Part shown: positions 1 through 64,000 of the stretch, piece after piece | Layout of the letters: every line of letters starts with the position of its first letter | Numbering within the stretch: position 1 is the stretch's first letter | Source: a virus | Direction: 5' to 3' (one strand) | Virus record (IMG/VR): IMGVR_UViG_3300025133_009446 | Coordinates: 11,428 to 75,427 of that record | DNA: 64,000 nt | The notes under the pieces: model-generated | Told to the model about the DNA's origin: nothing | Seen by the model: only the letters and a program-made list of their open reading frames with translations | Databases searched by the model: none | Made by a program: the position numbers and the translations under genes

Positions 1-3000
1 TGTTCCTGCGTGAGGCTTCAAGTATGCCACATGATCACTAGAACTTACAAATGTAAGATCTGTAGAAGCGCCCCCGGCGTGGGATCGATCTGGCTTCTCA
101 TACCCATACAATGCTGAACCTGTGTATCCCTCTATAATACTAGCTGTTATCCATGAATATTGAACATCTGTTTGTGGAATTGGGTGTTGGACGTACCAAT
201 TATCATGCACCAATGATGTTTCAACTGTTCCATATGCACCATTGTATTCATCAGTATATTTCAATTCCTTTCTTGAATTCCTGTGCGTTTGATGGAAAGA
301 CGCTGTTCCAGAATAACCTGAAGATGTAGCTTCGCTTTTGCCGCCAGGATAAGTTCCCCACTGATCGGCAGGACCAGCTAACTCATATGCTTGAACTGTT
401 TTATTATCACTATAAAATCCAAATTGATTTGTGTGGTTGGTATAAAACTCTTTTAAAGGTTCTCTTACTACTGTATTCCTCCAAGGCAATGCATTATAAA
501 CACTATATTCTGCCGCAACTTGGTCTAACAAGCCCTCACACATGGTGATAGGATCGCCAGGAGAAGAGAATCTATTAACAATAATATTCTTATTCCTACC
601 GGTTAAATCTCTTCTAGGTAAAGACCAATCGTGCACACCAGATACAGTTTGGGAGCCTACATTAGTTGTTGAAATATCGCCTTCTGATTTTACAAAATAG
701 CGATTATTACTAGTACGCCCTGTAGTCATGACAACTTCATAAGGATGAGTGTAGTTACCAATTATAGTACTTCTTATTGGGTGAATATATTGATCTTCAG
801 TGTCTAATGCGCCAGTTGACTGCTGAATATTTGCAATATTTACAGGACGTTTTGCGATACCATCACGAAAATAAACTGATCTAAACGCATTGGGGTTAAC
901 AAGATCTAAACTTGTAGCAGATGATGAAATAACCCACCCTTCTATTCTTTCATCTTTTCCATCTGGCTCTTCATTGTCGGGATTAAAGTTAGTAAACACA
1001 TGCCTATAAGGACGCCCACCAACATATTTTTCTGTGAATGGACCTTGAAGTGGTTTGCTTTTATAGGGCTCATATGAATCATAGTGTATATTTGTAATAT
1101 CTAAATTAGATTTAAATGAATCAATGGCACCTCTATAATCTTTCGCATCATCAGCGCTAATTGAAGAGCTATATAAACTAAACGGATAAATCAAATCACC
1201 TTTATAGGTGTCGCCTGTGGCAGCGTCACCACCATCAATAACAGTCTCTACTGAAAATTTAAACTTTCTTTTGCCCTTCACTAAATCTAAATTATCGTCA
1301 CAGTCTTTAAGATCTTCTATCGAGGTATTATCTGGCTCTATAACAATAACAGCACCGTCGGAAGCTCCAGGCGGGGCTGGGCGTTGCCTGATAGAATCCC
1401 AAAAGCCTATTTTCTTGTTTGGGTGTAAGTTGTCGCCGCCGCGCAACTGCGTTACTACGTTGGCTGCAAATTTGTGTGGTCTAGTAAACTTTCGTATTGC
1501 ATATGTAGAGCCATCATATGTCGTAATCCCAGAGGTGCCGCTGGAAGCATACTCAGCTGCAGCATTATTGCTTAGTTTGTTTAAACTATCTAATATTGTT
1601 TGTTTGTTCGAATCTACCGCATCATCATCGGATGTGATCTTACCATCGTCTCTTTCAATTCTTTCTTTCCACCAAAGACAGTTATCGTCTTCTTCTTCGT
1701 TTATCGGAGCATGTCCATGCTTCCAATCATAAAGAAGCTCATTAATACCAAACAAGCTACCTTCTGGATCGCCTTGTTTCATTTCTAGTGTTGGAAATTT
1801 AGTCCAATATTTATTTCTTTCCAAGACATGGCTTTCAACAGTGTTTCTTAATCCTTTAGAATGTTCTGCGGAAGCAGGAACAAATTGTTCTAATATTGCT
1901 CCAAGAGAAGAGTCTATCCATTTGTAATATTCAACGAATTTATCGACATCAGGAGTGTTAGTAACTCTTTCAAAGAAAAGATGGCGAAGCTTTTCCATGC
2001 TTTTATAGCTTTGTCTATATCTGTTTACCGGCTCTCCAACGATATTATTAAAGTCAACAATAGTGGCAAACATTTTCAACATCTCTTCTGATATGATTTG
2101 GTACATACTCTTTTCAAACATGTAATAATGTCGAATTTCTCTACTAGTCCTAGTGAATTTTTCTTCGTTTTGGTCTACTATTTGTGTTAAATTGCTACTG
2201 TTCATTATTTCTGGCAATTGCTGTTTTGCAATAGAAATATAATTTACATCTACAGCTTTATTGGTGTTAGCATCAAATCCATAACCCCTTCCAGAGTGTT
2301 GTTTCTGAGCCGTTGTACCAATCAAACCATATTTATATTCCATCTCAGAAGAACCAGAACTAGCATCTAAAACAGTAAAATAACCAGAAGCGTCTGATCC
2401 TGTTACCGTTTCAAAGTCCCAATTTAGCGCTAATGTTTCTATTTGCGGCACTTCTAAGTCAAAAGTGTCCTGAAAGAGGAAAGCGTTTCTATTGGGATGT
2501 AAAGAGCCCCAATTTGAAGAATCCTTAGCATGTGCCCTTACAACCTCTTTATCTAACGCATCCAGCCAATATCTACAAGAAGAAATTTTTGCATCTGTTT
2601 GTTGCAGTACGCTGCCGGTAAAGTTTGTTCTATGTGCACCAACATACACTCTTTTACTAGAACTTACAAAAGTAGCACCAGCTGTATATGGCATTGTACC
2701 TGATACAATAAATTCATTTTGTATCGTATCATAAGCAACGTTAACGCCATGAAGAACGACTGTATACGTATCTGGTCCCTCTGTAGTGGCATGCATTGTA
2801 TTCACTTGAGGATAGTCCGTGGGTTTAACTGTAACTGAGAGAGTCCAGCGCTCATCATCATATACATCTCTATAAACATCACTAACTAAGGTTGGGAAAT
2901 CACCATCAGAACTAACTAACTTAAAGTGAACATCACCATCCCCCGAGTTCTTTCTAACGGCATAAACTTGAAAATTTGCATTATCTTGATGTGTACCGGC

Positions 3001-5169
3001 GCCAGTCCAAGTTAAATTATTTTCAACTGTACTATTCGTTTTATGTACGCCAAACAAAGAAGAGGTGATCGCGTTATATATAGAAGAGGTGGCATATGTA
3101 GTATCTAAATATTTTGGAAATAGAACTTCTGCTTGCATTGTGTTTGCGAAACCAGAGGTTCCATCAGCAGCGCTCATGCCAGAAATATATGATAATTCAT
3201 TGGAACCAGAACCGGCTGTCCACTGATGTATATTAGCGTTAAAGTGTCCCACTTTATAAAAGTTAGCATATTTCTTTTTATCAACGGATGCTCTAAAATT
3301 ATCTTTTAATTCATAATCAACATTGTGTGCGTATAAATTAAATTTAACAAGCTCATCATCGACACCAAAGCATCTTACTAAATTTCTAATCGCTTTCTCT
3401 GTGCCTTTTGATTTATAAAGATATGAAAGATTGTTGTAAATGTTTTCATAAATTAAGTTTTTAATATTATATAATTTATCTTCAAATTCTAACTCTTCAT
3501 TTCTAGAGTGTACAGATTCTAAAACCGTCGCATCGACAAAAATATCATCGACATCCATTCCTAAGTGCTGGAGTAGTTTTTTTGCATGTGGGCGCGGTTT
3601 GAAACTAGAACTTGTATATGTAATATTTTTTATTGTTGGTAGTGCCTCTATTTGCAACCACAATGTATCAAAATAACTAGAAATAATTTGAGTTAAGTTC
3701 TTTAGATGCCCATTATGATCTGAGTCCTCGTCCAAGATCCATTGCGGCATAGAGTGATATAAAGCCGCATTATTACTGTTATCCCATGTTTTACCTTTAT
3801 TTTTCAGATTGGTGACATAATTATTAACAGCTGCATGATCCTTGTATAATATTGGATCTAAAAACTCTCTTGGTGCTGCGTTTGATATCACCATAGCAGA
3901 ACCAACATTCCTAGAATCAGCGCTGTAACCAGTCCATGAACCGTTGCTTATTCTACCAGAGTAGTCAAGTACCGTGCTATCTGTTGTAGAATCGCCAACA
4001 ATCCCTTCATTAAATTTATAATATACACCTAAATTTACACCATAATAAGACTCCAGATCAGTATTAGAACCTCCATTTACTTGAGTGAACCAATGTCTTC
4101 CAACTTGTGCTGGTGTTCTCTCAGTTTTCCAATATCTAAATTCATCAATTGAGGCAGAAATTTTACCCCAACCCCACCCGGTTGTTCGATCTGACGGTGT
4201 ATTGTTTTCAGTTGGATAAAGAGATAAGGCGCCAATAGCAGCCACCATTGCACCACTTACATAATCAACAGTTGTACCTGCATTTTTAGTATGATTGCAA
4301 ACACCATCAATATACAATCTACTTTGTATTACGCTGCCGGTGTTTTTAAATGAAATTGCATAATGATGCCACAAGCCATCAGCCATAGATACAGGAGTAA
4401 TTTCATCACCAATTGATTGATTTACAATCCCACTTGTACCTGAAATATAACTTACTAAAAATGGACTATTTGAACCAGCAGCGCCATTTAATGTAATCTG
4501 CATTCTAGCGTAATTAGTAGAACCAGAGTTGGCACCTGATAAATGCATGTCATACACAACCTCTCTTTGTGTGGTACTGGTGCTATTTAAAAATGCATCT
4601 TTTTTTAACCAGAATTCAACTGTATTTCCTCTTTCCCCATCCATCAAAAGGTTAGATTCTTGACTGTCTCCAAGAGCTAATATGTTAGCATACCCGTTTT
4701 TCCAATTGCCTCCTGTGTCTTCTATATCTCTATAAAACCTGCGAGTGCTTGTATTTGGTCCACCCTTAATGAAAATATATTCTTGTGTGCTTGGCTCGCC
4801 ATACCCCCCTGTTACCGTGGTTTCTTGTGAGCCCCAACCTGTAGGGGAAAACAAAGCAAACCCGTTTGTTCTAGGGTACCCTTGTTCAAAAATATAATTT
4901 TCTAAAAAAGAAGCACTCCCATGCCATTGAGCCTTCTCATATGATGAACCATCGTAGGGGTAGTTTGAGTACACCTTTTTAACAGCGTTTTCATAATATC
5001 TTTCAGCTGAACCAAATTTTGCAAAATTTTCAGGTTTAGAATAATCTACATGAGGTTCAAACCTGCTCTTCTCTTTATAATAAGAATCAACATAGTCTTG
5101 TGATTCTGCATCTGAAAAATTGTCTTTCTTTTGGAACCGCGCTTGTTCGAATAATTTTTTTATACTCAT
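1..5169 (-). CDS. Large virion/baseplate-associated protein with LamG/concanavalin-like domain(s); >1723 aa, runs off the left edge
   Basis: Not in the ORF track because it has no stop in the window. ATG at 5169 lies just after the stop of the upstream gene and reads MSIKKLFEQARFQKK...HVDYSKPENFAKFGSAERYY. It contains LamG-type motifs DGLWHHYAISF, LYIDG and SIDEFRYWKTERT, and a baseplate-type KSKGTEKAIRNLVRCFG motif. The frame was spot-checked, not translated end to end. Confidence 0.8.
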   Translation of the reverse strand, partial: MSIKKLFEQARFQKKDNFSDAESQDYVDSYYKEKSRFEPHVDYSKPENFAKFGSAERYYENAVKKVYSNYPYDGSSYEKAQWHGSASFLENYIFEQGYPRTNGFALFSPTGWGSQETTVTGGYGEPSTQEYIFIKGGPNTSTRRFYRDIEDTGGNWKNGYANILALGDSQESNLLMDGERGNTVEFWLKKDAFLNSTSTTQREVVYDMHLSGANSGSTNYARMQITLNGAAGSNSPFLVSYISGTSGIVNQSIGDEITPVSMADGLWHHYAISFKNTGSVIQSRLYIDGVCNHTKNAGTTVDYVSGAMVAAIGALSLYPTENNTPSDRTTGWGWGKISASIDEFRYWKTERTPAQVGRHWFTQVNGGSNTDLESYYGVNLGVYYKFNEGIVGDSTTDSTVLDYSGRISNGSWTGYSADSRNVGSAMVISNAAPREFLDPILYKDHAAVNNYVTNLKNKGKTWDNSNNAALYHSMPQWILDEDSDHNGHLKNLTQIISSYFDTLWLQIEALPTIKNITYTSSSFKPRPHAKKLLQHLGMDVDDIFVDATVLESVHSRNEELEFEDKLYNIKNLIYENIYNNLSYLYKSKGTEKAIRNLVRCFGVDDELVKFNLYAHNVDYELKDNFRASVDKKKYANFYKVGHFNANIHQWTAGSGSNELSYISGMSAADGTSGFANTMQAEVLFPKYLDTTYATSSIYNAITSSLFGVHKTNSTVENNLTWTGAGTHQDNANFQVYAVRKNSGDGDVHFKLVSSDGDFPTLVSDVYRDVYDDERWTLSVTVKPTDYPQVNTMHATTEGPDTYTVVLHGVNVAYDTIQNEFIVSGTMPYTAGATFVSSSKRVYVGAHRTNFTGSVLQQTDAKISSCRYWLDALDKEVVRAHAKDSSNWGSLHPNRNAFLFQDTFDLEVPQIETLALNWDFETVTGSDASGYFTVLDASSGSSEMEYKYGLIGTTAQKQHSGRGYGFDANTNKAVDVNYISIAKQQLPEIMNSSNLTQIVDQNEEKFTRTSREIRHYYMFEKSMYQIISEEMLKMFATIVDFNNIVGEPVNRYRQSYKSMEKLRHLFFERVTNTPDVDKFVEYYKWIDSSLGAILEQFVPASAEHSKGLRNTVESHVLERNKYWTKFPTLEMKQGDPEGSLFGINELLYDWKHGHAPINEEEDDNCLWWKERIERDDGKITSDDDAVDSNKQTILDSLNKLSNNAAAEYASSGTSGITTYDGSTYAIRKFTRPHKFAANVVTQLRGGDNLHPNKKIGFWDSIRQRPAPPGASDGAVIVIEPDNTSIEDLKDCDDNLDLVKGKRKFKFSVETVIDGGDAATGDTYKGDLIYPFSLYSSSISADDAKDYRGAIDSFKSNLDITNIHYDSYEPYKSKPLQGPFTEKYVGGRPYRHVFTNFNPDNEEPDGKDERIEGWVISSSATSLDLVNPNAFRSVYFRDGIAKRPVNIANIQQSTGALDTEDQYIHPIRSTIIGNYTHPYEVVMTTGRTSNNRYFVKSEGDISTTNVGSQTVSGVHDWSLPRRDLTGRNKNIIVNRFSSPGDPITMCEGLLDQVAAEYSVYNALPWRNTVVREPLKEFYTNHTNQFGFYSDNKTVQAYELAGPADQWGTYPGGKSEATSSGYSGTASFHQTHRNSRKELKYTDEYNGAYGTVETSLVHDNWYVQHPIPQTDVQYSWITASIIEGYTGSALYGYEKPDRSHAGGASTDLTFVSSSDHVAYLKPHAGT

Positions 5170-5170
5170 A

Positions 5171-6652
5171 TTATTCTACCCTAAATTTGAAAGTCTCAGG
5201 CTGTACAACATATTTTCCATTTGTATGATAGGCGAAATTCACACCATACATATATCCGCTTTGAAATAACGACATGTCTAAATCAAAGTAATTCCCAGAA
5301 ACATCATGCGACAATCTTGTATATTTAATAGAGCCTGTACCGAAATCAACAACTTTTAAGTTGTCAACAACTCTAGAGATTTTATAATAAGCGTTGTCAA
5401 TTATAGAATTTTCTATATCCAATGATGCCTTAGAATAAATGGAAGGATTCCAATCTTTTTCACGCACATATAGCCGATATCGCGCATTTTCATTTGGTGA
5501 ATATGAATCTCTTAAATTGGTTATTTTTGTAATATATTTAGGATTCGGGTTAAACGTACCTCCAATAACACTTTTCGGTACGATCGCACCGGTAACATAC
5601 TCAACACCACCACTATGCCAAACATCATAAACGGTTTTTAACGAAGTGCTTCCAGTGTATGCTAGTGAGCATGTGTATATGCCAGTAGAAATATATCCAC
5701 CTGTTGCGTTTAAATCCCCAGCTGCTGCTACGTCTCCACCAACGCTAAGATTTAATTTTGAACCAGATGCTGTTGAGTCATTAGAAGAGCCTGAATATAA
5801 ACTCACCAATATAGTTCCAGTATCAACGCCGGGAATGTTTTTTAATTGTCCTCTAATAATGTTATAGAGATACAAAGTGTTTAAATTATCTGCTGCTGGT
5901 GCCAATGAGCTACTGTAATAAAAATTTCCTCGATCATCTTTTTCTGAGGAGTCCCACCTAGCTTCTATGACTGGTTGCTTATAAAAGAATTCAGTACCTC
6001 GACCAAAAAATCTTTTAGTATAATATGAGCTAGTATTACTTAATACAATATCTTCATGACTAGGAGACATTCTCACTAAAAGTCCATAATTTGATTTATT
6101 TCCAAGTACGTTGCCAGAAGAGTTGATCCATTGTTCAACCAATGTAGTTACATCCAATTCTATATTTTCCAAACCAGAATCAAAGCTTGCCGAAAAAGAA
6201 GAAGACGTGTCACTATAAAAGTCCCCACCAGTGGTTGTCCACGAAGTGTCGGCAGAGGCTTTAGCCCAACTAGCTTCATCTATATCTAGATAATCCTCCA
6301 TATCCATGCCGGTACCCTCTTCCCACGAGGTGCTTACAGCAGATAATGTCAACGTGTAGTTGCTTGGTGTAGTTTCGCTGTGTCTGGCGTTATACAATTT
6401 TAAGAAAAAATTAACACTTCCGGAGACAGGAATGTTGGTGTCGCTTCTATCACTAGAAATCACATCAGTAGGAAACTTAATTAAAATTCGCGCATATTCT
6501 GTACTAGCTGAACCTTCTTGTGCAAAAATAGAAAAAACTTCTAATATATCAGAAGCTCCCATATTAGAGCCCGTGGCTCTCTGAGTTAAATTGCTTTTAT
6601 ACGCATTTGTAATTGTTGTATCAGCACTAGCGCTATAACGTATTATTGCCAT
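5171..6652 (-). CDS. Virion structural protein, DNRLRE-like beta-domain
   Basis: 493 aa with the motif series ADTTI / ARILIKF / LKLYNA / SWEEGTG / WTTTGGDF / DVTTLVEQW / NYGLLVR typical of DNRLRE-type domains; lies in the baseplate operon. Confidence 0.65.
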   Translation of the reverse strand: MAIIRYSASADTTITNAYKSNLTQRATGSNMGASDILEVFSIFAQEGSASTEYARILIKFPTDVISSDRSDTNIPVSGSVNFFLKLYNARHSETTPSNYTLTLSAVSTSWEEGTGMDMEDYLDIDEASWAKASADTSWTTTGGDFYSDTSSSFSASFDSGLENIELDVTTLVEQWINSSGNVLGNKSNYGLLVRMSPSHEDIVLSNTSSYYTKRFFGRGTEFFYKQPVIEARWDSSEKDDRGNFYYSSSLAPAADNLNTLYLYNIIRGQLKNIPGVDTGTILVSLYSGSSNDSTASGSKLNLSVGGDVAAAGDLNATGGYISTGIYTCSLAYTGSTSLKTVYDVWHSGGVEYVTGAIVPKSVIGGTFNPNPKYITKITNLRDSYSPNENARYRLYVREKDWNPSIYSKASLDIENSIIDNAYYKISRVVDNLKVVDFGTGSIKYTRLSHDVSGNYFDLDMSLFQSGYMYGVNFAYHTNGKYVVQPETFKFRVE

Positions 6653-8463
6653 TATTGCACAACCCCTTGTATGTCCGATGAACCAAATCTAATTTCAAAA
6701 ATAGAATCATCTGGAATGGCAATGTACCTCCCAGAAGCATCAGTGTTCTCCTTAATATTAAATGGTATATCAGAGTACGTGACGCCAACTTTATGACTTA
6801 CTCTAACATCCATGGTGTCTTCTACTCCTGTTGTCGCATTTAATATTTGATATATTTTAGCTATAGAAAACGGTTCCCCAAGTTCAAACGTAAACCTATA
6901 TTGAGTTCTAAGACTTCTTAAACAATTTATTAATACTTCTTCTTTTGTATGCTCTAAAGAACCTTGCACGTAAAAATCAACTCCAATATTGATTATATTG
7001 GCATCTAATATATCAATTGTATCATTTATCATTTTATAATTATTTAACCACATTTTTAAATTTTCTTTTATAACATTATTAGTTGCAACTAAATTTCCTG
7101 CGCTTCCCTCAGACACAACATATAGATTCAAGTTTCTTTTAAAAGAATCATGATCTTGTTTAATGCTACAGCGCTTAATAGCGCCAAATTGTGGTGGCAT
7201 CATGTATACTATGGTTTGGTAATCTTGTTTTGTTACAGCTCTATTTTGTACAGCATATGTGTCTATCACTCTACGCCGAACCTCTTCTGAAGACGGGTAT
7301 GTGACGTCACCAACTATTGGTTCATCGTTCGTTACTTCAATGTTGTTTCTAACAATTGTGGTGTTTGAACCTTCAACTGCGGCACGTGGAAATTTTAAAA
7401 AAACTCGATCAACATTTGTAATTGCGCCCACGCCAGCATTAACAGAATCGCTTGTATTGAGTCTATATGTTATCGTCAGTGTGGTGTTTGATGGAGCAAT
7501 CCCAAATTTATCATTTTCCAACAATCGATTAGGATCAAATGATGCTTCTGTCACATAATTTCTAAAAGATCTGTTTAAAACAACATCGCTTGGATCAAAC
7601 ATGCTAGCATCAGTTATTTCATTATCAGAGCCATATCCAAATTGAAGAAAGGTTTTGAACCCCTCTTGCTCAACAACAAACCTTCTAGCAACCGCTCTTG
7701 GCTTAAGCAACACCTCTGGTTCGCTAGAGCTTTGTTTAGCCAGGTTTAAAGTAGGGACATAAATAATATTTTGAGATAAATGCTCCACTTCGTGGTATTC
7801 GTGCCCTTCTTGATCGATGACAGATAATATTTCAGCAATATTATGAGAAGCTATTGTTGCTCTAAAAAATCTCTGGTAGTTTCCGACGCTCACAGTAGTC
7901 GCGAGTACTTTACCAGAAACAACTTGTCCGTATGCCCGAATAGCATAAGTCGTGGGTTTTCCAGTTTTATTATCAACAGTGGCGACAACAACCTCATTGC
8001 TTGGATTTAAAAAATTCACATCCTCATTTAGTAAAAAAGCCGCACCAGTAGAACTTGAGAAAGAAGTGCCTCGCTTCATAGTAGGAACATAATCCACATT
8101 TACACCTATGCCATTCGAATTGGCTGGGACTACAACATAAATTGTTGCCGTACCATAAGAAGATGGACGTCCTTTAAATTTATAGCCAAGCTGTCTACCC
8201 AACCTAATAACGTTATTGAATTCAACAGCGGAATCAATAAAAGATTCATTGACTTGATAGTCTAAATAAAAAGAAAGCATATCCCCTATATATGCAACAC
8301 TATCCAGCATTAAAGAACCAAAAGAGGCTTCATTAAAGTCTTTATAAGTGTCTGGGTAGTATCTTTGTGCGTGAGAAATTAATTCCTTTTTAATCGATGC
8401 AAAATCTCTGCTTGTATATTTTATTGGCACATTTTTAATTTGCCGGCTTTTTCTAGGTGACAT
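6652..8463 (-). CDS. Baseplate wedge subunit (T4 gp6 / baseplate J-like)
   Basis: N-terminal YTSRDFASIKKELI...YKDFNEASFGSLMLDSVAYIGDMLSFYLDYQVNESF and QNRAVTKQDY are gp6-family hallmarks. Confidence 0.9.
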   Translation of the reverse strand: MSPRKSRQIKNVPIKYTSRDFASIKKELISHAQRYYPDTYKDFNEASFGSLMLDSVAYIGDMLSFYLDYQVNESFIDSAVEFNNVIRLGRQLGYKFKGRPSSYGTATIYVVVPANSNGIGVNVDYVPTMKRGTSFSSSTGAAFLLNEDVNFLNPSNEVVVATVDNKTGKPTTYAIRAYGQVVSGKVLATTVSVGNYQRFFRATIASHNIAEILSVIDQEGHEYHEVEHLSQNIIYVPTLNLAKQSSSEPEVLLKPRAVARRFVVEQEGFKTFLQFGYGSDNEITDASMFDPSDVVLNRSFRNYVTEASFDPNRLLENDKFGIAPSNTTLTITYRLNTSDSVNAGVGAITNVDRVFLKFPRAAVEGSNTTIVRNNIEVTNDEPIVGDVTYPSSEEVRRRVIDTYAVQNRAVTKQDYQTIVYMMPPQFGAIKRCSIKQDHDSFKRNLNLYVVSEGSAGNLVATNNVIKENLKMWLNNYKMINDTIDILDANIINIGVDFYVQGSLEHTKEEVLINCLRSLRTQYRFTFELGEPFSIAKIYQILNATTGVEDTMDVRVSHKVGVTYSDIPFNIKENTDASGRYIAIPDDSIFEIRFGSSDIQGVVQ

Positions 8464-8507
8464 ATGTTTATTTCCTCACTTAATCATTAAAATAAATAGA
8501 TTTAAGC

Positions 8508-8903
8508 CTAGAAAGGAGCCACACTTAAATCTAAAACATCTACATATCCTGCTGCGCGCACTCTATAGTGTACAGACACTTTTATAAAATTTGTTTTCGA
8601 AGCGCCCGCCTCGGTGACTTCATCCGTTATTATTACATCAATTAGATCTACAAACGGCATGTGTTTACTAATTTGAGACTTTATCATACCTTGAATCTCT
8701 CCTTTAGCTTGGTTGGTGTTCTGCTCGAAAAGCCATCTTTTTAAGCCCACTCCAAAACTTGGCATCATGACTCTTTCACCTGGACAAGTTAAAATGAGCA
8801 GCTTTAAGTTTTGTTTCACATTCTCATTCAATCCTTTAGTTAAAGAGTGAGTCCCGTCGCCAGAATCGGGTGCCAAAGGTAATTTTGGTGCTATACCAGG
8901 CAT
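8508..8903 (-). CDS. Baseplate wedge protein, GPW/gp25 family
   Basis: VKQNLKLLILTCPGERVMMPSFGVGL signature; adjacent to the gp6-like gene; start moved to the ATG at 8903 (MPGIAPKLPL), directly after the upstream stop. Confidence 0.88.
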   Translation of the reverse strand: MPGIAPKLPLAPDSGDGTHSLTKGLNENVKQNLKLLILTCPGERVMMPSFGVGLKRWLFEQNTNQAKGEIQGMIKSQISKHMPFVDLIDVIITDEVTEAGASKTNFIKVSVHYRVRAAGYVDVLDLSVAPF

Positions 8904-8905
8904 AA

Positions 8906-11900
8906 TTAGTTGTTCCCCCATATGTCATCTTCTAGTTTTGGATCTTTTGGTCTAGGAATAAAAGAGAAAGCCTTATCTTTAAAAGTACCTGCCGCTCCAC
9001 CTTTTGCCTCATAATCAACATCAGAATATTGATAATTCCCAGAATTTAATATCCCATTATAGATTGCTTTTAAACTAGTTTCTGAGTCTTCCATCAAGTT
9101 ATAAAAAGATTTATTAACATTGGCTGTAAAGCTCATCATAGTATAAATAGTTATTAGTGAAATCATTGATCTAGCTTTTTTCTCAAAAAGATGTTTATAC
9201 TCTTTTCTTTTTATTAATCGAGACATTAAGACATCATATGGGTACGATTCTGGATTAAGAAAATCTTCACCATTTAAGTTAACATATTTCAAATAAGCAG
9301 GATTTTTCGACGCTTGCGATATAACAGCATTCATAACACCCTGCATACCAAGAATTTGATCAAGAACATCTTTTGCTGCACCGAGAGGATCGTCTTCACC
9401 TTCTTCATCAGATTGTGTTTCTGGAAATTCAGGCACAGCATATGGTGCATTTGTAACCTCTATCTCTTCCTCTATTAGGGGCACTGAAAATGTCATACCG
9501 GTGGCAGCCTCGACAGAGGGAGAATCAGGTGTGAGAAATTTATCACCCATTACAAAAGCGTTCTCTTTTAAAGCGTTTTTAATATTATCTTTTGAAAATG
9601 ATTTTAAAATTTGTTTAAAACTGGTGGTGTCGTCGCCTTTGCCGGTACCGCCGAGCTGTACCTCGTTTAAGTGTGGGGCGCCTTGTACAACATCATAAGC
9701 CCTGGGTGCAATATAAGATAGCCTTAACCCATACTTCAAGCTCTTATAAAAGTTTTGATATGAAAGAGATTTCTGAGTTGCTTCAAAATCTAATGGACCA
9801 ATTGGAATTAAATCATATTTTCCAAGAACCGTGTTACCAACATATTCCCCAGGAGGAATTTGTGATAGCCCATGCGCTGTTTTCACCATTTCAAAAAATC
9901 TTTTTCTATTTTCTTTAGACCCACCTTCAATTGAAACAAAAAATTGATTTCTCACTTTTGCATGCCAGCCTCCATTATATCCTGAAAATGACGTTGACTT
10001 CTCTGAATCATATCCATTAATGTTTTTTTTCATCCACCAGGGATCAAACACTCCTGCTAGCGAAGTGTCTGGTGCGACATCGAGTGCTGGGCGTATTCTA
10101 TACATAAAACTAGCCATATTCCCACCAGACTTCGGAGGCGAATGAGTTGATACCCACTTCCAAAAACGGTTTCCAGTGCCAGTGGCAGCAGGAGATATCA
10201 AAAGTTGTCCATTGGCAGCTTGCCCAGAAAAACCCAGAGAAGAGCCAAGTTGAAATAATACATTTAACATCTGCTGGAAGTGGTACGGCACAGTGTCATC
10301 ACCAAACAGCGGCTGTTTATTAGAGCCACTCTTTGGTTTTATAATAAACCCCATAGTGCCTTTTGGCATTGCCTCAAATGAACCAAAACCATCGTTAGCC
10401 AGCCACATATCTGGATCGGTGATGTTGTTTAAAAAGTTTATCATATTTCCTACGCTGTCTTGTTCTGACGAAGTAGTAACCCATGATTTAATATTCTTTT
10501 TAAAAAGGTTTATGTTGTTCACTCCATAAAGCATTGTTAATTGATGTTTCTCCAGGGGGACATGATCCCAGAAGTCACCTGGTACTGCTGCAGGATTTGT
10601 CCAATACTGCACTATATCAGCCATAGTATCAATTGGTAGCACTTCACCGCCAAAGGAAATGTTGTTGCCACCGTCTGCGCCTTGTCCTTGTGTTAGTCGA
10701 TGAAAGGTGGGCAGAAAATCTTCACCAAACATTGCTTTTATTTCATCATCCGTTTTTGGTACTGCGCGCACATATTTTTCAAAAATTAAAGTTCCATTGC
10801 CATGATCATCAGCATCAAAGACTGTTCTAGTCGGGTAGTTGCCCCAGAGATCAAGCGGGTATTTCCCCCACACATCTAAAACTCCCCATTTCAGATCAGT
10901 TTTGCCGGTATGATCTTCTAATATTACCCTTAAAAGACTATCAGTAAAATCAATTTTATCAGCAAAAGCAGAATATACATTTTTCAACATTGGTGCTAAT
11001 CTATCTCTTTCCTCTTTTATCATTTCCAACATGGGAGTTCGATTGGTTGGAAATGTCTCGCCAGATAACATTCTTTCTTTAATGATCTTATCAGCATCAG
11101 CACTCATAAGTTCATATGTTGCCCCCCCTAGTCGTAATTTAATATTATTATGCACCACCTCATCAAATGATTTATTTAAGGCATCATCAAAAGAAAATTC
11201 TGTTAAAACAAACATTGCCTGTATGGTTGCCTCTATTAAAGCCAACTGTACAACTGCGCGCACAACACCTTCTCTATTAGCCAAGTTAAAAGACTGATAA
11301 GGATCTTCACTATCTAATTGTTTCTTTCTCTTATAAACCATATCTTTTATTTCAGTCAAATCAAACAATTCTGCAGAATTATTAGAGTCGCTTTCCGTCG
11401 CCATCATAGCGCCGATACCGCCTTCATCATCTATGGCGGCACCATCTGGATTATCATTTGTTTTAAAATCTAATTTAACTAACACCCCTGGACTAAACAG
11501 TTTTGATTTAGAAACAATTTTAGCAACTTTCTTTACTATCATAACATGTAATCTGTGATTCAAATCAAAAGGCAATAAAGATTGTAATTGTGTCACAAAA
11601 CTACTATTTGGTTTGATCTTCTGCATTAATGACTCTGCAATTGCTTCTCTAAATTCTAGATTTTGATTTATTGCCATATTTTCTTCAGTATCATTCATCC
11701 CAGCATATCTAAAAAACTCTCTTCGATTTCCTGCAGAGATGCTGCCATGCTTGCCCGCAGCTGGTCTATATAAAGAATAAGGATAATCAAATCCTTCATT
11801 GGGAATTTTTATGTTTACTGCAGGACTACTCCCCCAAAAATCATAATTCATAATATCGATATTCTCATCATAATACGTCACCGGTAATTTTTGAATATTT

Positions 11901-14900
11901 GCACGAATGCGCTCTAATATTGGATTAGTCCACGTAGAAGGATCTGCGGCAACCGATATATTTGTGTTGACTGTCAAAAGTGTCATTATTTCAGCTAGAG
12001 TTGCACTAAAAAACATTCTGGGACTGTCATAAATACCATCAATTATTTGTGATGCAGAAAAATCCATAGCAGGGCTAGTCATTGCTATTTGTGCTGCAGT
12101 TTTTGATAATTGCTTACTTAATTTTCCACTTTGCAGCTGCCTCTGGCTTGCTAAAACCGATGCCAAGGCTTTTAATCTTTGTTTTCTTCTCTGTCTTTTC
12201 TTTTCTACTTGATCTGCTATTATGTTTGAATCTGCCTTGGTGCTAAGCATCTTGTTCATTAAATCTTCTTCTGGGTGCGGAGCGCAAAGATCTAAATCAA
12301 CAATATGCCCTAAATCTTTTATCCAACCTTCACCAGAAAGCATTCGCGCATTTCGTTTAACTTTTTCAATGTTTACCACTTTACCAAATTCAGAAAATAT
12401 ATCAATCATAACATTAGTTGGATTCTTACCTTTTTTTCTGTTGCTACCCTTTGATACTGTTTCTGCAAAAGATAACCCCGCTGAGCCAGCTGCCGTTCTC
12501 ATTTTTCTAGTAATGGCAACAGAATTAATGGCATCTTTCGTTTTTTTAGTCGGGCGCCCTTCTAATAGTTCAATCATTTCTTTGCTGGATATATTATTCG
12601 AAATTTCATCAAAGATACCAGTAACCCCATTCATATCAAGACTTATATCACCACTAGCAAATTTCTTTACAGTCTTATTCACAAAAGCTTTAGCATCGTC
12701 TAATAGATCCGAACTCTCCAACAGCTCATTGATGTTTTGAGTGCCATAATCCATGCCGGCTTTCACAGTATCTTCCAACTCGCTCAGAGCGTCTGTACCA
12801 AAAGTAATAATTTTATCAATTGCTGCAGCCACCTCATCTAATACTATTTTTACTATTCCAATTATAATTTCATCAATTATCATTTCTACAATTTTTTCAA
12901 CTGCTTTAGAGATCATAGCCATATAATCAACTACCGGCAATAAATCATCTAAACGTGGTAACGTAAGTGCGTCAATGCTTGGCAAATCTTTCCAATTTGG
13001 TGGAAACGACTCCCCAAACGAATCAGATAATTGATTTAAATCTAAATTATTAACATAATCTCCCAATCCAAGATCTGGAAGCCCCATACTACCAAGTGTG
13101 TCAGAAACAGTTTGAAGTAAATCTTTGGCATAATCTTCTGCTACGTCTACATGGCTTTCTATCAATTCAAGTAGCTGTTCTGTGGGAAGATGCTTATCAG
13201 GCAAGTTTAACAACAGTGTTTGTAACTCATTGGTTGACAAATCACTTAGTAAGTCTTGTACCGGCAACGCCTCCATTAAACTATCAAGCGGAAGCGAAGA
13301 AGCTAATTCTGTAAGCGAATTCGCGTCTGCCTCTTTCAAACCTTGCAAGACTTGAACCCCAGCAGAACTTAAAAACTTTCCTATATCAGCGTCATCTATC
13401 ACTCTATCTAAAGTGGGATTTAAATCATTTGATACTTTTTTGAATTTATCAAAAAACCAATCATTTCTCATTTTAGATGTAAAAGTCGGTGCAATTGCGA
13501 CATTACCACCTTCAGCAGGCTTACCCTCCAAGAGCACACTATAATCTATTTTACCAAAAGCATTTTTGCCAAAAATATTTTCTGGAGATATATCAATTGA
13601 AAACTGCTCTACAATTCTAGAAAAATTCCACTGAGTTGCTCCACCCAACAAACTTTCATATGGGGCAGGACTACAAGAAATATTAAATATTTTACGTATA
13701 AACTTGTTACCAGTTGCAAATTCAGTAGCTTTTCCTGTTGTTGTGGAAATTTTATTTTTTGTATCTTCCCAAAAGTTTACATATTGATCATATAGCGTAT
13801 CTAAAGTATCAGTCAATTGATTTATATTTGCCATTTCATTTGGCATGAAAGACATAAAATCATCTTTAATTAATTGCGGCAAATCATAATAGTTTATGTT
13901 CTTAACAAGCTTTTTAACCAACCCCACATCATCAATAGGAGCTTGGCACAGTATCATTTCAATTACATCATCGGGAAGCCCATATTTATCTATCATATCA
14001 GAAATAAAATCTGTTGGTATTTGTATGTTACCAAATATTTTTTTCAGAATATATGGGGACGCCTGAGAAATCATCCCCACCAAAAATTCGTCTGGCACTC
14101 TACCTTTCTTTATAAAATCAACAATATTATCTATAGGAAGGGTATCTATCTGTAATTCAAGAAGAATTTTATTCAATATGTCTGCCGGCAGTCTATTAAT
14201 AATCAAACTCATTAATTCTTTACCAGAAAACGCCTGTAAGCCGCCAGCTAATAAAGCATCAACACTATCTGGTATACCCAATTCTTCTGTTATAGAATCA
14301 ATACCTATACTCATTAGAGTATCAATTCCAATCTTATTCAACACCACATCATAAAGCTTTTCGAAAGAAAGTCCATCTATTTGATCAGTTATTGTTCTTA
14401 TTTGATCTAAAACTTCATCGCCAACAAATTCATTAACACTTTCTCTTGCGCCAGATATTTTCTCTTTAAACTCGTTTGTTATAGCCTTCGACTCGCGCTG
14501 TAGCTCTCGTGAAGTCTTCACTAGCCTATTATTAAATTCACCTTCTATAGATTTAACTTCATCTAAAAATCCTTTTTTCTGATCTGAAGGCTTGATCTCT
14601 GGTATCGGATATGTAAAGAATGAAACAAACTGAGTCCACGGCATATCTCTAGAGCGCGTCCCCAAAAGTTCTAATATTTTCCAAGAATAAAATACAAAAG
14701 CATTAGTCCGAGGTCTATTGAAGGGATCAGAATCTTTAAATGCGTCAAATCCAACTCTTAACGGTTGTCCTCCAAATCCACGATCTACAACAATGTGTGT
14801 ATAGTTAAACTCACCGTCAAATCCAAGTTCGACTATTCTATCAGATTCTGTTGCTGCTGAAATCTGTTCACTGGTAGTTGTAGATTGAGTTTCTGCCTCT

Positions 14901-16312
14901 TCAGTTGCTTCTGCATTGGTTGCTTCTGCATTGGCTGCTTCATCACCTGTTGCGTCAGCAGTTGGCGAATCAGGTGGAGTTGCTTGTTGTGCCGCAGCTT
15001 CAGCCGTAAAATCAGAAACTCCACTTGTTTTTGACGGCTCGCCTAGTTTAGCATAACTGTTTTTCACCAAAAATTCATTAAAACCATTAATATATTTTTC
15101 CACTCTAGAAGATTCTTCTACTAAATCTAAACCCTCTATATTCACACCAGAATCGTTAATTGCTTCACCATACATTTTTATTTTATCGGCTGCCAAAGTA
15201 AGCATTTCTGCCATATCATTTGCTTTAAAAACAACACTTTTCTTAAAAAGTCCATCAAAAGCAAACCCTTCTCCCTTTTTTGGCATTATTTGTAAATGTT
15301 GTCCAGGCACTTTAACTAATATTAATAATTTACCTTCAGGTGCTGGACGTTCCTCTAAGTGCCAATCGGTTGCCGCCGAATGTTCCATTAGTTTTTCAAC
15401 TATTTTGTTTATATCTAATTCACCTATGGTTAAAGATTCTTGCAGCAAATCTGTAACTGCTTCTGGAGGTGGTGGTGGTGGTGGAGGGAGTATTTCACCA
15501 GTTTGGCTGTGGACGCACATAGGATCTGGGATCCCTTCTTCAACAATTTTAGTATAACCAGCTGGGCATTGCAACGTTTCAGCTGCAGCTGCTTTTGCTT
15601 CTGCTGCTTTTTCTCCTGGTGTTAGATCACCTTCACTTTCGTCTCCTACAGCTGGACCGGATCCGGAACCACCAGCTGGCGCCCCAGGGGGACCGATCCA
15701 ATCACCTTGAACTCCTGTATTCACGCCATCAGTTGACTTATTGAAATCAGATTCTTTATATTCTCCAACGTCGGTATGGCTTGGCATCATTTTTAGCATT
15801 GCTTCTAAATGATTAAATTGTTCTTTATTTTTTGTCGCCACTCCTCCATGTTCACCAACCCCGTAATTCAATCGATTAATTGCATGCACATTAAGAGTGC
15901 GCTGCCACTTTTTAACTTTAGCACCTCGCTTGCCTCTTTTCAATATTATTTTTGTTGGTGGGTCACCCCCGCCTGAAGCATTACTTCTTCTGCGCCGCCC
16001 AGAACCTCCAGAGCCACTTGAAGCTGGAGACTCTGGCGGGCATTGTCCAAGAGGCGCTGTAGAACCATCAATACACTGAACTTGATCTTCTGGTATGGAC
16101 ATGCCGCCCTCTTGTGACATGCCGCCCACCTCGGCAGCTGCGATCTGTTCCTCTAATTGGTGGATTTCTCTTTTAGTGTCGTCATAGAGTTGATATAACT
16201 GTTTGTACTGTTCATGTTCAATAAATTGATCCATACTCTGAAGATTGCTCTTGAGGCTCGCTTTCTTCCTCTTTAATTCTGCCAATTCCGCCATTAGATT
16301 TGCAATTGACAT
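8906..16312 (-). CDS. Giant (2468 aa) probable virion/baseplate-associated protein of unknown function
   Basis: Uninterrupted ORF in the baseplate operon. It has an N-terminal coiled coil, Pro/Gly/Ala low-complexity linkers, half of a PG-binding motif, and long helical Leu/Asp-rich segments. Confidence 0.7.
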   Translation of the reverse strand: MSIANLMAELAELKRKKASLKSNLQSMDQFIEHEQYKQLYQLYDDTKREIHQLEEQIAAAEVGGMSQEGGMSIPEDQVQCIDGSTAPLGQCPPESPASSGSGGSGRRRRSNASGGGDPPTKIILKRGKRGAKVKKWQRTLNVHAINRLNYGVGEHGGVATKNKEQFNHLEAMLKMMPSHTDVGEYKESDFNKSTDGVNTGVQGDWIGPPGAPAGGSGSGPAVGDESEGDLTPGEKAAEAKAAAAETLQCPAGYTKIVEEGIPDPMCVHSQTGEILPPPPPPPPEAVTDLLQESLTIGELDINKIVEKLMEHSAATDWHLEERPAPEGKLLILVKVPGQHLQIMPKKGEGFAFDGLFKKSVVFKANDMAEMLTLAADKIKMYGEAINDSGVNIEGLDLVEESSRVEKYINGFNEFLVKNSYAKLGEPSKTSGVSDFTAEAAAQQATPPDSPTADATGDEAANAEATNAEATEEAETQSTTTSEQISAATESDRIVELGFDGEFNYTHIVVDRGFGGQPLRVGFDAFKDSDPFNRPRTNAFVFYSWKILELLGTRSRDMPWTQFVSFFTYPIPEIKPSDQKKGFLDEVKSIEGEFNNRLVKTSRELQRESKAITNEFKEKISGARESVNEFVGDEVLDQIRTITDQIDGLSFEKLYDVVLNKIGIDTLMSIGIDSITEELGIPDSVDALLAGGLQAFSGKELMSLIINRLPADILNKILLELQIDTLPIDNIVDFIKKGRVPDEFLVGMISQASPYILKKIFGNIQIPTDFISDMIDKYGLPDDVIEMILCQAPIDDVGLVKKLVKNINYYDLPQLIKDDFMSFMPNEMANINQLTDTLDTLYDQYVNFWEDTKNKISTTTGKATEFATGNKFIRKIFNISCSPAPYESLLGGATQWNFSRIVEQFSIDISPENIFGKNAFGKIDYSVLLEGKPAEGGNVAIAPTFTSKMRNDWFFDKFKKVSNDLNPTLDRVIDDADIGKFLSSAGVQVLQGLKEADANSLTELASSLPLDSLMEALPVQDLLSDLSTNELQTLLLNLPDKHLPTEQLLELIESHVDVAEDYAKDLLQTVSDTLGSMGLPDLGLGDYVNNLDLNQLSDSFGESFPPNWKDLPSIDALTLPRLDDLLPVVDYMAMISKAVEKIVEMIIDEIIIGIVKIVLDEVAAAIDKIITFGTDALSELEDTVKAGMDYGTQNINELLESSDLLDDAKAFVNKTVKKFASGDISLDMNGVTGIFDEISNNISSKEMIELLEGRPTKKTKDAINSVAITRKMRTAAGSAGLSFAETVSKGSNRKKGKNPTNVMIDIFSEFGKVVNIEKVKRNARMLSGEGWIKDLGHIVDLDLCAPHPEEDLMNKMLSTKADSNIIADQVEKKRQRRKQRLKALASVLASQRQLQSGKLSKQLSKTAAQIAMTSPAMDFSASQIIDGIYDSPRMFFSATLAEIMTLLTVNTNISVAADPSTWTNPILERIRANIQKLPVTYYDENIDIMNYDFWGSSPAVNIKIPNEGFDYPYSLYRPAAGKHGSISAGNRREFFRYAGMNDTEENMAINQNLEFREAIAESLMQKIKPNSSFVTQLQSLLPFDLNHRLHVMIVKKVAKIVSKSKLFSPGVLVKLDFKTNDNPDGAAIDDEGGIGAMMATESDSNNSAELFDLTEIKDMVYKRKKQLDSEDPYQSFNLANREGVVRAVVQLALIEATIQAMFVLTEFSFDDALNKSFDEVVHNNIKLRLGGATYELMSADADKIIKERMLSGETFPTNRTPMLEMIKEERDRLAPMLKNVYSAFADKIDFTDSLLRVILEDHTGKTDLKWGVLDVWGKYPLDLWGNYPTRTVFDADDHGNGTLIFEKYVRAVPKTDDEIKAMFGEDFLPTFHRLTQGQGADGGNNISFGGEVLPIDTMADIVQYWTNPAAVPGDFWDHVPLEKHQLTMLYGVNNINLFKKNIKSWVTTSSEQDSVGNMINFLNNITDPDMWLANDGFGSFEAMPKGTMGFIIKPKSGSNKQPLFGDDTVPYHFQQMLNVLFQLGSSLGFSGQAANGQLLISPAATGTGNRFWKWVSTHSPPKSGGNMASFMYRIRPALDVAPDTSLAGVFDPWWMKKNINGYDSEKSTSFSGYNGGWHAKVRNQFFVSIEGGSKENRKRFFEMVKTAHGLSQIPPGEYVGNTVLGKYDLIPIGPLDFEATQKSLSYQNFYKSLKYGLRLSYIAPRAYDVVQGAPHLNEVQLGGTGKGDDTTSFKQILKSFSKDNIKNALKENAFVMGDKFLTPDSPSVEAATGMTFSVPLIEEEIEVTNAPYAVPEFPETQSDEEGEDDPLGAAKDVLDQILGMQGVMNAVISQASKNPAYLKYVNLNGEDFLNPESYPYDVLMSRLIKRKEYKHLFEKKARSMISLITIYTMMSFTANVNKSFYNLMEDSETSLKAIYNGILNSGNYQYSDVDYEAKGGAAGTFKDKAFSFIPRPKDPKLEDDIWGNN

Positions 16313-17184
16313 TATGCCTCTCCTCCAGCTATAATTTGAGAAATTTTATCTTTTGTATCTTTCTGTTGTGAATCTAAATCACCATAGTTCACCACAGTAG
16401 ACTCTATCTTCATTTGTTCCTCGCTAGAAGCTTCTAATAGATATGATGCCGAACCGGTTTGTTTATTATAATATTCTAATATTTTAGTTAGTCCAGTTTT
16501 TTTTGCCTCTGTAATTATAGCTCCAAAATCAGCCGTAGTTTTTCCAACTAAGTTGCTGTGCTCTGTGCGTACAACCACGTAATACTCATCGGCTTCGGAA
16601 TCATAGAACGGTTCGGCTTCCTTTTGGGAAGGCCATTTTGCAAATTCTGTAGCTGATTTCGTATTCTTTTGTAAATCCACCAATTCGGGCGGTAGTGCTT
16701 CTTCAGCGGCTGCAGCTGCTTCACTCTCTGTAGAAGAGATTGCACCTGACACGTGGAGCGGTGTAAATGCGGTTTTAGTATATTCTTCATACTGCTGCAG
16801 TGTCACCTTTATATCATCAATCAACCTTTTAGTTGCTGCTTCTGTTTTTGGTCCATATATACCGTCTACTTTAATTAAACCAGCTTGGGCTGAATTTTGA
16901 CTATCTTCTACAGCCTGACTCAAGGCTGAACGCATTGGACGCTTAGCTGTTGGGCTTGGTGATTTTTCAGATGCAAGCGCTTCTGCTTCTGCTTCTTCTT
17001 GATAGTAAGCAATCTGTTCCTCTAATTGTTTGATTTCAGCTTTAGTTGCCTTTAATTCCTGCCCCAATGATAAACGATAATCAACATCAGTCGTTTGATC
17101 ATCATATCCTGACAAAATATGTTGAATTTCCCCTTTCTTTTGCTTTAATCCTGCCAATTCAGATTGTAAACTTTCTACTGACAT
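16312..17184 (-). CDS. Hypothetical virion protein: N-terminal coiled coil paralogous to the 2468-aa protein, plus a partial peptidoglycan-binding motif
   Basis: 290 aa; SD AGGAG upstream; KVDGIYGPKTEAA; its stop overlaps the next ATG. Confidence 0.7.
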   Translation of the reverse strand: MSVESLQSELAGLKQKKGEIQHILSGYDDQTTDVDYRLSLGQELKATKAEIKQLEEQIAYYQEEAEAEALASEKSPSPTAKRPMRSALSQAVEDSQNSAQAGLIKVDGIYGPKTEAATKRLIDDIKVTLQQYEEYTKTAFTPLHVSGAISSTESEAAAAAEEALPPELVDLQKNTKSATEFAKWPSQKEAEPFYDSEADEYYVVVRTEHSNLVGKTTADFGAIITEAKKTGLTKILEYYNKQTGSASYLLEASSEEQMKIESTVVNYGDLDSQQKDTKDKISQIIAGGEA

Positions 17185-17206
17185 TACGCTTCTCCTTTCC
17201 TAATAT

Positions 17207-18178
17207 TTAGTTTGTATTATTAAATCTACTATTTATATACTCACTACCAGCAACCATATAAAAATTCTTCTTATACATAACCAAATTAGATTTAAAAGAT
17301 GCAATCGACGATTTGACTTGAGTTAGTAAAGCAGGAATATTGGTTCCTCCAGACGTGGTTGCAGCGATGGATGGTTGAGTCATGGCAGTAACAACTGTTA
17401 CAACAGGTCCACCGGCATTTCCACCGGTACCAGAACCAATAACATTATGAGTGTGGTTCATTACTGCAGTATTAAAACTGGTTTGATAAGTTAAAAATGC
17501 ATCGACAATACCACTTAAAGCATCAACATGTTCTACCATCTTATTTAAAGCTTTGTTCAAGTTTTCACCTTTAACCATTGGTTGCAAATCTTCATCATTG
17601 TTGCCAGCTATTAAATCAATACCAAGCACGCTACTTACGTCGGCACCTTGAGAATTTTTTATATCTGTTCTTGTTATTAATTTAATTCCTTCACGAGCTA
17701 TGAATCTCAAAGCATCTGCCTTTATTGCAATTCCAGATTTAGCTTTAGACTCCCCTATTTTGCCGGGAGTTAATCCAAAATTTGTATCAATATCAGTTTT
17801 TTGACTAATATATATTCTTGCAGCATCTTTTTGAAAGTGTGGATCCACATATATTGATTCGTTATTTACAGTAACTGCAACAGTGTCAGCACCTAATCTT
17901 CCTGTTACAATATCTATCGAAGCGCATTGAGTATCCCCTTTCCCACCATAACCACTTAGCCTAGAAGCTGGGCGATCTCTACCTAATACTATCGAGGCAC
18001 CATTTTGATTAGCAATTACTTTTTCAGATGGAGTTTCTATAAAGCCAGGAATCGCTTCCATTAGCTTATCCCCAGCAACTCCCAAAGAACTAGCTCTATC
18101 TGATTTAGCAACCTGCAAAGCCTGTTCAACACCTGGAATGGAGCCAGCAGTGTTAATGGCTTGTTTTAAAAAATCCAT
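17207..18178 (-). CDS. Probable baseplate central spike / gp5-C-like protein
   Basis: 323 aa; beta-rich IVLGRDR...DAARIYISQKTDID...IAIKADALRFIAREGIKL and a C-terminal HTH (His-x-His, NHTH) apex-type motif; follows the tail lysin. Confidence 0.55.
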   Translation of the reverse strand: MDFLKQAINTAGSIPGVEQALQVAKSDRASSLGVAGDKLMEAIPGFIETPSEKVIANQNGASIVLGRDRPASRLSGYGGKGDTQCASIDIVTGRLGADTVAVTVNNESIYVDPHFQKDAARIYISQKTDIDTNFGLTPGKIGESKAKSGIAIKADALRFIAREGIKLITRTDIKNSQGADVSSVLGIDLIAGNNDEDLQPMVKGENLNKALNKMVEHVDALSGIVDAFLTYQTSFNTAVMNHTHNVIGSGTGGNAGGPVVTVVTAMTQPSIAATTSGGTNIPALLTQVKSSIASFKSNLVMYKKNFYMVAGSEYINSRFNNTN

Positions 18179-18193
18179 AATATTAATTCCTTA

Positions 18194-21100
18194 TCATTCG
18201 TATTCGGGAAAAGCCGCCAGCTCGGGCAGGAACCCTTCATCACTAGAACCACCACCAGATTCTTGTGGCGGATCAGCTGGTGGGGGAGAAGGTGTACCAT
18301 CACCATCACTTGAAGACAGGCATTTACCACAAGATTCTGGACAACTCTGCGCGCAAGGATCACAACCATCACATGGAGGTCCATCACCAACAGCCGCTGT
18401 TTCTTCAGGGGCGGGAGGAATTCCATCTGTTACCGGGGCACCTGTGATTGCAACAGAATCAGCGCATGCGTTCAAAGGTCTATTGCCCCACCACGATTTA
18501 GCTGCAGCCGACATCTCTGGACCGGGAAGGGGGCAAGTCCTATAACCACCTGGGCTTCTTATGCCATTAATAACGTTTCCTCCACAAACTGCCATCATTA
18601 AAGCTGCCATTTTATAAGCATCGTGACTAGAAAAACCTTTTGTTCTAGCGAAACAATAATACTCTGCTGCACATCCATCTGAATGTCTTGGCCAACGAGC
18701 ATGTGCAACCACGCCTTGGTGATTTGGTTTTGTACAAGACGGGGTGCCCTTGCTGTTCTCGCCACTCCACCAATAACCATTTGTGCCTGTTGCTTGTGCT
18801 GAGTTTGGATAGGGGCCGCTTTTATAAAACCCTTCAGATTCATTAATTGCTGGAAATTTTGCTGGTATTTGTACAACATCCGTTGGGTTGGATATATACG
18901 ATTGAATTAACTCCCACATTCTTCTCATTTGTATTTCTGCTGGCATGCAAAAGTGCCCATGCCATGCTGCAGCTTTTTTGGAAGTTTTAAGTCCTTTTAC
19001 TGGATCTGCATGCGGACCAATAACAACAACGCCAATTGCTGCTTGTTTCTGAGCAGCTTGAGAATAGTTTCCATCAACATAACCAAAACAAGGAACAACC
19101 ATCTCACAACCAATACTACAGGCATTCGACCAATTAGCGTGTGGCGCCTTTATCTCCGGTGGTTGTGTCTGCAAAACATCACCATTTCTGGCTAGCCAAA
19201 ACATAACGTTACAATAAGAACTCGGCTTTCTATTCTGATTTACAATACTATTATAACCAGGACAAGTCTTTCTAATCCCACTAGCAGTTTCATGAATGAC
19301 AAACATTGTCACTTTGCGCCTTTTACTTGCTTTACTAAAGGTTCTGGATGATTTGCTCCAACGGTGTCCATCACAAATATGACTAGTATTCACTATTTTC
19401 CCTCCAAAACCAGCCCTAGAAGCCTGGAAAGCAGTGCCACCGGTTGCACCAGTCCATGGTGTCGTTGCGCCTCCTCCTGCGGCGCCTGGGAGCGCGCCTG
19501 GACCACCCATAACACCACAGGCAACTGGTGAAGATGGAGAGGGTAGAGCGGGAACAGGAGGGGTTGGAGACGCTGCGTCGCCTGGAGTTGTTGCATCTGC
19601 ATTAGCCGAGGAAGCGTTACTAGAGCCACCTTCGGGGGCTTGAGGTAATTGATCTGGATCTATTTTATTTTCTAAAGACTCTATTTCTGTGTCGATTATC
19701 TGCATATATACTTGTTTGGCTTCTTCCGCTAGTGCCCAAAAAGGTGCAATATCCGGATGTTCTTGCGGTGTTACATATTGAGCATTCTCGGCAGGATCGA
19801 AAGCGGCAGCCTTGCTGGCATATGTTGCCCGAGCTTCGTCATATTTAAATAGCGCCGCTTTAAACTCCTCAGAAAGCCCCGCTTCAGTTATTTTTGTTTC
19901 TAAATTTACTGACTCTGTGGAGATTTGAGCAGCTAGTTCTGTGCTCTGTTGTGTTCTCAATTCTATGATTTTTGTAAGCTCTTCCACATAAGGTTGGAGC
20001 GCTGCTGTCTGAGTATCATTCAAAGAAGGATTAGAAGCCATGGCTAGAGATTCTTTTGCCTGCTCTTGTTTGAGTTGTGTTGCTTGCAATTGTAAATTTA
20101 AATCATCTAATTTATTTTTGATTACTTTGATTTCATTAAATATGCTTACAGATGGAGAACCCTTTGGATCGCCTGGTTGTGAGCCCGCAGCCTGGAGCGC
20201 ATGCAAATCTTTATATAGTTCAGCAATCTTTGCTTTTAAGTCTTCTCTTTCAATCGCATCGTACAGGACGGACAGCTCCTCTACCTTAGCCTCTGCTGCT
20301 TTTATCTGAGAGAGGAGATCTGCTTGCTTTGCAATAGATGTTCCTCCTCCTGGTGGGGGAGGTGTCGGGTTTGTTACATTTGGAGCAGGTTGGGCTGTTC
20401 CAGAAGCGGGCGGGCACTGCCCCATAAGAGCAGTACTTCCATCTTCACATTGCTGCTCCGCAGCGACACCAGACATTGCCAAAGCATCACCTTCACTATT
20501 TCCTGCATTTCTAACAACATCCCACCGTTCAGGTCTTTTTTTAAGATTGTGATAAGACCACCAAGACACCGAATTGTTTGGTATTGGACACATATTAAAC
20601 TCTTCTTTCATCCTTTGAGGTGGCTTCGAAGTGGTTTCAGAACCGGCTGTTGGTGTACCAGCAACATATGTCCCTCCACCCCCACCAGGGTAATCATTAT
20701 AAGATCTACCATAAGCTCCTAAAATAGGCATTACAGTTTCCGCACCAAATATATCACCATATGCTTGCACGTTTTTTGTCCAATAATCTGCGCGGGTGCG
20801 AGGGTTGGCTTGCGCCACGTGCCCTTTACCCCCATATAATTGTGGAAAACACATATCCACACCTTTAAAACCTGAATACCATGTAACTCTTTTATTTGGA
20901 TTTTGTTGTAACAGATATGGCGGATCGTATACGGCGCCATAACTTGTAAACCCAGTTACCAATCCATTCTTTTGAGCTTCTGCTATAAAAAGCTGCCCAC
21001 ACGTTAAAGCTGCTGCATAGCCATCTTGTGGAGACATTTTTTCATAAGCTGCTTCTGGATCTGCAACAATGCCACTAGCGCCTGCTTGTAAAGCTAAAGT

Positions 21101-22138
21101 TACCATGGTATTAACAAATTCCTCTTCTTTACCGGGCATTGGCCAACCCCAATGATAAACATATATCCCCTTTGCTAAAAAGACCTCTGCATATTTCTTC
21201 AATTTTTCCACAGGTGATATTTTTGAAGGAGTTGCTCCTTCTTTTTGAATAATACTAGATACTAAAATATAATTTATGCCCGCTGCAGCACACTGAGCAG
21301 CTTTTGTTTCCACATTGCCACCATGAAACATCCACATTCCTTTTCCTATTGGCTTAACTCCGCGCACGCTATTCGGATCAATAGGATCGCGGCGTGGAGG
21401 CAATTCAAGCCCCGCATGCGTAAGAGGATAGTTTAACCCACCAGGACCAGTATTTGGCAGAGAACTACCTGGGGCTCCCGATGTCCCTGGTGTGCCCGCT
21501 CCGCAAGTGCCAAAAGCACCCGCTGCATTCACACCAGCTGCCTTGGGAAGGTAATCACCAGTAGGCTCTATATAAATACCAGTGGTAAAATCACCCATGC
21601 GTTGGAAATTAACCCAAACTAAATCATATATTGCTGGTTCTGGAATCGATTCATTTTTGGCTGTATATGTCGGAAGAGATTCAATTATGTTAATCGCTTC
21701 TGGACTTGGATTGTCCAAGTCTCCAGGTGGACACCCCCAATAGTTTAATTCTGGAATGTAAGCCTTAATTTCAACTAATTTAGGGGGCTTGGTATCGGGG
21801 GGATCGAGCATAGAAACTAATCTAGATGCTAATTGTAGAGGTTCTTTTTTGTCATCTGTTTTCTTTGATTTTATTGCAACAACAATCGCCAAAAATGGAC
21901 CTTGTACGGCAGAAGGTGCATCACCAGAATTAGAACTTCTCATAACATCACTTAATGCAGCCATGTTGCTGTGTCTTTGAGGATCGTGAGTTGCTGCAAA
22001 TGGTGACTGTTTTTGAATAGAGGGGTTTAAAGCACCGGGTGGATATTGAGCGCAGATATCCCCACTATTTGCTATTTGATCAATTGCTTGTTCTACAGAG
22101 GTCCCCGCTGCCGGTGGGGTTTGTTGCTCTCCAGCCAC
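18194..22138 (-). CDS. Multi-domain tail-associated lysin: gp5-like N-terminus, TIM-barrel glycoside hydrolase-like domain, coiled coil and Amidase_2-like domain
   Basis: EIKAYIPEL...P..DLVWVNF (OB-fold-like); GKGMWMF...YHWGW...IVADPEAAYE (GH-like); FVIHETA...FWLARNGDVLQ...APHANWSNACSIGCEM...GVVAH (zinc N-acetylmuramoyl-L-alanine amidase). Confidence 0.7.
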   Translation of the reverse strand: MAGEQQTPPAAGTSVEQAIDQIANSGDICAQYPPGALNPSIQKQSPFAATHDPQRHSNMAALSDVMRSSNSGDAPSAVQGPFLAIVVAIKSKKTDDKKEPLQLASRLVSMLDPPDTKPPKLVEIKAYIPELNYWGCPPGDLDNPSPEAINIIESLPTYTAKNESIPEPAIYDLVWVNFQRMGDFTTGIYIEPTGDYLPKAAGVNAAGAFGTCGAGTPGTSGAPGSSLPNTGPGGLNYPLTHAGLELPPRRDPIDPNSVRGVKPIGKGMWMFHGGNVETKAAQCAAAGINYILVSSIIQKEGATPSKISPVEKLKKYAEVFLAKGIYVYHWGWPMPGKEEEFVNTMVTLALQAGASGIVADPEAAYEKMSPQDGYAAALTCGQLFIAEAQKNGLVTGFTSYGAVYDPPYLLQQNPNKRVTWYSGFKGVDMCFPQLYGGKGHVAQANPRTRADYWTKNVQAYGDIFGAETVMPILGAYGRSYNDYPGGGGGTYVAGTPTAGSETTSKPPQRMKEEFNMCPIPNNSVSWWSYHNLKKRPERWDVVRNAGNSEGDALAMSGVAAEQQCEDGSTALMGQCPPASGTAQPAPNVTNPTPPPPGGGTSIAKQADLLSQIKAAEAKVEELSVLYDAIEREDLKAKIAELYKDLHALQAAGSQPGDPKGSPSVSIFNEIKVIKNKLDDLNLQLQATQLKQEQAKESLAMASNPSLNDTQTAALQPYVEELTKIIELRTQQSTELAAQISTESVNLETKITEAGLSEEFKAALFKYDEARATYASKAAAFDPAENAQYVTPQEHPDIAPFWALAEEAKQVYMQIIDTEIESLENKIDPDQLPQAPEGGSSNASSANADATTPGDAASPTPPVPALPSPSSPVACGVMGGPGALPGAAGGGATTPWTGATGGTAFQASRAGFGGKIVNTSHICDGHRWSKSSRTFSKASKRRKVTMFVIHETASGIRKTCPGYNSIVNQNRKPSSYCNVMFWLARNGDVLQTQPPEIKAPHANWSNACSIGCEMVVPCFGYVDGNYSQAAQKQAAIGVVVIGPHADPVKGLKTSKKAAAWHGHFCMPAEIQMRRMWELIQSYISNPTDVVQIPAKFPAINESEGFYKSGPYPNSAQATGTNGYWWSGENSKGTPSCTKPNHQGVVAHARWPRHSDGCAAEYYCFARTKGFSSHDAYKMAALMMAVCGGNVINGIRSPGGYRTCPLPGPEMSAAAKSWWGNRPLNACADSVAITGAPVTDGIPPAPEETAAVGDGPPCDGCDPCAQSCPESCGKCLSSSDGDGTPSPPPADPPQESGGGSSDEGFLPELAAFPEYE

Positions 22139-22140
22139 GT

Positions 22141-22449
22141 TTAGCCAGCCCCTTGTAGTATATCAAATAGCTCATTTTTGTCTTTTTCAGATAAAGACTC
22201 AGAACCAGAACCAATGTTTTTCTGCATCATTGACGTTAGTTTAACTAATTGTTCATTTGATCTTTGTAGGGTTTCTAAGTATTTGGCGGCAATTAATCCC
22301 AAATCTTTATGAGACTCATAAGTAGAGGTTGGCGCTTGAAGTTCTGACATCACATCAGAAAGTAGTGTCGTTGTCCTATCTCTATCATCTCTTATATTGT
22401 TTATTGCCTCATTAATATAATTTTCTAATTTTGTTCTCCGTTGTCCCAT
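22141..22449 (-). CDS. Hypothetical helical protein
   Basis: 102-aa ORF overlapping the end of the sigma-factor gene. Confidence 0.7.
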   Translation of the reverse strand: MGQRRTKLENYINEAINNIRDDRDRTTTLLSDVMSELQAPTSTYESHKDLGLIAAKYLETLQRSNEQLVKLTSMMQKNIGSGSESLSEKDKNELFDILQGAG

Positions 22450-23129
22450 TTAATTTTAAAGTCCTTATATTTAGATCTTAGCTTTTGCAGGTTATTAACA
22501 ACTTGCTTTGTGTTCAAGCCTGTTATTTCCCTCAAATATAGATAAATAGCTTTTTTATTAAAAATCTCTATTTCATCGCTACTTTCAAATAAGATCTTTA
22601 CTGCTTGCATAACTTTACGTTCATTCTCCTTTAAATGTTCAGAATCCCATTCAGAAAATTCTTTCCAAAACTTTTGCCAAAATTCAAAATCAGCTCTGGC
22701 TTTTAGATAAGGGTTATATGTAACTAAATTCGCATTCTCAACCAGTGCGGCGTTGTTGCTGTATGTTGAACGATATTCTTCATAATCAACTTCCCTTCTA
22801 TTTCTAGTGGCATTGAGCTTAACCTTGTGAATAAACCAATTTTTTGTAATTACACTAAAATATGAAAAAGCTTTTGAACCTTTATTGGGATCATATTTAT
22901 CTAATATTGTGGTTAACCACACTTTGCAATCTTCTTTTAAATAATCTATATTAGGCAAGCTAGTGAACTTATAGGTGTACACTATTTTATCAACCAATTC
23001 ATCAAACGCAGGACCAATTAAAGCAATATATAATTCAGATCTTCTCTTTTTGTCTTCTGTGTTGGCATATTCTACAATTGCTTTTTCATGAACAGAGGTA
23101 AAATAATAATTAGACTTCTTTTTCCGCAT
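22425..23129 (-). CDS. Phage RNA polymerase sigma factor (T4 gp55-like, probably late)
   Basis: Region-2-like DYLKEDCKVWLTTILDKYDPNKGSKAFSYFSVITKNW; C-terminal HTH-like LYLREITGLNTKQV. Confidence 0.75.
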   Translation of the reverse strand: MRKKKSNYYFTSVHEKAIVEYANTEDKKRRSELYIALIGPAFDELVDKIVYTYKFTSLPNIDYLKEDCKVWLTTILDKYDPNKGSKAFSYFSVITKNWFIHKVKLNATRNRREVDYEEYRSTYSNNAALVENANLVTYNPYLKARADFEFWQKFWKEFSEWDSEHLKENERKVMQAVKILFESSDEIEIFNKKAIYLYLREITGLNTKQVVNNLQKLRSKYKDFKIKWDNGEQN

Positions 23130-23433
23130 CCATACGCTCCTCCTCTTCTATATCAGAAAGCAAAATCGGCGCCTCAAAATCATAAGATTTTCTAAATGAT
23201 TCAATCTCATCTGCTACATGTTTTGAATACTCCAATAATTGTGCTATCATCTCATCTCCATAATACATTTCTAGTTCATGAAGATCTTCTACATATTTTG
23301 TATACCTTTCCAACATTTCGCTCACGTCTTCAATGTTTTCAGATACAAATATAAGTCTCTTCAAGCTTTGATAGAACGCATACCCAAGCAAGACATTAAC
23401 TAATAATGATAGTACTAGCCAGATCCACATCAT
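23110..23433 (-). CDS. Small membrane-anchored coiled-coil protein
   Basis: N-terminal hydrophobic helix WIWLVLSLLVNVLLGYAFY. Confidence 0.7.
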   Translation of the reverse strand: MMWIWLVLSLLVNVLLGYAFYQSLKRLIFVSENIEDVSEMLERYTKYVEDLHELEMYYGDEMIAQLLEYSKHVADEIESFRKSYDFEAPILLSDIEEEERMDAEKEV

Positions 23434-23687
23434 TGAGTGTACTCCTTTTCTTTAAGCCTTTTTTTAGCCTCTTCCACCTCTCGTTTAGTTTCTTTTATGT
23501 AGGAATCAACTAATTCACCAGCTCTTTTTTTCGAAGGAGCTTTAAAAGGGATCCCCATCATTGAAGGTATTCTAACTAAAGAACCAACAGTTTCACATAT
23601 CGTGCAATCAGTTAGTTTATCGTGTATAGAGTGTTTCTCTTTAAATTCTGTTTTGCATGTATCACAGTGATATACATAAATCGGCAT
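23430..23687 (-). CDS. FmdB-family zinc-ribbon protein
   Basis: MPIYVYHCDTC...CTIC. Confidence 0.85.
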   Translation of the reverse strand: MPIYVYHCDTCKTEFKEKHSIHDKLTDCTICETVGSLVRIPSMMGIPFKAPSKKRAGELVDSYIKETKREVEEAKKRLKEKEYTQ

Positions 23688-23690
23688 ATA

Positions 23691-23930
23691 TTATTCCGAT
23701 TGGGTGTCAACAGTGTCAAAATCAAATGATTGCTGTTGCAAATTCTCTTCAAACTCATCATTAAACTTAACCAATGGCGGGTTCATAACTACCAGCCCCT
23801 GATCCGAGGTTCTAAATCTGAACTCTTTTAAAACAGGAACAATATCACTTTGCTCCATTAAGCTTTTCTGCAGAGCCATCATAACAGCCCCCACAGCCTG
23901 ATCTGACATGTTTACTTCTCTATCGCTCAT
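23691..23930 (-). CDS. Hypothetical protein
   Basis: Start moved to the ATG at 23930 (MSDREVN), which follows SD GGAG. Confidence 0.7.
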   Translation of the reverse strand: MSDREVNMSDQAVGAVMMALQKSLMEQSDIVPVLKEFRFRTSDQGLVVMNPPLVKFNDEFEENLQQQSFDFDTVDTQSE

Positions 23931-24789
23931 TAATTTCTCCTTCTTTGCTAATGGCTCTACCTTCAAGCGCTTCCCAATCTCTTTCTGGGCGTACTTCCAA
24001 GTTTTTATTCCACGCAGCTTTTAATACCGCCGGATTTATATTTAGATTCTCTGCATATTTTATCATCGCATTTAAATCCTTTGGAAAGCACGAACCACCA
24101 AAACCAAACTTACCATCTGGACCTGGAACAGAAAAATGGGATCTACCTAAACGCTTGTCATATAAACCATATTCTACTATCTTATCATAGTCTACATTAA
24201 TTTTTTCACATATTTGTTTGATTTCATTAGAAAAACTAACTTTGGTTGCAAGAAAACAATTGGTAAAATATTTCACCATCTCAGCTGTATTTGAACCAGT
24301 TTTCACCAATGTCGTTTCTGGAAATGCTTTTCTATAAAGATTTTTTACTTTTGTTGATGCTGGTCTAGGTCCACCAATTATAATTCTTGTTTGATTTTTA
24401 AAATCTTCAACAAAATTTGCTTCAGTTAAAAATTCAGGATTAAAAATAACTTTCAAATTATTGCACTCTTGGTTAAACTTTTCAGTTGTCCCAGGAGGGA
24501 CTGTAGATTTAATCACTGCAATATTGTCGTTATTATAACTATCCAACTTCATTATTGTGTCTGTTACAATAGATAAATCACATACACCATTTCGCTTCAT
24601 CGGTGTTGGAAGGCATATAAAAATTATACCAGCTTGTTGACTTAGTTGTTGCAAAGATGTACATGTTGATGCGCGTGCTTTGAACTTGTCATACGTATCA
24701 ACATGTACACCACGGACACCCTTAAACCCTTCGTACACAGCTGTGCCAACAAAACCCTGTCCAACTATACCAATATTAGTTTTTCTCAT
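23920..24789 (-). CDS. ugd: UDP-glucose/GDP-mannose 6-dehydrogenase family (short form)
   Basis: GQGFVG Rossmann motif, FICLPTP, IKSTVPPGTT, FNPEFL, AEMVKY, and catalytic GFGGSCFPKD; lacks the usual C-terminal domain. Confidence 0.88.
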   Translation of the reverse strand: MRKTNIGIVGQGFVGTAVYEGFKGVRGVHVDTYDKFKARASTCTSLQQLSQQAGIIFICLPTPMKRNGVCDLSIVTDTIMKLDSYNNDNIAVIKSTVPPGTTEKFNQECNNLKVIFNPEFLTEANFVEDFKNQTRIIIGGPRPASTKVKNLYRKAFPETTLVKTGSNTAEMVKYFTNCFLATKVSFSNEIKQICEKINVDYDKIVEYGLYDKRLGRSHFSVPGPDGKFGFGGSCFPKDLNAMIKYAENLNINPAVLKAAWNKNLEVRPERDWEALEGRAISKEGEINER

Positions 24790-25674
24790 TTAAAATTCCC
24801 AAAACAACTTTTTAAAACATCTATCAACACCAGCTTCTGCACCGATTTCCGCCTTCCAACCTAAGTCTTGCAAAGGTAAAACATCTGCTAACGTTACCAT
24901 GACATCGCCCTGTCTTTCTTCTATATACTCAAATGCAATATCGGTGAAGTATTTTTGAACAATATCCTTCACTTCATTTAAAGAAATATTGTCGCCAGTT
25001 CCAACATCAAAATGCGCTCCATTGAATTTATCGTCGCGCTCCATTGCAAATATGTTTGCACTGATAGCATCAGAAACGTGCAACATATCTCTTCGTTGTT
25101 CTCCGGTACCTGTAATAAAGGGAGTCTTGCCTTTTCGAATATATTTCATCCAATTCGCAATTGCAGTAGCATATGGACCATCTGCTTCCTGATCTTCCGA
25201 ATAAACATTAAAATAACGCAAACTAACAGTATCAATTCCATAAAGCTCTGAATAAAGCTTGCACTCCATTTCACTAACTAGCTTTTGTAACCCATATGGG
25301 TTTGTTGGTCCATCTCCATCGCCAACAACTGATGAAGAACTAGAATATATTACACGCTTTGCGCCAACATGTTTTGCAAAATTAAGTATATTACTTGTAC
25401 ATAAAACATTATTTTCCATTGTTCGAACAGGGTTTTCCACACTATATGTTACCCTGGGAAAGCACGCTAAGTGAAAAATATATTCAGGCTTGAAATTAAA
25501 ATAATGTGGGTGAAAATCTCCACGCATTGGTTCATTGTATTCGCGAAGATCTTTATTAATATCATGCCCCTCAAATAAATCAATTCCTTGCACTTCGTGT
25601 CCCAATTCTTGTAATGTTTCATACAAATGGGAACCAATGTATCCTCTATGTCCTGTTACTAAGCATCTAGCCAT
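24790..25674 (-). CDS. NAD-dependent nucleotide-sugar epimerase/dehydratase (extended SDR)
   Basis: VTGHRGYIG, YSSSSS, YGLQK, LRYFNVY, GEQRRD. Confidence 0.9.
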   Translation of the reverse strand: MARCLVTGHRGYIGSHLYETLQELGHEVQGIDLFEGHDINKDLREYNEPMRGDFHPHYFNFKPEYIFHLACFPRVTYSVENPVRTMENNVLCTSNILNFAKHVGAKRVIYSSSSSVVGDGDGPTNPYGLQKLVSEMECKLYSELYGIDTVSLRYFNVYSEDQEADGPYATAIANWMKYIRKGKTPFITGTGEQRRDMLHVSDAISANIFAMERDDKFNGAHFDVGTGDNISLNEVKDIVQKYFTDIAFEYIEERQGDVMVTLADVLPLQDLGWKAEIGAEAGVDRCFKKLFWEF

Positions 25675-26507
25675 TTTTCTTCTCCTCCTTCAAAAAATTG
25701 TGGTGGCATATCCCAAAATTGTTTCGCGCTTTTAAGTCTGTTTTCTTGCAACACTACCTCATTGTTCAAAATATATTTCTCATAATCTATAATTGGGTAT
25801 ACATCTAAGTAAGTTTTTAGCGATGCATTGTAAAACTTTGTATCTCTGCCTCTCTCTATGAAATTCTTTAATGCTAAAGAATGTACATTTCTCATCTGAT
25901 GATTGATTTTATAAAGCTTTTCATGAGGAATATCTGCTCGATATGATTTGTCAAAATGATTTGGATCACTTTCGCTACCTCTATCGCCAGTCCAACCCAA
26001 ATCTGCTCCAACAATCACAACCTCACTAAAACCCATGTGGTATGTTAATTGTAAAGCTAGATTCATTGTCGTGCCGGTTTTATCTATCCGTTCGACAATA
26101 TCTGTAGAAAAACATGTTTCTGATATTCTACCATCCATGGGCGGTTTCCTCTCACTCATAGAATCAAACCAATTAATATGCGGGTAATCATCATTTGAAT
26201 CAATTGTGGGCTTAAACATTTTTGCAATAAAAGACGTCGTGTCTGATTCTTTCACAGCGTTACGAACAGAGCCTGTCCACGCCCTGCCCCACTCTGGGTG
26301 TCTAACATTAGTAGACGAAAACAAATAATACGTAGGCTTCCATTCTGGGTTTTTATCATATATAAGAGATATACGATTCATAGCAATTGTATTTTCATTC
26401 TTAAGAAGGTTTAAATTCGTATTCGCCAAGCTTGGTCCATTGGCAATAAGAAATACTCTTTCGCCTTTATGTAAGTCCTTATACTTATCAAATACAGCAT
26501 TTTTCAT
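25659..26507 (-). CDS. DUF115/MAF-like (sialyltransferase-fold) glycosyltransferase
   Basis: FLIANGPSL, IAMNRI, ALQLTYHMGFSEVVIVGAD, DPNHFDKSY, FYNAS; start moved to MKNAVF. Confidence 0.75.
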   Translation of the reverse strand: MKNAVFDKYKDLHKGERVFLIANGPSLANTNLNLLKNENTIAMNRISLIYDKNPEWKPTYYLFSSTNVRHPEWGRAWTGSVRNAVKESDTTSFIAKMFKPTIDSNDDYPHINWFDSMSERKPPMDGRISETCFSTDIVERIDKTGTTMNLALQLTYHMGFSEVVIVGADLGWTGDRGSESDPNHFDKSYRADIPHEKLYKINHQMRNVHSLALKNFIERGRDTKFYNASLKTYLDVYPIIDYEKYILNNEVVLQENRLKSAKQFWDMPPQFFEGGEEKWLDA

Positions 26508-26511
26508 GATA

Positions 26512-27198
26512 TTATTTTTCCCTTGAAGAAACAAGAATTGTTCTTTTATAATTTAAATGACTTTCATCATTATAAAATGTATTGTTATTGAATCCTAATT
26601 CTTTCATTCTATTATTAACATATGTTTGTGTTGGAATTGAGTGAAGTTTATTATATTTATTAGATTTACTTTTATGTCCCCCAGAGACACAAAGATCATC
26701 TAACGAATCGTATGTTTTAAACTCTAAGATTAATAAATTTGAAAGTTTAGACATTTTTTGTAAACATTGTAGCACGTTTGGTATTCTATGTAATAATCCC
26801 AACCCTAAAATCATATCATAATTTTTGTTTTCTTTTAACTCATATAAATCCCCGACTTCAAATTGGACATTATCAAGCTTAAATATTTGTTTTATGAAAT
26901 TCGCCCTTTCGATTCTCAATGGATCTGGATCTATTCCAACAACTTGCATATCATAATCCATTGCGCATTTTACAGAATAATAACCGTCGCTGCATCCAAT
27001 GTCCAAAGCTTTTTTTCCTTTTAAATTTAACTTATCTATTATTGGATTTAATCTAGCCCATTTGTTGATATTGTACCCCGGACTATTAATATCGGTTTTT
27101 CTTGTTTTTATTAAACCTGGGAGATTATATTGATGATTCCAATCTTCCTTTTTGGATAAATCTGAGACTTTCTGTTGTATCCATTTATGATATTCCAT
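26512..27198 (-). CDS. Class I SAM-dependent methyltransferase
   Basis: ALDIGCSDGYYS, VVGID, YDMILGLGLLH. Confidence 0.88.
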   Translation of the reverse strand: MEYHKWIQQKVSDLSKKEDWNHQYNLPGLIKTRKTDINSPGYNINKWARLNPIIDKLNLKGKKALDIGCSDGYYSVKCAMDYDMQVVGIDPDPLRIERANFIKQIFKLDNVQFEVGDLYELKENKNYDMILGLGLLHRIPNVLQCLQKMSKLSNLLILEFKTYDSLDDLCVSGGHKSKSNKYNKLHSIPTQTYVNNRMKELGFNNNTFYNDESHLNYKRTILVSSREK

Positions 27199-27856
27199 TT
27201 ATATATCTCTCCATAATTTTTATAGCAACATACTCATCTAGAAAACCACTTGTAACAGATGGCCATTTATCAACATTTTTAGAACTATATATTTTGCGCG
27301 GTGGTTCAATTCGGTTTTTTTTATCTCGCGGTTTCAAATGTTTCTGTTCCTCATAAACAACCGGTATGGGCAAATCAGGAAATAAAGCAGACAATGTTGC
27401 CACACGATGATTGCCACTGACTACATAAAAATTTTTTCCTGTGTGATTCTCTAAAAAATATCCAGTAATATGACCTTTTTTCCTATCTAAAAAAGCATCT
27501 GGCGTATACCCAAATTCTTTAATAGATAAGACAAGGTTTTTCATTTTATCTATTTGTGCATCAATAAATTTTTTATCTCGTCGCATAAAAGCAACATCCA
27601 CAAACTCTGTGACGGGGCTTGTATGAATCCATGGAAGAAAAATAGATTTATAAGAATATCGCTTTAAATTTTCACCAACGTTGTAAATGTCATATAGTGT
27701 CTTTAAATTAAAAGATTTATAATGATCATGCAAAACAGTATTCTCTAATGTTTGATTAGATTTTAGCAATTGCAACGCCGTTAAGTAACAAGGATTATCA
27801 CCAATAGCAAATGGCAATCTACTTAAATTACATATTTCTTCTTTAAAAATCTTCAT
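27185..27856 (-). CDS. Hypothetical protein with a ParB/sulfiredoxin-like motif
   Basis: LVLSIKEFGY...YVVSGNHRVATL; start moved to MKIFKEE (27856). Confidence 0.55.
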   Translation of the reverse strand: MKIFKEEICNLSRLPFAIGDNPCYLTALQLLKSNQTLENTVLHDHYKSFNLKTLYDIYNVGENLKRYSYKSIFLPWIHTSPVTEFVDVAFMRRDKKFIDAQIDKMKNLVLSIKEFGYTPDAFLDRKKGHITGYFLENHTGKNFYVVSGNHRVATLSALFPDLPIPVVYEEQKHLKPRDKKNRIEPPRKIYSSKNVDKWPSVTSGFLDEYVAIKIMERYINGIS

Positions 27857-28295
27857 AGTTTTCAATATAATCGCTACATATCCCAACACATTGTTGAATA
27901 TCTTCCTTTTTATATTGTGCGACTTCCGGAAGCACACAAATTGAACCTTTTAATATTCTCTTCTTAGGAAAACCCCACATATATCCTTTAGATGTTAAAG
28001 TAACGTCATCTGTTTTGTGAAAAAAACAATGTATCTCTTGAGGTGGCCGAGGATTAATCAATTTCGCCAATGCTTCCGGATTTTTACAATGACACCACAG
28101 TTTATCGTTGTTTAAAAAAGAAATATTTATTTTATATTCAGGCTTGTCATGACCAAGATACAAGCAATTGTTTTTATACCAAACGTCTATCTCCACATTG
28201 TAGCCGGATTTCATAGCCTCTAAAATATAATCAGGAGAATTTTCTCTTTCTGGATTCTTGCCATTAACGTTGCCTCTGTGAGATATCAAAATCAC
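27843..28295 (-). CDS. Short glycerophosphodiester phosphodiesterase-like protein
   Basis: ISHRGN, EN, VEIDVW, LGHD, GICSD. Confidence 0.8.
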   Translation of the reverse strand: MILISHRGNVNGKNPERENSPDYILEAMKSGYNVEIDVWYKNNCLYLGHDKPEYKINISFLNNDKLWCHCKNPEALAKLINPRPPQEIHCFFHKTDDVTLTSKGYMWGFPKKRILKGSICVLPEVAQYKKEDIQQCVGICSDYIENYEDF

Positions 28296-29008
28296 TTATA
28301 GTTCTCCAAAAAAGATCTTAAATCTTCGGGAGTGCCAAGACCACACATCTTGTGCACATAAAATGGAATAAGAGTTTTGCCATCAGCTATTAACTCGTTA
28401 TAAACTGGAGCTATATAAAACTCATTATTAACACGAATATCTTTTTCAATCATTTGTTCTGCATATTTTACAAAATCAGAACCATGGCGGTACCAATAAA
28501 TCCCACATGTTGCAATATTGGATATTGGCTTTTTTTCGGCAACTTCTGTAATGAATCCTCTAGAGTTCGTTTTGACAAAAGACCATTTAGGGTGCACTGC
28601 ATTAAAAGTAAATACCATTGCATCACAATTGGTTAAATTCTTCAATGATCTGAAGTTCTCTGACTCGTAATCAACATATTGATCTGAATTAGCAATAAGT
28701 AAATCATCATCATTATTTATATATTCTCTAGCTAACAATGCGGTACATGCTGCACCCTCAGTTAATTTGTCAACAACAAGATATTTAAAATTATTGTTTG
28801 TTATTTGTGAAAGTGTGCCCAACAAACCTTCATATTCTTCGACATGTTTTTTTCGAATCAAAAAAATATATTCACAATCAAAATCTAAGTTTTCTACAAC
28901 CTTTTGAATCATGGGCTTTCCATTAACATCAATAAGCGGCTTTGGGAAGGTGTAACCTTCCTTGACAAACCTACTTCCTTCGCCAGCCATTGGAATCAAT
29001 ATTTTCAT
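28292..29008 (-). CDS. Sugar/polyol-phosphate nucleotidyltransferase
   Basis: IPMAGEGSRF, PKPLI, TEGAACT, NSDQ, AEKKPIS, EFYIAPVYN, GLGTPED. Confidence 0.88.
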   Translation of the reverse strand: MKILIPMAGEGSRFVKEGYTFPKPLIDVNGKPMIQKVVENLDFDCEYIFLIRKKHVEEYEGLLGTLSQITNNNFKYLVVDKLTEGAACTALLAREYINNDDDLLIANSDQYVDYESENFRSLKNLTNCDAMVFTFNAVHPKWSFVKTNSRGFITEVAEKKPISNIATCGIYWYRHGSDFVKYAEQMIEKDIRVNNEFYIAPVYNELIADGKTLIPFYVHKMCGLGTPEDLRSFLENYK

Positions 29009-29622
29009 TTTAAAACCTCTTTAAACAATTCAATTGTCACTTCATCAGCATTTTTAACAGAAATTACATGGCATCCAGACTCTTTCGCTGCTTGTAAACC
29101 TTTGGGTGAATCTTCCACTATTATAGTGTTCTTGTTAGAAATATCAAGTTCTTTAAGTGTTTTTATATAACCCTCTGGATCTGGTTTAGGTTTTTCAACA
29201 TCTTGATTGGTTAGTACCATGTCGAAATAATTCAAAATACCAGTTTTATCTAACATCATATATGCTGTTTCTCTAATGCTGTTTGTAAAACATGCGACTT
29301 TCAAATTTTTATCTTGAACCAACCATTCTAATAAATCAATTTTTTCTTGCCTAATTTTTGCATTGGATTCAATAATTTCTTTCGTTTTTTCTTGTTTTAA
29401 ATCATAAACATCTATATGCTCATCTTCACTTAATATATTTATCTCTGTGAGTGCTGCTAGTTTAACTTTTGTTGGAAGCCCATTATATTTGTTATAGTGG
29501 TCTTCTAAAGAAATTTCATAATTGCACACCTCTTTTAAAGCTTCGTTTAGAGCAACTCGATGCCACTCACATGCATCAACCAAGACACCATCTAAATCGA
29601 ATATAACTAATTCAACACTCAT
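29005..29622 (-). CDS. HAD-superfamily phosphatase (beta-PGM-like)
   Basis: FDLDGVL, TNS, KPKPDPEGY, VEDS. Confidence 0.9.
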   Translation of the reverse strand: MSVELVIFDLDGVLVDACEWHRVALNEALKEVCNYEISLEDHYNKYNGLPTKVKLAALTEINILSEDEHIDVYDLKQEKTKEIIESNAKIRQEKIDLLEWLVQDKNLKVACFTNSIRETAYMMLDKTGILNYFDMVLTNQDVEKPKPDPEGYIKTLKELDISNKNTIIVEDSPKGLQAAKESGCHVISVKNADEVTIELFKEVLK

Positions 29623-29623
29623 A

Positions 29624-30517
29624 TTACACCAAATAATTTTTTAAATCTAGATTCTTTATATCCTTTTCGAAATACAGATATTTTATCACATTTTTAATGC
29701 GCGAGCTTCTTATATCCGGGGGATTGCTTATAAACTCGCCGCTCCAATTCTTTACCCAACCTTGCTTTGTGGGGTTAGATTTCCACGTTCCACTCCACTT
29801 TGTATAAAAATAGTTCCAAGAATATTCCTTATATATCCCACTTCGGGTTTTCCATATACTTTGATGCTCCGCGTCATCTGCTCTTCTTTTTAAAGTGTGA
29901 TCACCAGCGAATCCAGGCTCTTCTATAAAATTCCTGTCGATAATGGTATCCAACTCTAACGCACTCTCATTGTTTAATTCTAAACCATGAAGCGTATCAT
30001 TAATACATGATTTTTCCTTATTAAAAATAAGCGCCCTAATCCAGTAATCTGCTTCTTTATATTGCACACCAAAAAAGTTTTCATCCCACATGCCAATATT
30101 TTTAATAGCTTCAGGTGTATAGCTAACCAAATTGTCTCCATATTTTCCAACCACAAAATTAAACTTCTCATGCATCTTCATCAGATTGCTATACCAATTA
30201 GGGTGCACCGATGTATCGTTCTGTAATGTAACCACATACTCACAATCAGGCTTATTAAGACTTTTAAAACCGTTGATTAAAGCTTGGTTCCAGTTTTCTG
30301 CTAGATTTCCATTTGACCAATCGGGGCGCAAAACATTGTGTAGTACGTTAACCTTGTTTTCATATTCTGGCTTTAAATAAAACTCAGAATGATTGTTAAT
30401 AATATTAACCTCTGTATTTGGAATACTTGAAAAATCCGAAGCAAAAAGCTTCTCCAACGTATCATTTAGTATGTCAGAGCGCTTATAAGTCACAATATAG
30501 ATTTTCATTTTTTTCAT
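29624..30517 (-). CDS. Glycosyltransferase, GT-A (GT2-like)
   Basis: IYIVTYKR, NWNQAL, LQNDT, IGMWDENF...EADY. Confidence 0.75.
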   Translation of the reverse strand: MKKMKIYIVTYKRSDILNDTLEKLFASDFSSIPNTEVNIINNHSEFYLKPEYENKVNVLHNVLRPDWSNGNLAENWNQALINGFKSLNKPDCEYVVTLQNDTSVHPNWYSNLMKMHEKFNFVVGKYGDNLVSYTPEAIKNIGMWDENFFGVQYKEADYWIRALIFNKEKSCINDTLHGLELNNESALELDTIIDRNFIEEPGFAGDHTLKRRADDAEHQSIWKTRSGIYKEYSWNYFYTKWSGTWKSNPTKQGWVKNWSGEFISNPPDIRSSRIKNVIKYLYFEKDIKNLDLKNYLV

Positions 30518-30518
30518 A

Positions 30519-31445
30519 TTATACAATCCCGGCAATTCTCAATTGCTCCATACAAGAATTCCAATTAGTAAAACGGAACCCTTTATCATCAATATATGCC
30601 ACCGCTCTTGGCTTTTCGGCTGTAACCTTTGTTACAAGCTTATCCATATCATATTTCTTAAGCCATTCCCACACCAACTCTATACCAGTTTTACCATCTA
30701 CCAAACCGCGATCAGGCTTTGCTTTACAGGTATACATGATAACATTGTATTTTTCAGACAACGCTTGCAAAGCCTCTCTAGAGCCAGGAACTGGTTCATC
30801 ATAAATTGTTCCGTCATAGTACCCTTTTGAGCACTTATGAATCACACCGTCGAAGTCGATGCCGATTTGATAAGTTTCGTCATCATTAGAGTGAAGACGA
30901 GGGCTCGCGGGTTGTTCATTCGGAACGGTCTTTATCATTGGTGATTCGAACCCTGAAGCGTTCATTAATCGATGAAAAAGCATGATGGTCAGCACTTCAG
31001 AAGAATAATAATGTGTTGCACCTGTTGATACTTCTATGCTACCCCATTCATTGTTGACCGATTGAGATGTAATGTAACATGTATCACATCCGGTTGATGC
31101 TGCAAATATCAAGGCAGCATCAACATCGGGTGATGCTCCGGATGATGACACGCCGATGACTAACGGCATTTTATTCGAATTAGAAAGTCGAGGTCTGAGC
31201 CATTCTATCAGCCACTTTTGATAATCAAAATCGCCATGCCAGATAGAAACTGTATCAGTATCTGGAGCACATATTAATTTCTTGCCTCCAGTGAGCCTTG
31301 TAAGATCTGTAGCTATGTGTCGGCAAATCGACAAATTTCCGCCATGACATGCCAAGTATACTTCGCTGTGTCTTTCGAATAATTTTTCAATATCTTTCCA
31401 CTCATCCGAGAGAATTGTTTTTTCATATAGATGTTCTACATTCAT
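30519..31445 (-). CDS. SIS-domain phosphosugar isomerase (GmhA-like) fused to a HAD-like phosphatase
   Basis: N-half HGGN...HIATDL...IGVSSSGASPDV; C-half IGIDFDGVIH...YT...KP...YIDDKG. Confidence 0.75.
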   Translation of the reverse strand: MNVEHLYEKTILSDEWKDIEKLFERHSEVYLACHGGNLSICRHIATDLTRLTGGKKLICAPDTDTVSIWHGDFDYQKWLIEWLRPRLSNSNKMPLVIGVSSSGASPDVDAALIFAASTGCDTCYITSQSVNNEWGSIEVSTGATHYYSSEVLTIMLFHRLMNASGFESPMIKTVPNEQPASPRLHSNDDETYQIGIDFDGVIHKCSKGYYDGTIYDEPVPGSREALQALSEKYNVIMYTCKAKPDRGLVDGKTGIELVWEWLKKYDMDKLVTKVTAEKPRAVAYIDDKGFRFTNWNSCMEQLRIAGIV

Positions 31446-32335
31446 TGTTTGCTCTCTTTTCTCTTGTCGCTAATCTCTCCTAGACAACCCACAAGACCAA
31501 GCCCAATATCAATATACTCTGATGCTAACATTTTTTTAGGAATATCTTCGCCATATTTATACGGAGTAGTTTGATAATGTGAAGTAATCAGACTTTTATT
31601 TTTGCTTTGATTATATTTTATTTCCACATCTTTATTCATTATTTCAGATATAATTGTTAATATTCCTGATGTTCGAAACGATCGTTCGCCTGTAAGGATC
31701 ATACAACGATTTTTATATTTAGAGCCTAAAGACTTTATAGTTAAGTCTGCTGCATCAGACGCATGAATATAATCGCGGCGTTCGCACCCTGTCCCTTGAT
31801 ATGTTATTTTACCATCAAGGGCTTGATCTAAAAATCTATAAACACTGTTGTTTTTATCTGCGCCTGGACCGTAAATTGTTCCATATCTTAATATTGTATA
31901 GTTAAGATTATAATACTTCTTATAGTCTTTTGTAAGAGACTCACAGACATTTTTTGTAGAGCGATAAACTCCTCCTAAACCAGACTCAGAATAAACACTA
32001 CTAGCCAAGACAAATCTATTTACTTTAGCTTTTGCACACTCATCTAAAATAATTGTGTTACCCAAAATATTTGTTTCTACTGCTTTAACTGGATCATCAA
32101 TACATGCTTCAATATCTGCAATTGCTGCATAATTAAAAACTATATGCGCGTCTTTTACGATACTTCTAACATCTTCCCTGTTAAGAACATTTCCTACTAT
32201 TGAATACTTCTTTTTTAGATCTGGTGAAGGAGCTTGATCAAATGAGTAGACAACATATTTGTTTTCCCTTATCAGTCTTCGTACTGTATATCTTCCAAGA
32301 AAGCCGGCGCCGCCAAATACAACTACTTTTTTCAT
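31442..32335 (-). CDS. NAD-dependent epimerase/dehydratase (extended SDR)
   Basis: FGGAGFLG, ASS, YRSTK, LRYGTIYGPG, RDYIH. Confidence 0.9.
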   Translation of the reverse strand: MKKVVVFGGAGFLGRYTVRRLIRENKYVVYSFDQAPSPDLKKKYSIVGNVLNREDVRSIVKDAHIVFNYAAIADIEACIDDPVKAVETNILGNTIILDECAKAKVNRFVLASSVYSESGLGGVYRSTKNVCESLTKDYKKYYNLNYTILRYGTIYGPGADKNNSVYRFLDQALDGKITYQGTGCERRDYIHASDAADLTIKSLGSKYKNRCMILTGERSFRTSGILTIISEIMNKDVEIKYNQSKNKSLITSHYQTTPYKYGEDIPKKMLASEYIDIGLGLVGCLGEISDKRKESKQ

Positions 32336-33330
32336 TATATAACCCTGTTAATCATATCTCTTGATTCAAGATAGTTGTTAACTGATTTTGCTGCGCCTAC
32401 TTCCATTTCAAGCCTACTAATTTTTGAGCAACTCCCGAGATGAGGTGACATCAGAATATTATTAAGAGACAATAGATTTCCATCATAGGGTTCTTTTTCA
32501 AAAACGTCAATTGATGCAGATGCGTCACTATTTTTTGTTAGCCAATCGTACAAAGCAGCTTCATCAACTATGCCGGCGCGAGACGTGTTAATTATGCATG
32601 CATTTTTCTTGAGCAATGATAGCTCTTTTGTTCCGATGTAACCTATGTTAGCTTCATTTAGTGGGATGTGCAAAGAGACGATATCGCACTCCGCTAAAAT
32701 TCTATTTTTAGATGACCACTCGTATGAGGGAAATATTGCTCTAGATGAATCAGTGTCTGTGTACAATATTCTTTTTGGCTGTAGCGACTCCAGCTTTCTT
32801 AAGACTGATGTTCCTATTCTTCCAACCCCTATAATACCAATAGTACAGCTTGACAATTCTCTTCCGATAATTCGGGACCACCTGCCAGCCTTCATTTCAG
32901 AATCAACAATCCATGTTTTTCTTAGTAATGATATTATTTGCCCTATTGTTAACTCTGCGACTGCATTAGTAGGAGCATCTGGTGTATACGTTACACATAT
33001 TCCTCTCTTTTTACATTCATCTAAATCAACAGAATCTAGACCAATTCCTACTCTGGATATCATCCTAAGATTTGGGCATGCGTCTAAAATGCTGACGTCA
33101 TATTTTTCAGTTCCGGCAACAATAATTTCAGGCCGTTTATTCTGAAGTACTTGCAAAAGCTCTTCTCGCGAGTATTTTCTTCCCGTTTCATTGTACGAGA
33201 CTTTCATATTATTGTCTAGACACAGACGTTCCAACAATTCTCGGGGATCGCTATTTTTTGACCCATACGGAAATGTCGTAACAACAATGTTTGACAATTT
33301 TTTGTCATCAATATTTTCAAAATCAAGCAT
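32335..33330 (-). CDS. D-isomer-specific 2-hydroxyacid dehydrogenase (SerA-like, no ACT domain)
   Basis: SRVGIGLDSVD, AVAE, GIIGVGRIG, SLHIP, INTSR, DVFEKEP, SPHLG; start moved to MLDF (33330). Confidence 0.88.
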   Translation of the reverse strand: MLDFENIDDKKLSNIVVTTFPYGSKNSDPRELLERLCLDNNMKVSYNETGRKYSREELLQVLQNKRPEIIVAGTEKYDVSILDACPNLRMISRVGIGLDSVDLDECKKRGICVTYTPDAPTNAVAELTIGQIISLLRKTWIVDSEMKAGRWSRIIGRELSSCTIGIIGVGRIGTSVLRKLESLQPKRILYTDTDSSRAIFPSYEWSSKNRILAECDIVSLHIPLNEANIGYIGTKELSLLKKNACIINTSRAGIVDEAALYDWLTKNSDASASIDVFEKEPYDGNLLSLNNILMSPHLGSCSKISRLEMEVGAAKSVNNYLESRDMINRVI

Positions 33331-34033
33331 TTTGCATTTCTTTATATGATTCAATTAAGGCAGTTGTATCCATACCCACTGCAATTATACCATAGTCATC
33401 ATATTTTTTAATCTCTTTTTTAACATCTTTCGGAATGTGAACTGCCATTTTTTTGATTGATACCATATTTTTTACCTTTTCTACCGCTTCTAGATACAAA
33501 GAGTTATTAAATTGTCCAGGTATACCAAGACTAGTAGACAAGTCATAAGGACCAATCATGTAAAAGTCAAAACCCTTAATGTCGCCAATGTTTTCAACAC
33601 CCCTTCTAGTTTCAATTTGAGCAACTATTATGGGCGGTTTTGCTATTAAAGCTTTATTATTTCCCCACTTGTTTTGTCTAACTAGTCCTAAGCCACGTCT
33701 ACTAGAGGTTGCGTAACCTTCTTTACCATAAGCTACTGGGTATTTGCAATATTCATGAATTTGTTCGGCTTGTTTTCTAGTTTCTACTGTTGAAAAAATT
33801 AACCCAGTTGCCCCAGCATCTAAACAATATTTAACCATGTGTAGATCTAGATTTCCTAGTCGAACAAAGCACTGTTTATTGTTGGCTGTGACTATTTGTA
33901 TACAGCTATATAACGTTTCATTATTAAAGCAACCGTGTTCAGTGTCGATTACAACACCATCTAATTTATTTTGACAAAGTATATCAGATACAACAGTTGA
34001 TGGTATTTGCTGCCATGCCAATCTCCTTACCAC
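33323..34033 (-). CDS. HpcH/HpaI-family pyruvate aldolase (2-keto-3-deoxy-acid aldolase)
   Basis: VIDTEHG, FVR, LDAGATG, AQIET, IGPYDLSTSLG. Confidence 0.88.
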   Translation of the reverse strand: MVRRLAWQQIPSTVVSDILCQNKLDGVVIDTEHGCFNNETLYSCIQIVTANNKQCFVRLGNLDLHMVKYCLDAGATGLIFSTVETRKQAEQIHEYCKYPVAYGKEGYATSSRRGLGLVRQNKWGNNKALIAKPPIIVAQIETRRGVENIGDIKGFDFYMIGPYDLSTSLGIPGQFNNSLYLEAVEKVKNMVSIKKMAVHIPKDVKKEIKKYDDYGIIAVGMDTTALIESYKEMQNA

Positions 34034-34719
34034 TATAAAAATCTCCTATATTTTTTTGTTTTGGTGCTGCTTTGTATTACGTTCACAAATTCCCAATCAT
34101 CTTCAGTATCGATATCTAAGCTCTCCAAAAAACTTGTAGGATAAAAATATGGATTTTTACCAATTCTATTTCCACTATTTAACACAATGTCGGAATAGAA
34201 CATATAAAATAAAGAGTTCTCTTCATAATATACTGGTAGATCTTGTGTCTGTTGCAGAATCATTGGATTGTGATTGACGGGGCACACACCGTATTCCTCT
34301 TTCCTCCAAAATCTTTTTTGAGTTGATATGCAAGAGGTGATAGAATCATATCCTTCATCAAACTTTTTCGCCGCTGCAGTTAGCGTTGCGACACCTAAAA
34401 ACGGAGAAGTGACGTGAATCTGGCATATTATATCGTTTTCTACACTTTGTTGTTCATGAACAATGAAGTGTTTAATTAACTTACACACAGAAGTATTATG
34501 ATCGACAAGCGCTGAGCTTCTTTTATAAGCAGTAACATGTGATAGGTTTTTATCTTTTTTTACTTCCTTGATGATTTCTTCACTGTCTGTGTCAACATAT
34601 ACTTCAAAATCTTTTAGTTTATAAAGCGTATGTTTATATAACGGCAAATTTGCAAATAATCTAAAGTTCTTTTTTGGCACCCGTTGTGATTGCTCTTTTA
34701 TTGGAATAAAAATTTTCAT
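34033..34719 (-). CDS. Acylneuraminate/ulosonate cytidylyltransferase (NeuA/KdsB-like)
   Basis: IPIKEQSQRVPKKNFR, VDTDS, HVTSPF, TQDL...YEENS, DIDTEDDW. Confidence 0.9.
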   Translation of the reverse strand: MKIFIPIKEQSQRVPKKNFRLFANLPLYKHTLYKLKDFEVYVDTDSEEIIKEVKKDKNLSHVTAYKRSSALVDHNTSVCKLIKHFIVHEQQSVENDIICQIHVTSPFLGVATLTAAAKKFDEGYDSITSCISTQKRFWRKEEYGVCPVNHNPMILQQTQDLPVYYEENSLFYMFYSDIVLNSGNRIGKNPYFYPTSFLESLDIDTEDDWEFVNVIQSSTKTKKYRRFL

Positions 34720-35465
34720 TTTATAGCATCACTAAAAAGCTTCTTGTCGAGCTTTTCTAAATTTAAAATCACATCTAATACACTGTCTAATTTAACAGAA
34801 GGGTTGTCTCTCAAAGTATCTTTAGCATATTGCCATATGTTTTTTTGTACATGTCTCTTTGAGTTAAATGCCATCGTAGCAAATTCATCTTCTGTTACGT
34901 TTTTTTCTTTTTCAACACCAGACTTACAGCCGGGTATAAAACCATCCAAATAAAAACTAAATCCATATATTGACAACATGCTTGGATTAAAATTTAATAA
35001 GTCATATATTGCAAGAAATCCAGTATTTGGTCTACATTGAACCTTTTTTGCCAATTCTGTATGCATCTGATGATCAACAATTCTAAGTGGTAATACTTTA
35101 ATTATATGTTTAACAGTTTTCATATTAACCATCTCATGAAACGTTGTTCTTTGGGAGATCCCTTTATAATCAGATTGTGGAGGGGCGCACACGAACTTAA
35201 CACCATAATCATTTTTTAACTCAAGAACGTCTAACTTCCCAGCATTTTGTGCTGTTTCTATCAAACAAGAATATAAAACATCGGTTTTTACCCCCACATC
35301 AGCTGAATATTGTTTAGTGGTTTCAATGCTTCTATTGATTCTAACAACCACGTCATGTTGATCAATTTCTTCACCCAAACAAGAGCCAACCATATATTTT
35401 GCTGGACCGACCAAAGCAACTGTTTTTCCGTGTATAATGCTTTTAAAAAGAGAATTATCAATCAT
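34716..35465 (-). CDS. GT29-like (sialylmotif) glycosyltransferase
   Basis: Sialylmotif L-like VALVGPA...GEEIDQHDVVVRIN...DVGVKT; S-like RPNTGFLAI...LSIYGF; a His near the C-terminus. Confidence 0.75.
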   Translation of the reverse strand: MIDNSLFKSIIHGKTVALVGPAKYMVGSCLGEEIDQHDVVVRINRSIETTKQYSADVGVKTDVLYSCLIETAQNAGKLDVLELKNDYGVKFVCAPPQSDYKGISQRTTFHEMVNMKTVKHIIKVLPLRIVDHQMHTELAKKVQCRPNTGFLAIYDLLNFNPSMLSIYGFSFYLDGFIPGCKSGVEKEKNVTEDEFATMAFNSKRHVQKNIWQYAKDTLRDNPSVKLDSVLDVILNLEKLDKKLFSDAIK

Positions 35466-36043
35466 TTTCTTTTTTTAAATATCCCAACCTTATTTTCAAC
35501 AATGTTATAAAGATTCTCTTTGCCAAAAAAATGACTAGCATATTTCTCTTCAATAAGCCGACCCATATCATCAACTACGCAAATACCATTATTCTTTAAA
35601 AGATAGTGTGCCGTATAAATGCTTTGCATCCTACCTGGACCTTTATATGGTCTAGGGGGGTTGTGTCCAAGAGGTCCGTCGACAAGAATCATATCCCACT
35701 CTATACTAGTAACTTCGTCTGGAAGCTTCATTTTAAGCTTCTCGATATCAAACCCAATATCAGCATGCTCTTGTGCTTTAGTATCGTACTTCACTGGATG
35801 TATTTTAATATTGACGTCTGGATCTTTAAATTTTTCAATCCATTCTAAATCATCCTCCAGAAACACAGTCTTGCCGCCAGCATTTATCTGCTCCCAAATA
35901 TAAGAGTCCTCTCCTAATCCGAAAACTAAAAAATTACATGGAGACAATAAGTCCAAAACGTAACCAACATTCATATATTGAGTCTGAGACATTAATCCCT
36001 TACCAGAAGCTTTCATATCTTTTATAAGCGTTTTAAAATTCAT
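35462..36043 (-). CDS. DUF579 / Polysacc_synt_4 (plant GXM/IRX15-like) polysaccharide O-methyltransferase
   Basis: PCNFLVFGLG...W..IN.GG.TVFLEDD..WI and EWDMILVDGP.G...PGRMQSIYTA match the recalled plant DUF579 consensus. Confidence 0.8.
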   Translation of the reverse strand: MNFKTLIKDMKASGKGLMSQTQYMNVGYVLDLLSPCNFLVFGLGEDSYIWEQINAGGKTVFLEDDLEWIEKFKDPDVNIKIHPVKYDTKAQEHADIGFDIEKLKMKLPDEVTSIEWDMILVDGPLGHNPPRPYKGPGRMQSIYTAHYLLKNNGICVVDDMGRLIEEKYASHFFGKENLYNIVENKVGIFKKRK

Positions 36044-36044
36044 C

Positions 36045-36788
36045 CTAATATTCCATAAAGTTCTCTTTGCAAATTTTTAACGCTTCATCAAGCGATTCAA
36101 TTTCATATGTACCTTTGTTTATTCGTGGATCAGCATGCATGTGGTATATTCTTGGCGCAAGATGTTCTTCTCCAAACTCATGATGAAAAATATGTTGTTT
36201 TTCTCTATTCGCCTTACTTCTAATATTATATTCTACAGGGAAAACATAGAACTGTAACCCCTCTTGAATGGCTTTCCAAAGAGAAATTCTGAATGAAGCC
36301 TGATCCCAAGGACAATAATGCCGATAATGGTAAAAACACTCTCTCCAATCCTTAAAAAGCTTTAAGACTTTTTCGTTTTTCTTGAATACGAGCACGCCAG
36401 TATTAATTTCAGAAAACGCATAAGGAATATTTCTATACTCAGGCATGACAGTTGAATATTTCTTTCTTTTTCTCGCCAAATCATGAGTGCCGGCAAAATC
36501 AACGTTGTCTAGCAACTCAAACAGATCCTCTATGTTGCGATCAACTATAGTGTCTGTATCTAAAAACAACGTCTGCTCATAGGGAGTTAAAGCTATATAA
36601 TCTATTTTAGGACGCAAATGAGCGACTTTAATTATCTTAACCTCATCAATATACTCAGACTCAATCTGTTTATCTATAAACGCAGTTATGTGTAAGTCTG
36701 GATTATGTTTTTTAACAGACTCTGCAGAGAACAACATCTCTTTAATAAAATGCTTACCAAAAGCAATATACAATACACCTTTATTCAT
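36045..36788 (-). CDS. Glycosyltransferase, GT-A (GT8/GT77-like)
   Basis: TPYEQTLFLDTD, EINTGV, WDQASFR, EYN, H. Confidence 0.8.
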   Translation of the reverse strand: MNKGVLYIAFGKHFIKEMLFSAESVKKHNPDLHITAFIDKQIESEYIDEVKIIKVAHLRPKIDYIALTPYEQTLFLDTDTIVDRNIEDLFELLDNVDFAGTHDLARKRKKYSTVMPEYRNIPYAFSEINTGVLVFKKNEKVLKLFKDWRECFYHYRHYCPWDQASFRISLWKAIQEGLQFYVFPVEYNIRSKANREKQHIFHHEFGEEHLAPRIYHMHADPRINKGTYEIESLDEALKICKENFMEY

Positions 36789-37776
36789 AACTTATCCCCA
36801 ATATGTCATTATACAATTTAGAAGCCCATGCATATGGACTATATAATTTATCAAATTCTCTCTTTGCGCGATCTGCCATTTTTTGCCTTAATCTAAAGTC
36901 TTGTAACTTTAATATACCTTTTTTCCAGCCTTCGTAGTTGTTTGCAATAATCCCGCATTCAGGATCACCCATAATATGAAAATTACTAGGAGTAAAATCA
37001 GCAATCACAGGGATCCCCAATTGATGGAAAACAAAAGCCCTACCTGCATTAGATTTGTTTTTCATTCTCACTATAAAATCCGTGTTATATAAACCAAGAT
37101 CTGTAGAGGTTTTATGCTTGCTTAAGTCCAATGGTATATGAGTCACATTGGGAACAATACCAATATCGCAACTTAACAAATCTTGTTTTATGGTTTTAAT
37201 GTTCCACGGTTTCATAATAATGTTTTCAATATTTGGTTTTCCAACCTTCCATTTAAATGATGTGTTGGACGTCACAACAAACAATTCTATATCACACGCT
37301 TTGTTAACCTCTTCTATAGCTCTTTTAAGATTAGGCGCAAACTTGCTTAAATGCGGATAATGTCCATGAAAACCTATCCTTAACCTAGATTTCTTAGAAT
37401 GAGTTTTATAGTCATCGCCTTGATACATTTTTTCAATCAAAGGAAAAAGGAACACATTCTTATAATGAGATAAACTATCCATCTCTTCTATGGAGCCAAC
37501 AATTACAAAGTCTATTGGTAGGTTTCTAGCGTCGGCTGCCAAATTTATAACACCCACTTTCTTATTTGGATATGCTTTCTTAATGCCAATGGCAGTTGCA
37601 ACATCGTTTTTGCCGCAGATAACAACATCATAATCTAATACATCTGTCTTATTGGTTGCTATCTCAGATTGATATCCACAATCACGAAAATAATCATTTA
37701 AATCATTAACCCAAATTCTATAAGAACCAACGCTAATATCACGGTTGTTGGAAACAAACAAAACTTTCATAATCAT
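36781..37776 (-). CDS. Glycosyltransferase, GT-B (GT4-like)
   Basis: GSYRIW, IGFHG, CDIGIVP, KSNAGR, LGIPVIA. Confidence 0.75.
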   Translation of the reverse strand: MIMKVLFVSNNRDISVGSYRIWVNDLNDYFRDCGYQSEIATNKTDVLDYDVVICGKNDVATAIGIKKAYPNKKVGVINLAADARNLPIDFVIVGSIEEMDSLSHYKNVFLFPLIEKMYQGDDYKTHSKKSRLRIGFHGHYPHLSKFAPNLKRAIEEVNKACDIELFVVTSNTSFKWKVGKPNIENIIMKPWNIKTIKQDLLSCDIGIVPNVTHIPLDLSKHKTSTDLGLYNTDFIVRMKNKSNAGRAFVFHQLGIPVIADFTPSNFHIMGDPECGIIANNYEGWKKGILKLQDFRLRQKMADRAKREFDKLYSPYAWASKLYNDILGISYE

Positions 37777-37922
37777 AACTTTCCATAAATCACGACTTGA
37801 TGATTCGGATTTCCACTAGCAGCATTTGGAACTATTAATTCATTAAGATTTAGAATAGCCTTTTCTTCTAAAGTAGAATGTTTTTCCCATTCAACCCATG
37901 ATAATATTTCTGCATTATTCAT
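37773..37922 (-). CDS. Small ORF (49 aa), unknown or gene remnant
   Basis: Below the ORF-track cutoff; MNNAEILSWVEWEKHSTLEEKAILNLNELIVPNAASGNPNHQVVIYGKL; exactly fills the gap and overlaps both neighbours. Confidence 0.55.
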   Translation of the reverse strand: MNNAEILSWVEWEKHSTLEEKAILNLNELIVPNAASGNPNHQVVIYGKL

Positions 37923-38829
37923 TAATTGTCTCTTTTATAAAGTTCCTGTACTTCTCTGCAACTGTTTTCATATTATAATCTACTTCAATATTATTTTTCA
38001 CCTTTTTATAAAAATCCATCTTAGGTGGTTTATATAACTCAACCGGCTCAAAATCCCACTCATCTTCTTCAATTACAACCGCATCTAATCCAGCTATTTC
38101 TTTTGTTCCACCAGCAGAAGAACATATAATTTGGCACCCGCTAGCGCGTGCATCAACAACCACGTTAGGACAATGATCGAGCCAAGCCAAATGGATAAAA
38201 TAATCTGCGCGTTTATAGAGAGCGGTAAGATACCTTATGTTTAGTTCGCCAACATAAAAAAGATTAGGAGTTCTCGCAATTTTTGCTTGTTCAAGATATT
38301 CAAGGTTTCCTCCAGCAACAACCAAACAATCATTTTTCGAAGAATGCTTTAAAAAATATTTGATATTTTCATTCAACCTTTTGTGAGGACGCCAAGACGA
38401 AGCACAACACCAAACATGTTCGTAATTATCCAGCATCCCTCGCAAGGGCTTGATTGATTCAATATGCTCTACATCAGCACCATTGTGTATGACAGTAGAA
38501 TTCTTGTGTTCTCCAAAATATTTAGTTATAAGCTGTTTGTTGAACTCAGACTGAAATATAACCCCATCTGCATTATCATAAGTTCTCTTTATATTTCTAT
38601 TCTGCTTTTTATAGTCTTGTGCCTTATTAAAGTAGATTCCATCTAACCTCTGGAATAGCGGCACATCATCAAACTGTCTTCTTTGAGATTCTATAAAACA
38701 CAACCTAGCATCTGGCTTTTTAGAGCCATCGGTGTCCGCATCTATATATTTAATCAATTTAGAAGCGAAGTGGTTTGGTCCAGAGGTGCTCTGTGTGTTG
38801 ACATTTTCAAAATGAATATTCATATTCAT
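37915..38829 (-). CDS. Glycosyltransferase, GT4
   Basis: SGPNHF, QRLDG, IFQSEF, VIHNG, WRPHKRL, DHCPNVVVDARASG. Confidence 0.85.
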   Translation of the reverse strand: MNMNIHFENVNTQSTSGPNHFASKLIKYIDADTDGSKKPDARLCFIESQRRQFDDVPLFQRLDGIYFNKAQDYKKQNRNIKRTYDNADGVIFQSEFNKQLITKYFGEHKNSTVIHNGADVEHIESIKPLRGMLDNYEHVWCCASSWRPHKRLNENIKYFLKHSSKNDCLVVAGGNLEYLEQAKIARTPNLFYVGELNIRYLTALYKRADYFIHLAWLDHCPNVVVDARASGCQIICSSAGGTKEIAGLDAVVIEEDEWDFEPVELYKPPKMDFYKKVKNNIEVDYNMKTVAEKYRNFIKETINE

Positions 38830-39785
38830 CCTTTGTAGATTTTTAATGCCCAAAAGGCAGGATTTTCTATCTCTTTTTGCAGATCTGTTAATAACGCAGC
38901 GTGCAGCAATTCTCTATATTGTTCAGGATTAGAATTTCTTTTATCCCCCAAATTATCTAAATATATTGGCTTTGTAATGTAGTCAAAGTGCAATTTATTA
39001 GAAGCCTCTCCGCATATTTTATATAATTCTACATCACAATCACTAAACAAGTCAACTATTTTATTTATTGCAAAATCTCCATATTGTCTATATCCGTGCA
39101 AAAGGTATAAATCAAGAGAAGCTGGACCTGGGAAAAGGTGCACTTGTATACAAGGCTCGTCCTTTTGATACATAAACTTCTTTAACTGCTTAAATGTACC
39201 TAAATCGTTTTTTATATGTTCAATCGCAGACTGAGACATGAGAAAGTTTATATTTGTTGGGATATCAAATATTGCATCACTATCTAGATTTGCCTGTTCG
39301 AAGCTTACATTAATATCCTTTTCCTTACCCCAGCTAATGTTGTCATGCCACTTAGGAGATTGATATATATCCAAGCCCTTATATGAAGTTATAATGCCAT
39401 TAGACCAATTCTGCAGTTTCTTGCAATACCCACCGGTACCGCAACCAATATCCAATATATTGACTTCTCCTAAATTTTTCTTTATATCACCCCAAGGCAA
39501 GTTCATCCAAAACATGTCACCCATAGCTCTGCTAGGTGATGGGGTACCCTTTATTTTGTTCCAAAAATTATTAAATTTTTCTTTTTCTAAAGTAAAGTCT
39601 GTGCTCAACAATTTATCTGTTAGCAATTTGTTGCTTATATGATTCCACAACAAATACAAAGTTTTTTCTGTTGAAGATAGTGAAGGACTATCTCCATTTA
39701 TAGAGTGAATGGATGTCGACATGTCATCCTGTAGTCCGACACTATAATTTTCAATTAAAAAATTAAAATTGTTATATTCTTTCAT
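38826..39785 (-). CDS. Class I SAM-dependent methyltransferase
   Basis: ILDIGCGTG, GLD, SQSAIEHI. Confidence 0.85.
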   Translation of the reverse strand: MKEYNNFNFLIENYSVGLQDDMSTSIHSINGDSPSLSSTEKTLYLLWNHISNKLLTDKLLSTDFTLEKEKFNNFWNKIKGTPSPSRAMGDMFWMNLPWGDIKKNLGEVNILDIGCGTGGYCKKLQNWSNGIITSYKGLDIYQSPKWHDNISWGKEKDINVSFEQANLDSDAIFDIPTNINFLMSQSAIEHIKNDLGTFKQLKKFMYQKDEPCIQVHLFPGPASLDLYLLHGYRQYGDFAINKIVDLFSDCDVELYKICGEASNKLHFDYITKPIYLDNLGDKRNSNPEQYRELLHAALLTDLQKEIENPAFWALKIYKG

Positions 39786-41406
39786 ATGATTGCTTACCTC
39801 TAATTTCTTGTGCTAACTCAAACTGTTTTTTAGCTTTAATCTTGTCAACATTAAGAGGGTTTTCTTTGTTATATACATGAAGCACCTCTGGAATAAATTT
39901 GGCGCGTTCTTGAGCCATTTCCAACAGTGGGAGCATTATGGCTTGATCATATGTCATCTCATAATAGTTTCCAGATGCATCTTTAAGATCTTCATGTTTG
40001 ATTTGCCTCCACAGCTTGTGCTTAAACGTTCTTAGGTGAGAGGCTCTCCACTGATCTTTTCTATAAGCATTGTCTCTAATCACCCTTTCTGGGTATTGTG
40101 AGGGTTCTGGACCTCTTAAGCCTTCTGGACTAAGTACATAACTCCCATATGTCATCAATGTGTCACCCACATACACATTACAAAGTTTAGTTAACGTTCT
40201 AGTAGACGCCAACCAATCATCACCATCCAACAAGATTATCACATCATCATCGTCGCAATTAGTCTGTTCGATCCCTAGCACGATATTGGCAAGAGCATAC
40301 TTCTTTTCACTATTCTCTATCAAAGAAAATCGCGCATCTCCTTCTATACTACGTTTAACTACTTCAACAGATTTATCTGTTGAAATGTCATCAATTAAGA
40401 CACAATCAAATTTCTCATATTTTTGTCTTTTAAGACTTCCTATGGTTTTAGATATCCACTCTTCACAGTTGTAAAATGGGATTATAAATTTAAATTTTGG
40501 AGGGTTGGGGTTTTCAACAGCTTCACAAACTGGTATATTTGTAGATTGCTGCGCCGTTTTTTCTATTTCATTCCAAAATCTTTTAGTACTCTTCCTTAGA
40601 TATTTTATGGCGCTATGTTTGTTGGTGAACCAATCTTCATCTTTATGTTGTACATGCTCATTCAATATCATCTCACAGTCCAACAATTTAGCTTCAATCG
40701 TCATTCTTGGACATGTATCATCAGCGCGGGGAAAGAAGATGATACCTTTTGATTTTGCCAATTTTTCTAGAAGATCAAAATGTTCAAGTCCCCAAACCAA
40801 TTCATAATTTAAATTATTCTCTACAGCATACTCTACAGCGTCTTCAACGCCCTTAACCCATGATTTAGAATTCAATATCAACCACGTATCTTCTTTGTTA
40901 GAAGTGTCCAAAGACTCTATATAATCCAAAGTTTTATCTGCAAAAACAGAACTTAAAACTCTATTATTATCATTTCTTAAAAAAGGATACTCTGATTGGT
41001 AGATCTCTAATTGTTTGTGAGACATCCACCATGTAATATCTGCATTATACAAAAACATAGAAATTAATTTTGCCATGGAGTGCGTAGAACAATCACATTC
41101 ACCTTCTTCTGACTTGTGTTTCCCTGGAGATCTAAACCGGCAATATTTATAATCATATTCTAATACGCTATAGTTTAAATTCTTAGTTGCGTACATTAGA
41201 CACTCAGCTGAAACTAGAGAAAAATTACCAAACACCCAAAATGCGTGTTTATATTCTTTCATAATAGATAACAACTTTGGATTAAATGAATTGAGCCTGG
41301 TGAACCCACAAGGAAAGAGAGAGCTTTTAATTATAGCTCGCGTTGTTAGCTCGGCACCGCCTTTATTATACTGTTCTCCGAAAAGATCAGATACAAATAT
41401 TATCAC
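39772..41406 (-). CDS. Bifunctional glycosyltransferase (GT-B N-half + GT2 C-half)
   Basis: GGAELT...KG...DTCPRMTIEAKL (GT-B); FIIPFYN...IDDISTD...LLDGDDWL...SHLRTF (GT2). Confidence 0.82.
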   Translation of the reverse strand: MIIFVSDLFGEQYNKGGAELTTRAIIKSSLFPCGFTRLNSFNPKLLSIMKEYKHAFWVFGNFSLVSAECLMYATKNLNYSVLEYDYKYCRFRSPGKHKSEEGECDCSTHSMAKLISMFLYNADITWWMSHKQLEIYQSEYPFLRNDNNRVLSSVFADKTLDYIESLDTSNKEDTWLILNSKSWVKGVEDAVEYAVENNLNYELVWGLEHFDLLEKLAKSKGIIFFPRADDTCPRMTIEAKLLDCEMILNEHVQHKDEDWFTNKHSAIKYLRKSTKRFWNEIEKTAQQSTNIPVCEAVENPNPPKFKFIIPFYNCEEWISKTIGSLKRQKYEKFDCVLIDDISTDKSVEVVKRSIEGDARFSLIENSEKKYALANIVLGIEQTNCDDDDVIILLDGDDWLASTRTLTKLCNVYVGDTLMTYGSYVLSPEGLRGPEPSQYPERVIRDNAYRKDQWRASHLRTFKHKLWRQIKHEDLKDASGNYYEMTYDQAIMLPLLEMAQERAKFIPEVLHVYNKENPLNVDKIKAKKQFELAQEIRGKQSYERI

Positions 41407-41408
41407 TT

Positions 41409-42692
41409 TTACTCACTCTTTTGTAATAATTCATCAAACATTGTATTTATCTCATCTTCAACAGATTCTTGAGAATCAAATATGTTTACAGAATCGATTG
41501 ATTCTACAAATTTGCTATATTGTTTCTTTTCAGAGAAATTCTCTAATACCCACGATTGCAAGTCCTTGGCTTGTTTTTTAAATCTGCCAAAATCTTTATA
41601 TACTTCGCGCAGTCTCATCTTATAGCTCCCTTGCTGCGGGTAGCACCACATTGAATCTTCCTCTAACACGCTTTTCCACACAGCCTCTTTCTGAATAGGC
41701 TTCAAATCGTATTCAACACGAACAAAGTGTGGCTTATTCTTAATTCTTCCTTTTTTGTCTTTTACAGGCATAGTAAGAAAATCTGTGTATCCACTCCATT
41801 CTGGAGCTATAACTGGTAATCCTGAATATGCAGCCTCAAAGTGCGGCAAGCCAAAACCCTCACCGTGACTTAAAGAAATAAAAGCCTTTATTTTAGGGTG
41901 CTTGTAAAGAGAATGCATTTCTTGTTCTTTCAAATCGCCATGTAATAAATAAATTTTACATTTTCTATCTTTATATTTTTCTAAAATTGTTTGCAAAGAA
42001 TTGGTTACTGACTTTCTGTCTAATACAGATCCTCCCTTCTTAAACGTCTTAACAACCAAACCAACTTCTGGATTGTCAAAAAACTCCTCAACAAACCACT
42101 TAACAGTGTTCGGCATATTTTTTCTTGGTCCCCACTGTGCCACGGTTAAAAAGTTAAAAGGAGTGTCAAGTTTAAAATCTAAATCAATCTTTTTATATTT
42201 TTTAACTGGGTAATGCACAACATCGATTGGAACAGAGTTTTGTAGAAGCAGCTTTTCTCCTGTTTCGTTATTTACTGCTTCATATGCTGTATTGTCAAAT
42301 ACATTTTTAGAATGGTTTGAAACCACAACCATTCTATCAACTTCATGAGTCTTCTGGATCCAATCAGGGGATACTCTGGTTGTCTCTATACCCGCAGTAA
42401 CTCCAATATTAACAGGAGCCATTTTTTGCCATTCATTTGGAATTGTCACTTGTATGCTAGCATCATAAGTACCATTTTTATGTTGATAGAGTGCTGTCTT
42501 CTTTATTAAAGCGTCTAACCATTGTCTTTCCTCATTATCTTCCCAAATCCAATTGGACTTTCCCCAAGTTACAGGCATTACATAAATATCATATCTATCT
42601 TCTACCGTTCTCAAAGAGCGTAAAACAAATCTAGCATGCTCCCCATATCCAGTTCTAGTTAATACCGGTCCTCTAACTATTATTTTTTTCAT
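41409..42692 (-). CDS. Glycosyltransferase, GT4
   Basis: TGYGEHAR, RKN, GEGFGLPHFEAAYSGLPVIA. Confidence 0.88.
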   Translation of the reverse strand: MKKIIVRGPVLTRTGYGEHARFVLRSLRTVEDRYDIYVMPVTWGKSNWIWEDNEERQWLDALIKKTALYQHKNGTYDASIQVTIPNEWQKMAPVNIGVTAGIETTRVSPDWIQKTHEVDRMVVVSNHSKNVFDNTAYEAVNNETGEKLLLQNSVPIDVVHYPVKKYKKIDLDFKLDTPFNFLTVAQWGPRKNMPNTVKWFVEEFFDNPEVGLVVKTFKKGGSVLDRKSVTNSLQTILEKYKDRKCKIYLLHGDLKEQEMHSLYKHPKIKAFISLSHGEGFGLPHFEAAYSGLPVIAPEWSGYTDFLTMPVKDKKGRIKNKPHFVRVEYDLKPIQKEAVWKSVLEEDSMWCYPQQGSYKMRLREVYKDFGRFKKQAKDLQSWVLENFSEKKQYSKFVESIDSVNIFDSQESVEDEINTMFDELLQKSE

Positions 42693-43978
42693 TTAAGCTC
42701 CTCTAAATGCCAGTTAGCATAGCCCCGGCGAGTCTCCCACGAACCCAATTCAGTATGAAGGTTTGTAAGTAGTTCATCCCATGTTTTTACATATTTTGCA
42801 AAATTATAGTTTTCAACTACGTGTTGTCTTCCTTTTGCGCCAAGCTGCTCTCTTTCTTCGGACTTCATTTCATATATTTTTATCAGCGCATTAATGAAAT
42901 CATCTTCATTAATTCTATCTTCTCTAATCCATGGAATTTCTTGTGAACCAATGATCGACTTTGAGGATGGTTCAATCCCAATACCAAACCAATTTTCTCC
43001 ATCTGTCACTTGCTCTTGCAAACCGCCTGTCATATTAACAACAATAGGCACCTCACATGATAGAGATTCCAGAGTAGATAAACCAAACCCTTCAGCATCT
43101 GATATATTGATCGTGCAGTCGACTGCGTTATAAAATCCAGCTAGCTGTTCTGGTGGCATTTTTTGAGTTGAAAACAGTACTTGTCCATCTTGTAGTTCCA
43201 AGTGTTCAACAATCTTAATAAGATCCTGTCCATGATGATCTTTGGGTTCTGTGTGCATTATTAACGTTGCTTTATCATGTCCAACCTTATCTAAAAATTT
43301 CTTAAACCAAAATAATAAACTACCACTTTGTTTACGTCTGGCGTTTCTATTGTTCCAAAAGCAAATAAATTTGTTTTGTATGTCGTCTTCTTCTAGATCT
43401 GGAAAGATGCTATACATCTCTTTTCTTGCATTAGACTTAGAATAGTTTGAATCATTTTTTAAATTTCGAAATATATCTGAATTTACAGCATGAGGCACGT
43501 ATTGACTCATAACATTTGGAGCGACAGTTTTTACAATATCATCAGTAACTTTAGAGATTGCAGCAATAAAATCATTTGACTCATAATATGCCTTATTATA
43601 TGTGGGGTAAGGATAGTTGTCCCATACATGATAATAAACCATCGGCATAAGAGGACGGATTTCATTTTCCATTTCCCACAACCACCCCCAAAAGCGAGGA
43701 TCTGTCATAAACCAAAGAATATCAGGCTTCTCATTACGAATCATAGATCTGACTATCTCTTGATTCCCATATCCTTCAACAGGAAATATTACCCAATCAT
43801 CTTTGTACTCTTCCGTTTTGATGGGCTTATTATGAGGGTGCTTAATAGCTCCACCTAAGCTAATTACCTTATATTTGCCGGTACGTAAAAGCCCCTCAAT
43901 AACATACCTAGTTTGAGTGCCCACACCAGATGGAGACAACGGCATGTCGCTTATTGTCATTATTTTAATTTTTTTCAA
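42689..43978 (-). CDS. Glycosyltransferase, GT4
   Basis: SGVG, NRNARRK, EGFGLSTLESLSCEVP; likely TTG start at 43978 after SD GGAG (ORF track starts at 44002). Confidence 0.88.
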   Translation of the reverse strand: MKKIKIMTISDMPLSPSGVGTQTRYVIEGLLRTGKYKVISLGGAIKHPHNKPIKTEEYKDDWVIFPVEGYGNQEIVRSMIRNEKPDILWFMTDPRFWGWLWEMENEIRPLMPMVYYHVWDNYPYPTYNKAYYESNDFIAAISKVTDDIVKTVAPNVMSQYVPHAVNSDIFRNLKNDSNYSKSNARKEMYSIFPDLEEDDIQNKFICFWNNRNARRKQSGSLLFWFKKFLDKVGHDKATLIMHTEPKDHHGQDLIKIVEHLELQDGQVLFSTQKMPPEQLAGFYNAVDCTINISDAEGFGLSTLESLSCEVPIVVNMTGGLQEQVTDGENWFGIGIEPSSKSIIGSQEIPWIREDRINEDDFINALIKIYEMKSEEREQLGAKGRQHVVENYNFAKYVKTWDELLTNLHTELGSWETRRGYANWHLEELK

Positions 43979-43992
43979 TGTACTTCTCCAAT

Positions 43993-44772
43993 TTATGGAC
44001 AATGTTTTGTTTTGTAAAATTCACAACCATAGCCTCTCGTACAAGAGAGCTTGTTCTTAATAAAGTTTTTACTTTTTATATTATACAAAGCTTTGTATAA
44101 TAAATTAAGGGCATTTTTAATCTTTTTATTGCCACTAGTGACTCTAAAAATTTCAATATTGTTCTTTTTTGCCGTTCTCTTTAATAGGGCAAAATGAGTT
44201 TCAACAGTACTAGGATCTAAATTGTGTTTCTTGCAGAAAAAATGCTTATAAAAAGTTAACTGGTAGGTTGTCATCCTTTCGGCTTTTCTTCTAGAATCCC
44301 AACCCCACGAACATGTCTTCCAATCTATAACGTGATATTTACCATCAGGAGTTTGTACAACCAAGTCCACAAAACCTTTAAATTGATATTCAGATTCATT
44401 TTCTATGGGCTCATACAACTGCTCTTCTACGGAATAAACCTTATATGAACCAAAGTAGTCCTTAAGGGCTGGTAGTACATAATCAATTAATATACCGCCT
44501 TGATCCTTCATCTTCTTAATCAAGTCGATATTTAGAGCATTTTCATCTGGCAATTTCTTAAGATTATCTCTAAACTCAGTTAAAAAATATATTTTTGCTT
44601 TCTCTTGAAATTTGGCTTCTGTAACCAGCCTTTCACACGTACTGTGCATGGCGGTGCCAAAAGCAGTATATTCATTACCTTCAAAGCTTGTTACATTGTC
44701 TATATATGCTAATTTATGCTTCCAGGCACACTCATTCCATATTTTAAGCTCTGAAAACGAAACATGACTCAT
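43993..44772 (-). CDS. PD-(D/E)XK nuclease, Cas4/RecB/AddB-like
   Basis: SFSEL...C, FGTAMH, VE, KGFVDLV, VIDWKT, QLTFY, and three C-terminal Cys (C..C..CP) suggesting an Fe-S staple. Confidence 0.88.
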   Translation of the reverse strand: MSHVSFSELKIWNECAWKHKLAYIDNVTSFEGNEYTAFGTAMHSTCERLVTEAKFQEKAKIYFLTEFRDNLKKLPDENALNIDLIKKMKDQGGILIDYVLPALKDYFGSYKVYSVEEQLYEPIENESEYQFKGFVDLVVQTPDGKYHVIDWKTCSWGWDSRRKAERMTTYQLTFYKHFFCKKHNLDPSTVETHFALLKRTAKKNNIEIFRVTSGNKKIKNALNLLYKALYNIKSKNFIKNKLSCTRGYGCEFYKTKHCP

Positions 44773-45218
44773 TATCCACCTTCTTGTGTATTAGTATTCT
44801 TTGGATCCAGTGTAACTGTTGTTTTTTCATTTGTCAATGTTTTTTTTGCGCTGGTGCGTGTGCGGGTTGCTACAGTTTTTCTAGTGGCTTTTCTAGTGGT
44901 TTTTCTAGTGGTTTTTCTAGGAGCATTTACAGTGCGAGTTGTATTTTCATTGTGTCCTTTGGTTGTCCACACCCACTGCCCTGTTTGACTATTCGGTTGG
45001 TGGCTATTAACCTTGGAAGTGCCTGATATTAATCGTTCAGCTTCAATACCTGCACCTAAAAGCACCCTTCTGACTGTTGATGCATCAATTTCTATTCGCT
45101 TGCTAGCGCTTTTAGCTCCATCATTATATTTAATATTAGCAGTAACCGTTACCGTGCCAGCTTTTTTATCCACTGTCCATTTTAAATAACTATCATATTT
45201 TCCTTGTTTATAGCTCAT
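44772..45218 (-). CDS. Basic hypothetical protein with a histone-like RKTT tail
   Basis: 148 aa; PRKTTRKTTRKATRKT. Confidence 0.65.
   Translation of the reverse strand: MSYKQGKYDSYLKWTVDKKAGTVTVTANIKYNDGAKSASKRIEIDASTVRRVLLGAGIEAERLISGTSKVNSHQPNSQTGQWVWTTKGHNENTTRTVNAPRKTTRKTTRKATRKTVATRTRTSAKKTLTNEKTTVTLDPKNTNTQEGG
44875..44920. repeat. 12-bp coding tandem repeat (~4 copies)
   Basis: ttttctagtgg(c/t) repeated, encoding RKTT/RKAT. Confidence 0.8.
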
Positions 45219-45892
45219 GTAAGATCTCCTATATTTTCTAATTTATTATATACCGTGGGACTTAGCTTTTTCACTAATTGTCTGTTATATAAGTAGTAAT
45301 GTTCAAAGCAATTAGCAAAATACTCTCGCAAGCTAGTGGCGCCATATGGAGACACAAACAAACCAGAAGTAAAGCTTTGTAATATATTATACCCAATTTC
45401 ACGATACAACAGCTCATCAAACTTTTCTGAATATTCAGTATTATAAAAGTCTGTCAAATTTACTTTATACCCTTCATAATCTAATATTTGATATAGTCTT
45501 TTTCTTTTCCCAAGAAATTCCAACTCTATAACGTTATCTCCATATAGATCTTCTCCATATATTTCTTCGGCTGAATGAGCGATTTCATGTACAATATCAT
45601 TAACCATGTCATTCGCGTCATCTTGCGCGTTTGAAACATAAATTGCGCCATCTTTATAGGCAGCGTTGGTTTGATTTTGAACAAATATATCAAAATGTCC
45701 GACATATATCGCATCTATTAAATAAAAGAAGTGCTTCGGTACCGTTTCTTCAATTTTTTTCAGCACTACTTCTATATCAACAGTTTCCGGAAGATCGTCC
45801 TTAAGAAAAACTAATATGTTGTTAAATAAAAATTTTTCTTTCCTTTCTCTTAAAGCTTTAATAGCAGATTTTTTAATATAATCTATTCTCAT
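45215..45892 (-). CDS. Zincin-like metallopeptidase (lethal-factor/ATLF-like)
   Basis: VHEIAHS plus YGATSLREYFA. Confidence 0.7.
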   Translation of the reverse strand: MRIDYIKKSAIKALRERKEKFLFNNILVFLKDDLPETVDIEVVLKKIEETVPKHFFYLIDAIYVGHFDIFVQNQTNAAYKDGAIYVSNAQDDANDMVNDIVHEIAHSAEEIYGEDLYGDNVIELEFLGKRKRLYQILDYEGYKVNLTDFYNTEYSEKFDELLYREIGYNILQSFTSGLFVSPYGATSLREYFANCFEHYYLYNRQLVKKLSPTVYNKLENIGDLT

Positions 45893-46205
45893 TGTTTATT
45901 TGTAACGTTATTCCTCTTTCATCTAATTGCTTTTGCAAATTTTCCTGCCACTCTTTTTGCGCAATTTCCGCATCATTTAACCCCTGCTTGTAGCCTCTAA
46001 TAAAATTTTCTTCAGCAACAGGCAATAAGAATTCTGGAAATTCCTTAGCCATAACTTGAATTACCATTTCAACATTCACTTCATCATCTTCAGGTTGCAA
46101 TTTTTCTCCCACATAATTAACCAACCACTTCTTCATCTCATTATCTAAACCAATTGGCTGTAAAATATCTGGTTTAAAATCTTCCTCTTTCAACGTATCA
46201 GTCAT
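45873..46205 (-). CDS. Hypothetical protein
   Basis: 110 aa; SD AGGAG. Confidence 0.75.
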   Translation of the reverse strand: MTDTLKEEDFKPDILQPIGLDNEMKKWLVNYVGEKLQPEDDEVNVEMVIQVMAKEFPEFLLPVAEENFIRGYKQGLNDAEIAQKEWQENLQKQLDERGITLQINNENRLY

Positions 46206-46248
46206 AACATTCTCCTGTTTTATATACTAAATTAGTTTCATTTTTAAT

Positions 46249-47574
46249 TTAAAGTATTTTTGCTGCTAACGTAGCTACTTTAGATCTTTCACCCTTAGTT
46301 AAGGTGATATGTCCTGCTAACTCATAATATTTAAATTTTTCAATTGCATAAGTTAGTCCATTAGAGGTTTCGTCAACATATGCATTATCGATTTGCTCGA
46401 CGTCGCCTGTTAATATAATTTTAGTATTTTCCCCCACTCTCGTAATGATTGTTTTAAGTTCATGAGCAGACAAATTTTGTGCCTCATCAATGATTATATA
46501 AGAATCTGCAAGAGAACGCCCCCTTATATAAGTTAAAGCTTCAATTTCGATCGTACCGTTCTCTGTATACATTTTAAGTGTTTCTTTATCATTCCCCATT
46601 AGAAATCGTAAATTGTCTTGTATTGGCATCAACCATGGGCTCATTTTTTCTTCCATGGAACCAGGCAAATAACCAATATCTTTACCCATAGGCTGAATAG
46701 GTCTGGAAACTACCAATCTTTTATATCTAGCTGCTGTCGTCTCTTCAACAACTTGTTCTAATCCGGCAGCTATAGCCATTAATGTTTTGCCGCTCCCAGC
46801 TTTTCCAACCAACGTCACCACATGCACATTGGGATCCATCAACAAATCTAATGCAAATGTCTGCTCTTTATTTCTTGCTCTAATTCCCCATATTTTTTTC
46901 TTAGAATTGATTCCATTCACTCTTTGTAATGGAGATGTATAATTTATAAATCTTGCCAGCGCAGTTTTTTTATCATTAGAGTTTGACACCAACATCATAT
47001 ATTGATTAGGAAATAATTTAATATCCTCCTTTTCTAAGAAAATATCTTCCCCACTATAAAATTGATCAATTGTTTGATCATCTACCAAGTGAGTTACGTA
47101 TCCATCATATATATGAGTTGTGTCCTTTACAACTTGATTGGTTATATAATCCTCGGTTAAGAGTCCCAAAGCATCACACTTAACGCGCATGTTGATGTCG
47201 CGTGAAACTACAATTACCTTTCTATTTAAACTTAATCTTTTTTCCGCCATGGCGACACCAATGATTTCATTATCTGGTATTTTATAATCAATATCTTCAG
47301 GTAAATTTGCAAACTTAAAATTTTTAACTGTTATTAAACCTTTACCTTTATCTATTCTCACTCCTTTGAATAAACTTCCTTTTTCTCTGAGAGAGTCTAA
47401 TTTACGAATAACATTTCTAGCATTAGATCCAACACTATCTTGTCTTTTTTTATGATTGTCTACTTCCTCTAAAACTTTAAATGGAATTACAATATCGTTA
47501 TTTCCATATGAGGTTAAAGAGTTCGCGTCAGTTAGATATACGCTGGTGTCGAGAACATATATTTTTTTAGCCAT
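46249..47574 (-). CDS. phoH: PIN-domain PhoH-family ATPase
   Basis: YVLDTSV...VLEEVD...DNEI...SRDINMRVK (PIN); GKAGSGKT, IGYLPG, YIRGRS, IIDEAQN, GDVEQID (PhoH). Confidence 0.92.
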   Translation of the reverse strand: MAKKIYVLDTSVYLTDANSLTSYGNNDIVIPFKVLEEVDNHKKRQDSVGSNARNVIRKLDSLREKGSLFKGVRIDKGKGLITVKNFKFANLPEDIDYKIPDNEIIGVAMAEKRLSLNRKVIVVSRDINMRVKCDALGLLTEDYITNQVVKDTTHIYDGYVTHLVDDQTIDQFYSGEDIFLEKEDIKLFPNQYMMLVSNSNDKKTALARFINYTSPLQRVNGINSKKKIWGIRARNKEQTFALDLLMDPNVHVVTLVGKAGSGKTLMAIAAGLEQVVEETTAARYKRLVVSRPIQPMGKDIGYLPGSMEEKMSPWLMPIQDNLRFLMGNDKETLKMYTENGTIEIEALTYIRGRSLADSYIIIDEAQNLSAHELKTIITRVGENTKIILTGDVEQIDNAYVDETSNGLTYAIEKFKYYELAGHITLTKGERSKVATLAAKIL

Positions 47575-47603
47575 GTATTTCCCTTTGCGCAGGAATATTA
47601 TTA

Positions 47604-47610
47604 TAAATAG
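47604..47610 (-). promoter_or_regulatory. CTATTTA putative phage (late) promoter motif upstream of phoH
   Basis: One of about 10 CTAnTTA copies lying 0-32 nt before start codons. Confidence 0.55.
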
Positions 47611-47657
47611 ATAGATATTTCGAAATTCACCAGTATTGGGGGATCTGTTTTAAAACC

Positions 47658-47691
47658 GAACAGCTGCTTTTAAGCTGTTCTATACTAGTTA
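47658..47691 (+). promoter_or_regulatory. 8-bp inverted repeat followed by the CTAGTTA motif, upstream of the protease gene
   Basis: gaacagct-N7-agctgttc (47658-47680), ctagtta (47685-47691), then SD aggagg and ATG 47710. Confidence 0.5.
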
Positions 47692-47709
47692 TTTTAGGAG
47701 GCGCATCGC

Positions 47710-48447
47710 ATGAAATACAAAAAAACAATGTTTCTATTAATAATTTTCATTTTTTCTCACATCAGCAGCTGTAGTAATCCTCCTTTTTCTCACCATGTTA
47801 GTCGCCATGATGAATATATGCAAAGCAATCTCCCAAGAGAAGCTTTTATAAAAATAAAATCTAAAATCACAATTAAAAATTGTGTAGCTGGAATATGCTC
47901 TAGACGTACATTGTCATATGCAGGATCTGGTTTTATTGTTGGTGTTGGAGAAAGAGGATCCTTTGTCATGACTGCTGCACATGTATGCAGAGATCGTGAT
48001 GAGGACGCTAACAGACTTTTAGAACATAAAATAGTCGATCTAGATGGTAACGAACATGTTGGAATAACACTGGCTTATGATATCCAAGCCGATATTTGCC
48101 TTATGTATGCAACTGGATTGACAAACAAAAGGGCATTAACAGTTTCCCCAAATGAACCAAAACCTGGAGATAGATTATATAATCTAGCAGCGCCTGCAGG
48201 TATATTTGATATCAATATGATGCCAATATTAGAAGGTTTTTACAATGGAGTTAGTAGCGGTGCAGCTGTATATAGCATTCCTGCTGCTGGTGGAAGTTCT
48301 GGATCTCCAGTATTAAACAGTCACATGCAAATAGTAGGATTGATCCACTCTGTACATGTAGCTTTTCCCATGATTACAATTGGACCAACTTATGAAGAAA
48401 TAAAGCACTTCATTGAAACTAATGTAGAAAAATATTCAAATTTATAG
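47710..48447 (+). CDS. Trypsin-like serine protease, probable lipoprotein or exported protein
   Basis: Signal peptide ending ISSC; GSGF, TAAHVC, D(ICL), GGSSGSPV; strong SD; the only credible plus-strand gene. Confidence 0.88.
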   Translation: MKYKKTMFLLIIFIFSHISSCSNPPFSHHVSRHDEYMQSNLPREAFIKIKSKITIKNCVAGICSRRTLSYAGSGFIVGVGERGSFVMTAAHVCRDRDEDANRLLEHKIVDLDGNEHVGITLAYDIQADICLMYATGLTNKRALTVSPNEPKPGDRLYNLAAPAGIFDINMMPILEGFYNGVSSGAAVYSIPAAGGSSGSPVLNSHMQIVGLIHSVHVAFPMITIGPTYEEIKHFIETNVEKYSNL

Positions 48448-48798
48448 CTACTTTTCCCAAATAATTGATCCCAATGTGTTTTTCACTGCAGTTAACCTAT
48501 CATAAAATTGCATGCCTTGTATCTCGTCATACAACACATAACTTTGAAATTCATCTCTATCATAATTCGAAAAGATGTTATACAACATGTGAGATAATTG
48601 ATCGTCAAAATGTATACGTTTAGTTGGAAATTTCATCATGTCCTCGCATGTAAAAGACAAATTCTGATTTTCATAAAAGGAAACATCAACATAATCTCCT
48701 TTATTATTCATACTAGGCACCTTATAGCACATTACAATACTGAACGTTTGAGGGTTACATACATAACGTACCTCATCTGCATATAATTTAGTATTCAT
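48448..48798 (-). CDS. Hypothetical protein
   Basis: 116 aa; start overlaps the upstream stop. Confidence 0.65.
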   Translation of the reverse strand: MNTKLYADEVRYVCNPQTFSIVMCYKVPSMNNKGDYVDVSFYENQNLSFTCEDMMKFPTKRIHFDDQLSHMLYNIFSNYDRDEFQSYVLYDEIQGMQFYDRLTAVKNTLGSIIWEK

Positions 48799-49004
48799 TA
48801 TATAGTGCTCACTTCTTTAGGAGATATAAATTGCAATTTACTAGTTTTATTTCTAGGATCAGTTAGTGTTAAATACTGATTTGTGTTCCAACTTAAATAA
48901 TCAATATCTTCAATAAGCCATGTTCTATTTCGAAACAACACTCTGCTTCCTACGTAAGCTTTTCTACCTCTTTTATCAATTGTGAATCTTCTTGTTGTTT
49001 TCAT
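48798..49004 (-). CDS. Small hypothetical protein
   Basis: 68 aa; IDKRGRKAYVGSRV. Confidence 0.65.
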   Translation of the reverse strand: MKTTRRFTIDKRGRKAYVGSRVLFRNRTWLIEDIDYLSWNTNQYLTLTDPRNKTSKLQFISPKEVSTI

Positions 49005-49233
49005 TTTTCTTTCCTCGGCTCTTTTTTTTATTAGATTTTGGTTTTTCTTCTGGTTTAACCCAGAGTTTTAATCTGAATATTTCTCTATTTGAAGATGTGC
49101 CTCTCTTAATCTTTAAATGAATGGTTTCTGCATCATCATCATAAGTCATAGCTGCATCTCTTGCCTCCTCGTATGTATTAAACATACCAACGTTAACCCA
49201 CTTTTTATTATTTGATTCATCAGATTTATTCAT
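48976..49233 (-). CDS. Small hypothetical protein
   Basis: 85 aa; SD AGGAG; VGMFNTYEEARDA. Confidence 0.7.
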   Translation of the reverse strand: MNKSDESNNKKWVNVGMFNTYEEARDAAMTYDDDAETIHLKIKRGTSSNREIFRLKLWVKPEEKPKSNKKKSRGKKNENNKKIHN

Positions 49234-49250
49234 ATGATCTCCTATATCAG

Positions 49251-49564
49251 TGGAAGTGTCGGGAGTCGAACCCGAGTCCGAAAAACCTCAAAAACAACGT
49301 CATTCACAAGATTAGTCAGTTATTTGAACTCTGACAAACTCAAACCCTGCATGCGCGTACCACCAGTTTTGTGACTTTCTTGAAAAACTGGAAAGCTGCC
49401 TAGCTTCCTTAATGGAGTGCTAGAAACTCCAAATTACGCAGCTAAGGCGTAATCAAGTTCAACATTATCGTTGGCTTTTATAAAAATTGAGTATTTTTAC
49501 TGTGCTACCCACACAGCCTTGCACGTTTATTTTATCCATTCTCCGTCGAAACCTTTTCACCCCC
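49251..49564 (-). ncRNA. ssrA: tmRNA
   Basis: 5' GGGGGTGAAAAGGTTTCGAC; 3' GACTCGGGTTCGACTCCCGACACTTCCA. The acceptor stem has a G3:U pair and discriminator A; CCA is not encoded. The internal tag frame 49475-49434 reads ANDNVELDYALAA-stop. Confidence 0.95.
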
Positions 49565-49576
49565 ATTATTGCTATT

Positions 49577-49605
49577 AGTATATACAATTGTATATAAGAT
49601 GTTAA
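49577..49605 (-). promoter_or_regulatory. Sigma70-type promoter for the tmRNA
   Basis: TTAACA-17 nt-TATACT, ending 12 nt before the tmRNA 5' end. Confidence 0.7.
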
Positions 49606-49606
49606 G

Positions 49607-49957
49607 CTATTTTTCGAAATAATCTTCAACTTTAAATTTTCTTAAGAGTTTTCGCAATTCTCTTGGCGCTATTCCTAAGAATCTTGCTGCTTCTCTTTTG
49701 GATTTTGTCGCGCTTAGGGCATACTTTAATAATGCATCTTGTACAATTTCTTTTGCACTATACCATATTGGCATGCCATATAATTTATTGCCAAATACTT
49801 TAGAAGCTAATTCAAGCTTGAGTGCAATTGCTTCCTCAAGTGTCAAAGAATTTAACATTACCTCAAATTCTTCGTTACTTTTCAGATCGTTGCGGAGTTT
49901 CTTTGCGATGCTATAATTTTTATTTTTCCCAGAGACTTTTCTTTTTTTCCAGACCAC
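49607..49957 (-). CDS. Fis-like HTH DNA-binding protein
   Basis: C-terminal ALSATKSKREAARFLGIAPRELRKLLRKF resembles HTH_8/Fis. Confidence 0.7.
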   Translation of the reverse strand: MVWKKRKVSGKNKNYSIAKKLRNDLKSNEEFEVMLNSLTLEEAIALKLELASKVFGNKLYGMPIWYSAKEIVQDALLKYALSATKSKREAARFLGIAPRELRKLLRKFKVEDYFEK

Positions 49958-49997
49958 TTAAATTTTCTCTCTAGATATGATACAATAAATTCATAGT

Positions 49998-50013
49998 TTG
50001 ATTAATTAATCAA
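49998..50013. promoter_or_regulatory. 16-bp perfect palindrome in an AT-rich intergenic region
   Basis: TTGATTAATTAATCAA upstream of the Fis-like gene. Confidence 0.45.
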
Positions 50014-50098
50014 TCCAATCTATTATAATCTTTATTATATTTTATTCTTTATATTATTTAAATGAAATATTAGATATGATGGATTGCAACAGTACTAG

Positions 50099-50893
50099 CT
50101 AGACTCCTTCTTCTTCTTCTACCTCTTCTGCACCAACAGGTACATCTAGATCGTCAGCTAGTTCTTGTTCAAATTTTCTGAAATATAGCTTAAAGTTAGT
50201 AATAATATAATCGCGATATGCGTCTGCATCTTCTTCATCTTCTAGATCTTCATATGCGCTAATGATCTGTTTTTCAACTTTATTCCATGCCCTTTCTGCA
50301 AAGTTGCGTCCAGTTCTATTTGCTCCCGGCAGATCTTGAAACGTTTTTTCTTCTTTTTCTGCTTCTTCCTTTGCCTCTTCTTCATCTTGTGGGCGTGCGG
50401 GAATAAATTTCGCTTCTTCTGCCTCTTCCTCATCCACTTCAACACCAATTACTTCCATGATAGCTTCTTTTATTCTATCTTCAATTGAAGCTTCCTCGTC
50501 TGTTTCTTTTCCACCCGGCGCAAATCGATTTGCATCAACAGGGGCTAAAGCTGCATCTAAAGTGGCAAGGAAGTGAGCGGCAAAAGAATCTCGTTGTTCT
50601 TTTTTGGTTGTTAAAGTCTTGTATTCCTCTTCCACTTGCACTATAGTAGCTTTAAGCACTTTATCTAATTCTACAATACCGGTGTTTTTGTGTTGTACGC
50701 CGCTAGCAACACTCGTGCTAGCATCTTCAGAAATTAGCCTACGTATCATGTTTCTCAAAACAGTTTCTTCTAGATATTCTTTTTTAGCTTGTTTTAATTT
50801 TTTTTCATATATTGCTTTAATTCCATAACGTACAAATTTTCGTACTGTCATCTCCTCTTGCATTTCTGATATAAATTCTTTTCTATCAATCAT
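50099..50893 (-). CDS. Acidic hypothetical protein (possible head/internal protein)
   Basis: 264 aa, Glu-rich; CTATTTA at 50917-50923. Confidence 0.75.
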   Translation of the reverse strand: MIDRKEFISEMQEEMTVRKFVRYGIKAIYEKKLKQAKKEYLEETVLRNMIRRLISEDASTSVASGVQHKNTGIVELDKVLKATIVQVEEEYKTLTTKKEQRDSFAAHFLATLDAALAPVDANRFAPGGKETDEEASIEDRIKEAIMEVIGVEVDEEEAEEAKFIPARPQDEEEAKEEAEKEEKTFQDLPGANRTGRNFAERAWNKVEKQIISAYEDLEDEEDADAYRDYIITNFKLYFRKFEQELADDLDVPVGAEEVEEEEGV

Positions 50894-53391
50894 ATTGCGC
50901 GCCTCATTGTTTTAATTAAATAGTTATATACTTCATCAATAAACTGTTCTTCTAGCTTTGTTTTCTTTTTTTTCTTTTTCTTTCTTTTTATTTTTCTTCT
51001 ACGTACCGGCTTAACCTCTGTGGTACCAAACCCGCCAGAAAAACCTGCAGCTGCCCCCCCGCCGCCGCTGGACATCTCTTCTAATGCTTCGCCTTTTTCT
51101 GCCACTGATGATTCGGCTTCTGCTTCCATAGCCGGTGCTTCTTCTTCTGCTGTGTCTTGAGCTTCTTCTTCTGCTGTGTCTTGAGCTTCTTCTTCTGCTG
51201 TGTCTTGAGTTTCTTCTGCTACTTTTCTAGCTTCTTCTTCTTGTTTAGCCTTAACAACGAAATCACTACTTAAGGCTTTAAACATTTCATCTCTGGCAGC
51301 TGCTTGATTAAAAAGATCTTTTGCTTGTTTTTGCAGCGCCTGAAGTGCGGCTATGCCTTTTGTTTCATTACCTGCTTGTTGTAGAAAATATTTAGCTTTA
51401 TCTTGAGTCGTCATTTTTTCGAAATCCAAGCCCTCAGACAAAGTTCTATCAATTTCTTCTTCTATTAGCCTAAGAAATATTCCCACATGAAACTGGGAAT
51501 CCTCCTTCAACTCAGCGTTTTTTAATTTATTAACAATCATATTATGTAATGTCTCATCATACCACCCCATTATATCTTTAAATCCCTTTGGATTGCCCTC
51601 AGTACCTTTTAGTGCAAGACGAATATTCGTACCAGACATCTCGCCAATACCTGGAATGTTAATTGAAATATGAGGAGCAATTGCTAAATAACCATTTTCT
51701 GAATATGTTTTAAGATCGTCTAAATGCCCTTCATAATATTGAAAATAAGTTGGTTTTCCTTTTTTTGTAGTGCCCACATTGAATCTAGGACTTTCTTGCA
51801 TATCTTTTTTACCAACAAAAAAGACGACTGAGGTTGTTTCTGGATCAAAATCCTCTAATATCTCTTTTGCTATATATGGATTTTTAGTCATGACAATGTT
51901 ATTTTCTGGGATCTCGTATCGAACCATAATGGCTTTCTTTTCTTCAAAATTGAATGGTGATTTAGGGACACCACCTTTATCGCTCGCGTCTACTACTGGA
52001 GAAGTGGAGATAAAGGTGTTTTCCTCTCCAAATTTTTCTTGTATTATTTTAAACACTTCGGCGTGATGTGCACCCATGGGTTGAAACCTTCCTGGGTATA
52101 TAGCTATAACCCTATTAGTAACACCCTCTGGAACGCCCGTAAATGCCTCTTTAAGAGCGTTTAACGACATTGGAGGCATATGCCCCCTACCGTATCTAAA
52201 AAGCCCTAACAATTGATTTATAGGAGCAAAATTACCGGTAAATTTATACATTTGCCCTTTCCACTGAAAAACAAACCCTTCTACAACTGTATCGATATCG
52301 TCGTGAGTTTTAAGCTTGTCTAATTGTTTAGCTAATATTTCATGAGCCTCGTCTTTGTGAGGTCCATCATATTTATGAATAGAGTTGATAGCTTGTTCAA
52401 CGTCTTTTTTAATTCTATCAAGCTCGGCGTCACTATCTAAGATATAAGCGCTTCTCAAACTTCTCAATAATTCGACAGCGAAATCATGTATTGCTAACTC
52501 AATTGGCCAAATTAATTTTTTTATTTCTGTATTAGAATTATCAACAAAGTCTTTTACAACCGGATACGACTCTTCAGTACCACGTTCTTTTAATATCTTC
52601 TTTAATTTTGTTAAGCTTAAATAGCCAGGGCTTTTAAGCACCCTATTGGCGACAAGCTTTGTTATTGATGGGGGCAATCTTAATTGCTGCCGAATTTGTC
52701 TCATTAGATTGACGTATAAATAATCACCAATTGTCATATCACCTTGAAATCCGGTATTGCGTATTTTTGATAAAACTGTTTTTAAATGTACATCGTCGTC
52801 TAATTGATTGAGTTTTAAAAATGCAGTTCTTTTAACAGAAAATGATTCTTCTGTTTTCATTTCTTCAAACCGATCAATAACCTGATCTAGCACTTGAGAT
52901 TCTTGTACCGCTTCAACGATTTCTAAATCATTTGTTTCTTTATTATATCTTTTATGTCCCATGTGGTGAATGGAAACAATATTTTCATCATAATTAACAA
53001 CATTTGGAGCAATTGGTCCCTGAATTTCAGTATTATAAAAGATATCACCCTCTAAACCGAAAATGGAATTACGCTCTTCATCTGAAAGGGAATCTACTGC
53101 TTGTTTATAAGCTTTGAATGCGGTAACATAAGCTTTTTTAGTTTTCTCACCACCTTTAAAAGTGCGATTAACCAAATCTTCTAAAGTCATGCCACCGCGA
53201 CTCATATCACCTTTATTCCTGGCAGCGCGAACTCGCCCATCAACATAGCCTAGATATATGTTATAACCATCTGTTTTTTCTGTACCAATTAATTCGCCTT
53301 GTGATGCGGCAGTTAAAATTTCTGCCATTTCAGTATAAGTTAAATCACGGTTGTCATAAAGATGCGCTAAATGTCCTGCAACACCACCCAT
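50890..53391 (-). CDS. Fusion of an RNA-ligase-like nucleotidyltransferase (DUF6267-like) and a cytidyltransferase-like (HIGH-fold) domain, with a charged tail
   Basis: TEKTDG (motif I KxDG), VEGFVF...YKF (motifs IV/V); IYPGRFQPMGAHH...SPFNFEEK...FFVGKKD...MSGTNIR. Confidence 0.65.
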   Translation of the reverse strand: MGGVAGHLAHLYDNRDLTYTEMAEILTAASQGELIGTEKTDGYNIYLGYVDGRVRAARNKGDMSRGGMTLEDLVNRTFKGGEKTKKAYVTAFKAYKQAVDSLSDEERNSIFGLEGDIFYNTEIQGPIAPNVVNYDENIVSIHHMGHKRYNKETNDLEIVEAVQESQVLDQVIDRFEEMKTEESFSVKRTAFLKLNQLDDDVHLKTVLSKIRNTGFQGDMTIGDYLYVNLMRQIRQQLRLPPSITKLVANRVLKSPGYLSLTKLKKILKERGTEESYPVVKDFVDNSNTEIKKLIWPIELAIHDFAVELLRSLRSAYILDSDAELDRIKKDVEQAINSIHKYDGPHKDEAHEILAKQLDKLKTHDDIDTVVEGFVFQWKGQMYKFTGNFAPINQLLGLFRYGRGHMPPMSLNALKEAFTGVPEGVTNRVIAIYPGRFQPMGAHHAEVFKIIQEKFGEENTFISTSPVVDASDKGGVPKSPFNFEEKKAIMVRYEIPENNIVMTKNPYIAKEILEDFDPETTSVVFFVGKKDMQESPRFNVGTTKKGKPTYFQYYEGHLDDLKTYSENGYLAIAPHISINIPGIGEMSGTNIRLALKGTEGNPKGFKDIMGWYDETLHNMIVNKLKNAELKEDSQFHVGIFLRLIEEEIDRTLSEGLDFEKMTTQDKAKYFLQQAGNETKGIAALQALQKQAKDLFNQAAARDEMFKALSSDFVVKAKQEEEARKVAEETQDTAEEEAQDTAEEEAQDTAEEEAPAMEAEAESSVAEKGEALEEMSSGGGGAAAGFSGGFGTTEVKPVRRRKIKRKKKKKKKTKLEEQFIDEVYNYLIKTMRRAI
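51138..51209. repeat. 24-bp coding tandem repeat x3 (QDTAEEEA)
   Basis: cttcttcttctgctgtgtcttgag repeated. Confidence 0.85.
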
Positions 53392-53402
53392 TTATAATCT
53401 CC

Positions 53403-54206
53403 TTAGTTAGAAATAATATTGTTTAATATTGAATCGATCATTGAGCGAAGCTGTTCTTCATTAAGTTCTTTGTCATCATCTAGCTCTAGTTTATCCTTTC
53501 TAGATTCTACAGAATGTGGGTTGAGGTTTAAATCAACATCCTCGTCCTCTTCAGCTTGATCAAGCTTTTCCAAATCCTGATTATCTAAATCCAGTGTCCT
53601 ATAATTAGATTTAAAATCTGGTGCTTGTAACCCGCCTCCTTCATTTAATACTTTTTTGGTTGGTTTTGGAATATTGTATCCGAACTTTTCCATTAACATG
53701 GCATTAATTTCCTGATTTTTCCAATCTTTAAGTCCCATTGTAGTTTCTCCTTTAAGCTTGAGCGCTTTATAATTAGTTTCTTGTATACCAAATTTCTTTT
53801 TATATCCATCTTCCCACGATCTAAAACACATATTCCCCTGTTCATAGGCTTCTCGTTCCATTTCCTGCATGTGTTCATCTTCTTGCGCGTATCCTAAGTG
53901 TGTGGAAGTAGGATTTTTAAACTCACCCCTGCAGTTTTGTGCATGGTGTACTAGCTCGTGCGCAAGTGATCTTAAGATGTCTTTTGGGTGTCTAGAATCA
54001 ACAAAAACAGTAATTGTCATTGTGTTTGGCTCATATTGCGCTGTTTTACCTAAAATATTTTGAGCATTTTCAGGATCTGAATCAAATACAAATGAGGGTG
54101 TTTTATCAAACCCAAGTTGCTTTTGAGCATAAGGATAAAAGTTTTTCATTTTATCTTCTATTGGGGAAGTGTTATAAGAAGACTTGTTTGTTATCTTGTA
54201 TGTCAT
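53403..54206 (-). CDS. Zincin-like HExxH protein with an acidic C-terminal half
   Basis: RHPKDILRSLAHELVHHAQ...MEREAY. Confidence 0.7.
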   Translation of the reverse strand: MTYKITNKSSYNTSPIEDKMKNFYPYAQKQLGFDKTPSFVFDSDPENAQNILGKTAQYEPNTMTITVFVDSRHPKDILRSLAHELVHHAQNCRGEFKNPTSTHLGYAQEDEHMQEMEREAYEQGNMCFRSWEDGYKKKFGIQETNYKALKLKGETTMGLKDWKNQEINAMLMEKFGYNIPKPTKKVLNEGGGLQAPDFKSNYRTLDLDNQDLEKLDQAEEDEDVDLNLNPHSVESRKDKLELDDDKELNEEQLRSMIDSILNNIISN

Positions 54207-56632
54207 TTAATAGTACCACGTTCCCTTAAAACGTTTATTGTCTTTTCTAGAAGCACCTTCTCTTGCTTTAATACTTCATGAATAAGGTAATTGTTAAATG
54301 ATTCTTTTATAGCTTGCTTCTTTTCTCCATCTTGCTTCTTTTCTCCATCTTGCTTCTTTTTCCGAGGCGGATCTTCTTCATCCACTGCGCCGGAATCAGT
54401 TAGATCTTTCATTTGATCCCTGTAAAGTTCCGGATTAGTTTTTCTTAGATGCTTCATAGTTCTTGCGAAGGCAGATCCAGATTTTTTGAATCCACCCCCA
54501 GCCTTCAAACGAGACTTGCCAAAGATTGATTTTACCAGTCCTTTTATTCTGCCGCCGATGGCGGATCCGATGGCAGACTCGGTAACTACATAGCCTTCCG
54601 CTTCTAAAATACTTCTAATTTCCTCAATACTCTCTTTCATTGCTTGGGCGGCTTGAGCCTTTCTTTTATCGACTCCTGTTGGTTGTGCTATGATCATGCT
54701 TCTAACTTCCTCTTCAGATTGCCCAGTGACTCTTGTTAAGTTTTTAACCAAGAATCTTCTTATAACTTTCTGAAGTTTGTTATGAAGCTTTGATCCTTCT
54801 GGGCTATTAAGCTCAATACCAGCTTTCTTAAGATTTGGTCCAATTGACTGTCTTAAGTTGACTTTTCCTTTTACATTTGTTATTTTTTCTGGTGCATATT
54901 CTTTCTCTTTTGGTTCTTTAACCCCTCTAGCTGCTCTAGAAGCTTTAACCGCCCTGTCGGAATCTGTAAGCTTACCAATTTTAAAGAATTTTATTTGCTC
55001 CTTAGCCCAAGCCTCGCAGTCTGGATCTGCAGCAAGTTTTGGAAGCGCTTTAGTGATTTTTTTATAAATCTTATATGCGCCCAAATATGCTTGATCGTCT
55101 TTAGTCGCACCAGCTCTACCTTCTGGTGAATCTAAATCTTGATTTTTTAACTCTTGTTTCAATTCATCACATGGAGAACCTTTCGAAAAAGAAGCTAATT
55201 TATCTTGTATCTTTTTAAAGCCTGCCCCACCTTTACCATAATAGGTGCTTACTTTTTTTCTGCCTCCACCTGAAAATGGTTCTCCTGCGGCTTCTCTAAT
55301 GAGACTTTCTCTTCTTTTCCCTTTCTTTTTTCGTGCTGCTTTTCGTGTTGCTCGGCGCTTCGCTGCAGCAATCTTTTTTTGTTCTATTTCATCTGCAGAT
55401 TCGCCAGCTGCAGGCTCTGCGCCAGCTGCAGATTCGCCAGCTGCAGGCTCCTCACCAGCTGCAGCCTTGGCTGCAGGCTGTTGACTGCCTGGACTCCATT
55501 TAACTTTATCTTCAACCTCTCCTGTCCCAACCTTATCCCAATATTCTGCAAATCCTTCTGGTTCAAATCCATTCTGTACGTATTTTAGAAATTTCTTTAC
55601 TTCTTCGGCAGATTTAAGAGAGTCTAAAAACTGATCTAGTTGCTGCAGGATATTTCCAGCTTCTCCCGCGCCCACCTCAGCGCTAGAAACCTCACCTTGA
55701 GATTTTCTACCTTCAATAATCATTTTCTGATTATAGTGTGACAATCGTTCAAGAAGTATTTTAGCAATTAATTTTGCATTTTCTTGAATGTTCACTCCAT
55801 TGTTCTTGAGTTGGCTAGCAACATCTTTTAACATTTGAGTAATAGCGCCTTTTGGAATATCAGGAAATAGCTTCATTAATTGACTTGAAAGACTTCTTTG
55901 TGGTGCTCCCGCCTCTTGTTCTTTTCCGCTAAATTTTTTAAATACTGGCACTGCAAACTTAGAACCTGCGCCGCCTCCACCTGTACCACCTCCACCTTCA
56001 TCCGGTTTTACCTCATCTGGTATCTTCGCTGGATCGACTGGTTTGCCTGATTCCGTCTCAGCGCTCACTATTTGATTACTATTATTAATTACAACGTTAA
56101 GCACCATGCCGTTCGGAAGTGTGACAGTTTGTTGTCCGTCGCCACCCTTGCCGTCGTCATCTCCACCACCACCAGAATCAGGGGGATCCTTCGGCGGCTT
56201 TTTACGTAGTTCTTGGTCCTTATCTTCTCCTGCTTGCTGCTGTTTAAGAGCGCGCATTGTGTCACTTCCACCCAATTTTTTAGTATGATATCCTTTACCA
56301 GAAGGTTGTATTGTTTTATCAACACCGCCACGACTCCACATTTCTGTATCTTTTCTATGTTTGCCGGTGCGCCACTCTTCGCCCGATCTTTCAGACCAAT
56401 CACCACGTCCAGTTGATTCCGCTGCCTCTCCACCAGGAGGATCTTTAACATCACCCTTGACTGGCGTGCCTGTGCCCGAAGGGGCTTTTTTTGCGGCTTT
56501 TTTTGCGGCTTTTTTTGCTTTTTTCTTTTCTCGCCAAGCCTTATATTTGTCAGCCATTCCTTCTTGCTGCAACTTTTGATTAAGGATCTTTTTAATTAAT
56601 ATTGCTTCATTTTTTGTGAACTTGCGTGACAT
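54203..56632 (-). CDS. Large Lys/Gly/Ala-rich low-complexity protein (possible internal head protein)
   Basis: Start moved to MSRKFTK (56632) after SD AGGGG; CTATTTA at 56663-56669; short repeats AAKK, AAGES, KKQDGE. Confidence 0.7.
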   Translation of the reverse strand: MSRKFTKNEAILIKKILNQKLQQEGMADKYKAWREKKKAKKAAKKAAKKAPSGTGTPVKGDVKDPPGGEAAESTGRGDWSERSGEEWRTGKHRKDTEMWSRGGVDKTIQPSGKGYHTKKLGGSDTMRALKQQQAGEDKDQELRKKPPKDPPDSGGGGDDDGKGGDGQQTVTLPNGMVLNVVINNSNQIVSAETESGKPVDPAKIPDEVKPDEGGGGTGGGGAGSKFAVPVFKKFSGKEQEAGAPQRSLSSQLMKLFPDIPKGAITQMLKDVASQLKNNGVNIQENAKLIAKILLERLSHYNQKMIIEGRKSQGEVSSAEVGAGEAGNILQQLDQFLDSLKSAEEVKKFLKYVQNGFEPEGFAEYWDKVGTGEVEDKVKWSPGSQQPAAKAAAGEEPAAGESAAGAEPAAGESADEIEQKKIAAAKRRATRKAARKKKGKRRESLIREAAGEPFSGGGRKKVSTYYGKGGAGFKKIQDKLASFSKGSPCDELKQELKNQDLDSPEGRAGATKDDQAYLGAYKIYKKITKALPKLAADPDCEAWAKEQIKFFKIGKLTDSDRAVKASRAARGVKEPKEKEYAPEKITNVKGKVNLRQSIGPNLKKAGIELNSPEGSKLHNKLQKVIRRFLVKNLTRVTGQSEEEVRSMIIAQPTGVDKRKAQAAQAMKESIEEIRSILEAEGYVVTESAIGSAIGGRIKGLVKSIFGKSRLKAGGGFKKSGSAFARTMKHLRKTNPELYRDQMKDLTDSGAVDEEDPPRKKKQDGEKKQDGEKKQAIKESFNNYLIHEVLKQEKVLLEKTINVLRERGTIK

Positions 56633-56700
56633 ACTATAGTCCCCTTTTAAAGATTTGTACAATAAATAGTCGTTTTATTTTAAAAGGAGAGTAATTGAAG

Positions 56701-57714
56701 TTAAATTTTATCTTTATGTTCTGAAAAATAAACGCTCTTTATTTCATTCCAACCAAATTTATGTTCTGGCTCGATAGCTTGAAGGATAAAGCGTTTAAAA
56801 TCATCTTTATTTTGAAAGAACTTTTTGTGTGCCTTATCAAAAAGAACCCACCGCCGCACTTCTTCTAAAACGTCCATTTTATTTATGACAAGATGAGTAA
56901 CGCCATTAATATTAATAGCTTTCTTAAGAAAATCTATATTCATCCAATTAACTTGTCTTTTACGTCCGGTTGTTGCGCCAAACTCTTCACCCACTCTTTG
57001 TATCTTATTAAATATTTCACCTGCAGGTTGAAATTGTTTTGCACCGACATAAGTTTCATATGCTTTTGCAACACCCCAAACATTGCGGATTGCTTGAGGT
57101 GGAACACCGTTCATTACAGCTGCACCTGAAATACAATTAGAAGAAGTGACATAAGGATAATCGCCCCAATCAACATCCAAACCAAACCCTTGCGCGCCTT
57201 CAAATAATATTTTTACTGTACTATCTTTTGTATGTAACTCTTTATATAGATCGATTAAATAAGGACGAAGCTCTGGGACATCTTCTGCTCTAACGCCCGT
57301 TCTATTATATTTGTCACGATATGCTGGACCATTTCCACGTTTAGTGGTGCCGATTGAAGTGTCTTTCTCATCTTCTTTTAGGTGTTCTCCTGTGATGACG
57401 TGGGCGTTTTTTGCGATGTAGATGAGTCCTTCTGTTCTAATATCTCCTCTTTCGAGTTCGTGTATTTCTCTAAAAAATTGTTCAGGATATACAACGCAAC
57501 CAGAACCAATGATAGATTTAATACCGAAAAAAACACCAGCAGGGATATGATGAGTAATATATTGCCTTCCATGGTGATAAATAGTGTGCCCCGCATTACA
57601 CCCACCATTATATCGTATGACATGAGTATAGTCCCCGTTTCTGCATAAGTGGTGTGTTACCTTGCCTTTGCCACAATCTCCGTATTGAAGATCGACAACA
57701 ACATCTGCTAACAT
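56701..57714 (-). CDS. purA: Adenylosuccinate synthetase (short form)
   Basis: QYGDCGKGK, GGCNAGHT, IGTTKRGNGPAY, FEGAQG, YPYVTSS, GATTGRKR, NKMDVL; SD GGAGG before ATG 57714. Confidence 0.93.
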   Translation of the reverse strand: MLADVVVDLQYGDCGKGKVTHHLCRNGDYTHVIRYNGGCNAGHTIYHHGRQYITHHIPAGVFFGIKSIIGSGCVVYPEQFFREIHELERGDIRTEGLIYIAKNAHVITGEHLKEDEKDTSIGTTKRGNGPAYRDKYNRTGVRAEDVPELRPYLIDLYKELHTKDSTVKILFEGAQGFGLDVDWGDYPYVTSSNCISGAAVMNGVPPQAIRNVWGVAKAYETYVGAKQFQPAGEIFNKIQRVGEEFGATTGRKRQVNWMNIDFLKKAININGVTHLVINKMDVLEEVRRWVLFDKAHKKFFQNKDDFKRFILQAIEPEHKFGWNEIKSVYFSEHKDKI

Positions 57715-57767
57715 AAAAACCTCCAAGTTAATATGATCATATTACTATATTTTAGATTAAACGTTTA

Positions 57768-58886
57768 CTACTTTTTTATTAAACTGTAAAAATATTTAGA
57801 CCAATTTTCAAACAACAATTGTTCTTTTTTGCTTTCATACATTGTTGGGATATGGTGTTGTCTAGAAACTTCTGATCCGGTTATTTTGCCTATATACTTC
57901 TTTCTAAAAGCAGCTGCAGGATTTTTTTCTGCGCCTTTAACATTCTTGGAATAATCATTTGGCACAACATGTTCAGAACCATCTGGCATTATTACTTTAA
58001 GATCATCTTTAATATTAATTTTTTTAGCCACTAACTCTACCCAAGAATCCCATAATTTTTGAGATATATTTTTTGCATCAGTTTCTTTTGCAATCTGTCT
58101 TAAAAATTCTAAGTATTCTTCGGCCAATTCAATGCCCCTAGGTCCGAGTTTAATTATGTTGCTATCGAATTCCCCCGCTTGAATAACTTTTTTACCAGAT
58201 GTAGTAACTTTAGGTGTTCGAAATCCTTTACCTCCAGGTGTCAATATGTTAAATTTTTTTGATATTCCTTTATATATGTTGAGGTTGATAGAGTCAATAC
58301 AACCTAAGCGTCCAATAACTAATTGAGTTGCAAACGCCGCTTTTGGTAAGCCAAATCCTGGTAATGTTAATGCTTGCAAATAAATATTAAACAATGCTTC
58401 TTCTTTTTTTAGCCCACTAGAATTATTATATTCACTGAACAAGCTACTAAAACTAGAATATATGTTTTCTCTGTTTTTCCACAAATAATCAATTGCATGT
58501 TTTCGCGGTCCCATAACTAACTGTCCAAACCCAGGAAAATCATATCTAGGTTTAGCTTCACCAGGATTTTGTAAATTAGCATCAGTCATTAAACCATCAT
58601 TTTTATGCACAAAGTTCATTAACAATGGAAATTTTGGTACCACATCATACCATCTCATTTGTTGAGTCCCAATTACAAACATGAATACATTGGCCAATTG
58701 ATCTGGAGAGTATTGTGCGTATTCGTTGATGAGAGGATTATATTTACAAAAACCAGAGTCCAATTCTTTAGATAGATCTAATACGTTATCTTCTGGGGTT
58801 TCCTCTGGGGTTTCCTCTGGAACGGGCACTTCTTCGCTTTCGACTTCTTTAATAAACTTTCGCCAATTTTCAAATAGTAATTTCAT
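57768..58886 (-). CDS. HhH-fold (DNA-glycosylase-like) protein with an MKLLFENW leader
   Basis: LTLPGFGLPKAAFATQL...GCIDSINL resembles helix-hairpin-helix plus Asp; LLFENW occurs at both termini. Confidence 0.55.
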   Translation of the reverse strand: MKLLFENWRKFIKEVESEEVPVPEETPEETPEDNVLDLSKELDSGFCKYNPLINEYAQYSPDQLANVFMFVIGTQQMRWYDVVPKFPLLMNFVHKNDGLMTDANLQNPGEAKPRYDFPGFGQLVMGPRKHAIDYLWKNRENIYSSFSSLFSEYNNSSGLKKEEALFNIYLQALTLPGFGLPKAAFATQLVIGRLGCIDSINLNIYKGISKKFNILTPGGKGFRTPKVTTSGKKVIQAGEFDSNIIKLGPRGIELAEEYLEFLRQIAKETDAKNISQKLWDSWVELVAKKINIKDDLKVIMPDGSEHVVPNDYSKNVKGAEKNPAAAFRKKYIGKITGSEVSRQHHIPTMYESKKEQLLFENWSKYFYSLIKK

Positions 58887-58921
58887 ATTTATAAGTAGTT
58901 AGTTCTTGTAGTATAATACAT

Positions 58922-59011
58922 TTATTTAAAAACACACCAGCTAATTAACATTGTTAACCCAACAACCGAAAGACCGCCGAGAAGCCCTAAAGTACAAAAC
59001 AGTAGACCCAC
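58922..59011 (-). CDS. Putative 29-aa single-TM micro-protein
   Basis: GTG start overlapping the upstream TAG; MGLLFCTLGLLGGLSVVGLTMLISWCVFK; fills the intergenic gap. Confidence 0.4.
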   Translation of the reverse strand: MGLLFCTLGLLGGLSVVGLTMLISWCVFK

Positions 59012-61131
59012 TATTTACCGCCACATGCAGTTTCATCTAGGATTTCAAGAAGATTAGTATACATTGTAATCGCACTCATTGTTAACTCATAAAGTTTACC
59101 AACGGAGCCAGCAGCGGTTAATGCTTTATAATTGTCGCTTCCAGGTCCCATAGTAGTCAATATATAAGATGTAAACACATAAACTGCCAAATCATCAGCA
59201 GCGTTAATCATATCTACCAAAATAGATTCTGTAATCTGTGGATTAAGATATGTTTGACCTTGTTCATCTGAAAACAAAATAATTACGTGTTTTGCATCAT
59301 CTCTCCAGCTAATATCCCAATCCTCTTTTGGAGGAACAGATTCTCCTGTACTGCTCCAGACTCCCAGACCACTGTTCCAAAATAAATCTGAAATTGGATA
59401 TGGAAGAGCCGCAGCGCTAACTAAATTGTGAATTGATAAGTATATTGCATCATAGTTTTGTTCATCTCCTCCATTTAGAGTAAGACCCAAACTTGAAAAA
59501 ATGGTCATAAACGCTTCAAAGTCAACTAGATCTGTTTGAAGAACTACTCTTTGTGTGTTTAACGATCCGTTGCCAAAGCCTGTTGCCGCAGTGAAAACTA
59601 AACCCCATTTTACCACCTCTGAATCACTATAATGTGCAGCAAATTGATTTAATGCAGTAGTAACTGCATTGATTTCCTCCACCATTGAGCCTGAAAGATC
59701 AATAATAAAAAGAATGTCTGTTGGTTCTAGTTTTTTATCTTCATCTATTTTACCGTCACAATTTGTATCAGTTCCATTGCAAATATCTTCAGGTTGTGGG
59801 ACTATCTCCCCTAAGCATAGCTTATTGATAAATAAGCCATTATCATCATAATTCCCCCAGCTACCGACATCGCAAATCATTTCACCAGGAACGCATATTC
59901 CAATTAGCAATGTCTCCGGAGGTCCACTATAACAGCTAGCAATCAACCCTTCGTCAACTTGATCGTTGCAGTTGTCATCATGATTATTACACTCTTCTGG
60001 CTTAATTTCACCCAAATACATATCACATGTAGATCCAGTCGGCACTATTCCTGGTAGCCAATGACAAACAGCTAAACACTCACTTAAGCCTAATTCTGTG
60101 CAGTCTTCATCGATACATTCACATGTTTTATATCCTTCTCCGCAGACTAATGGCTTTTCTTTGCATGGTAATAATTTACCGATATCCTGTACTGTGCAGA
60201 GACAATCTAAATTTTCATCAACCTTACCATCACAATCATCATCTAAACCATTACATATTTCCGGCTTAGGTTGCTTAGCTGTACAAATCCATTGACCTCC
60301 AACACAATATTGCAAATTTGTTTCACAATCTGTAGAACATTCACCTATTAAGTCTTCATCGATCAAGCCATTACAGTTATTATCTACACCATCGCAGAGT
60401 TCTTCATCGAGAGGTCCGCACTTCCCACAAACATTTAATTGCCCTTCATCTATTTGCCCGTCGCAGTCATCGTCCAAACCATTACATATTTCTTCCGGGG
60501 CTTTACCGCACGTGCCGCATGCGTTAGCCACTCCTTCATCAATTTGCCCATCACAATTGTTATCGATATAGTCACATACCTCTTCAGGAGCGTCCCCACA
60601 GCCTCCACAAGCGTTCTTAACACCCTCGTCTATGTCACCATCACAATCGTTGTCTAAGAGGTCACAAATCTCCTCTGAGCAGTCTGATTTACAATCTGTA
60701 TATTGAATTTGTCCTTTATTACAAAGCTTTTCCTTAAAACCAGGATATCCACCTTCAGTGACGCATGGAATATTAGATTCTAGAACAGTTTGTGCAGGAT
60801 TGCACTCTAAATGTTCTTCGCATGCGCTTTCATATACAACTGTGTTTGGATCTTCGCACGTATTAATACAAATTTGTTTCTGCCACACAACATCTAGATT
60901 TCCGCAAAAATACCAATCACATTTAACGCACGGATCCGTCCAAATTGAATAAATGTCCTCTTCTGTTTCTTTTATGTCTTCAGTTTCAACAGAATCTGGT
61001 TCTGTACTATCATATGCATCAATAAAAGTGTCTTCTTTGTGGATATCAGCGGAATGTACAGTTGATTGTCCGTTTTCTTTTGAGCAAGAAAACACAAAAA
61101 GTATTAACATGATTGTCCAAAGTCTAGACAA
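59011..61131 (-). CDS. Lipoprotein with Cys/Asp-rich putative metal-binding (MopE-like) repeats and a C-terminal vWA domain
   Basis: Lipobox-like VFSC; ~7 copies of E.C(N/D)G.D(D/N).C(D/N)G.(I/V)DE; ILFIIDLSGSM MIDAS, IILFSDE. Confidence 0.85.
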   Translation of the reverse strand: MSRLWTIMLILFVFSCSKENGQSTVHSADIHKEDTFIDAYDSTEPDSVETEDIKETEEDIYSIWTDPCVKCDWYFCGNLDVVWQKQICINTCEDPNTVVYESACEEHLECNPAQTVLESNIPCVTEGGYPGFKEKLCNKGQIQYTDCKSDCSEEICDLLDNDCDGDIDEGVKNACGGCGDAPEEVCDYIDNNCDGQIDEGVANACGTCGKAPEEICNGLDDDCDGQIDEGQLNVCGKCGPLDEELCDGVDNNCNGLIDEDLIGECSTDCETNLQYCVGGQWICTAKQPKPEICNGLDDDCDGKVDENLDCLCTVQDIGKLLPCKEKPLVCGEGYKTCECIDEDCTELGLSECLAVCHWLPGIVPTGSTCDMYLGEIKPEECNNHDDNCNDQVDEGLIASCYSGPPETLLIGICVPGEMICDVGSWGNYDDNGLFINKLCLGEIVPQPEDICNGTDTNCDGKIDEDKKLEPTDILFIIDLSGSMVEEINAVTTALNQFAAHYSDSEVVKWGLVFTAATGFGNGSLNTQRVVLQTDLVDFEAFMTIFSSLGLTLNGGDEQNYDAIYLSIHNLVSAAALPYPISDLFWNSGLGVWSSTGESVPPKEDWDISWRDDAKHVIILFSDEQGQTYLNPQITESILVDMINAADDLAVYVFTSYILTTMGPGSDNYKALTAAGSVGKLYELTMSAITMYTNLLEILDETACGGK

Positions 61132-61195
61132 TTTCTTTATCCCCTATAATAAGTAGGAGCAGAAACTGCATTTTAAAAAAAATGAACGTTTTTTT

Positions 61196-61549
61196 TTATT
61201 CTCTTTGCTTGATTGGCAGCGGGAATTTAATAAATTTAACGTTTAAAACACGATCACTATCTTCATCTTTGAGTTTTAATAGTGCATTTTTTAAATATAT
61301 TCCATATTCTCTTAATGGGCGATCAGGAATGAACTTTAGATGCATAACTACCTCTTTTTGGTTGGGTTGGATGTCAACAACGCCACCTTCTTCTGCTTTT
61401 GCGATTGTAATACCGTTAATTGCTCTAATTTTGTTAAATACCGGTCCATATAGTGCAAATGCCTTCTCATATCGCAGCTTAACATCGACTTCGAAGTGTG
61501 TAAGTCCCTCTGAGAGGTAAGAGTTCCATCTTTCTAAGAGTTTTTTCAT
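61196..61549 (-). CDS. Hypothetical protein with a W-motif leader
   Basis: MKKLLERWNSYLSE; CTATTTA at 61557-61563. Confidence 0.75.
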   Translation of the reverse strand: MKKLLERWNSYLSEGLTHFEVDVKLRYEKAFALYGPVFNKIRAINGITIAKAEEGGVVDIQPNQKEVVMHLKFIPDRPLREYGIYLKNALLKLKDEDSDRVLNVKFIKFPLPIKQRE

Positions 61550-61605
61550 TGCATATTAAATAGTTTATGGCTAATAAAAAGCATTATTAGCCCAATATCT
61601 TAGTC

Positions 61606-61643
61606 AAAAAAGGGCTATTTTGGGCTTAAAATGCCCTTTTTTT
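61606..61643. terminator. Probable intrinsic terminator, possibly bidirectional
   Basis: aaaaaagggc-t-atttt-gggctt-aaaat-gccctttttt hairpin with A/T tracts on both sides, just downstream of the 61653 stop. Confidence 0.7.
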
Positions 61644-61652
61644 AAGGGTTTT

Positions 61653-61853
61653 TTATAAATCTATGATGATTATACCGTCATTTTCTTCAATTTCTTCTGT
61701 TTTTGGGGGCTTTTCCATGAAATTTGGCACTGGAAGCTCTAAAAATGGTCTAAAATGGTCATTTTGTTGCTCTTTTTGTTCTTTTTGCTCTTTTTTAATC
61801 AAAATATTGATCATTTCGATGTCAAAGTCTGAAAAATCATCAAAAAGTGGCAT
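61653..61853 (-). CDS. Small acidic hypothetical protein
   Basis: Start moved to MPLFDD (61853) after SD GGAG; CTATTTA at 61873-61879. Confidence 0.65.
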   Translation of the reverse strand: MPLFDDFSDFDIEMINILIKKEQKEQKEQQNDHFRPFLELPVPNFMEKPPKTEEIEENDGIIIIDL

Positions 61854-61884
61854 AATTTCACTCCATTTATAGTAAATAGGGCAC

Positions 61885-62040
61885 TTAAACGCCTCCAGCA
61901 CCGGGTGGGGCGCTTTTTGAGCGTTCTTTTGGTGGGTTTTTTACAAAAGGAGCCGATCCTTTCTTCTGTTTACCCCTTCCCAGCACTCTAAGCTTCTGTT
62001 TTCTGTGTTTTTTTGTTACTTTTTTCTGATATGGTTCCAT
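61885..62040 (-). CDS. Very basic 51-aa protein
   Basis: Not in the ORF track; MEPYQKKVTKKHRKQKLRVLGRGKQKKGSAPFVKNPPKERSKSAPPGAGGV; starts 2 nt after the upstream stop. Confidence 0.7.
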   Translation of the reverse strand: MEPYQKKVTKKHRKQKLRVLGRGKQKKGSAPFVKNPPKERSKSAPPGAGGV

Positions 62041-62042
62041 TT

Positions 62043-62825
62043 TTAGTGTTCGCCGTTCATTGACATCATTTTATCATAAGATAATATCCTCAAACTAGAC
62101 AATTTCTTCAAATAATCGTTCCTTCTGAGCAATTTGAACGTTAAATTCTCCACAGAGAAGGCTCCGGTGCGCTCTAAACCCGATTTTCTGAACTTTCGTA
62201 TGCGATTTTTGAGATTATCTGCCAATTTTAGTGCTTTTTCGTAGTATTTGTTCGAAAATAGCTCATAAACCTCGTCAACATCGCTCATAAGCGCAGAAGT
62301 TTTCTTCTCAACGTTCCTTTGATCGACTTTTACGTCCATTTTAGATGGTTTTCGCACCCATCGACTGTTTTTTATTGAATATATGCCCGTAGAATAGTGG
62401 GGTTCGCTAACATCTTGTACATAAATCTCTACTTCATACCCTTTTATTGTGATTTTATGCTTATTATTCCACTCTCTGGCTGCAATACTCATGTATTCTC
62501 TCACCAAATCCATGTTTTCATCGATATCAGGGAAACTTATTATAATATGTAAGTCAATATCTGAGTAATTTGACCAATTAAAGTTTGCTAAAGAGCCAGT
62601 AAAGGTAACGTTATGTATTCTTACAGCCTCAATGTTTAAATCTTGCATAAAAGCCTTGGCAATTTCATAAAGACGATCAGCAATCTCTTGCTTTATGGAG
62701 TGTTCGCTCTCCCAGATAACAGGATTTAAGGTTTTTTGCAGTTGTAGACTCTCAATATCCATTGCTGGATCGTTTTCTATGATGTCTTGTACGAATATTT
62801 TCCAATTTTCTTGTATATTGTTCAA
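62043..62825 (-). CDS. Pol-beta-superfamily nucleotidyltransferase
   Basis: TGSLANFNWSNYSDIDLHI (GS...DxD) and a third acidic residue in VEIYVQD. Confidence 0.8.
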   Translation of the reverse strand: MNNIQENWKIFVQDIIENDPAMDIESLQLQKTLNPVIWESEHSIKQEIADRLYEIAKAFMQDLNIEAVRIHNVTFTGSLANFNWSNYSDIDLHIIISFPDIDENMDLVREYMSIAAREWNNKHKITIKGYEVEIYVQDVSEPHYSTGIYSIKNSRWVRKPSKMDVKVDQRNVEKKTSALMSDVDEVYELFSNKYYEKALKLADNLKNRIRKFRKSGLERTGAFSVENLTFKLLRRNDYLKKLSSLRILSYDKMMSMNGEH

Positions 62826-62826
62826 T

Positions 62827-63561
62827 TTATATCTCCGCTTGCGCTAATTTTGCATAATCACCATATGGATCTGATATGATAGCCTCAATTCCGTTCTCTT
62901 TAGAGTCTGCTATGTCTTCAGGATCATCATCGTGATGAATCTTAGAGCCTAATGTAAGTAGTGTCTCTATTTTTGATTTTCCATTAGTAAAATAGATGCC
63001 ATCAACAGATAAACCATGTTCATCAACAAATTCTTGCACTGATCGCTGATATGAGGTAGCCTTTGCTCGTGATTCACCTTCTTCATACCTAGATGTTACT
63101 ATATATACTGTATTTCCCTTAAGTTTGTGCATTTTTAGCTTTTCTATAAATGGGGTGTGTGGACCAATATACTCATAACCATCGAATTCATCGCTCCAAT
63201 GGGATAAAGATAGGGTATCATCAAAGTCAAATGTAACAATTTTTCGGGTTCCAGTCACTTCCATAGCAAAATCAAGTACTGCGCCATCAATATCATCTGG
63301 TAAATTCCAATTTTCCATCATCTCTGACGTTAAATCGCCAAGCTGCATGGACGTTACACCAGATTCTTTATACAATTTCCAGAGTTTATTAATAAAATCT
63401 TCTTTATTTTCGGGTTGAAAATTCTGAATCAATTCATTAGCACCTTTTTCAAACTTACCCCAAGCGCCAGAAATAGTTTGAAGATGTGATGCTAGTGAAT
63501 GATCAATTACTCCATCTGCTTCTTTTAAATACTGTCGCCAATTTTCAAATAATAGTTTCAT
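62827..63561 (-). CDS. HAD-like phosphatase with an MKLLFENW leader
   Basis: TFDFDDTL, YIVTSR, K, HHDDD; start moved to MKLLFENWRQYLKE at 63561. Confidence 0.75.
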   Translation of the reverse strand: MKLLFENWRQYLKEADGVIDHSLASHLQTISGAWGKFEKGANELIQNFQPENKEDFINKLWKLYKESGVTSMQLGDLTSEMMENWNLPDDIDGAVLDFAMEVTGTRKIVTFDFDDTLSLSHWSDEFDGYEYIGPHTPFIEKLKMHKLKGNTVYIVTSRYEEGESRAKATSYQRSVQEFVDEHGLSVDGIYFTNGKSKIETLLTLGSKIHHDDDPEDIADSKENGIEAIISDPYGDYAKLAQAEI

Positions 63562-63574
63562 TTTAAAAATTCCA

Positions 63575-64000
63575 TTATGCCCCATCATAAACTTCATTAA
63601 AATATTGCTGTACCTGCTGATCCTCACCATATTCAAGATCTAAAGCAACTTTAAGTTGATCCAAATCTTTACGCTTCTCATCAGAGGGCAGTGTTACATA
63701 TGGGAGAAATAAATCCGGATTGCTCTCTCTTTGCCATTCATTGTGGTCTATCCATACTTCATGAAACAGGTTAGCTAATTTTTCAATATCAACAATACTT
63801 TCTGGTGTTCCGACTACCTTAACAGCCTTAGCATAATCAACAGCAGGAGCGCCATTTAGTTTGTGAGCCAATTCAGGAACAATTAATTCAGCAGGTTGAT
63901 TGATGTCTTGTTGTAAAACACCATCGATTATTTCTAATTTTTCACAACCATGCAACCTTTCTAAAGCTTCTTCCGGTGTTTCTCTCCCTTGAAGCGGGAC
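63575..64000 (-). CDS. RyR-domain-like protein, 5' end outside the window
   Basis: LANLFHEVW...NPDLFLPYVTLPSDEKRKD resembles the RyR repeat; the frame stays open to position 64000. Confidence 0.6.
   Translation of the reverse strand, partial: VPLQGRETPEEALERLHGCEKLEIIDGVLQQDINQPAELIVPELAHKLNGAPAVDYAKAVKVVGTPESIVDIEKLANLFHEVWIDHNEWQRESNPDLFLPYVTLPSDEKRKDLDQLKVALDLEYGEDQQVQQYFNEVYDGA

Follow-up and report, generated by a model that had tools for sequence, protein, structure and literature searches.

Can a phage make a CMP-activated ulosonic acid with a pyruvate aldolase in place of the phosphoenolpyruvate (PEP)-dependent synthases NeuB and KdsA? The question is raised by six genes in a 64-kb stretch of viral DNA (the window). 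As an earlier note had claimed, they are contiguous and overlapping: the minus strand carries all six ORFs at the coordinates given there (Table 1), each ORF overlaps or abuts the next by 1 to 32 bases, five of the products pass the Pfam cut-offs for their families, and the sixth is assigned through profile, fold and motifs. The source is an uncultured marine tailed phage, represented by a myovirus fragment of 75,427 bp that is only about 42% complete, so that the cassette can no longer be called an "apparently complete" pathway. That it is phage-encoded is borne out by the baseplate wedge, PhoH and other phage families present in the window, in agreement with the IMG/VR record. Near-identical cassette DNA occurs in runs of at least 20 marine metagenome studies and every gene junction is bridged by contigs of four other runs, which argues that the locus is no assembly artefact.

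Table 1. Features of the cassette and of the island around it (positions in the window)
Feature	Position	Strand	Basis
Glycan island, 20 kb, about 23 co-directional genes	23920..44002	-	Pfam
MptE-like/DUF115 (Maf-like) protein	25659..26534	-	Pfam PF01973, 3.5e-9, above cut-off
Nucleotidyltransferase	28292-29008		
beta-Phosphoglucomutase-like HAD	29005-29622		
Predicted fusion of GmhA-like SIS isomerase (residues about 1-170) and capless HAD-fold phosphatase (about 183-308)	30519..31445	-	Profile, fold, motifs
Extended SDR (epimerase/dehydratase family), 297 aa	31442..32335	-	Pfam Epimerase
D-2-hydroxyacid dehydrogenase (PGDH/glyoxylate-reductase-like), 339 aa	32335..33354	-	Pfam 2-Hacid_dh_C and catalytic domain
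Class II (metal-dependent) HpcH/HpaI-type pyruvate aldolase, 236 aa	33323..34033	-	Pfam PF03328
NeuA/PseF-like cytidylyltransferase (CMP-ulosonate synthetase), 228 aa	34033..34719	-	Pfam CTP_transf_3
GT29-like (sialyltransferase-like) transferase, 249 aa	34716..35465	-	Pfam PF00777
GXM/IRX15-type (DUF579) methyltransferase-like, directly upstream of GT29	35462..36043	-	Pfam PF21729, 2.1e-34

The surrounding island also holds a UDP-sugar dehydrogenase, SDRs, three methyltransferases, a nucleotidyltransferase, a HAD protein and GT2, GT4 and GT8-like transferases; none of the island proteins contains a hydrophobic 19-residue segment, and all are predicted to be soluble. The GXM-like gene travels with the GT8-like and GT29 genes in L001, L014-L020, L024, L077 and L085, and its product could possibly O-methylate the acid sugar or a glucuronic acid. 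The MptE-like protein, which matches phrog_4603 ("alpha-2,3-sialyltransferase") at 2.7e-5, is a candidate for a second CMP-ulosonate transferase in the island.

Family assignments of the six proteins

The GT29-like protein matches Glyco_transf_29 at 1.8e-12 (47.7 bits, cut-off 23) and, in a search of the PDB, ST6Gal1 and ST3Gal1 over sialylmotif L. An alignment of seven phage homologues retains this motif (VGPxxY..G..ID.HD.VVR.N), motif S (CRPNTGF...GFSFY) and the invariant His205 and Gln207. No transmembrane segment or membrane anchor is predicted in this protein, a candidate CMP-ulosonate transferase. Its neighbor matches CTP_transf_3 at 4.8e-14; the best NCBIfam model is PseF, with 78 bits far under the cut-off of 205, and KdsB reaches 22 bits. 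The nearest PDB entry is mouse CMP-Neu5Ac synthetase (1qwj, 1.8e-12), with the PKKN and DIDxxxDW motifs aligned.

The aldolase covers the whole HpcH_HpaI model (4.2e-18) and matches HpaI (7et8, 2.8e-18), YfaU and GarL in the PDB. Arg58, Glu141 and Asp164 align with the catalytic arginine and two metal ligands, and these residues, together with His33, are invariant in 20 homologues. The phage proteins score far below the NCBIfam equivalog cut-offs for HpaI, GarL and RhmA (64-89 bits compared to 369-441), and the viral aldolases form their own clade (100/100 support) on a long branch. Characterized relatives, YfaU/RhmA and GarL by their PDB entry names, act on 2-keto-3-deoxy sugar acids, and we propose that the phage enzyme would form the C-C bond. 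Thermodynamically, an aldol condensation that uses pyruvate is much less favored than one driven by PEP, a consideration that counts against the replacement of a synthase by an aldolase.

Pfam thus backs five of the families claimed earlier; the sixth product was assigned by other means. It reaches only 16.5 bits with the Pfam SIS model (cut-off 25) and matches no Pfam HAD model. A 10-sequence profile of the fusion found the phosphoheptose isomerase GmhA in the PDB (5i01, 1.1e-7), the AlphaFold model of the N-terminal domain adopts a SIS fold (TM 0.66-0.68 to GmhA), and the phosphate-binding loop SSSGxS and His43 are invariant. The C-terminal 125 residues are modeled as a capless HAD phosphatase (pLDDT 87) with the HAD motifs DFDGV, T/S, K and DD invariant; Foldseek ranks first AfhF of phage HY126, a modest match (E 7.5e-4, TM 0.55), followed by T4 Pnkp phosphatase, GmhB and KdsC, and phrog_1238 matches residues 186-303 at 7e-13. 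Profile, fold and motifs thus point, less firmly than the Pfam matches of the other five, to a GmhA-like SIS domain joined to a minimal HAD-fold phosphatase. Since the SIS domain keeps its phosphate loop and the HAD domain is a predicted phosphatase, an isomerase-aldolase-phosphatase sequence on sugar phosphates is likelier than the suggested supply of a free aldose.

The remaining two genes encode proteins matching 2-Hacid_dh_C (5e-44) with its catalytic domain (6e-22) and Epimerase (1.6e-34), respectively; the former reached no NCBIfam equivalog. Among phages, they are inserted between HpcH and SIS-HAD only here and in another viral contig (L027), but in bacteria both are standard partners of HpcH and a KdsB-like cytidylyltransferase. 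In 13 of the 19 bacterial loci, HpcH has a homologue of the 2-hydroxyacid dehydrogenase (30-39% identity) next to it, and the SDR finds its best bacterial matches (34-41% identity, E 1e-47 to 1e-60) in the very genes that adjoin HpcH in L029, L030, L033, L035 and L045. By family, the dehydrogenase would be an accessory redox step and the SDR an accessory redox or epimerization step; in this phage they are probably an added tailoring pair for oxidation/reduction or epimerization. Reduction of the 2-keto group would destroy the acceptor site for CMP, which counts against a role of the dehydrogenase in an ulosonate route.

Synthase genes and gene linkage

NeuB, NeuC and KdsA are absent from the island, as first noted, and the whole 75,427-bp contig gave no match to NeuB (PF03102), KdsA (PF00793), NeuC (PF02350) or NanA/DHDPS (PF00701). 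A search for neuB or kdsA elsewhere in the genome thus found neither on the available 42%, and both are also absent from three related phage genomes (CheckV 100%) that carry the aldolase, all three with a CTP_transf_3 gene in the island.

The aldolase usually has a cytidylyltransferase beside it. The two genes adjoin in 20 of 28 viral loci (tblastn), and a search with the Pfam model raised this by two loci, both in complete genomes; the cytidylyltransferase gene lies 5' of HpcH in most phage loci, and the order cytidylyltransferase, HpcH, SIS-HAD is repeated in viral contigs. Of 19 bacterial loci, which come from distant phyla, 17 have a CTP_transf_3 gene no more than 2.6 kb from HpcH, so that the linkage spans phages and six or more bacterial phyla. 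One of the 17 linked bacterial cytidylyltransferases passes the KdsB subfamily model (323 bits, cut-off 255). The six genes are not, however, the conserved unit: the recurring phage block has four (GT29, CMP-synthetase, HpcH and SIS-HAD), the only ones of the six in L001 and L002 and found in other loci too. In bacteria, the HpcH operon of L047 contains a KdsC-type HAD (114 bits, cut-off 107) and a GmhA-like SIS_2 protein, and that of L041 likewise has SIS_2 and HAD genes. Two patterns count against an aldolase-based route: most bacterial cassettes lack SIS and HAD and have a 2-hydroxyacid dehydrogenase, and a small GDPD-like gene, rather than the synthetase, is often the tightest neighbor of HpcH in phages. 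Moreover, 22 of 43 fusion-bearing phage loci combine SIS-HAD and cytidylyltransferase with no HpcH, NeuB or KdsA within 10 kb, and therefore the aldolase is not obligatory; host KdsA may perform the condensation in such loci.

A proposed route and its alternatives

Our preferred reading, to which we give a probability of roughly 55%, is that the block specifies the synthesis of a CMP-activated 3-deoxy-2-ulosonic acid without PEP, following Kdo/Kdn logic with non-orthologous parts. We infer its substrates, order of steps, aldolase direction and acceptor as follows. The SIS domain would convert a ketose phosphate from central metabolism to an aldose phosphate, which the aldolase, working in the synthetic direction, would join to pyruvate to give a 3-deoxy-2-ulosonate phosphate; the fused HAD domain would strip the terminal phosphate and thereby pull the reversible aldol step forward. 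The NeuA/PseF-like enzyme would then form the CMP-sugar, and the soluble GT29-like enzyme, perhaps with the Maf-like one, would transfer the sugar in the cytoplasm, with a glycan or a protein as acceptor. Because the synthetase is NeuA/PseF-like and the isomerase GmhA-like, we lean weakly towards a C9 (Kdn-like, from hexose 6-phosphate) or C10 product (from heptose 7-phosphate) over Kdo. What stands of the original proposal is its core, a pyruvate aldolase for NeuB/KdsA in a CMP-ulosonate route, carried by the viral and bacterial linkage, the catalytic residues and the complete relatives free of both synthases; four points change, in that the conserved unit is not the six genes, sugar phosphates are likelier than a free aldose, the aldolase is not obligatory and completeness is not claimed.

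The phage might instead boost an ordinary host pathway, with KdsD-like SIS, KdsC-like HAD and KdsB-like cytidylyltransferase functions raising CMP-Kdo-type flux and host KdsA or NeuB condensing, while HpcH, dehydrogenase and SDR serve a side branch that makes or recycles a small keto/hydroxy acid, such as a substituent of the 2,4-dihydroxy acid kind, or salvages pyruvate/aldehyde. The frequent phage islands with SIS-HAD and CTP_transf_3 but neither aldolase nor synthase fit this, as do D. cuneatus, in which NeuB and two further cytidylyltransferases lie 4-6 kb upstream of HpcH, and the pairing of an aldolase with a D-2-hydroxyacid dehydrogenase, which we would regard as chemically natural for 2,4-dihydroxy acids. 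Yet HpcH adjoins its own extra cytidylyltransferase in those 17 bacterial loci, including genomes with a separate CTP_transf_3 gene and canonical KdsA, the minimal block of L001 and L002 has HpcH without either dehydrogenase, and no acyl-activating or acyl-transfer enzyme is found in the block, making a host boost unlikely.

Likeness of the N-terminal domain to GmhA, and of the C-terminal domain to AfhF (the HY126 arabinose-1,5-bisphosphate phosphatase) and then GmhB, raises another prospect, namely that SIS-HAD, with the island's nucleotidyltransferase and beta-phosphoglucomutase-like HAD, serves a route to an NDP-sugar, as GmhA/GmhB do for NDP-heptose or the phage Afh enzymes for UDP-arabinose, and that aldolase and CMP-synthetase obtain their aldehyde elsewhere. 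A route of the latter kind, through A5P isomerase, AfhE and AfhF, has been described in a phage (PMC13326640), and a MurU/RmlA-like nucleotidyltransferase and HAD co-travel with HpcH in many phage loci. The AfhF match is modest, however, no anomeric kinase was found in the island, and in L001 and L002 SIS-HAD directly follows HpcH with no nucleotidyltransferase in 19-20 kb. A CTP_transf_3 gene, not a nucleotidyltransferase, is the commonest direct neighbor of SIS-HAD (35 of 43 loci), and in L047 and L041 the HpcH operon itself includes SIS_2 and HAD; we consider an NDP-sugar role distinctly improbable. Still harder to credit is that, during infection, the aldolase breaks down a 2-keto-3-deoxy sugar acid of the host (Kdo, KDG or similar) and that its linkage to glycan genes is incidental. 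To our knowledge, the characterized HpcH-family relatives (HpaI, GarL and RhmA) are all catabolic, which would favor cleavage; but the cytidylyltransferase linkage holds from phages to six or more bacterial phyla, the partners in the E. coli gar and rhm operons (dehydratase, transporter and kinase) are all absent, and the aldolase falls far below the catabolic equivalog cut-offs.

Relation to known pathways

The preferred route would share the five-step logic of the canonical CMP-Kdo pathway (KdsD, KdsA, KdsC, KdsB and Kdo transferase): isomerization of a sugar phosphate by a SIS-fold enzyme, condensation with a C3 keto-acid unit, dephosphorylation by a small capless HAD protein, activation by a CTP_transf_3 enzyme and transfer by a dedicated transferase. 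It differs in its parts: an HpcH class II pyruvate aldolase would replace the PEP-dependent DAHP_synth_1 enzyme in the condensation, the isomerase resembles GmhA (SIS_2) instead of KdsD and is fused to the phosphatase, the synthetase is NeuA/PseF-like, and the transferase is GT29-like, not GT30. With Kdn and sialic acid pathways the block shares a synthetase whose nearest solved relative is the vertebrate CMP-Neu5Ac enzyme, a transferase of the animal sialyltransferase family and a weak, fold-level likeness of the HAD domain to Kdn-9-P phosphatase (rank 50), whereas it lacks a NeuB-family synthase and NeuC, and its GT29 protein is short and unanchored. The HpaI/GarL/RhmA (YfaU) aldolases have the fold, the Arg/Glu/Asp/His site and 4-hydroxy-2-keto (2-keto-3-deoxy) acid chemistry in common with the phage enzyme; their known members are encoded beside dehydratases and transporters, the phage aldolases beside cytidylyltransferases. 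A SIS isomerase and minimal HAD phosphatase are also shared with the GmhA/GmhB heptose pathway and with the phage pathway that makes UDP-arabinose for DNA arabinosylation (PMC13326640), but both lead to an NDP-sugar and require an anomeric kinase and a nucleotidyltransferase to do so, whereas no kinase is seen in the phage block and its constant partner is a CMP-type synthetase.

A precedent for the dehydrogenase and SDR insert is offered by EpaA and EpaB, two phage-encoded oxidoreductases that modify an ulosonic acid and are associated with a CTP_transf_3 domain; EpaA is a CTP_transf_3-aldo-keto reductase fusion and EpaB a classical SDR, both act on host-made Pse, and their families differ from those of the insert. 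We found no paper in the literature describing an aldolase-based cassette. Outside the cassette, five of the bacterial genomes that carry it retain a canonical KdsA and one or more additional full-length CTP_transf_3 genes, and the bacterial cassette therefore looks like a second pathway and not a housekeeping one. Judged from the gene content of these loci, the putative aldolase-based route is one that recurs in many phages and bacteria.

The gene block and its phage

The window covers bases 11428-75427 of a linear IMG/VR viral contig of 75,427 bp that CheckV rates as about 42% complete, and its tailed-phage markers comprise a baseplate wedge protein (phrog_219; only about 30% identical to the nearest cultured phages), PhoH, a PurA/PurZ-like enzyme and a tmRNA, with all long ORFs lying on the minus strand. 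The six contiguous genes that the earlier note had described at 30519-35465 are confirmed, neighbouring genes overlapping or abutting by 1-32 bases, whereas the interpretation placed on them as a complete NeuB/KdsA-independent CMP-ulosonate pathway is supported only in part. Five of the genes exceed curated Pfam cut-offs, which bears out the calls of a GT29-like protein, an HpcH aldolase, a D-2-hydroxyacid dehydrogenase and an SDR; the exception is the SIS-HAD fusion.

Features of the block, the surrounding glycan island and the rest of the window
Feature	Position	Strand	Evidence or remark
UDP-sugar dehydrogenase	23920-24789		
MptE-like/DUF115 (Maf-like) protein	25659-26534		second candidate CMP-ulosonate transferase
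250-aa protein	27185-27937		no Pfam match; weak ParB_N-like fold in Atlas model
Four-gene set	27843-30535		150-aa GDPD-like, MurU/RmlA-like nucleotidyltransferase, beta-phosphoglucomutase-like HAD, GT2
SIS-HAD fusion	30519-31445	-	profile, fold, motifs; Pfam SIS below cut-off
Extended SDR	31442-32335	-	Pfam above cut-off
D-2-hydroxyacid dehydrogenase	32335-33354	-	Pfam above cut-off
HpcH_HpaI aldolase	33323-34033	-	Pfam above cut-off
CTP_transf_3 (cytidylyltransferase)	34033-34719	-	Pfam above cut-off
GT29	34716-35465	-	Pfam above cut-off
Plant-type GXM/IRX15 (DUF579) protein	35462-36043		Pfam 2.1e-34
tRNA-Tyr, anticodon ATA	39671-39755	+	ARAGORN; inside minus-strand methyltransferase gene
tmRNA	49250-49564	-	ARAGORN; tag ANDNVELDYALAA
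PurA/PurZ-like adenylosuccinate-synthetase homologue	56701-57726		phrog_1211, 3.4e-69

The 4.9-kb block recurs in near-identical form in runs of at least 20 marine metagenome studies, and none of the listed sequencing runs carrying it is an RNA run. An assembly chimera was ruled out: contigs of four runs besides the likely source span every junction between 29000 and 37000. On one contig of run X5 (depth 9.4), position 29643 is joined to 32326 with 18 other letters between, and this contig is a natural variant without GT2a, SIS-HAD and SDR. Contigs of other runs have loose ends at 30796, 32295/32335 and 33300, all at or close to the borders of genes, a pattern suggestive of related phages exchanging modules.

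The aldolase retains the HpaI catalytic residues

The aldolase scores 65.9 bits against PF03328 (cut-off 25), covering model positions 16-219 of 221, and aligns over its full length with HpaI, YfaU and GarL. From the alignment to 7et8 we read Arg58, Glu141 and Asp164 as the catalytic Arg and the two metal ligands of HpaI, and these three residues and His33 are invariant across 20 aldolase homologues. The scores against the NCBIfam equivalogs of HpaI (89.2 vs 368.8), GarL (72.8 vs 406.75) and RhmA (64.2 vs 441) fall well short of orthology with any of the three. A PEP mutase or phosphonate reading was rejected, as no PEP_mutase model matches and the HpcH catalytic residues are intact. In a maximum-likelihood tree, 16 viral sequences group in a single clade (100/100) with a long stem, and E. 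coli GarL and RhmA are placed among the aldolases of the bacterial cassettes described below, so that the link to a cytidylyltransferase spans deep branches of the HpcH family. The family is large in ocean metagenomes (979 matches below 1e-10), with hundreds of homologues from Tara and other ocean data. Among 50,697 GenBank phage records, neither megablast of the block nor tblastn of the aldolase found a relative, the sole match to the aldolase being an unrelated one of 28% identity in two Staphylococcus phage records.

A NeuA/PseF-like synthetase, a GT29-like transferase and two dehydrogenases

The cytidylyltransferase exceeds the CTP_transf_3 cut-off (PF02348; 53.1 bits, cut-off 22.6), is nearest to mouse CMP-Neu5Ac synthetase (1.8e-12) and possesses the N-terminal PxKN and C-terminal DxD motifs, its VPKKN and DIDTEDDW aligning to mouse CMAS. 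It falls short of orthology with PseF (78.4 vs 205.7), NeuA and the KdsB subfamilies (22.5 vs 193 and 21.4 vs 255). We describe it as NeuA/PseF-like, the KdsB models reaching only about 22 bits.

Elsewhere, GT29 proteins are typically those of animals and plants. The GT29-like protein scores 47.7 bits against PF00777 (cut-off 23), matches ST6Gal1 and ST3Gal1, and is without a hydrophobic type II membrane anchor. Sialylmotifs L and S are kept in seven phage homologues, and in the region of motif VS (H-x4-E) His205 and Gln207 are invariant, with no Glu at +5. In some viral loci the domain is part of a larger protein, either of 636 aa (L003-L005, L026) or of 532 aa (L014, L015, L018; 6831-8429), the latter apparently a fusion with a distant 2-hydroxyacid-dehydrogenase-like part (~30% identity). 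Both domains of the block's own 2-hydroxyacid dehydrogenase exceed their cut-offs (150.2 and 78.2 bits), and no NCBIfam equivalog is reached.

The sixth gene encodes a SIS-HAD fusion

Against Pfam SIS the sixth protein scores 16.5 bits (cut-off 25), and no HAD model matches. Because of this weak score we aligned it with nine phage homologues, and the resulting profile matches phosphoheptose isomerase GmhA (1.1e-7). Its AlphaFold model (pLDDT 81.7) has a SIS fold with TM scores of 0.66-0.68 to GmhA. The phosphate-binding loop SSSGxS is invariant in the aligned homologues, an Asp replaces the catalytic Glu of GmhA in the alignment, and the second catalytic His is not alignable. No GmhA equivalog model is reached, and sedoheptulose-7-phosphate isomerase orthology is not assigned.

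For the C-terminal 125 residues, PDB profile and Pfam searches gave no sequence match. Modelled alone (pLDDT 87), this domain finds AfhF of phage HY126 as the best Foldseek match (E 7.5e-4), followed by the T4 Pnkp phosphatase, GmhB and KdsC, and the four HAD motifs (DFDGV, T/S, K, DD) are invariant among homologues. These features point to a Rossmannoid HAD phosphatase, an activity that we infer from fold and motifs because no sequence model matches the domain. On profile, fold and motifs the designation SIS-HAD fusion is thus correct. The HAD-like domain (window 30522-30899; viral loci L089-L129) has at least 501 matches in viral contigs, some of them fused to SIS and others forming a separate protein of ~120 aa. 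The PHROG family phrog_1238, labelled 'phosphoheptose isomerase', matches the HAD portion instead of the SIS portion, and its label therefore looks misplaced.

Phage relatives share a four-gene unit, and three complete genomes are without NeuB and KdsA

To our knowledge, a PEP-dependent synthase of the KdsA/NeuB type is part of every textbook pathway for Kdo and for sialic, legionaminic or pseudaminic acid. Models for NeuB (PF03102), KdsA (PF00793), NeuC and NanA/DHDPS have no match on the 75-kb contig. As this contig is a fragment, we also searched three complete related phage genomes encoding this aldolase (CheckV 100%, 184-201 kb; terminal repeats in one of them). NeuB and KdsA are absent from all three, and in each a CTP_transf_3 gene lies in the same island as the aldolase.

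An IMG/VR scan with the aldolase gave 28 loci (42-63% identity), whose neighbourhoods, like those of the other loci, were read from viral and genome contig scans and tblastn maps. A cytidylyltransferase of the window type occurs in 20 of the 28 (tblastn), and SIS-HAD immediately follows HpcH in 11. Two viral loci, L001 and L002, have the compact order GT29, synthetase, HpcH, SIS-HAD and neither dehydrogenase, and the insertion of the 2-hydroxyacid dehydrogenase and SDR between HpcH and SIS-HAD is confined to the window and one further viral locus, L027. The conserved phage unit is therefore these four genes, and the idea that all six travel as a set is not borne out.

A profile scan of IMG/VR with SIS-HAD returned at least 501 matches; among the best 80 loci, which were examined, 43 contain the full fusion. 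Within these 43, a CTP_transf_3-like gene is present in 35, often directly adjacent, HpcH in 18, NeuB in two and KdsA in one, and 22 have no HpcH, NeuB or KdsA within 10 kb. From these counts, the constant phage pair is SIS-HAD and the synthetase, and the aldolase is one of several phage-encoded partners of a pair that may also have none. One HpcH-less locus read by Pfam consists of cupin, SDR, synthetase, SIS-HAD and SDR, with no condensing enzyme; in a second, an FAA-hydrolase-family gene, found in six loci, follows the synthetase. In L054 (9998-13120; also L059, L086 and L088) SIS-HAD and the cytidylyltransferase are followed by this gene (Pfam 2e-41) and an SDR, without HpcH. Some FAA-hydrolase-family members decarboxylate oxaloacetate to a pyruvate enolate, and the gene might offer a different means of C-C bond formation. 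A single general replacement condensing enzyme did not emerge in the HpcH-less loci, the FAA-hydrolase-family gene occurring in one group and none in another.

Bacterial cassettes resemble a second pathway

With one genome per GTDB species, the best bacterial matches to the aldolase are only 26-33% identical and come from Desulfovibrio, SAR86, SAR324, Omnitrophota, Myxococcota, Acidobacteriota, Nitrospirota and Alphaproteobacteria. In 17 of 19 bacterial loci HpcH has a CTP_transf_3 gene no more than 2.6 kb away, usually as its immediate neighbour, the two exceptions being contigs that end nearby. The cultured strain Desulfovibrio cuneatus DSM 11391 has HpcH, an SDR, a KdsB-like gene and a 2-hydroxyacid dehydrogenase at bacterial locus L033, and its cytidylyltransferase passes the KdsB subfamily model (323 bits vs 255). 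Homologues of the 2-hydroxyacid dehydrogenase (13/19) and of the SDR (5/19; 34-41% identity) recur, as does a Gfo/Idh/MocA oxidoreductase (11/19), and the operon at bacterial locus L047 encodes a 2-hydroxyacid dehydrogenase, a KdsC-type HAD (above the TIGR01670 cut-off), HpcH, Gfo, a GmhA-like SIS_2 protein and a cytidylyltransferase. The window's two 'extra' genes thus belong to the usual complement of the bacterial version.

Away from the cassette, five of these bacterial genomes possess a canonical KdsA plus one or more additional full-length CTP_transf_3 genes, which gives the cassette the look of a second pathway. In a Caenispirillum genome (L035; G006, contig C4), a second KdsA paralogue (327 bits) and two further strong CTP_transf_3 matches plus a short third lie within ~20 kb of the HpcH cassette, so the aldolase and PEP-dependent routes may share one polysaccharide region.

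The surrounding island encodes predicted soluble proteins

None of the ~23 proteins of the island (23920-44002) has a hydrophobic 19-residue segment, and the island contains no flippase, polymerase, ABC transporter or priming transferase. Glycan assembly would consequently be entirely cytoplasmic, and the soluble island fits cytoplasmic glycosylation of a protein or host intermediate. The four-gene set adjoining the block accompanies HpcH in ~19 of the 28 viral loci, was detected in none of the 19 bacterial loci, and probably serves to produce another building block, NDP- or phosphodiester-linked. Its 150-aa protein is virus-only and has a GDPD-like HRG...E.D motif, with a weak GDPD lead (0.85) in the ESM Atlas. 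Homologues of the 250-aa protein, which could be a nucleotide-binding or kinase-like partner, lie directly after SIS-HAD in L001 and are present in the viral loci L077 and L085; for both proteins the Atlas returned only viral 'hypothetical' clusters. The MptE-like protein is 59-68% identical to homologues in L001, L077 and L085. The GXM/IRX15 gene lies directly upstream of GT29, and several phage loci preserve it alongside GT8-like and GT29 genes. Elsewhere in the window, the tmRNA may be a clue to the host, the tRNA-Tyr call is probably a false positive, and a PurZ-like nature of the adenylosuccinate-synthetase homologue, if it holds, may mean that the phage has modified adenine.

A proposed pyruvate-aldolase route and its alternatives

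Of the four Kdo/Kdn pathway steps, three are represented by the isomerase, phosphatase and CMP-synthetase, HpcH lies between synthetase and SIS-HAD in gene order, and characterised HpcH relatives work on 2-keto-3-deoxy sugar acids. The presence of these three steps, together with the place and the right chemistry of HpcH, leads us to favour a pyruvate-aldolase route, with a probability of roughly 0.55. The SIS isomerase would convert a ketose phosphate to an aldose phosphate, to which HpcH would add pyruvate, and the aldol product would undergo terminal dephosphorylation, CMP activation and transfer by the GT29-like protein, phosphatase and synthetase driving the reversible aldol step forward. 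An order in which SIS-HAD supplies a free aldose, as first proposed, is disfavoured because the SIS domain retains its phosphate loop; the sugar-phosphate order that replaces it is one we infer. The NeuA/PseF-like synthetase and GmhA-like isomerase make the product lean, weakly, to C9 or C10 rather than Kdo. The two dehydrogenases probably retailor the acid, and prophage EpaA and EpaB, which epimerise pseudaminic acid (PMC12053666), offer a precedent.

Should a host KdsA or NeuB perform the condensation instead, HpcH and the dehydrogenases would form a side branch, which we think unlikely. A nearby nucleotidyltransferase would allow SIS-HAD to serve an NDP-sugar route of the GmhA/GmhB or the phage UDP-arabinose type (PMC13326640), but no kinase was seen, that nucleotidyltransferase is missing from L001 and L002, and the constant neighbour of SIS-HAD is the synthetase, making this account decidedly improbable. 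Least credible, to the point of being very improbable, is a catabolic role for the aldolase.

We found no paper on an HpcH or pyruvate-aldolase route to CMP-ulosonic acids, and this pathway variant is apparently unpublished; for Magnetospirillum, the SugarBase preprint reports higher-carbon CMP-ulosonic acids not described before, with no mention of an aldolase.

Implications for phage glycobiology

Uncultured marine myoviruses commonly carry the cassette, a related cassette extends across many bacterial phyla, and the GT29-like protein together with ~20 soluble glycan enzymes raises the idea of heavily glycosylated virions or host-surface remodelling. More speculatively, and in our estimate doubtfully, an ulosonic acid new to glycans would be put directly on the phage's own virion proteins in the cytoplasm by soluble GT29-like and Maf-like transferases, one example being a C10 3-deoxy-deculosonic acid from glycero-manno-heptose 7-phosphate and another a Kdn-type C9 acid that the dehydrogenase pair further oxidises or epimerises and the GXM-like enzyme O-methylates. 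A PEP-independent pathway would in that case give abundant marine myoviruses an acidic coat similar to sialic acid. If the pyruvate-aldolase route is true, its enzymes would be useful as biocatalysts for CMP-ulosonates from cheap pyruvate, the key KdsA/NeuB step would be taken over by a non-orthologous enzyme, a class II pyruvate aldolase, and genome surveys keyed on NeuB or KdsA would miss producers of acidic sugars.

Follow-up and report, generated by a model that had tools for sequence, protein, structure and literature searches.

The gene at 35462-36043 of the window (the whole 64,000-nucleotide stretch analysed here) encodes a small, soluble DUF579 protein. The gene lies within a phage island of glycan-biosynthesis genes and is tightly linked to a gene for a GT29-like glycosyltransferase. 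These observations are best explained by O-methylation of a glycan-bound sugar, most likely an acidic one (ulosonic or uronic), a reading to which we give a probability of about 0.55. To our knowledge, research on DUF579 has so far been confined to plants, where this Golgi family methylates glucuronic acid (GlcA) on xylan and arabinogalactan. The source contig is viral, from an uncultured marine phage: the IMG/VR record (75.4 kb, completeness about 42%) showed PHROG matches to a baseplate wedge protein and to PhoH. The features discussed below all lie on the minus strand.

23920-44002 (-): co-oriented glycan-biosynthesis island of about 20 kb that holds the DUF579 module (Pfam, Kyte-Doolittle)
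23920-24789 (-): short protein of the nucleotide-sugar dehydrogenase family, 289 aa, with the Pfam N-terminal and central domains only
30519-31445 (-): 308-aa protein with a weakly SIS-like N-terminal half (Pfam SIS E=0.0073, below cut-off), syntenic in loci L003-L006
31442-32335 (-): NAD-dependent sugar epimerase/dehydratase, SDR (Pfam Epimerase E=1.6e-34)
32335-33354 (-): D-2-hydroxyacid dehydrogenase family protein (Pfam 2-Hacid_dh_C E=5e-44)
33323-34033 (-): HpcH/HpaI-type class II pyruvate aldolase, candidate 3-deoxy-2-ulosonic acid synthase (PF03328 E=4.2e-18; syntenic)
34033-34719 (-): CMP-sugar (ulosonic/nonulosonic acid) cytidylyltransferase (Pfam CTP_transf_3 E=4.8e-14)
34716-35465 (-): GT29-like (sialyl/Kdo-transferase family) glycosyltransferase, 249 aa (Pfam PF00777)
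35462-36043 (-): DUF579 (PF21729) soluble class I SAM-dependent methyltransferase, 193 aa (Pfam, AF2/Foldseek, invariant residues)
36045-36788 (-): GT8-like/Nucleotid_trans-like glycosyltransferase, 247 aa (Pfam PF03407, PF01501)
36781-37776 (-): unannotated 331-aa protein, probably a GT-B glycosyltransferase (synteny in 13 loci)

The DUF579 open reading frame starts with ATG, and its product scored 119.2 bits (E=2.1e-34) in the search with PF21729 (IRX15_IRX15L_GXM), whose cut-off is 27.8. In a six-frame profile search of the contig the region likewise exceeded the PF21729 gathering threshold. The first-pass annotation, which had read the family from the letters, was therefore right to see a genuine DUF579 protein and not a generic class I methyltransferase. 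All four motifs that it quoted were present (PCNFLVFGLG, NAGGKTVFLEDDLEW, EWDMILVDGPLG and PGRMQSIYTA), and a Kyte-Doolittle scan, positive for three plant controls, confirmed that an N-terminal TM anchor is absent. Thirteen positions are conserved at 99-100% across an alignment of 127 phage, bacterial and plant sequences, and the phage protein keeps every one of them (F41, G42, G44, D46, W50, N54, E63, D122, P124, R138, D159, R162 and E165). It also displays the invariant pattern of the family, with FGxGxD, an E ending strand 2, D-x-P after strand 4, PGR and D..R..E.

The AF2 model (pLDDT 91.9, pTM 0.89) adopted a Rossmann methyltransferase topology. A Foldseek search of the PDB returned 190 matches at E<=1e-3, and SAM methyltransferases dominated among the matches listed. 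TM-scores ranged from 0.54 to 0.64, the best ones (0.63-0.64) being those of the sugar 4'-O-methyltransferase SpnH. Among the matches listed, the best structural counterparts were SpnH/MycE-type sugar O-methyltransferases and CCoAOMT-like cation-dependent O-methyltransferases (4cdz, 5i10, 3ssn, 3ntv; TM <=0.64). They have the class I Rossmann fold in common with the phage protein and several act on sugar hydroxyls, but they belong to another Pfam family and share 10-16% sequence identity with it. A fold search of BFVD retrieved generic methyltransferases only, a sequence search of the PDB found no DUF579 relative with a solved structure, and neither DUF579 nor any of its three neighbours had a PHROG family.

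We infer from these data that the protein is probably an active glycan O-methyltransferase, a small soluble SAM-dependent enzyme that would act on a sugar hydroxyl. Plant IRX15 and IRX15L, two DUF579 members without demonstrated enzymatic activity (PMC6508755), have been proposed to be non-catalytic or scaffold proteins. In the phage, such a protein would organise the complex of glycosyltransferases, and the tight coupling and fusions to glycosyltransferases described below would fit this role too. We nevertheless consider it improbable for the phage protein. Phage, bacterial and plant members alike retain the glycines of the SAM motif, the acidic residues and a pair of invariant arginines, and since the island already has three other methyltransferases, catalysis is the simpler explanation for one more conserved methyltransferase fold.

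The designation "plant-type", given to the gene by the first-pass annotation, was not supported by a wider survey. DUF579 homologues were spread over many prokaryote phyla (79 genomes) and were present on 46 IMG/VR viral contigs (found by an alignment-based scan, where a single-sequence pattern scan found none); clustering at 50% identity gave about 1,100 clusters in all. In the phylogeny with plant, bacterial and viral homologues, which had been proposed as a check, the phage protein grouped in a clade made up only of viral and marine-metagenome sequences (support 98-100). No sequence from a prokaryote genome fell inside this clade, and its nearest outside relatives were metagenome proteins. 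Plant DUF579 proteins were monophyletic (100/100) to the exclusion of the phage sequence, and for this reason we reject a recent transfer from plants. A sister grouping of phage and plant sequences was not recovered in the ML trees; because the tree backbone is unresolved, it was not rejected by the AU test either (p=0.413, on a 56-row subset of the 127-row set). As judged from sequence, DUF579 is distributed broadly among prokaryotes and viruses, with land plants as one long-branched offshoot.

The comparison with the characterised plant enzymes points in the same direction. The phage protein shares PF21729 and the invariant core residues with GXM1-3 and AGM1/2, the Golgi GlcA 4-O-methyltransferases, and its predicted chemistry is alike, i.e. 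SAM-dependent O-methylation of a glycan-bound sugar. Unlike them, it is soluble and anchorless, lacks the 18-aa Cys-containing insert seen in the alignment, stays below the cut-off of the NCBIfam plant domain TIGR01627 (113.9 versus 149.85 bits), and comes from a phage, in which it is tied to a GT29-like enzyme and to a pathway for CMP-sugars. Bacterial DUF579 proteins (for example those of Arthrospira, Okeania, Afipia, Thermoactinomyces, Patescibacteria) belong to the same family with 30-46% identity and are often soluble proteins of about 190-230 aa or fused to glycosyltransferases or other methyltransferase domains. Their loci, however, lack the GT29-like, cytidylyltransferase and HpcH neighbours found beside the phage gene. 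The pairing of DUF579 with GT29 had also been held to bear on the origin of both families. This argument is weak, because a bacterial origin of GT29 was proposed earlier (PMC5811610) and the phage clade has no demonstrable link to plants.

Among the deposited phages searched, which may not include records very close to the genome of the window, the gene had no counterpart: tblastn with the window protein and with the DUF579 proteins of two other viral clades gave no match in 50,697 phage records, nor did megablast of the 12-kb region against deposited phage genomes. No RNA run was recorded as containing the stretch. In the literature searched, no paper connected a phage or virus with DUF579 or with "glucuronoxylan 4-O-methyltransferase", and titles and abstracts mentioned no GT29 in phage gene clusters. 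We also rejected a cyanophage identity, as psbA was absent from five related records, including a complete genome.

The closest working partner of the DUF579 protein would be the GT29-like enzyme, to which it appears translationally coupled: the DUF579 stop and the GT29-like start overlap by ATGA. The adjacency of a GT29-like gene had been noticed before and is borne out by Pfam (PF00777 E=1.8e-12, 47.7 bits versus a cut-off of 23), the match covering profile positions 56-215 of 272. DUF579-GT29 fusions were present in three separate protein clusters (P0057, P0121, P0435), and both genes occurred together on at least 11 long contigs, judging by agreement in the lengths of the longest contigs of the protein clusters. 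The module was shared by 13 related viral loci and consists of GT-B-like, GT8-like, DUF579, GT29-like, cytidylyltransferase and HpcH aldolase genes. In two loci (L007 and L018), both cut by contig ends, DUF579 had different neighbours. The D-2-hydroxyacid dehydrogenase gene occupied its present position in the window only, a homologue lying elsewhere in the module in L009-L015. The GT-B-like 331-aa protein matched nothing in Pfam, PHROG or NCBIfam; its ESM Atlas features (0.95-0.97 to Glyco_trans_1_2 clusters) are a lead only. The 308-aa protein had no NCBIfam match, and its C-terminal half contains a DxDG motif that looks HAD-like by sequence reading only.

The aldolase and the cytidylyltransferase may together make a CMP-activated 3-deoxy-2-ulosonic (Kdo-/sialic-like) acid, which the GT29-like enzyme would then transfer. 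NCBIfam matches of both enzymes were far below equivalog cut-offs throughout, with PseF (6e-22) ahead of a weaker KdsB for the cytidylyltransferase, and HpaI, GarL and KDR aldolase for the aldolase. Plant GT29 RCKT1/MGP2 is a putative CMP-Kdo transferase of RG-II (PMC11288761), and the phage partner belongs to the same GT29 family as this protein and the GT29 expansions of scale-bearing prasinophytes (PMC11288761; PMC13213038). It differs from them in being a soluble protein of 249 aa from a large marine viral/metagenomic group. Since its gene is placed beside a CMP-sugar synthetase, ulosonic-acid transfer would be consistent with its context, and if the enzyme does transfer a CMP-ulosonic acid, the methylated residue is most likely that acid or its immediate neighbour. 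The fusions to GT29-like domains are the tightest coupling in the phage clade, so that an ulosonic acid is indicated at least as strongly as GlcA. On balance we favour an acidic sugar as the substrate; its narrower assignment to the ulosonic acid transferred by the GT29-like enzyme is tentative, and we would put it at less than even odds. We know of no DUF579 protein for which a specificity for ulosonic-acid O-methylation has been demonstrated.

The GT8-like gene, which ends 1 nt before the DUF579 start, brings in the main competitor for the sugar. The phage protein might be a GlcA 4-O-methyltransferase like plant GXM/AGM, acting on GlcA that the GT8-like enzyme adds from UDP-GlcA supplied by the dehydrogenase, in an arrangement mirroring that of GUX (GT8) and GXM in plants. 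The GT8-like gene directly adjoined DUF579 in all 13 syntenic viral loci, fusions of DUF579 with GT8 or a GT8-like region occurred on L042, an unrelated contig of viral origin, and in Okeania (L087, L096), and a gene of the nucleotide-sugar dehydrogenase family was found in the island as well as in L007, L008 and L018. Furthermore, GlcA 4-O-methylation is the sole activity characterised for DUF579 (PMC6508755, PMC3921138). The GT8 assignment itself is marginal, however, with a PF01501 score of 23.1 bits just below the cut-off of 24.3 (PF03407, at 26.7 bits, is above its own), and the phage protein falls outside the plant GXM/AGM clade. Almost all partner domains in the 38 long DUF579 family members were glycosyltransferases or further methyltransferases, of many unrelated glycosyltransferase families, so that specificity is probably diverse across the family. 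GT8 was only one of these 38 partners, and the fusion partner therefore does not define specificity.

The dehydrogenase weakens the GlcA route further. The gene at 23920-24789 had been named a UDP-glucose dehydrogenase; its membership in the nucleotide-sugar dehydrogenase family stands (TIGR03026, 200 bits versus a cut-off of 189.8), but the C-terminal UDP-binding domain is absent and the protein scored far below every UGDH equivalog cut-off. The short form is conserved, with 282 aa, in L007 and L018. All in all, we regard the GlcA 4-O-methyltransferase as unlikely.

The genomic context of the gene tells the most about its role, for which the preferred reading is O-methylation of a glycan-bound acidic sugar. 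Pfam supported a sugar-biosynthesis context, placing the gene in an island with about 10 glycosyltransferase domains, 4 methyltransferases and sugar-nucleotide enzymes. None of the 24 island proteins had a TM segment in the Kyte-Doolittle analysis. We propose that the phage itself supplies the glycosyltransferases that assemble the glycan in the cytoplasm of the host, and that the sugar would be methylated after its transfer onto this glycan. Plant GXMs offer a precedent: they accept GlcA only when it is bound to a polymer, methylating neither UDP-GlcA nor the free sugar, and the enzymes produced in E. coli are active (PMC3921138). Our leading guess for the glycan acceptor is a virion protein, because the lineage has no lipid-carrier priming enzyme or flippase: searches for Bac_transf, WecA-type and Wzx family genes, whose controls were positive, gave none in this record or in four relatives, one of them a complete genome of 200.8 kb. 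Alternatively, export could rely on the machinery of the host. Adjacent virion proteins showed no striking Ser/Thr-rich acceptor tracts.

An island that is all soluble and devoid of lipid-carrier or export genes might also serve to hypermodify the phage DNA with a methylated glycan, or to methylate a small molecule. Phage glycosyltransferases, often encoded near structural genes, are known to build mono- to trisaccharides on 5hmC (bioRxiv 10.1101/2023.12.21.572611), and the window also has a PurZ/PurA-like gene, a hint of chemistry on DNA bases. However, ThyA/dCMP-hydroxymethylase-type and C5-cytosine methyltransferase genes were not found in the record and its relatives, the complete 200.8-kb genome included, while controls were positive (in the Tet_JBP search the controls were silent). 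Moreover, about 10 glycosyltransferase domains and a CMP-ulosonate branch far exceed the known DNA-glycan systems. We judge this the least probable of the explanations considered, slightly behind the scaffold.

A bolder version of the preferred reading can be formulated. The viral DUF579 clade may consist of ulosonic-acid O-methyltransferases that form a two-enzyme, sometimes fused, unit with GT29 at the end of a NeuB/KdsA-independent pyruvate-aldolase pathway to CMP-ulosonate, and a widespread lineage of marine phages would then have virions coated with methylated acidic sugars. We hold this to be doubtful.

In conclusion, a marine phage lineage keeps a minimal, soluble DUF579 protein of 193 aa wired to a GT29-like transferase, and the reading of a plant gene in a phage is corrected. 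For a family without a solved structure, the phage protein is an easily expressed model enzyme, and it gives a concrete, testable handle on the products of the large glycosylation islands in marine phages. If the ulosonic-acid substrate is true, the chemistry of DUF579 would be extended and tied to the story of GT29 Kdo-transferases in plants and prasinophyte algae. If the unit with GT29 is true as well, the pairing would be an ancient prokaryotic or viral toolkit, older than its use in the wall and scale polymers of plants and green algae.

The first-pass annotation had claimed a DUF579 gene in a phage, alongside a GT29-like gene, and both identifications were borne out. The Pfam profile search it had proposed gave the following matches, and the motifs it had quoted are present in the 193-aa reading frame.

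35462-36043, minus strand: DUF579 protein, 193 aa; Pfam PF21729 (IRX15/IRX15L/GXM, formerly DUF579), E=2.1e-34, 119 bits against a cut-off of 27.8
34716-35465, minus strand: GT29-like gene, next downstream; Pfam PF00777, E=1.8e-12

The ATG of the GT29-like gene shares an ATGA overlap with the DUF579 stop codon, and on the upstream side a gap of 1 nt separates the end of a GT8-like gene from the start of DUF579.

The label "plant-type", however, is not supported. An exhaustive HMMER search (1.84 billion representatives, E<=1e-3) yielded 1,116 clusters of DUF579 homologues. A prokaryote scan with one genome per species found 79 loci, including Cyanobacteriota (Okeania, Arthrospira, Lyngbya), Alphaproteobacteria (Afipia, Devosia, Hyphomicrobium), Patescibacteria, Planctomycetota, Bacteroidota, Acidobacteriota, Thermoactinomyces and one archaeon, and IMG/VR contained 46 viral loci. 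In maximum-likelihood trees the viral sequences split into at least four separate clades. That of the window protein held solely viral contigs and marine metagenome proteins (SH-aLRT 98 in a 127-row tree, 100/99 in a careful 56-row tree), whereas 15 plant GXM, AGM and IRX15 sequences grouped in a clade to themselves (100/100), which branches among prokaryotic lineages on a long stem (0.8). Plant DUF579 proteins have an N-terminal TM anchor and an 18-residue Cys-containing insert, both missing from the phage protein; the lack of an anchor had already been noted, and indeed no TM segment was predicted while plant controls were positive. The score against TIGR01627, the NCBI model of the plant domain, was 113.9, below the cut-off of 149.85. 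The phylogeny called for by the first-pass annotation placed the protein outside the plants, but a tree forcing the phage clade and plants together was not rejected (AU test, delta lnL 3.8, p=0.41, with a poorly resolved backbone). A recent plant-to-phage transfer is excluded; a deep sister relationship of the two clades is not rejected.

A sequence search of the PDB found no solved-structure relative of the DUF579 protein. In an AlphaFold2 model from 22 homologues (pLDDT 91.9, pTM 0.89), strands and helices alternate in Rossmann methyltransferase order, and the PDB matches listed by Foldseek were dominated by SAM-dependent methyltransferases. The top TM-scores, 0.63-0.64, belonged to SpnH, a rhamnosyl 4'-O-methyltransferase, followed by MnmM, TrmR and CCoAOMT-like O-methyltransferases. 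Across 127 aligned members from phages, bacteria and plants, thirteen positions were 99-100% conserved, and all thirteen are kept in the phage protein. F41, G42, G44 and D46 form the glycine-rich loop following strand 1, E63 closes strand 2, and D122 and P124 follow strand 4; R138, D159, R162 and E165 are conserved as well. By analogy with the general class I methyltransferase layout, we infer that these residues may serve SAM ribose, metal and substrate binding.

The gene lies within an island of co-oriented glycan-biosynthesis genes (23920-44002, minus strand, about 20 kb) with about ten GT domains (GT2, GT4, GT8-like, GT29-like, MptE/Maf-like), three methyltransferases besides DUF579, and sugar-nucleotide enzymes. 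By tblastn of the island proteins against all fetched loci, 13 viral loci (L003-L006, L008-L015; DUF579 identity 46-64%) share its neighbours, in two subgroups of differing local gene order: an unannotated 331-aa protein, probably a GT-B enzyme judging from ESM Atlas features (a lead only), the GT8-like and GT29-like proteins, a CTP_transf_3 cytidylyltransferase and an HpcH/HpaI aldolase. None of the 79 prokaryote loci showed this arrangement. Within the phage clade, DUF579 is fused to GT29 in three protein clusters (P0057, 324 aa; P0121, 442 aa; P0435, 340 aa). Both families occur together on at least 11 long contigs, as inferred from a same-size longest contig in both match lists, and over 250 protein clusters from marine metagenomes are close to the GT29-like protein. 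Two further island genes bear on the sugars involved:

25659-26534, minus strand: MptE-like (DUF115/Maf-type) protein, 37.1 bits against a cut-off of 34.6
23920-24789, minus strand: nucleotide-sugar dehydrogenase-family protein, 289 aa, N-terminal and central domains only

Which sugar would be methylated? Of two leading candidates, the first is an ulosonic acid, at a probability of roughly one in three. HpcH-family aldolases convert pyruvate and aldehydes to 4-hydroxy-2-oxo (3-deoxy-2-ulosonic) acids, and GT29 enzymes use CMP-sugars. The cytidylyltransferase adjoining the aldolase best matched PseF and KdsB-type CMP-sugar synthetases (NCBIfam), all below cut-off. Since Maf proteins are candidate nonulosonic-acid transferases, the MptE-like protein, conserved at 57-70% in related loci, may provide a second ulosonate-transfer step. 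In plants, one GT29 enzyme is a putative CMP-Kdo transferase (PMC11288761), and in prasinophytes Kdo-rich scales go with GT29 expansions (PMC13213038). The gene overlap and the GT29 fusions link DUF579 most closely to this ulosonic-acid branch.

The second candidate, rated lower, is glucuronic acid, which the GT8-like enzyme would add in analogy to plant GUX (GT8) and GXM. In its favour, the GT8-like gene invariably adjoins DUF579 in the syntenic viral loci, GT8/DUF579 fusions occur elsewhere, and the island holds the dehydrogenase-family gene. Its protein, annotated in the first pass as UDP-glucose dehydrogenase, does belong to the nucleotide-sugar dehydrogenase family and, on inspection of its sequence, keeps the GGxCFPKD catalytic-Cys motif, but it lacks the C-terminal UDP-binding domain. 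Related viral loci keep the short form (L007:5427-6263, L018:3671-4507; 282-289 aa, 51% identity, same C-terminal end), which may represent a distinct subfamily. The methylated uronic-acid glycan proposed earlier is plausible, but we currently give it less weight than a methylated ulosonic acid; the probability left by these two readings falls to another sugar.

Across the family, partner domains in 38 long DUF579 proteins were GT4 (9), GT2 (4), Methyltransf_24 (4) and GT77-like Nucleotid_trans (3), with single cases of GT8, GT29, GT32, TOD1/MUCI70 and PLOD-GT and, in some, TPR repeats.

Fusions in protein clusters (P) and fetched loci (L)
P0131: GT2+DUF579
L074: GT4+DUF579
L060: DUF579+GT32
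P0122, P0123: tandem DUF579 repeats
L042:6588-9311 (viral contig IMGVR_UViG_3300048024_000800): GT47/RXYLT1-like+GT8+DUF579+GT34/GT77-like, 907 aa

Such a pattern is typical of a glycan-tailoring domain that acts on diverse acceptors, which fits plant GXMs: active when made in E. coli, they methylate GlcA only once it is attached to xylan (PMC3921138). Because the partners are so diverse, homology alone does not justify assigning the phage enzyme the specificity of its plant relatives, 4-O-methyl-GlcA (PMC6508755). The 907-aa chain forms a four-domain glycan assembly line, its domain families being best known from plant cell-wall synthesis.

As to the carrier, no TM segment was predicted in any of the 24 island proteins (plant controls positive), and polyprenyl-phosphate priming transferase (Bac_transf, WecA-type) and Wzx flippase families were not found in the window's record and four relatives, among them a complete genome of 200.8 kb that carries terminal repeats (control genomes positive). 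These absences favour an acceptor in the cytoplasm, for instance virion proteins, although the neighbouring large virion proteins showed no obvious Ser/Thr-rich tracts. Export by host machinery is a possible alternative. DNA is a documented possibility, as phage GTs can glycosylate it (bioRxiv 10.1101/2023.12.21.572611), but it is unsupported here: ThyA-type and C5-cytosine methyltransferase genes were not found in the same five records; a Tet_JBP search carries no weight here, its controls being silent.

The window is the terminal 64 kb of a 75.4-kb record (estimated completeness about 42%) with nearly every gene on the minus strand. Baseplate wedge and PhoH matches (PHROG) confirmed a tailed phage. 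Other features were:

6652-8463: baseplate wedge protein
39671-39755, plus strand: tRNA-Tyr call (ARAGORN), unusual anticodon ATA, antisense within methyltransferase and GT2 genes; probably a false positive
45215-45892, minus strand: 225-aa protein, probably small and metalloprotease-like; sub-threshold matches to the zinc-metallopeptidase-like families ATLF (25.8 bits, cut-off 27.4) and Peptidase_M90 (24.5 bits, cut-off 26.2)
49248-49564, minus strand: tmRNA, full length, Rfam RF00023, 108.5 bits against a gathering score of 47
56701-57726, minus strand: 341-aa match to PHROG 1211 (PurZ-type adenylosuccinate-synthetase homologue), E=3.4e-69; may be an ordinary PurA-like enzyme or belong to a 2-aminoadenine (Z-base) DNA pathway

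The best deposited relatives of the baseplate protein, at only about 30% identity, are from Microcystis phage Mel-JY01 and Flavobacterium 'immuto' phages, and a close GT29-like homologue (P0419) is filed under a Flavobacteriaceae MAG; together they give a weak hint of a marine Flavobacteriaceae host. The tmRNA tag peptide, ANDNVELDYALAA (ARAGORN), might hint at the host lineage as well. psbA was absent from five related records. The 2-kb GT29-like/DUF579/GT8-like stretch was found in 24 DNA runs from 21 studies (40-100% of sampled words), all but one labelled marine metagenome, with no RNA run among those listed. The complete genome behind locus L009 (IMGVR_UViG_3300007512_001664; 200,819 bp, direct terminal repeats), with the same DUF579 module, is the best reference for studying this phage lineage.

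Queries from three viral clades found no DUF579 homologue in 50,697 deposited phage genome records, and no publication in the literature searched links DUF579 to phages or viruses. Some metagenome relatives already bear the automatic JGI label 'glucuronoxylan 4-O-methyltransferase', and bacterial GT29 and a proposed bacterial origin of GT29 have been published (PMC5811610). In conclusion, the phage gene is a viral, soluble member of DUF579; what could turn out to be a new variant, should the substrate be an ulosonic acid, is the DUF579-GT29-aldolase module.
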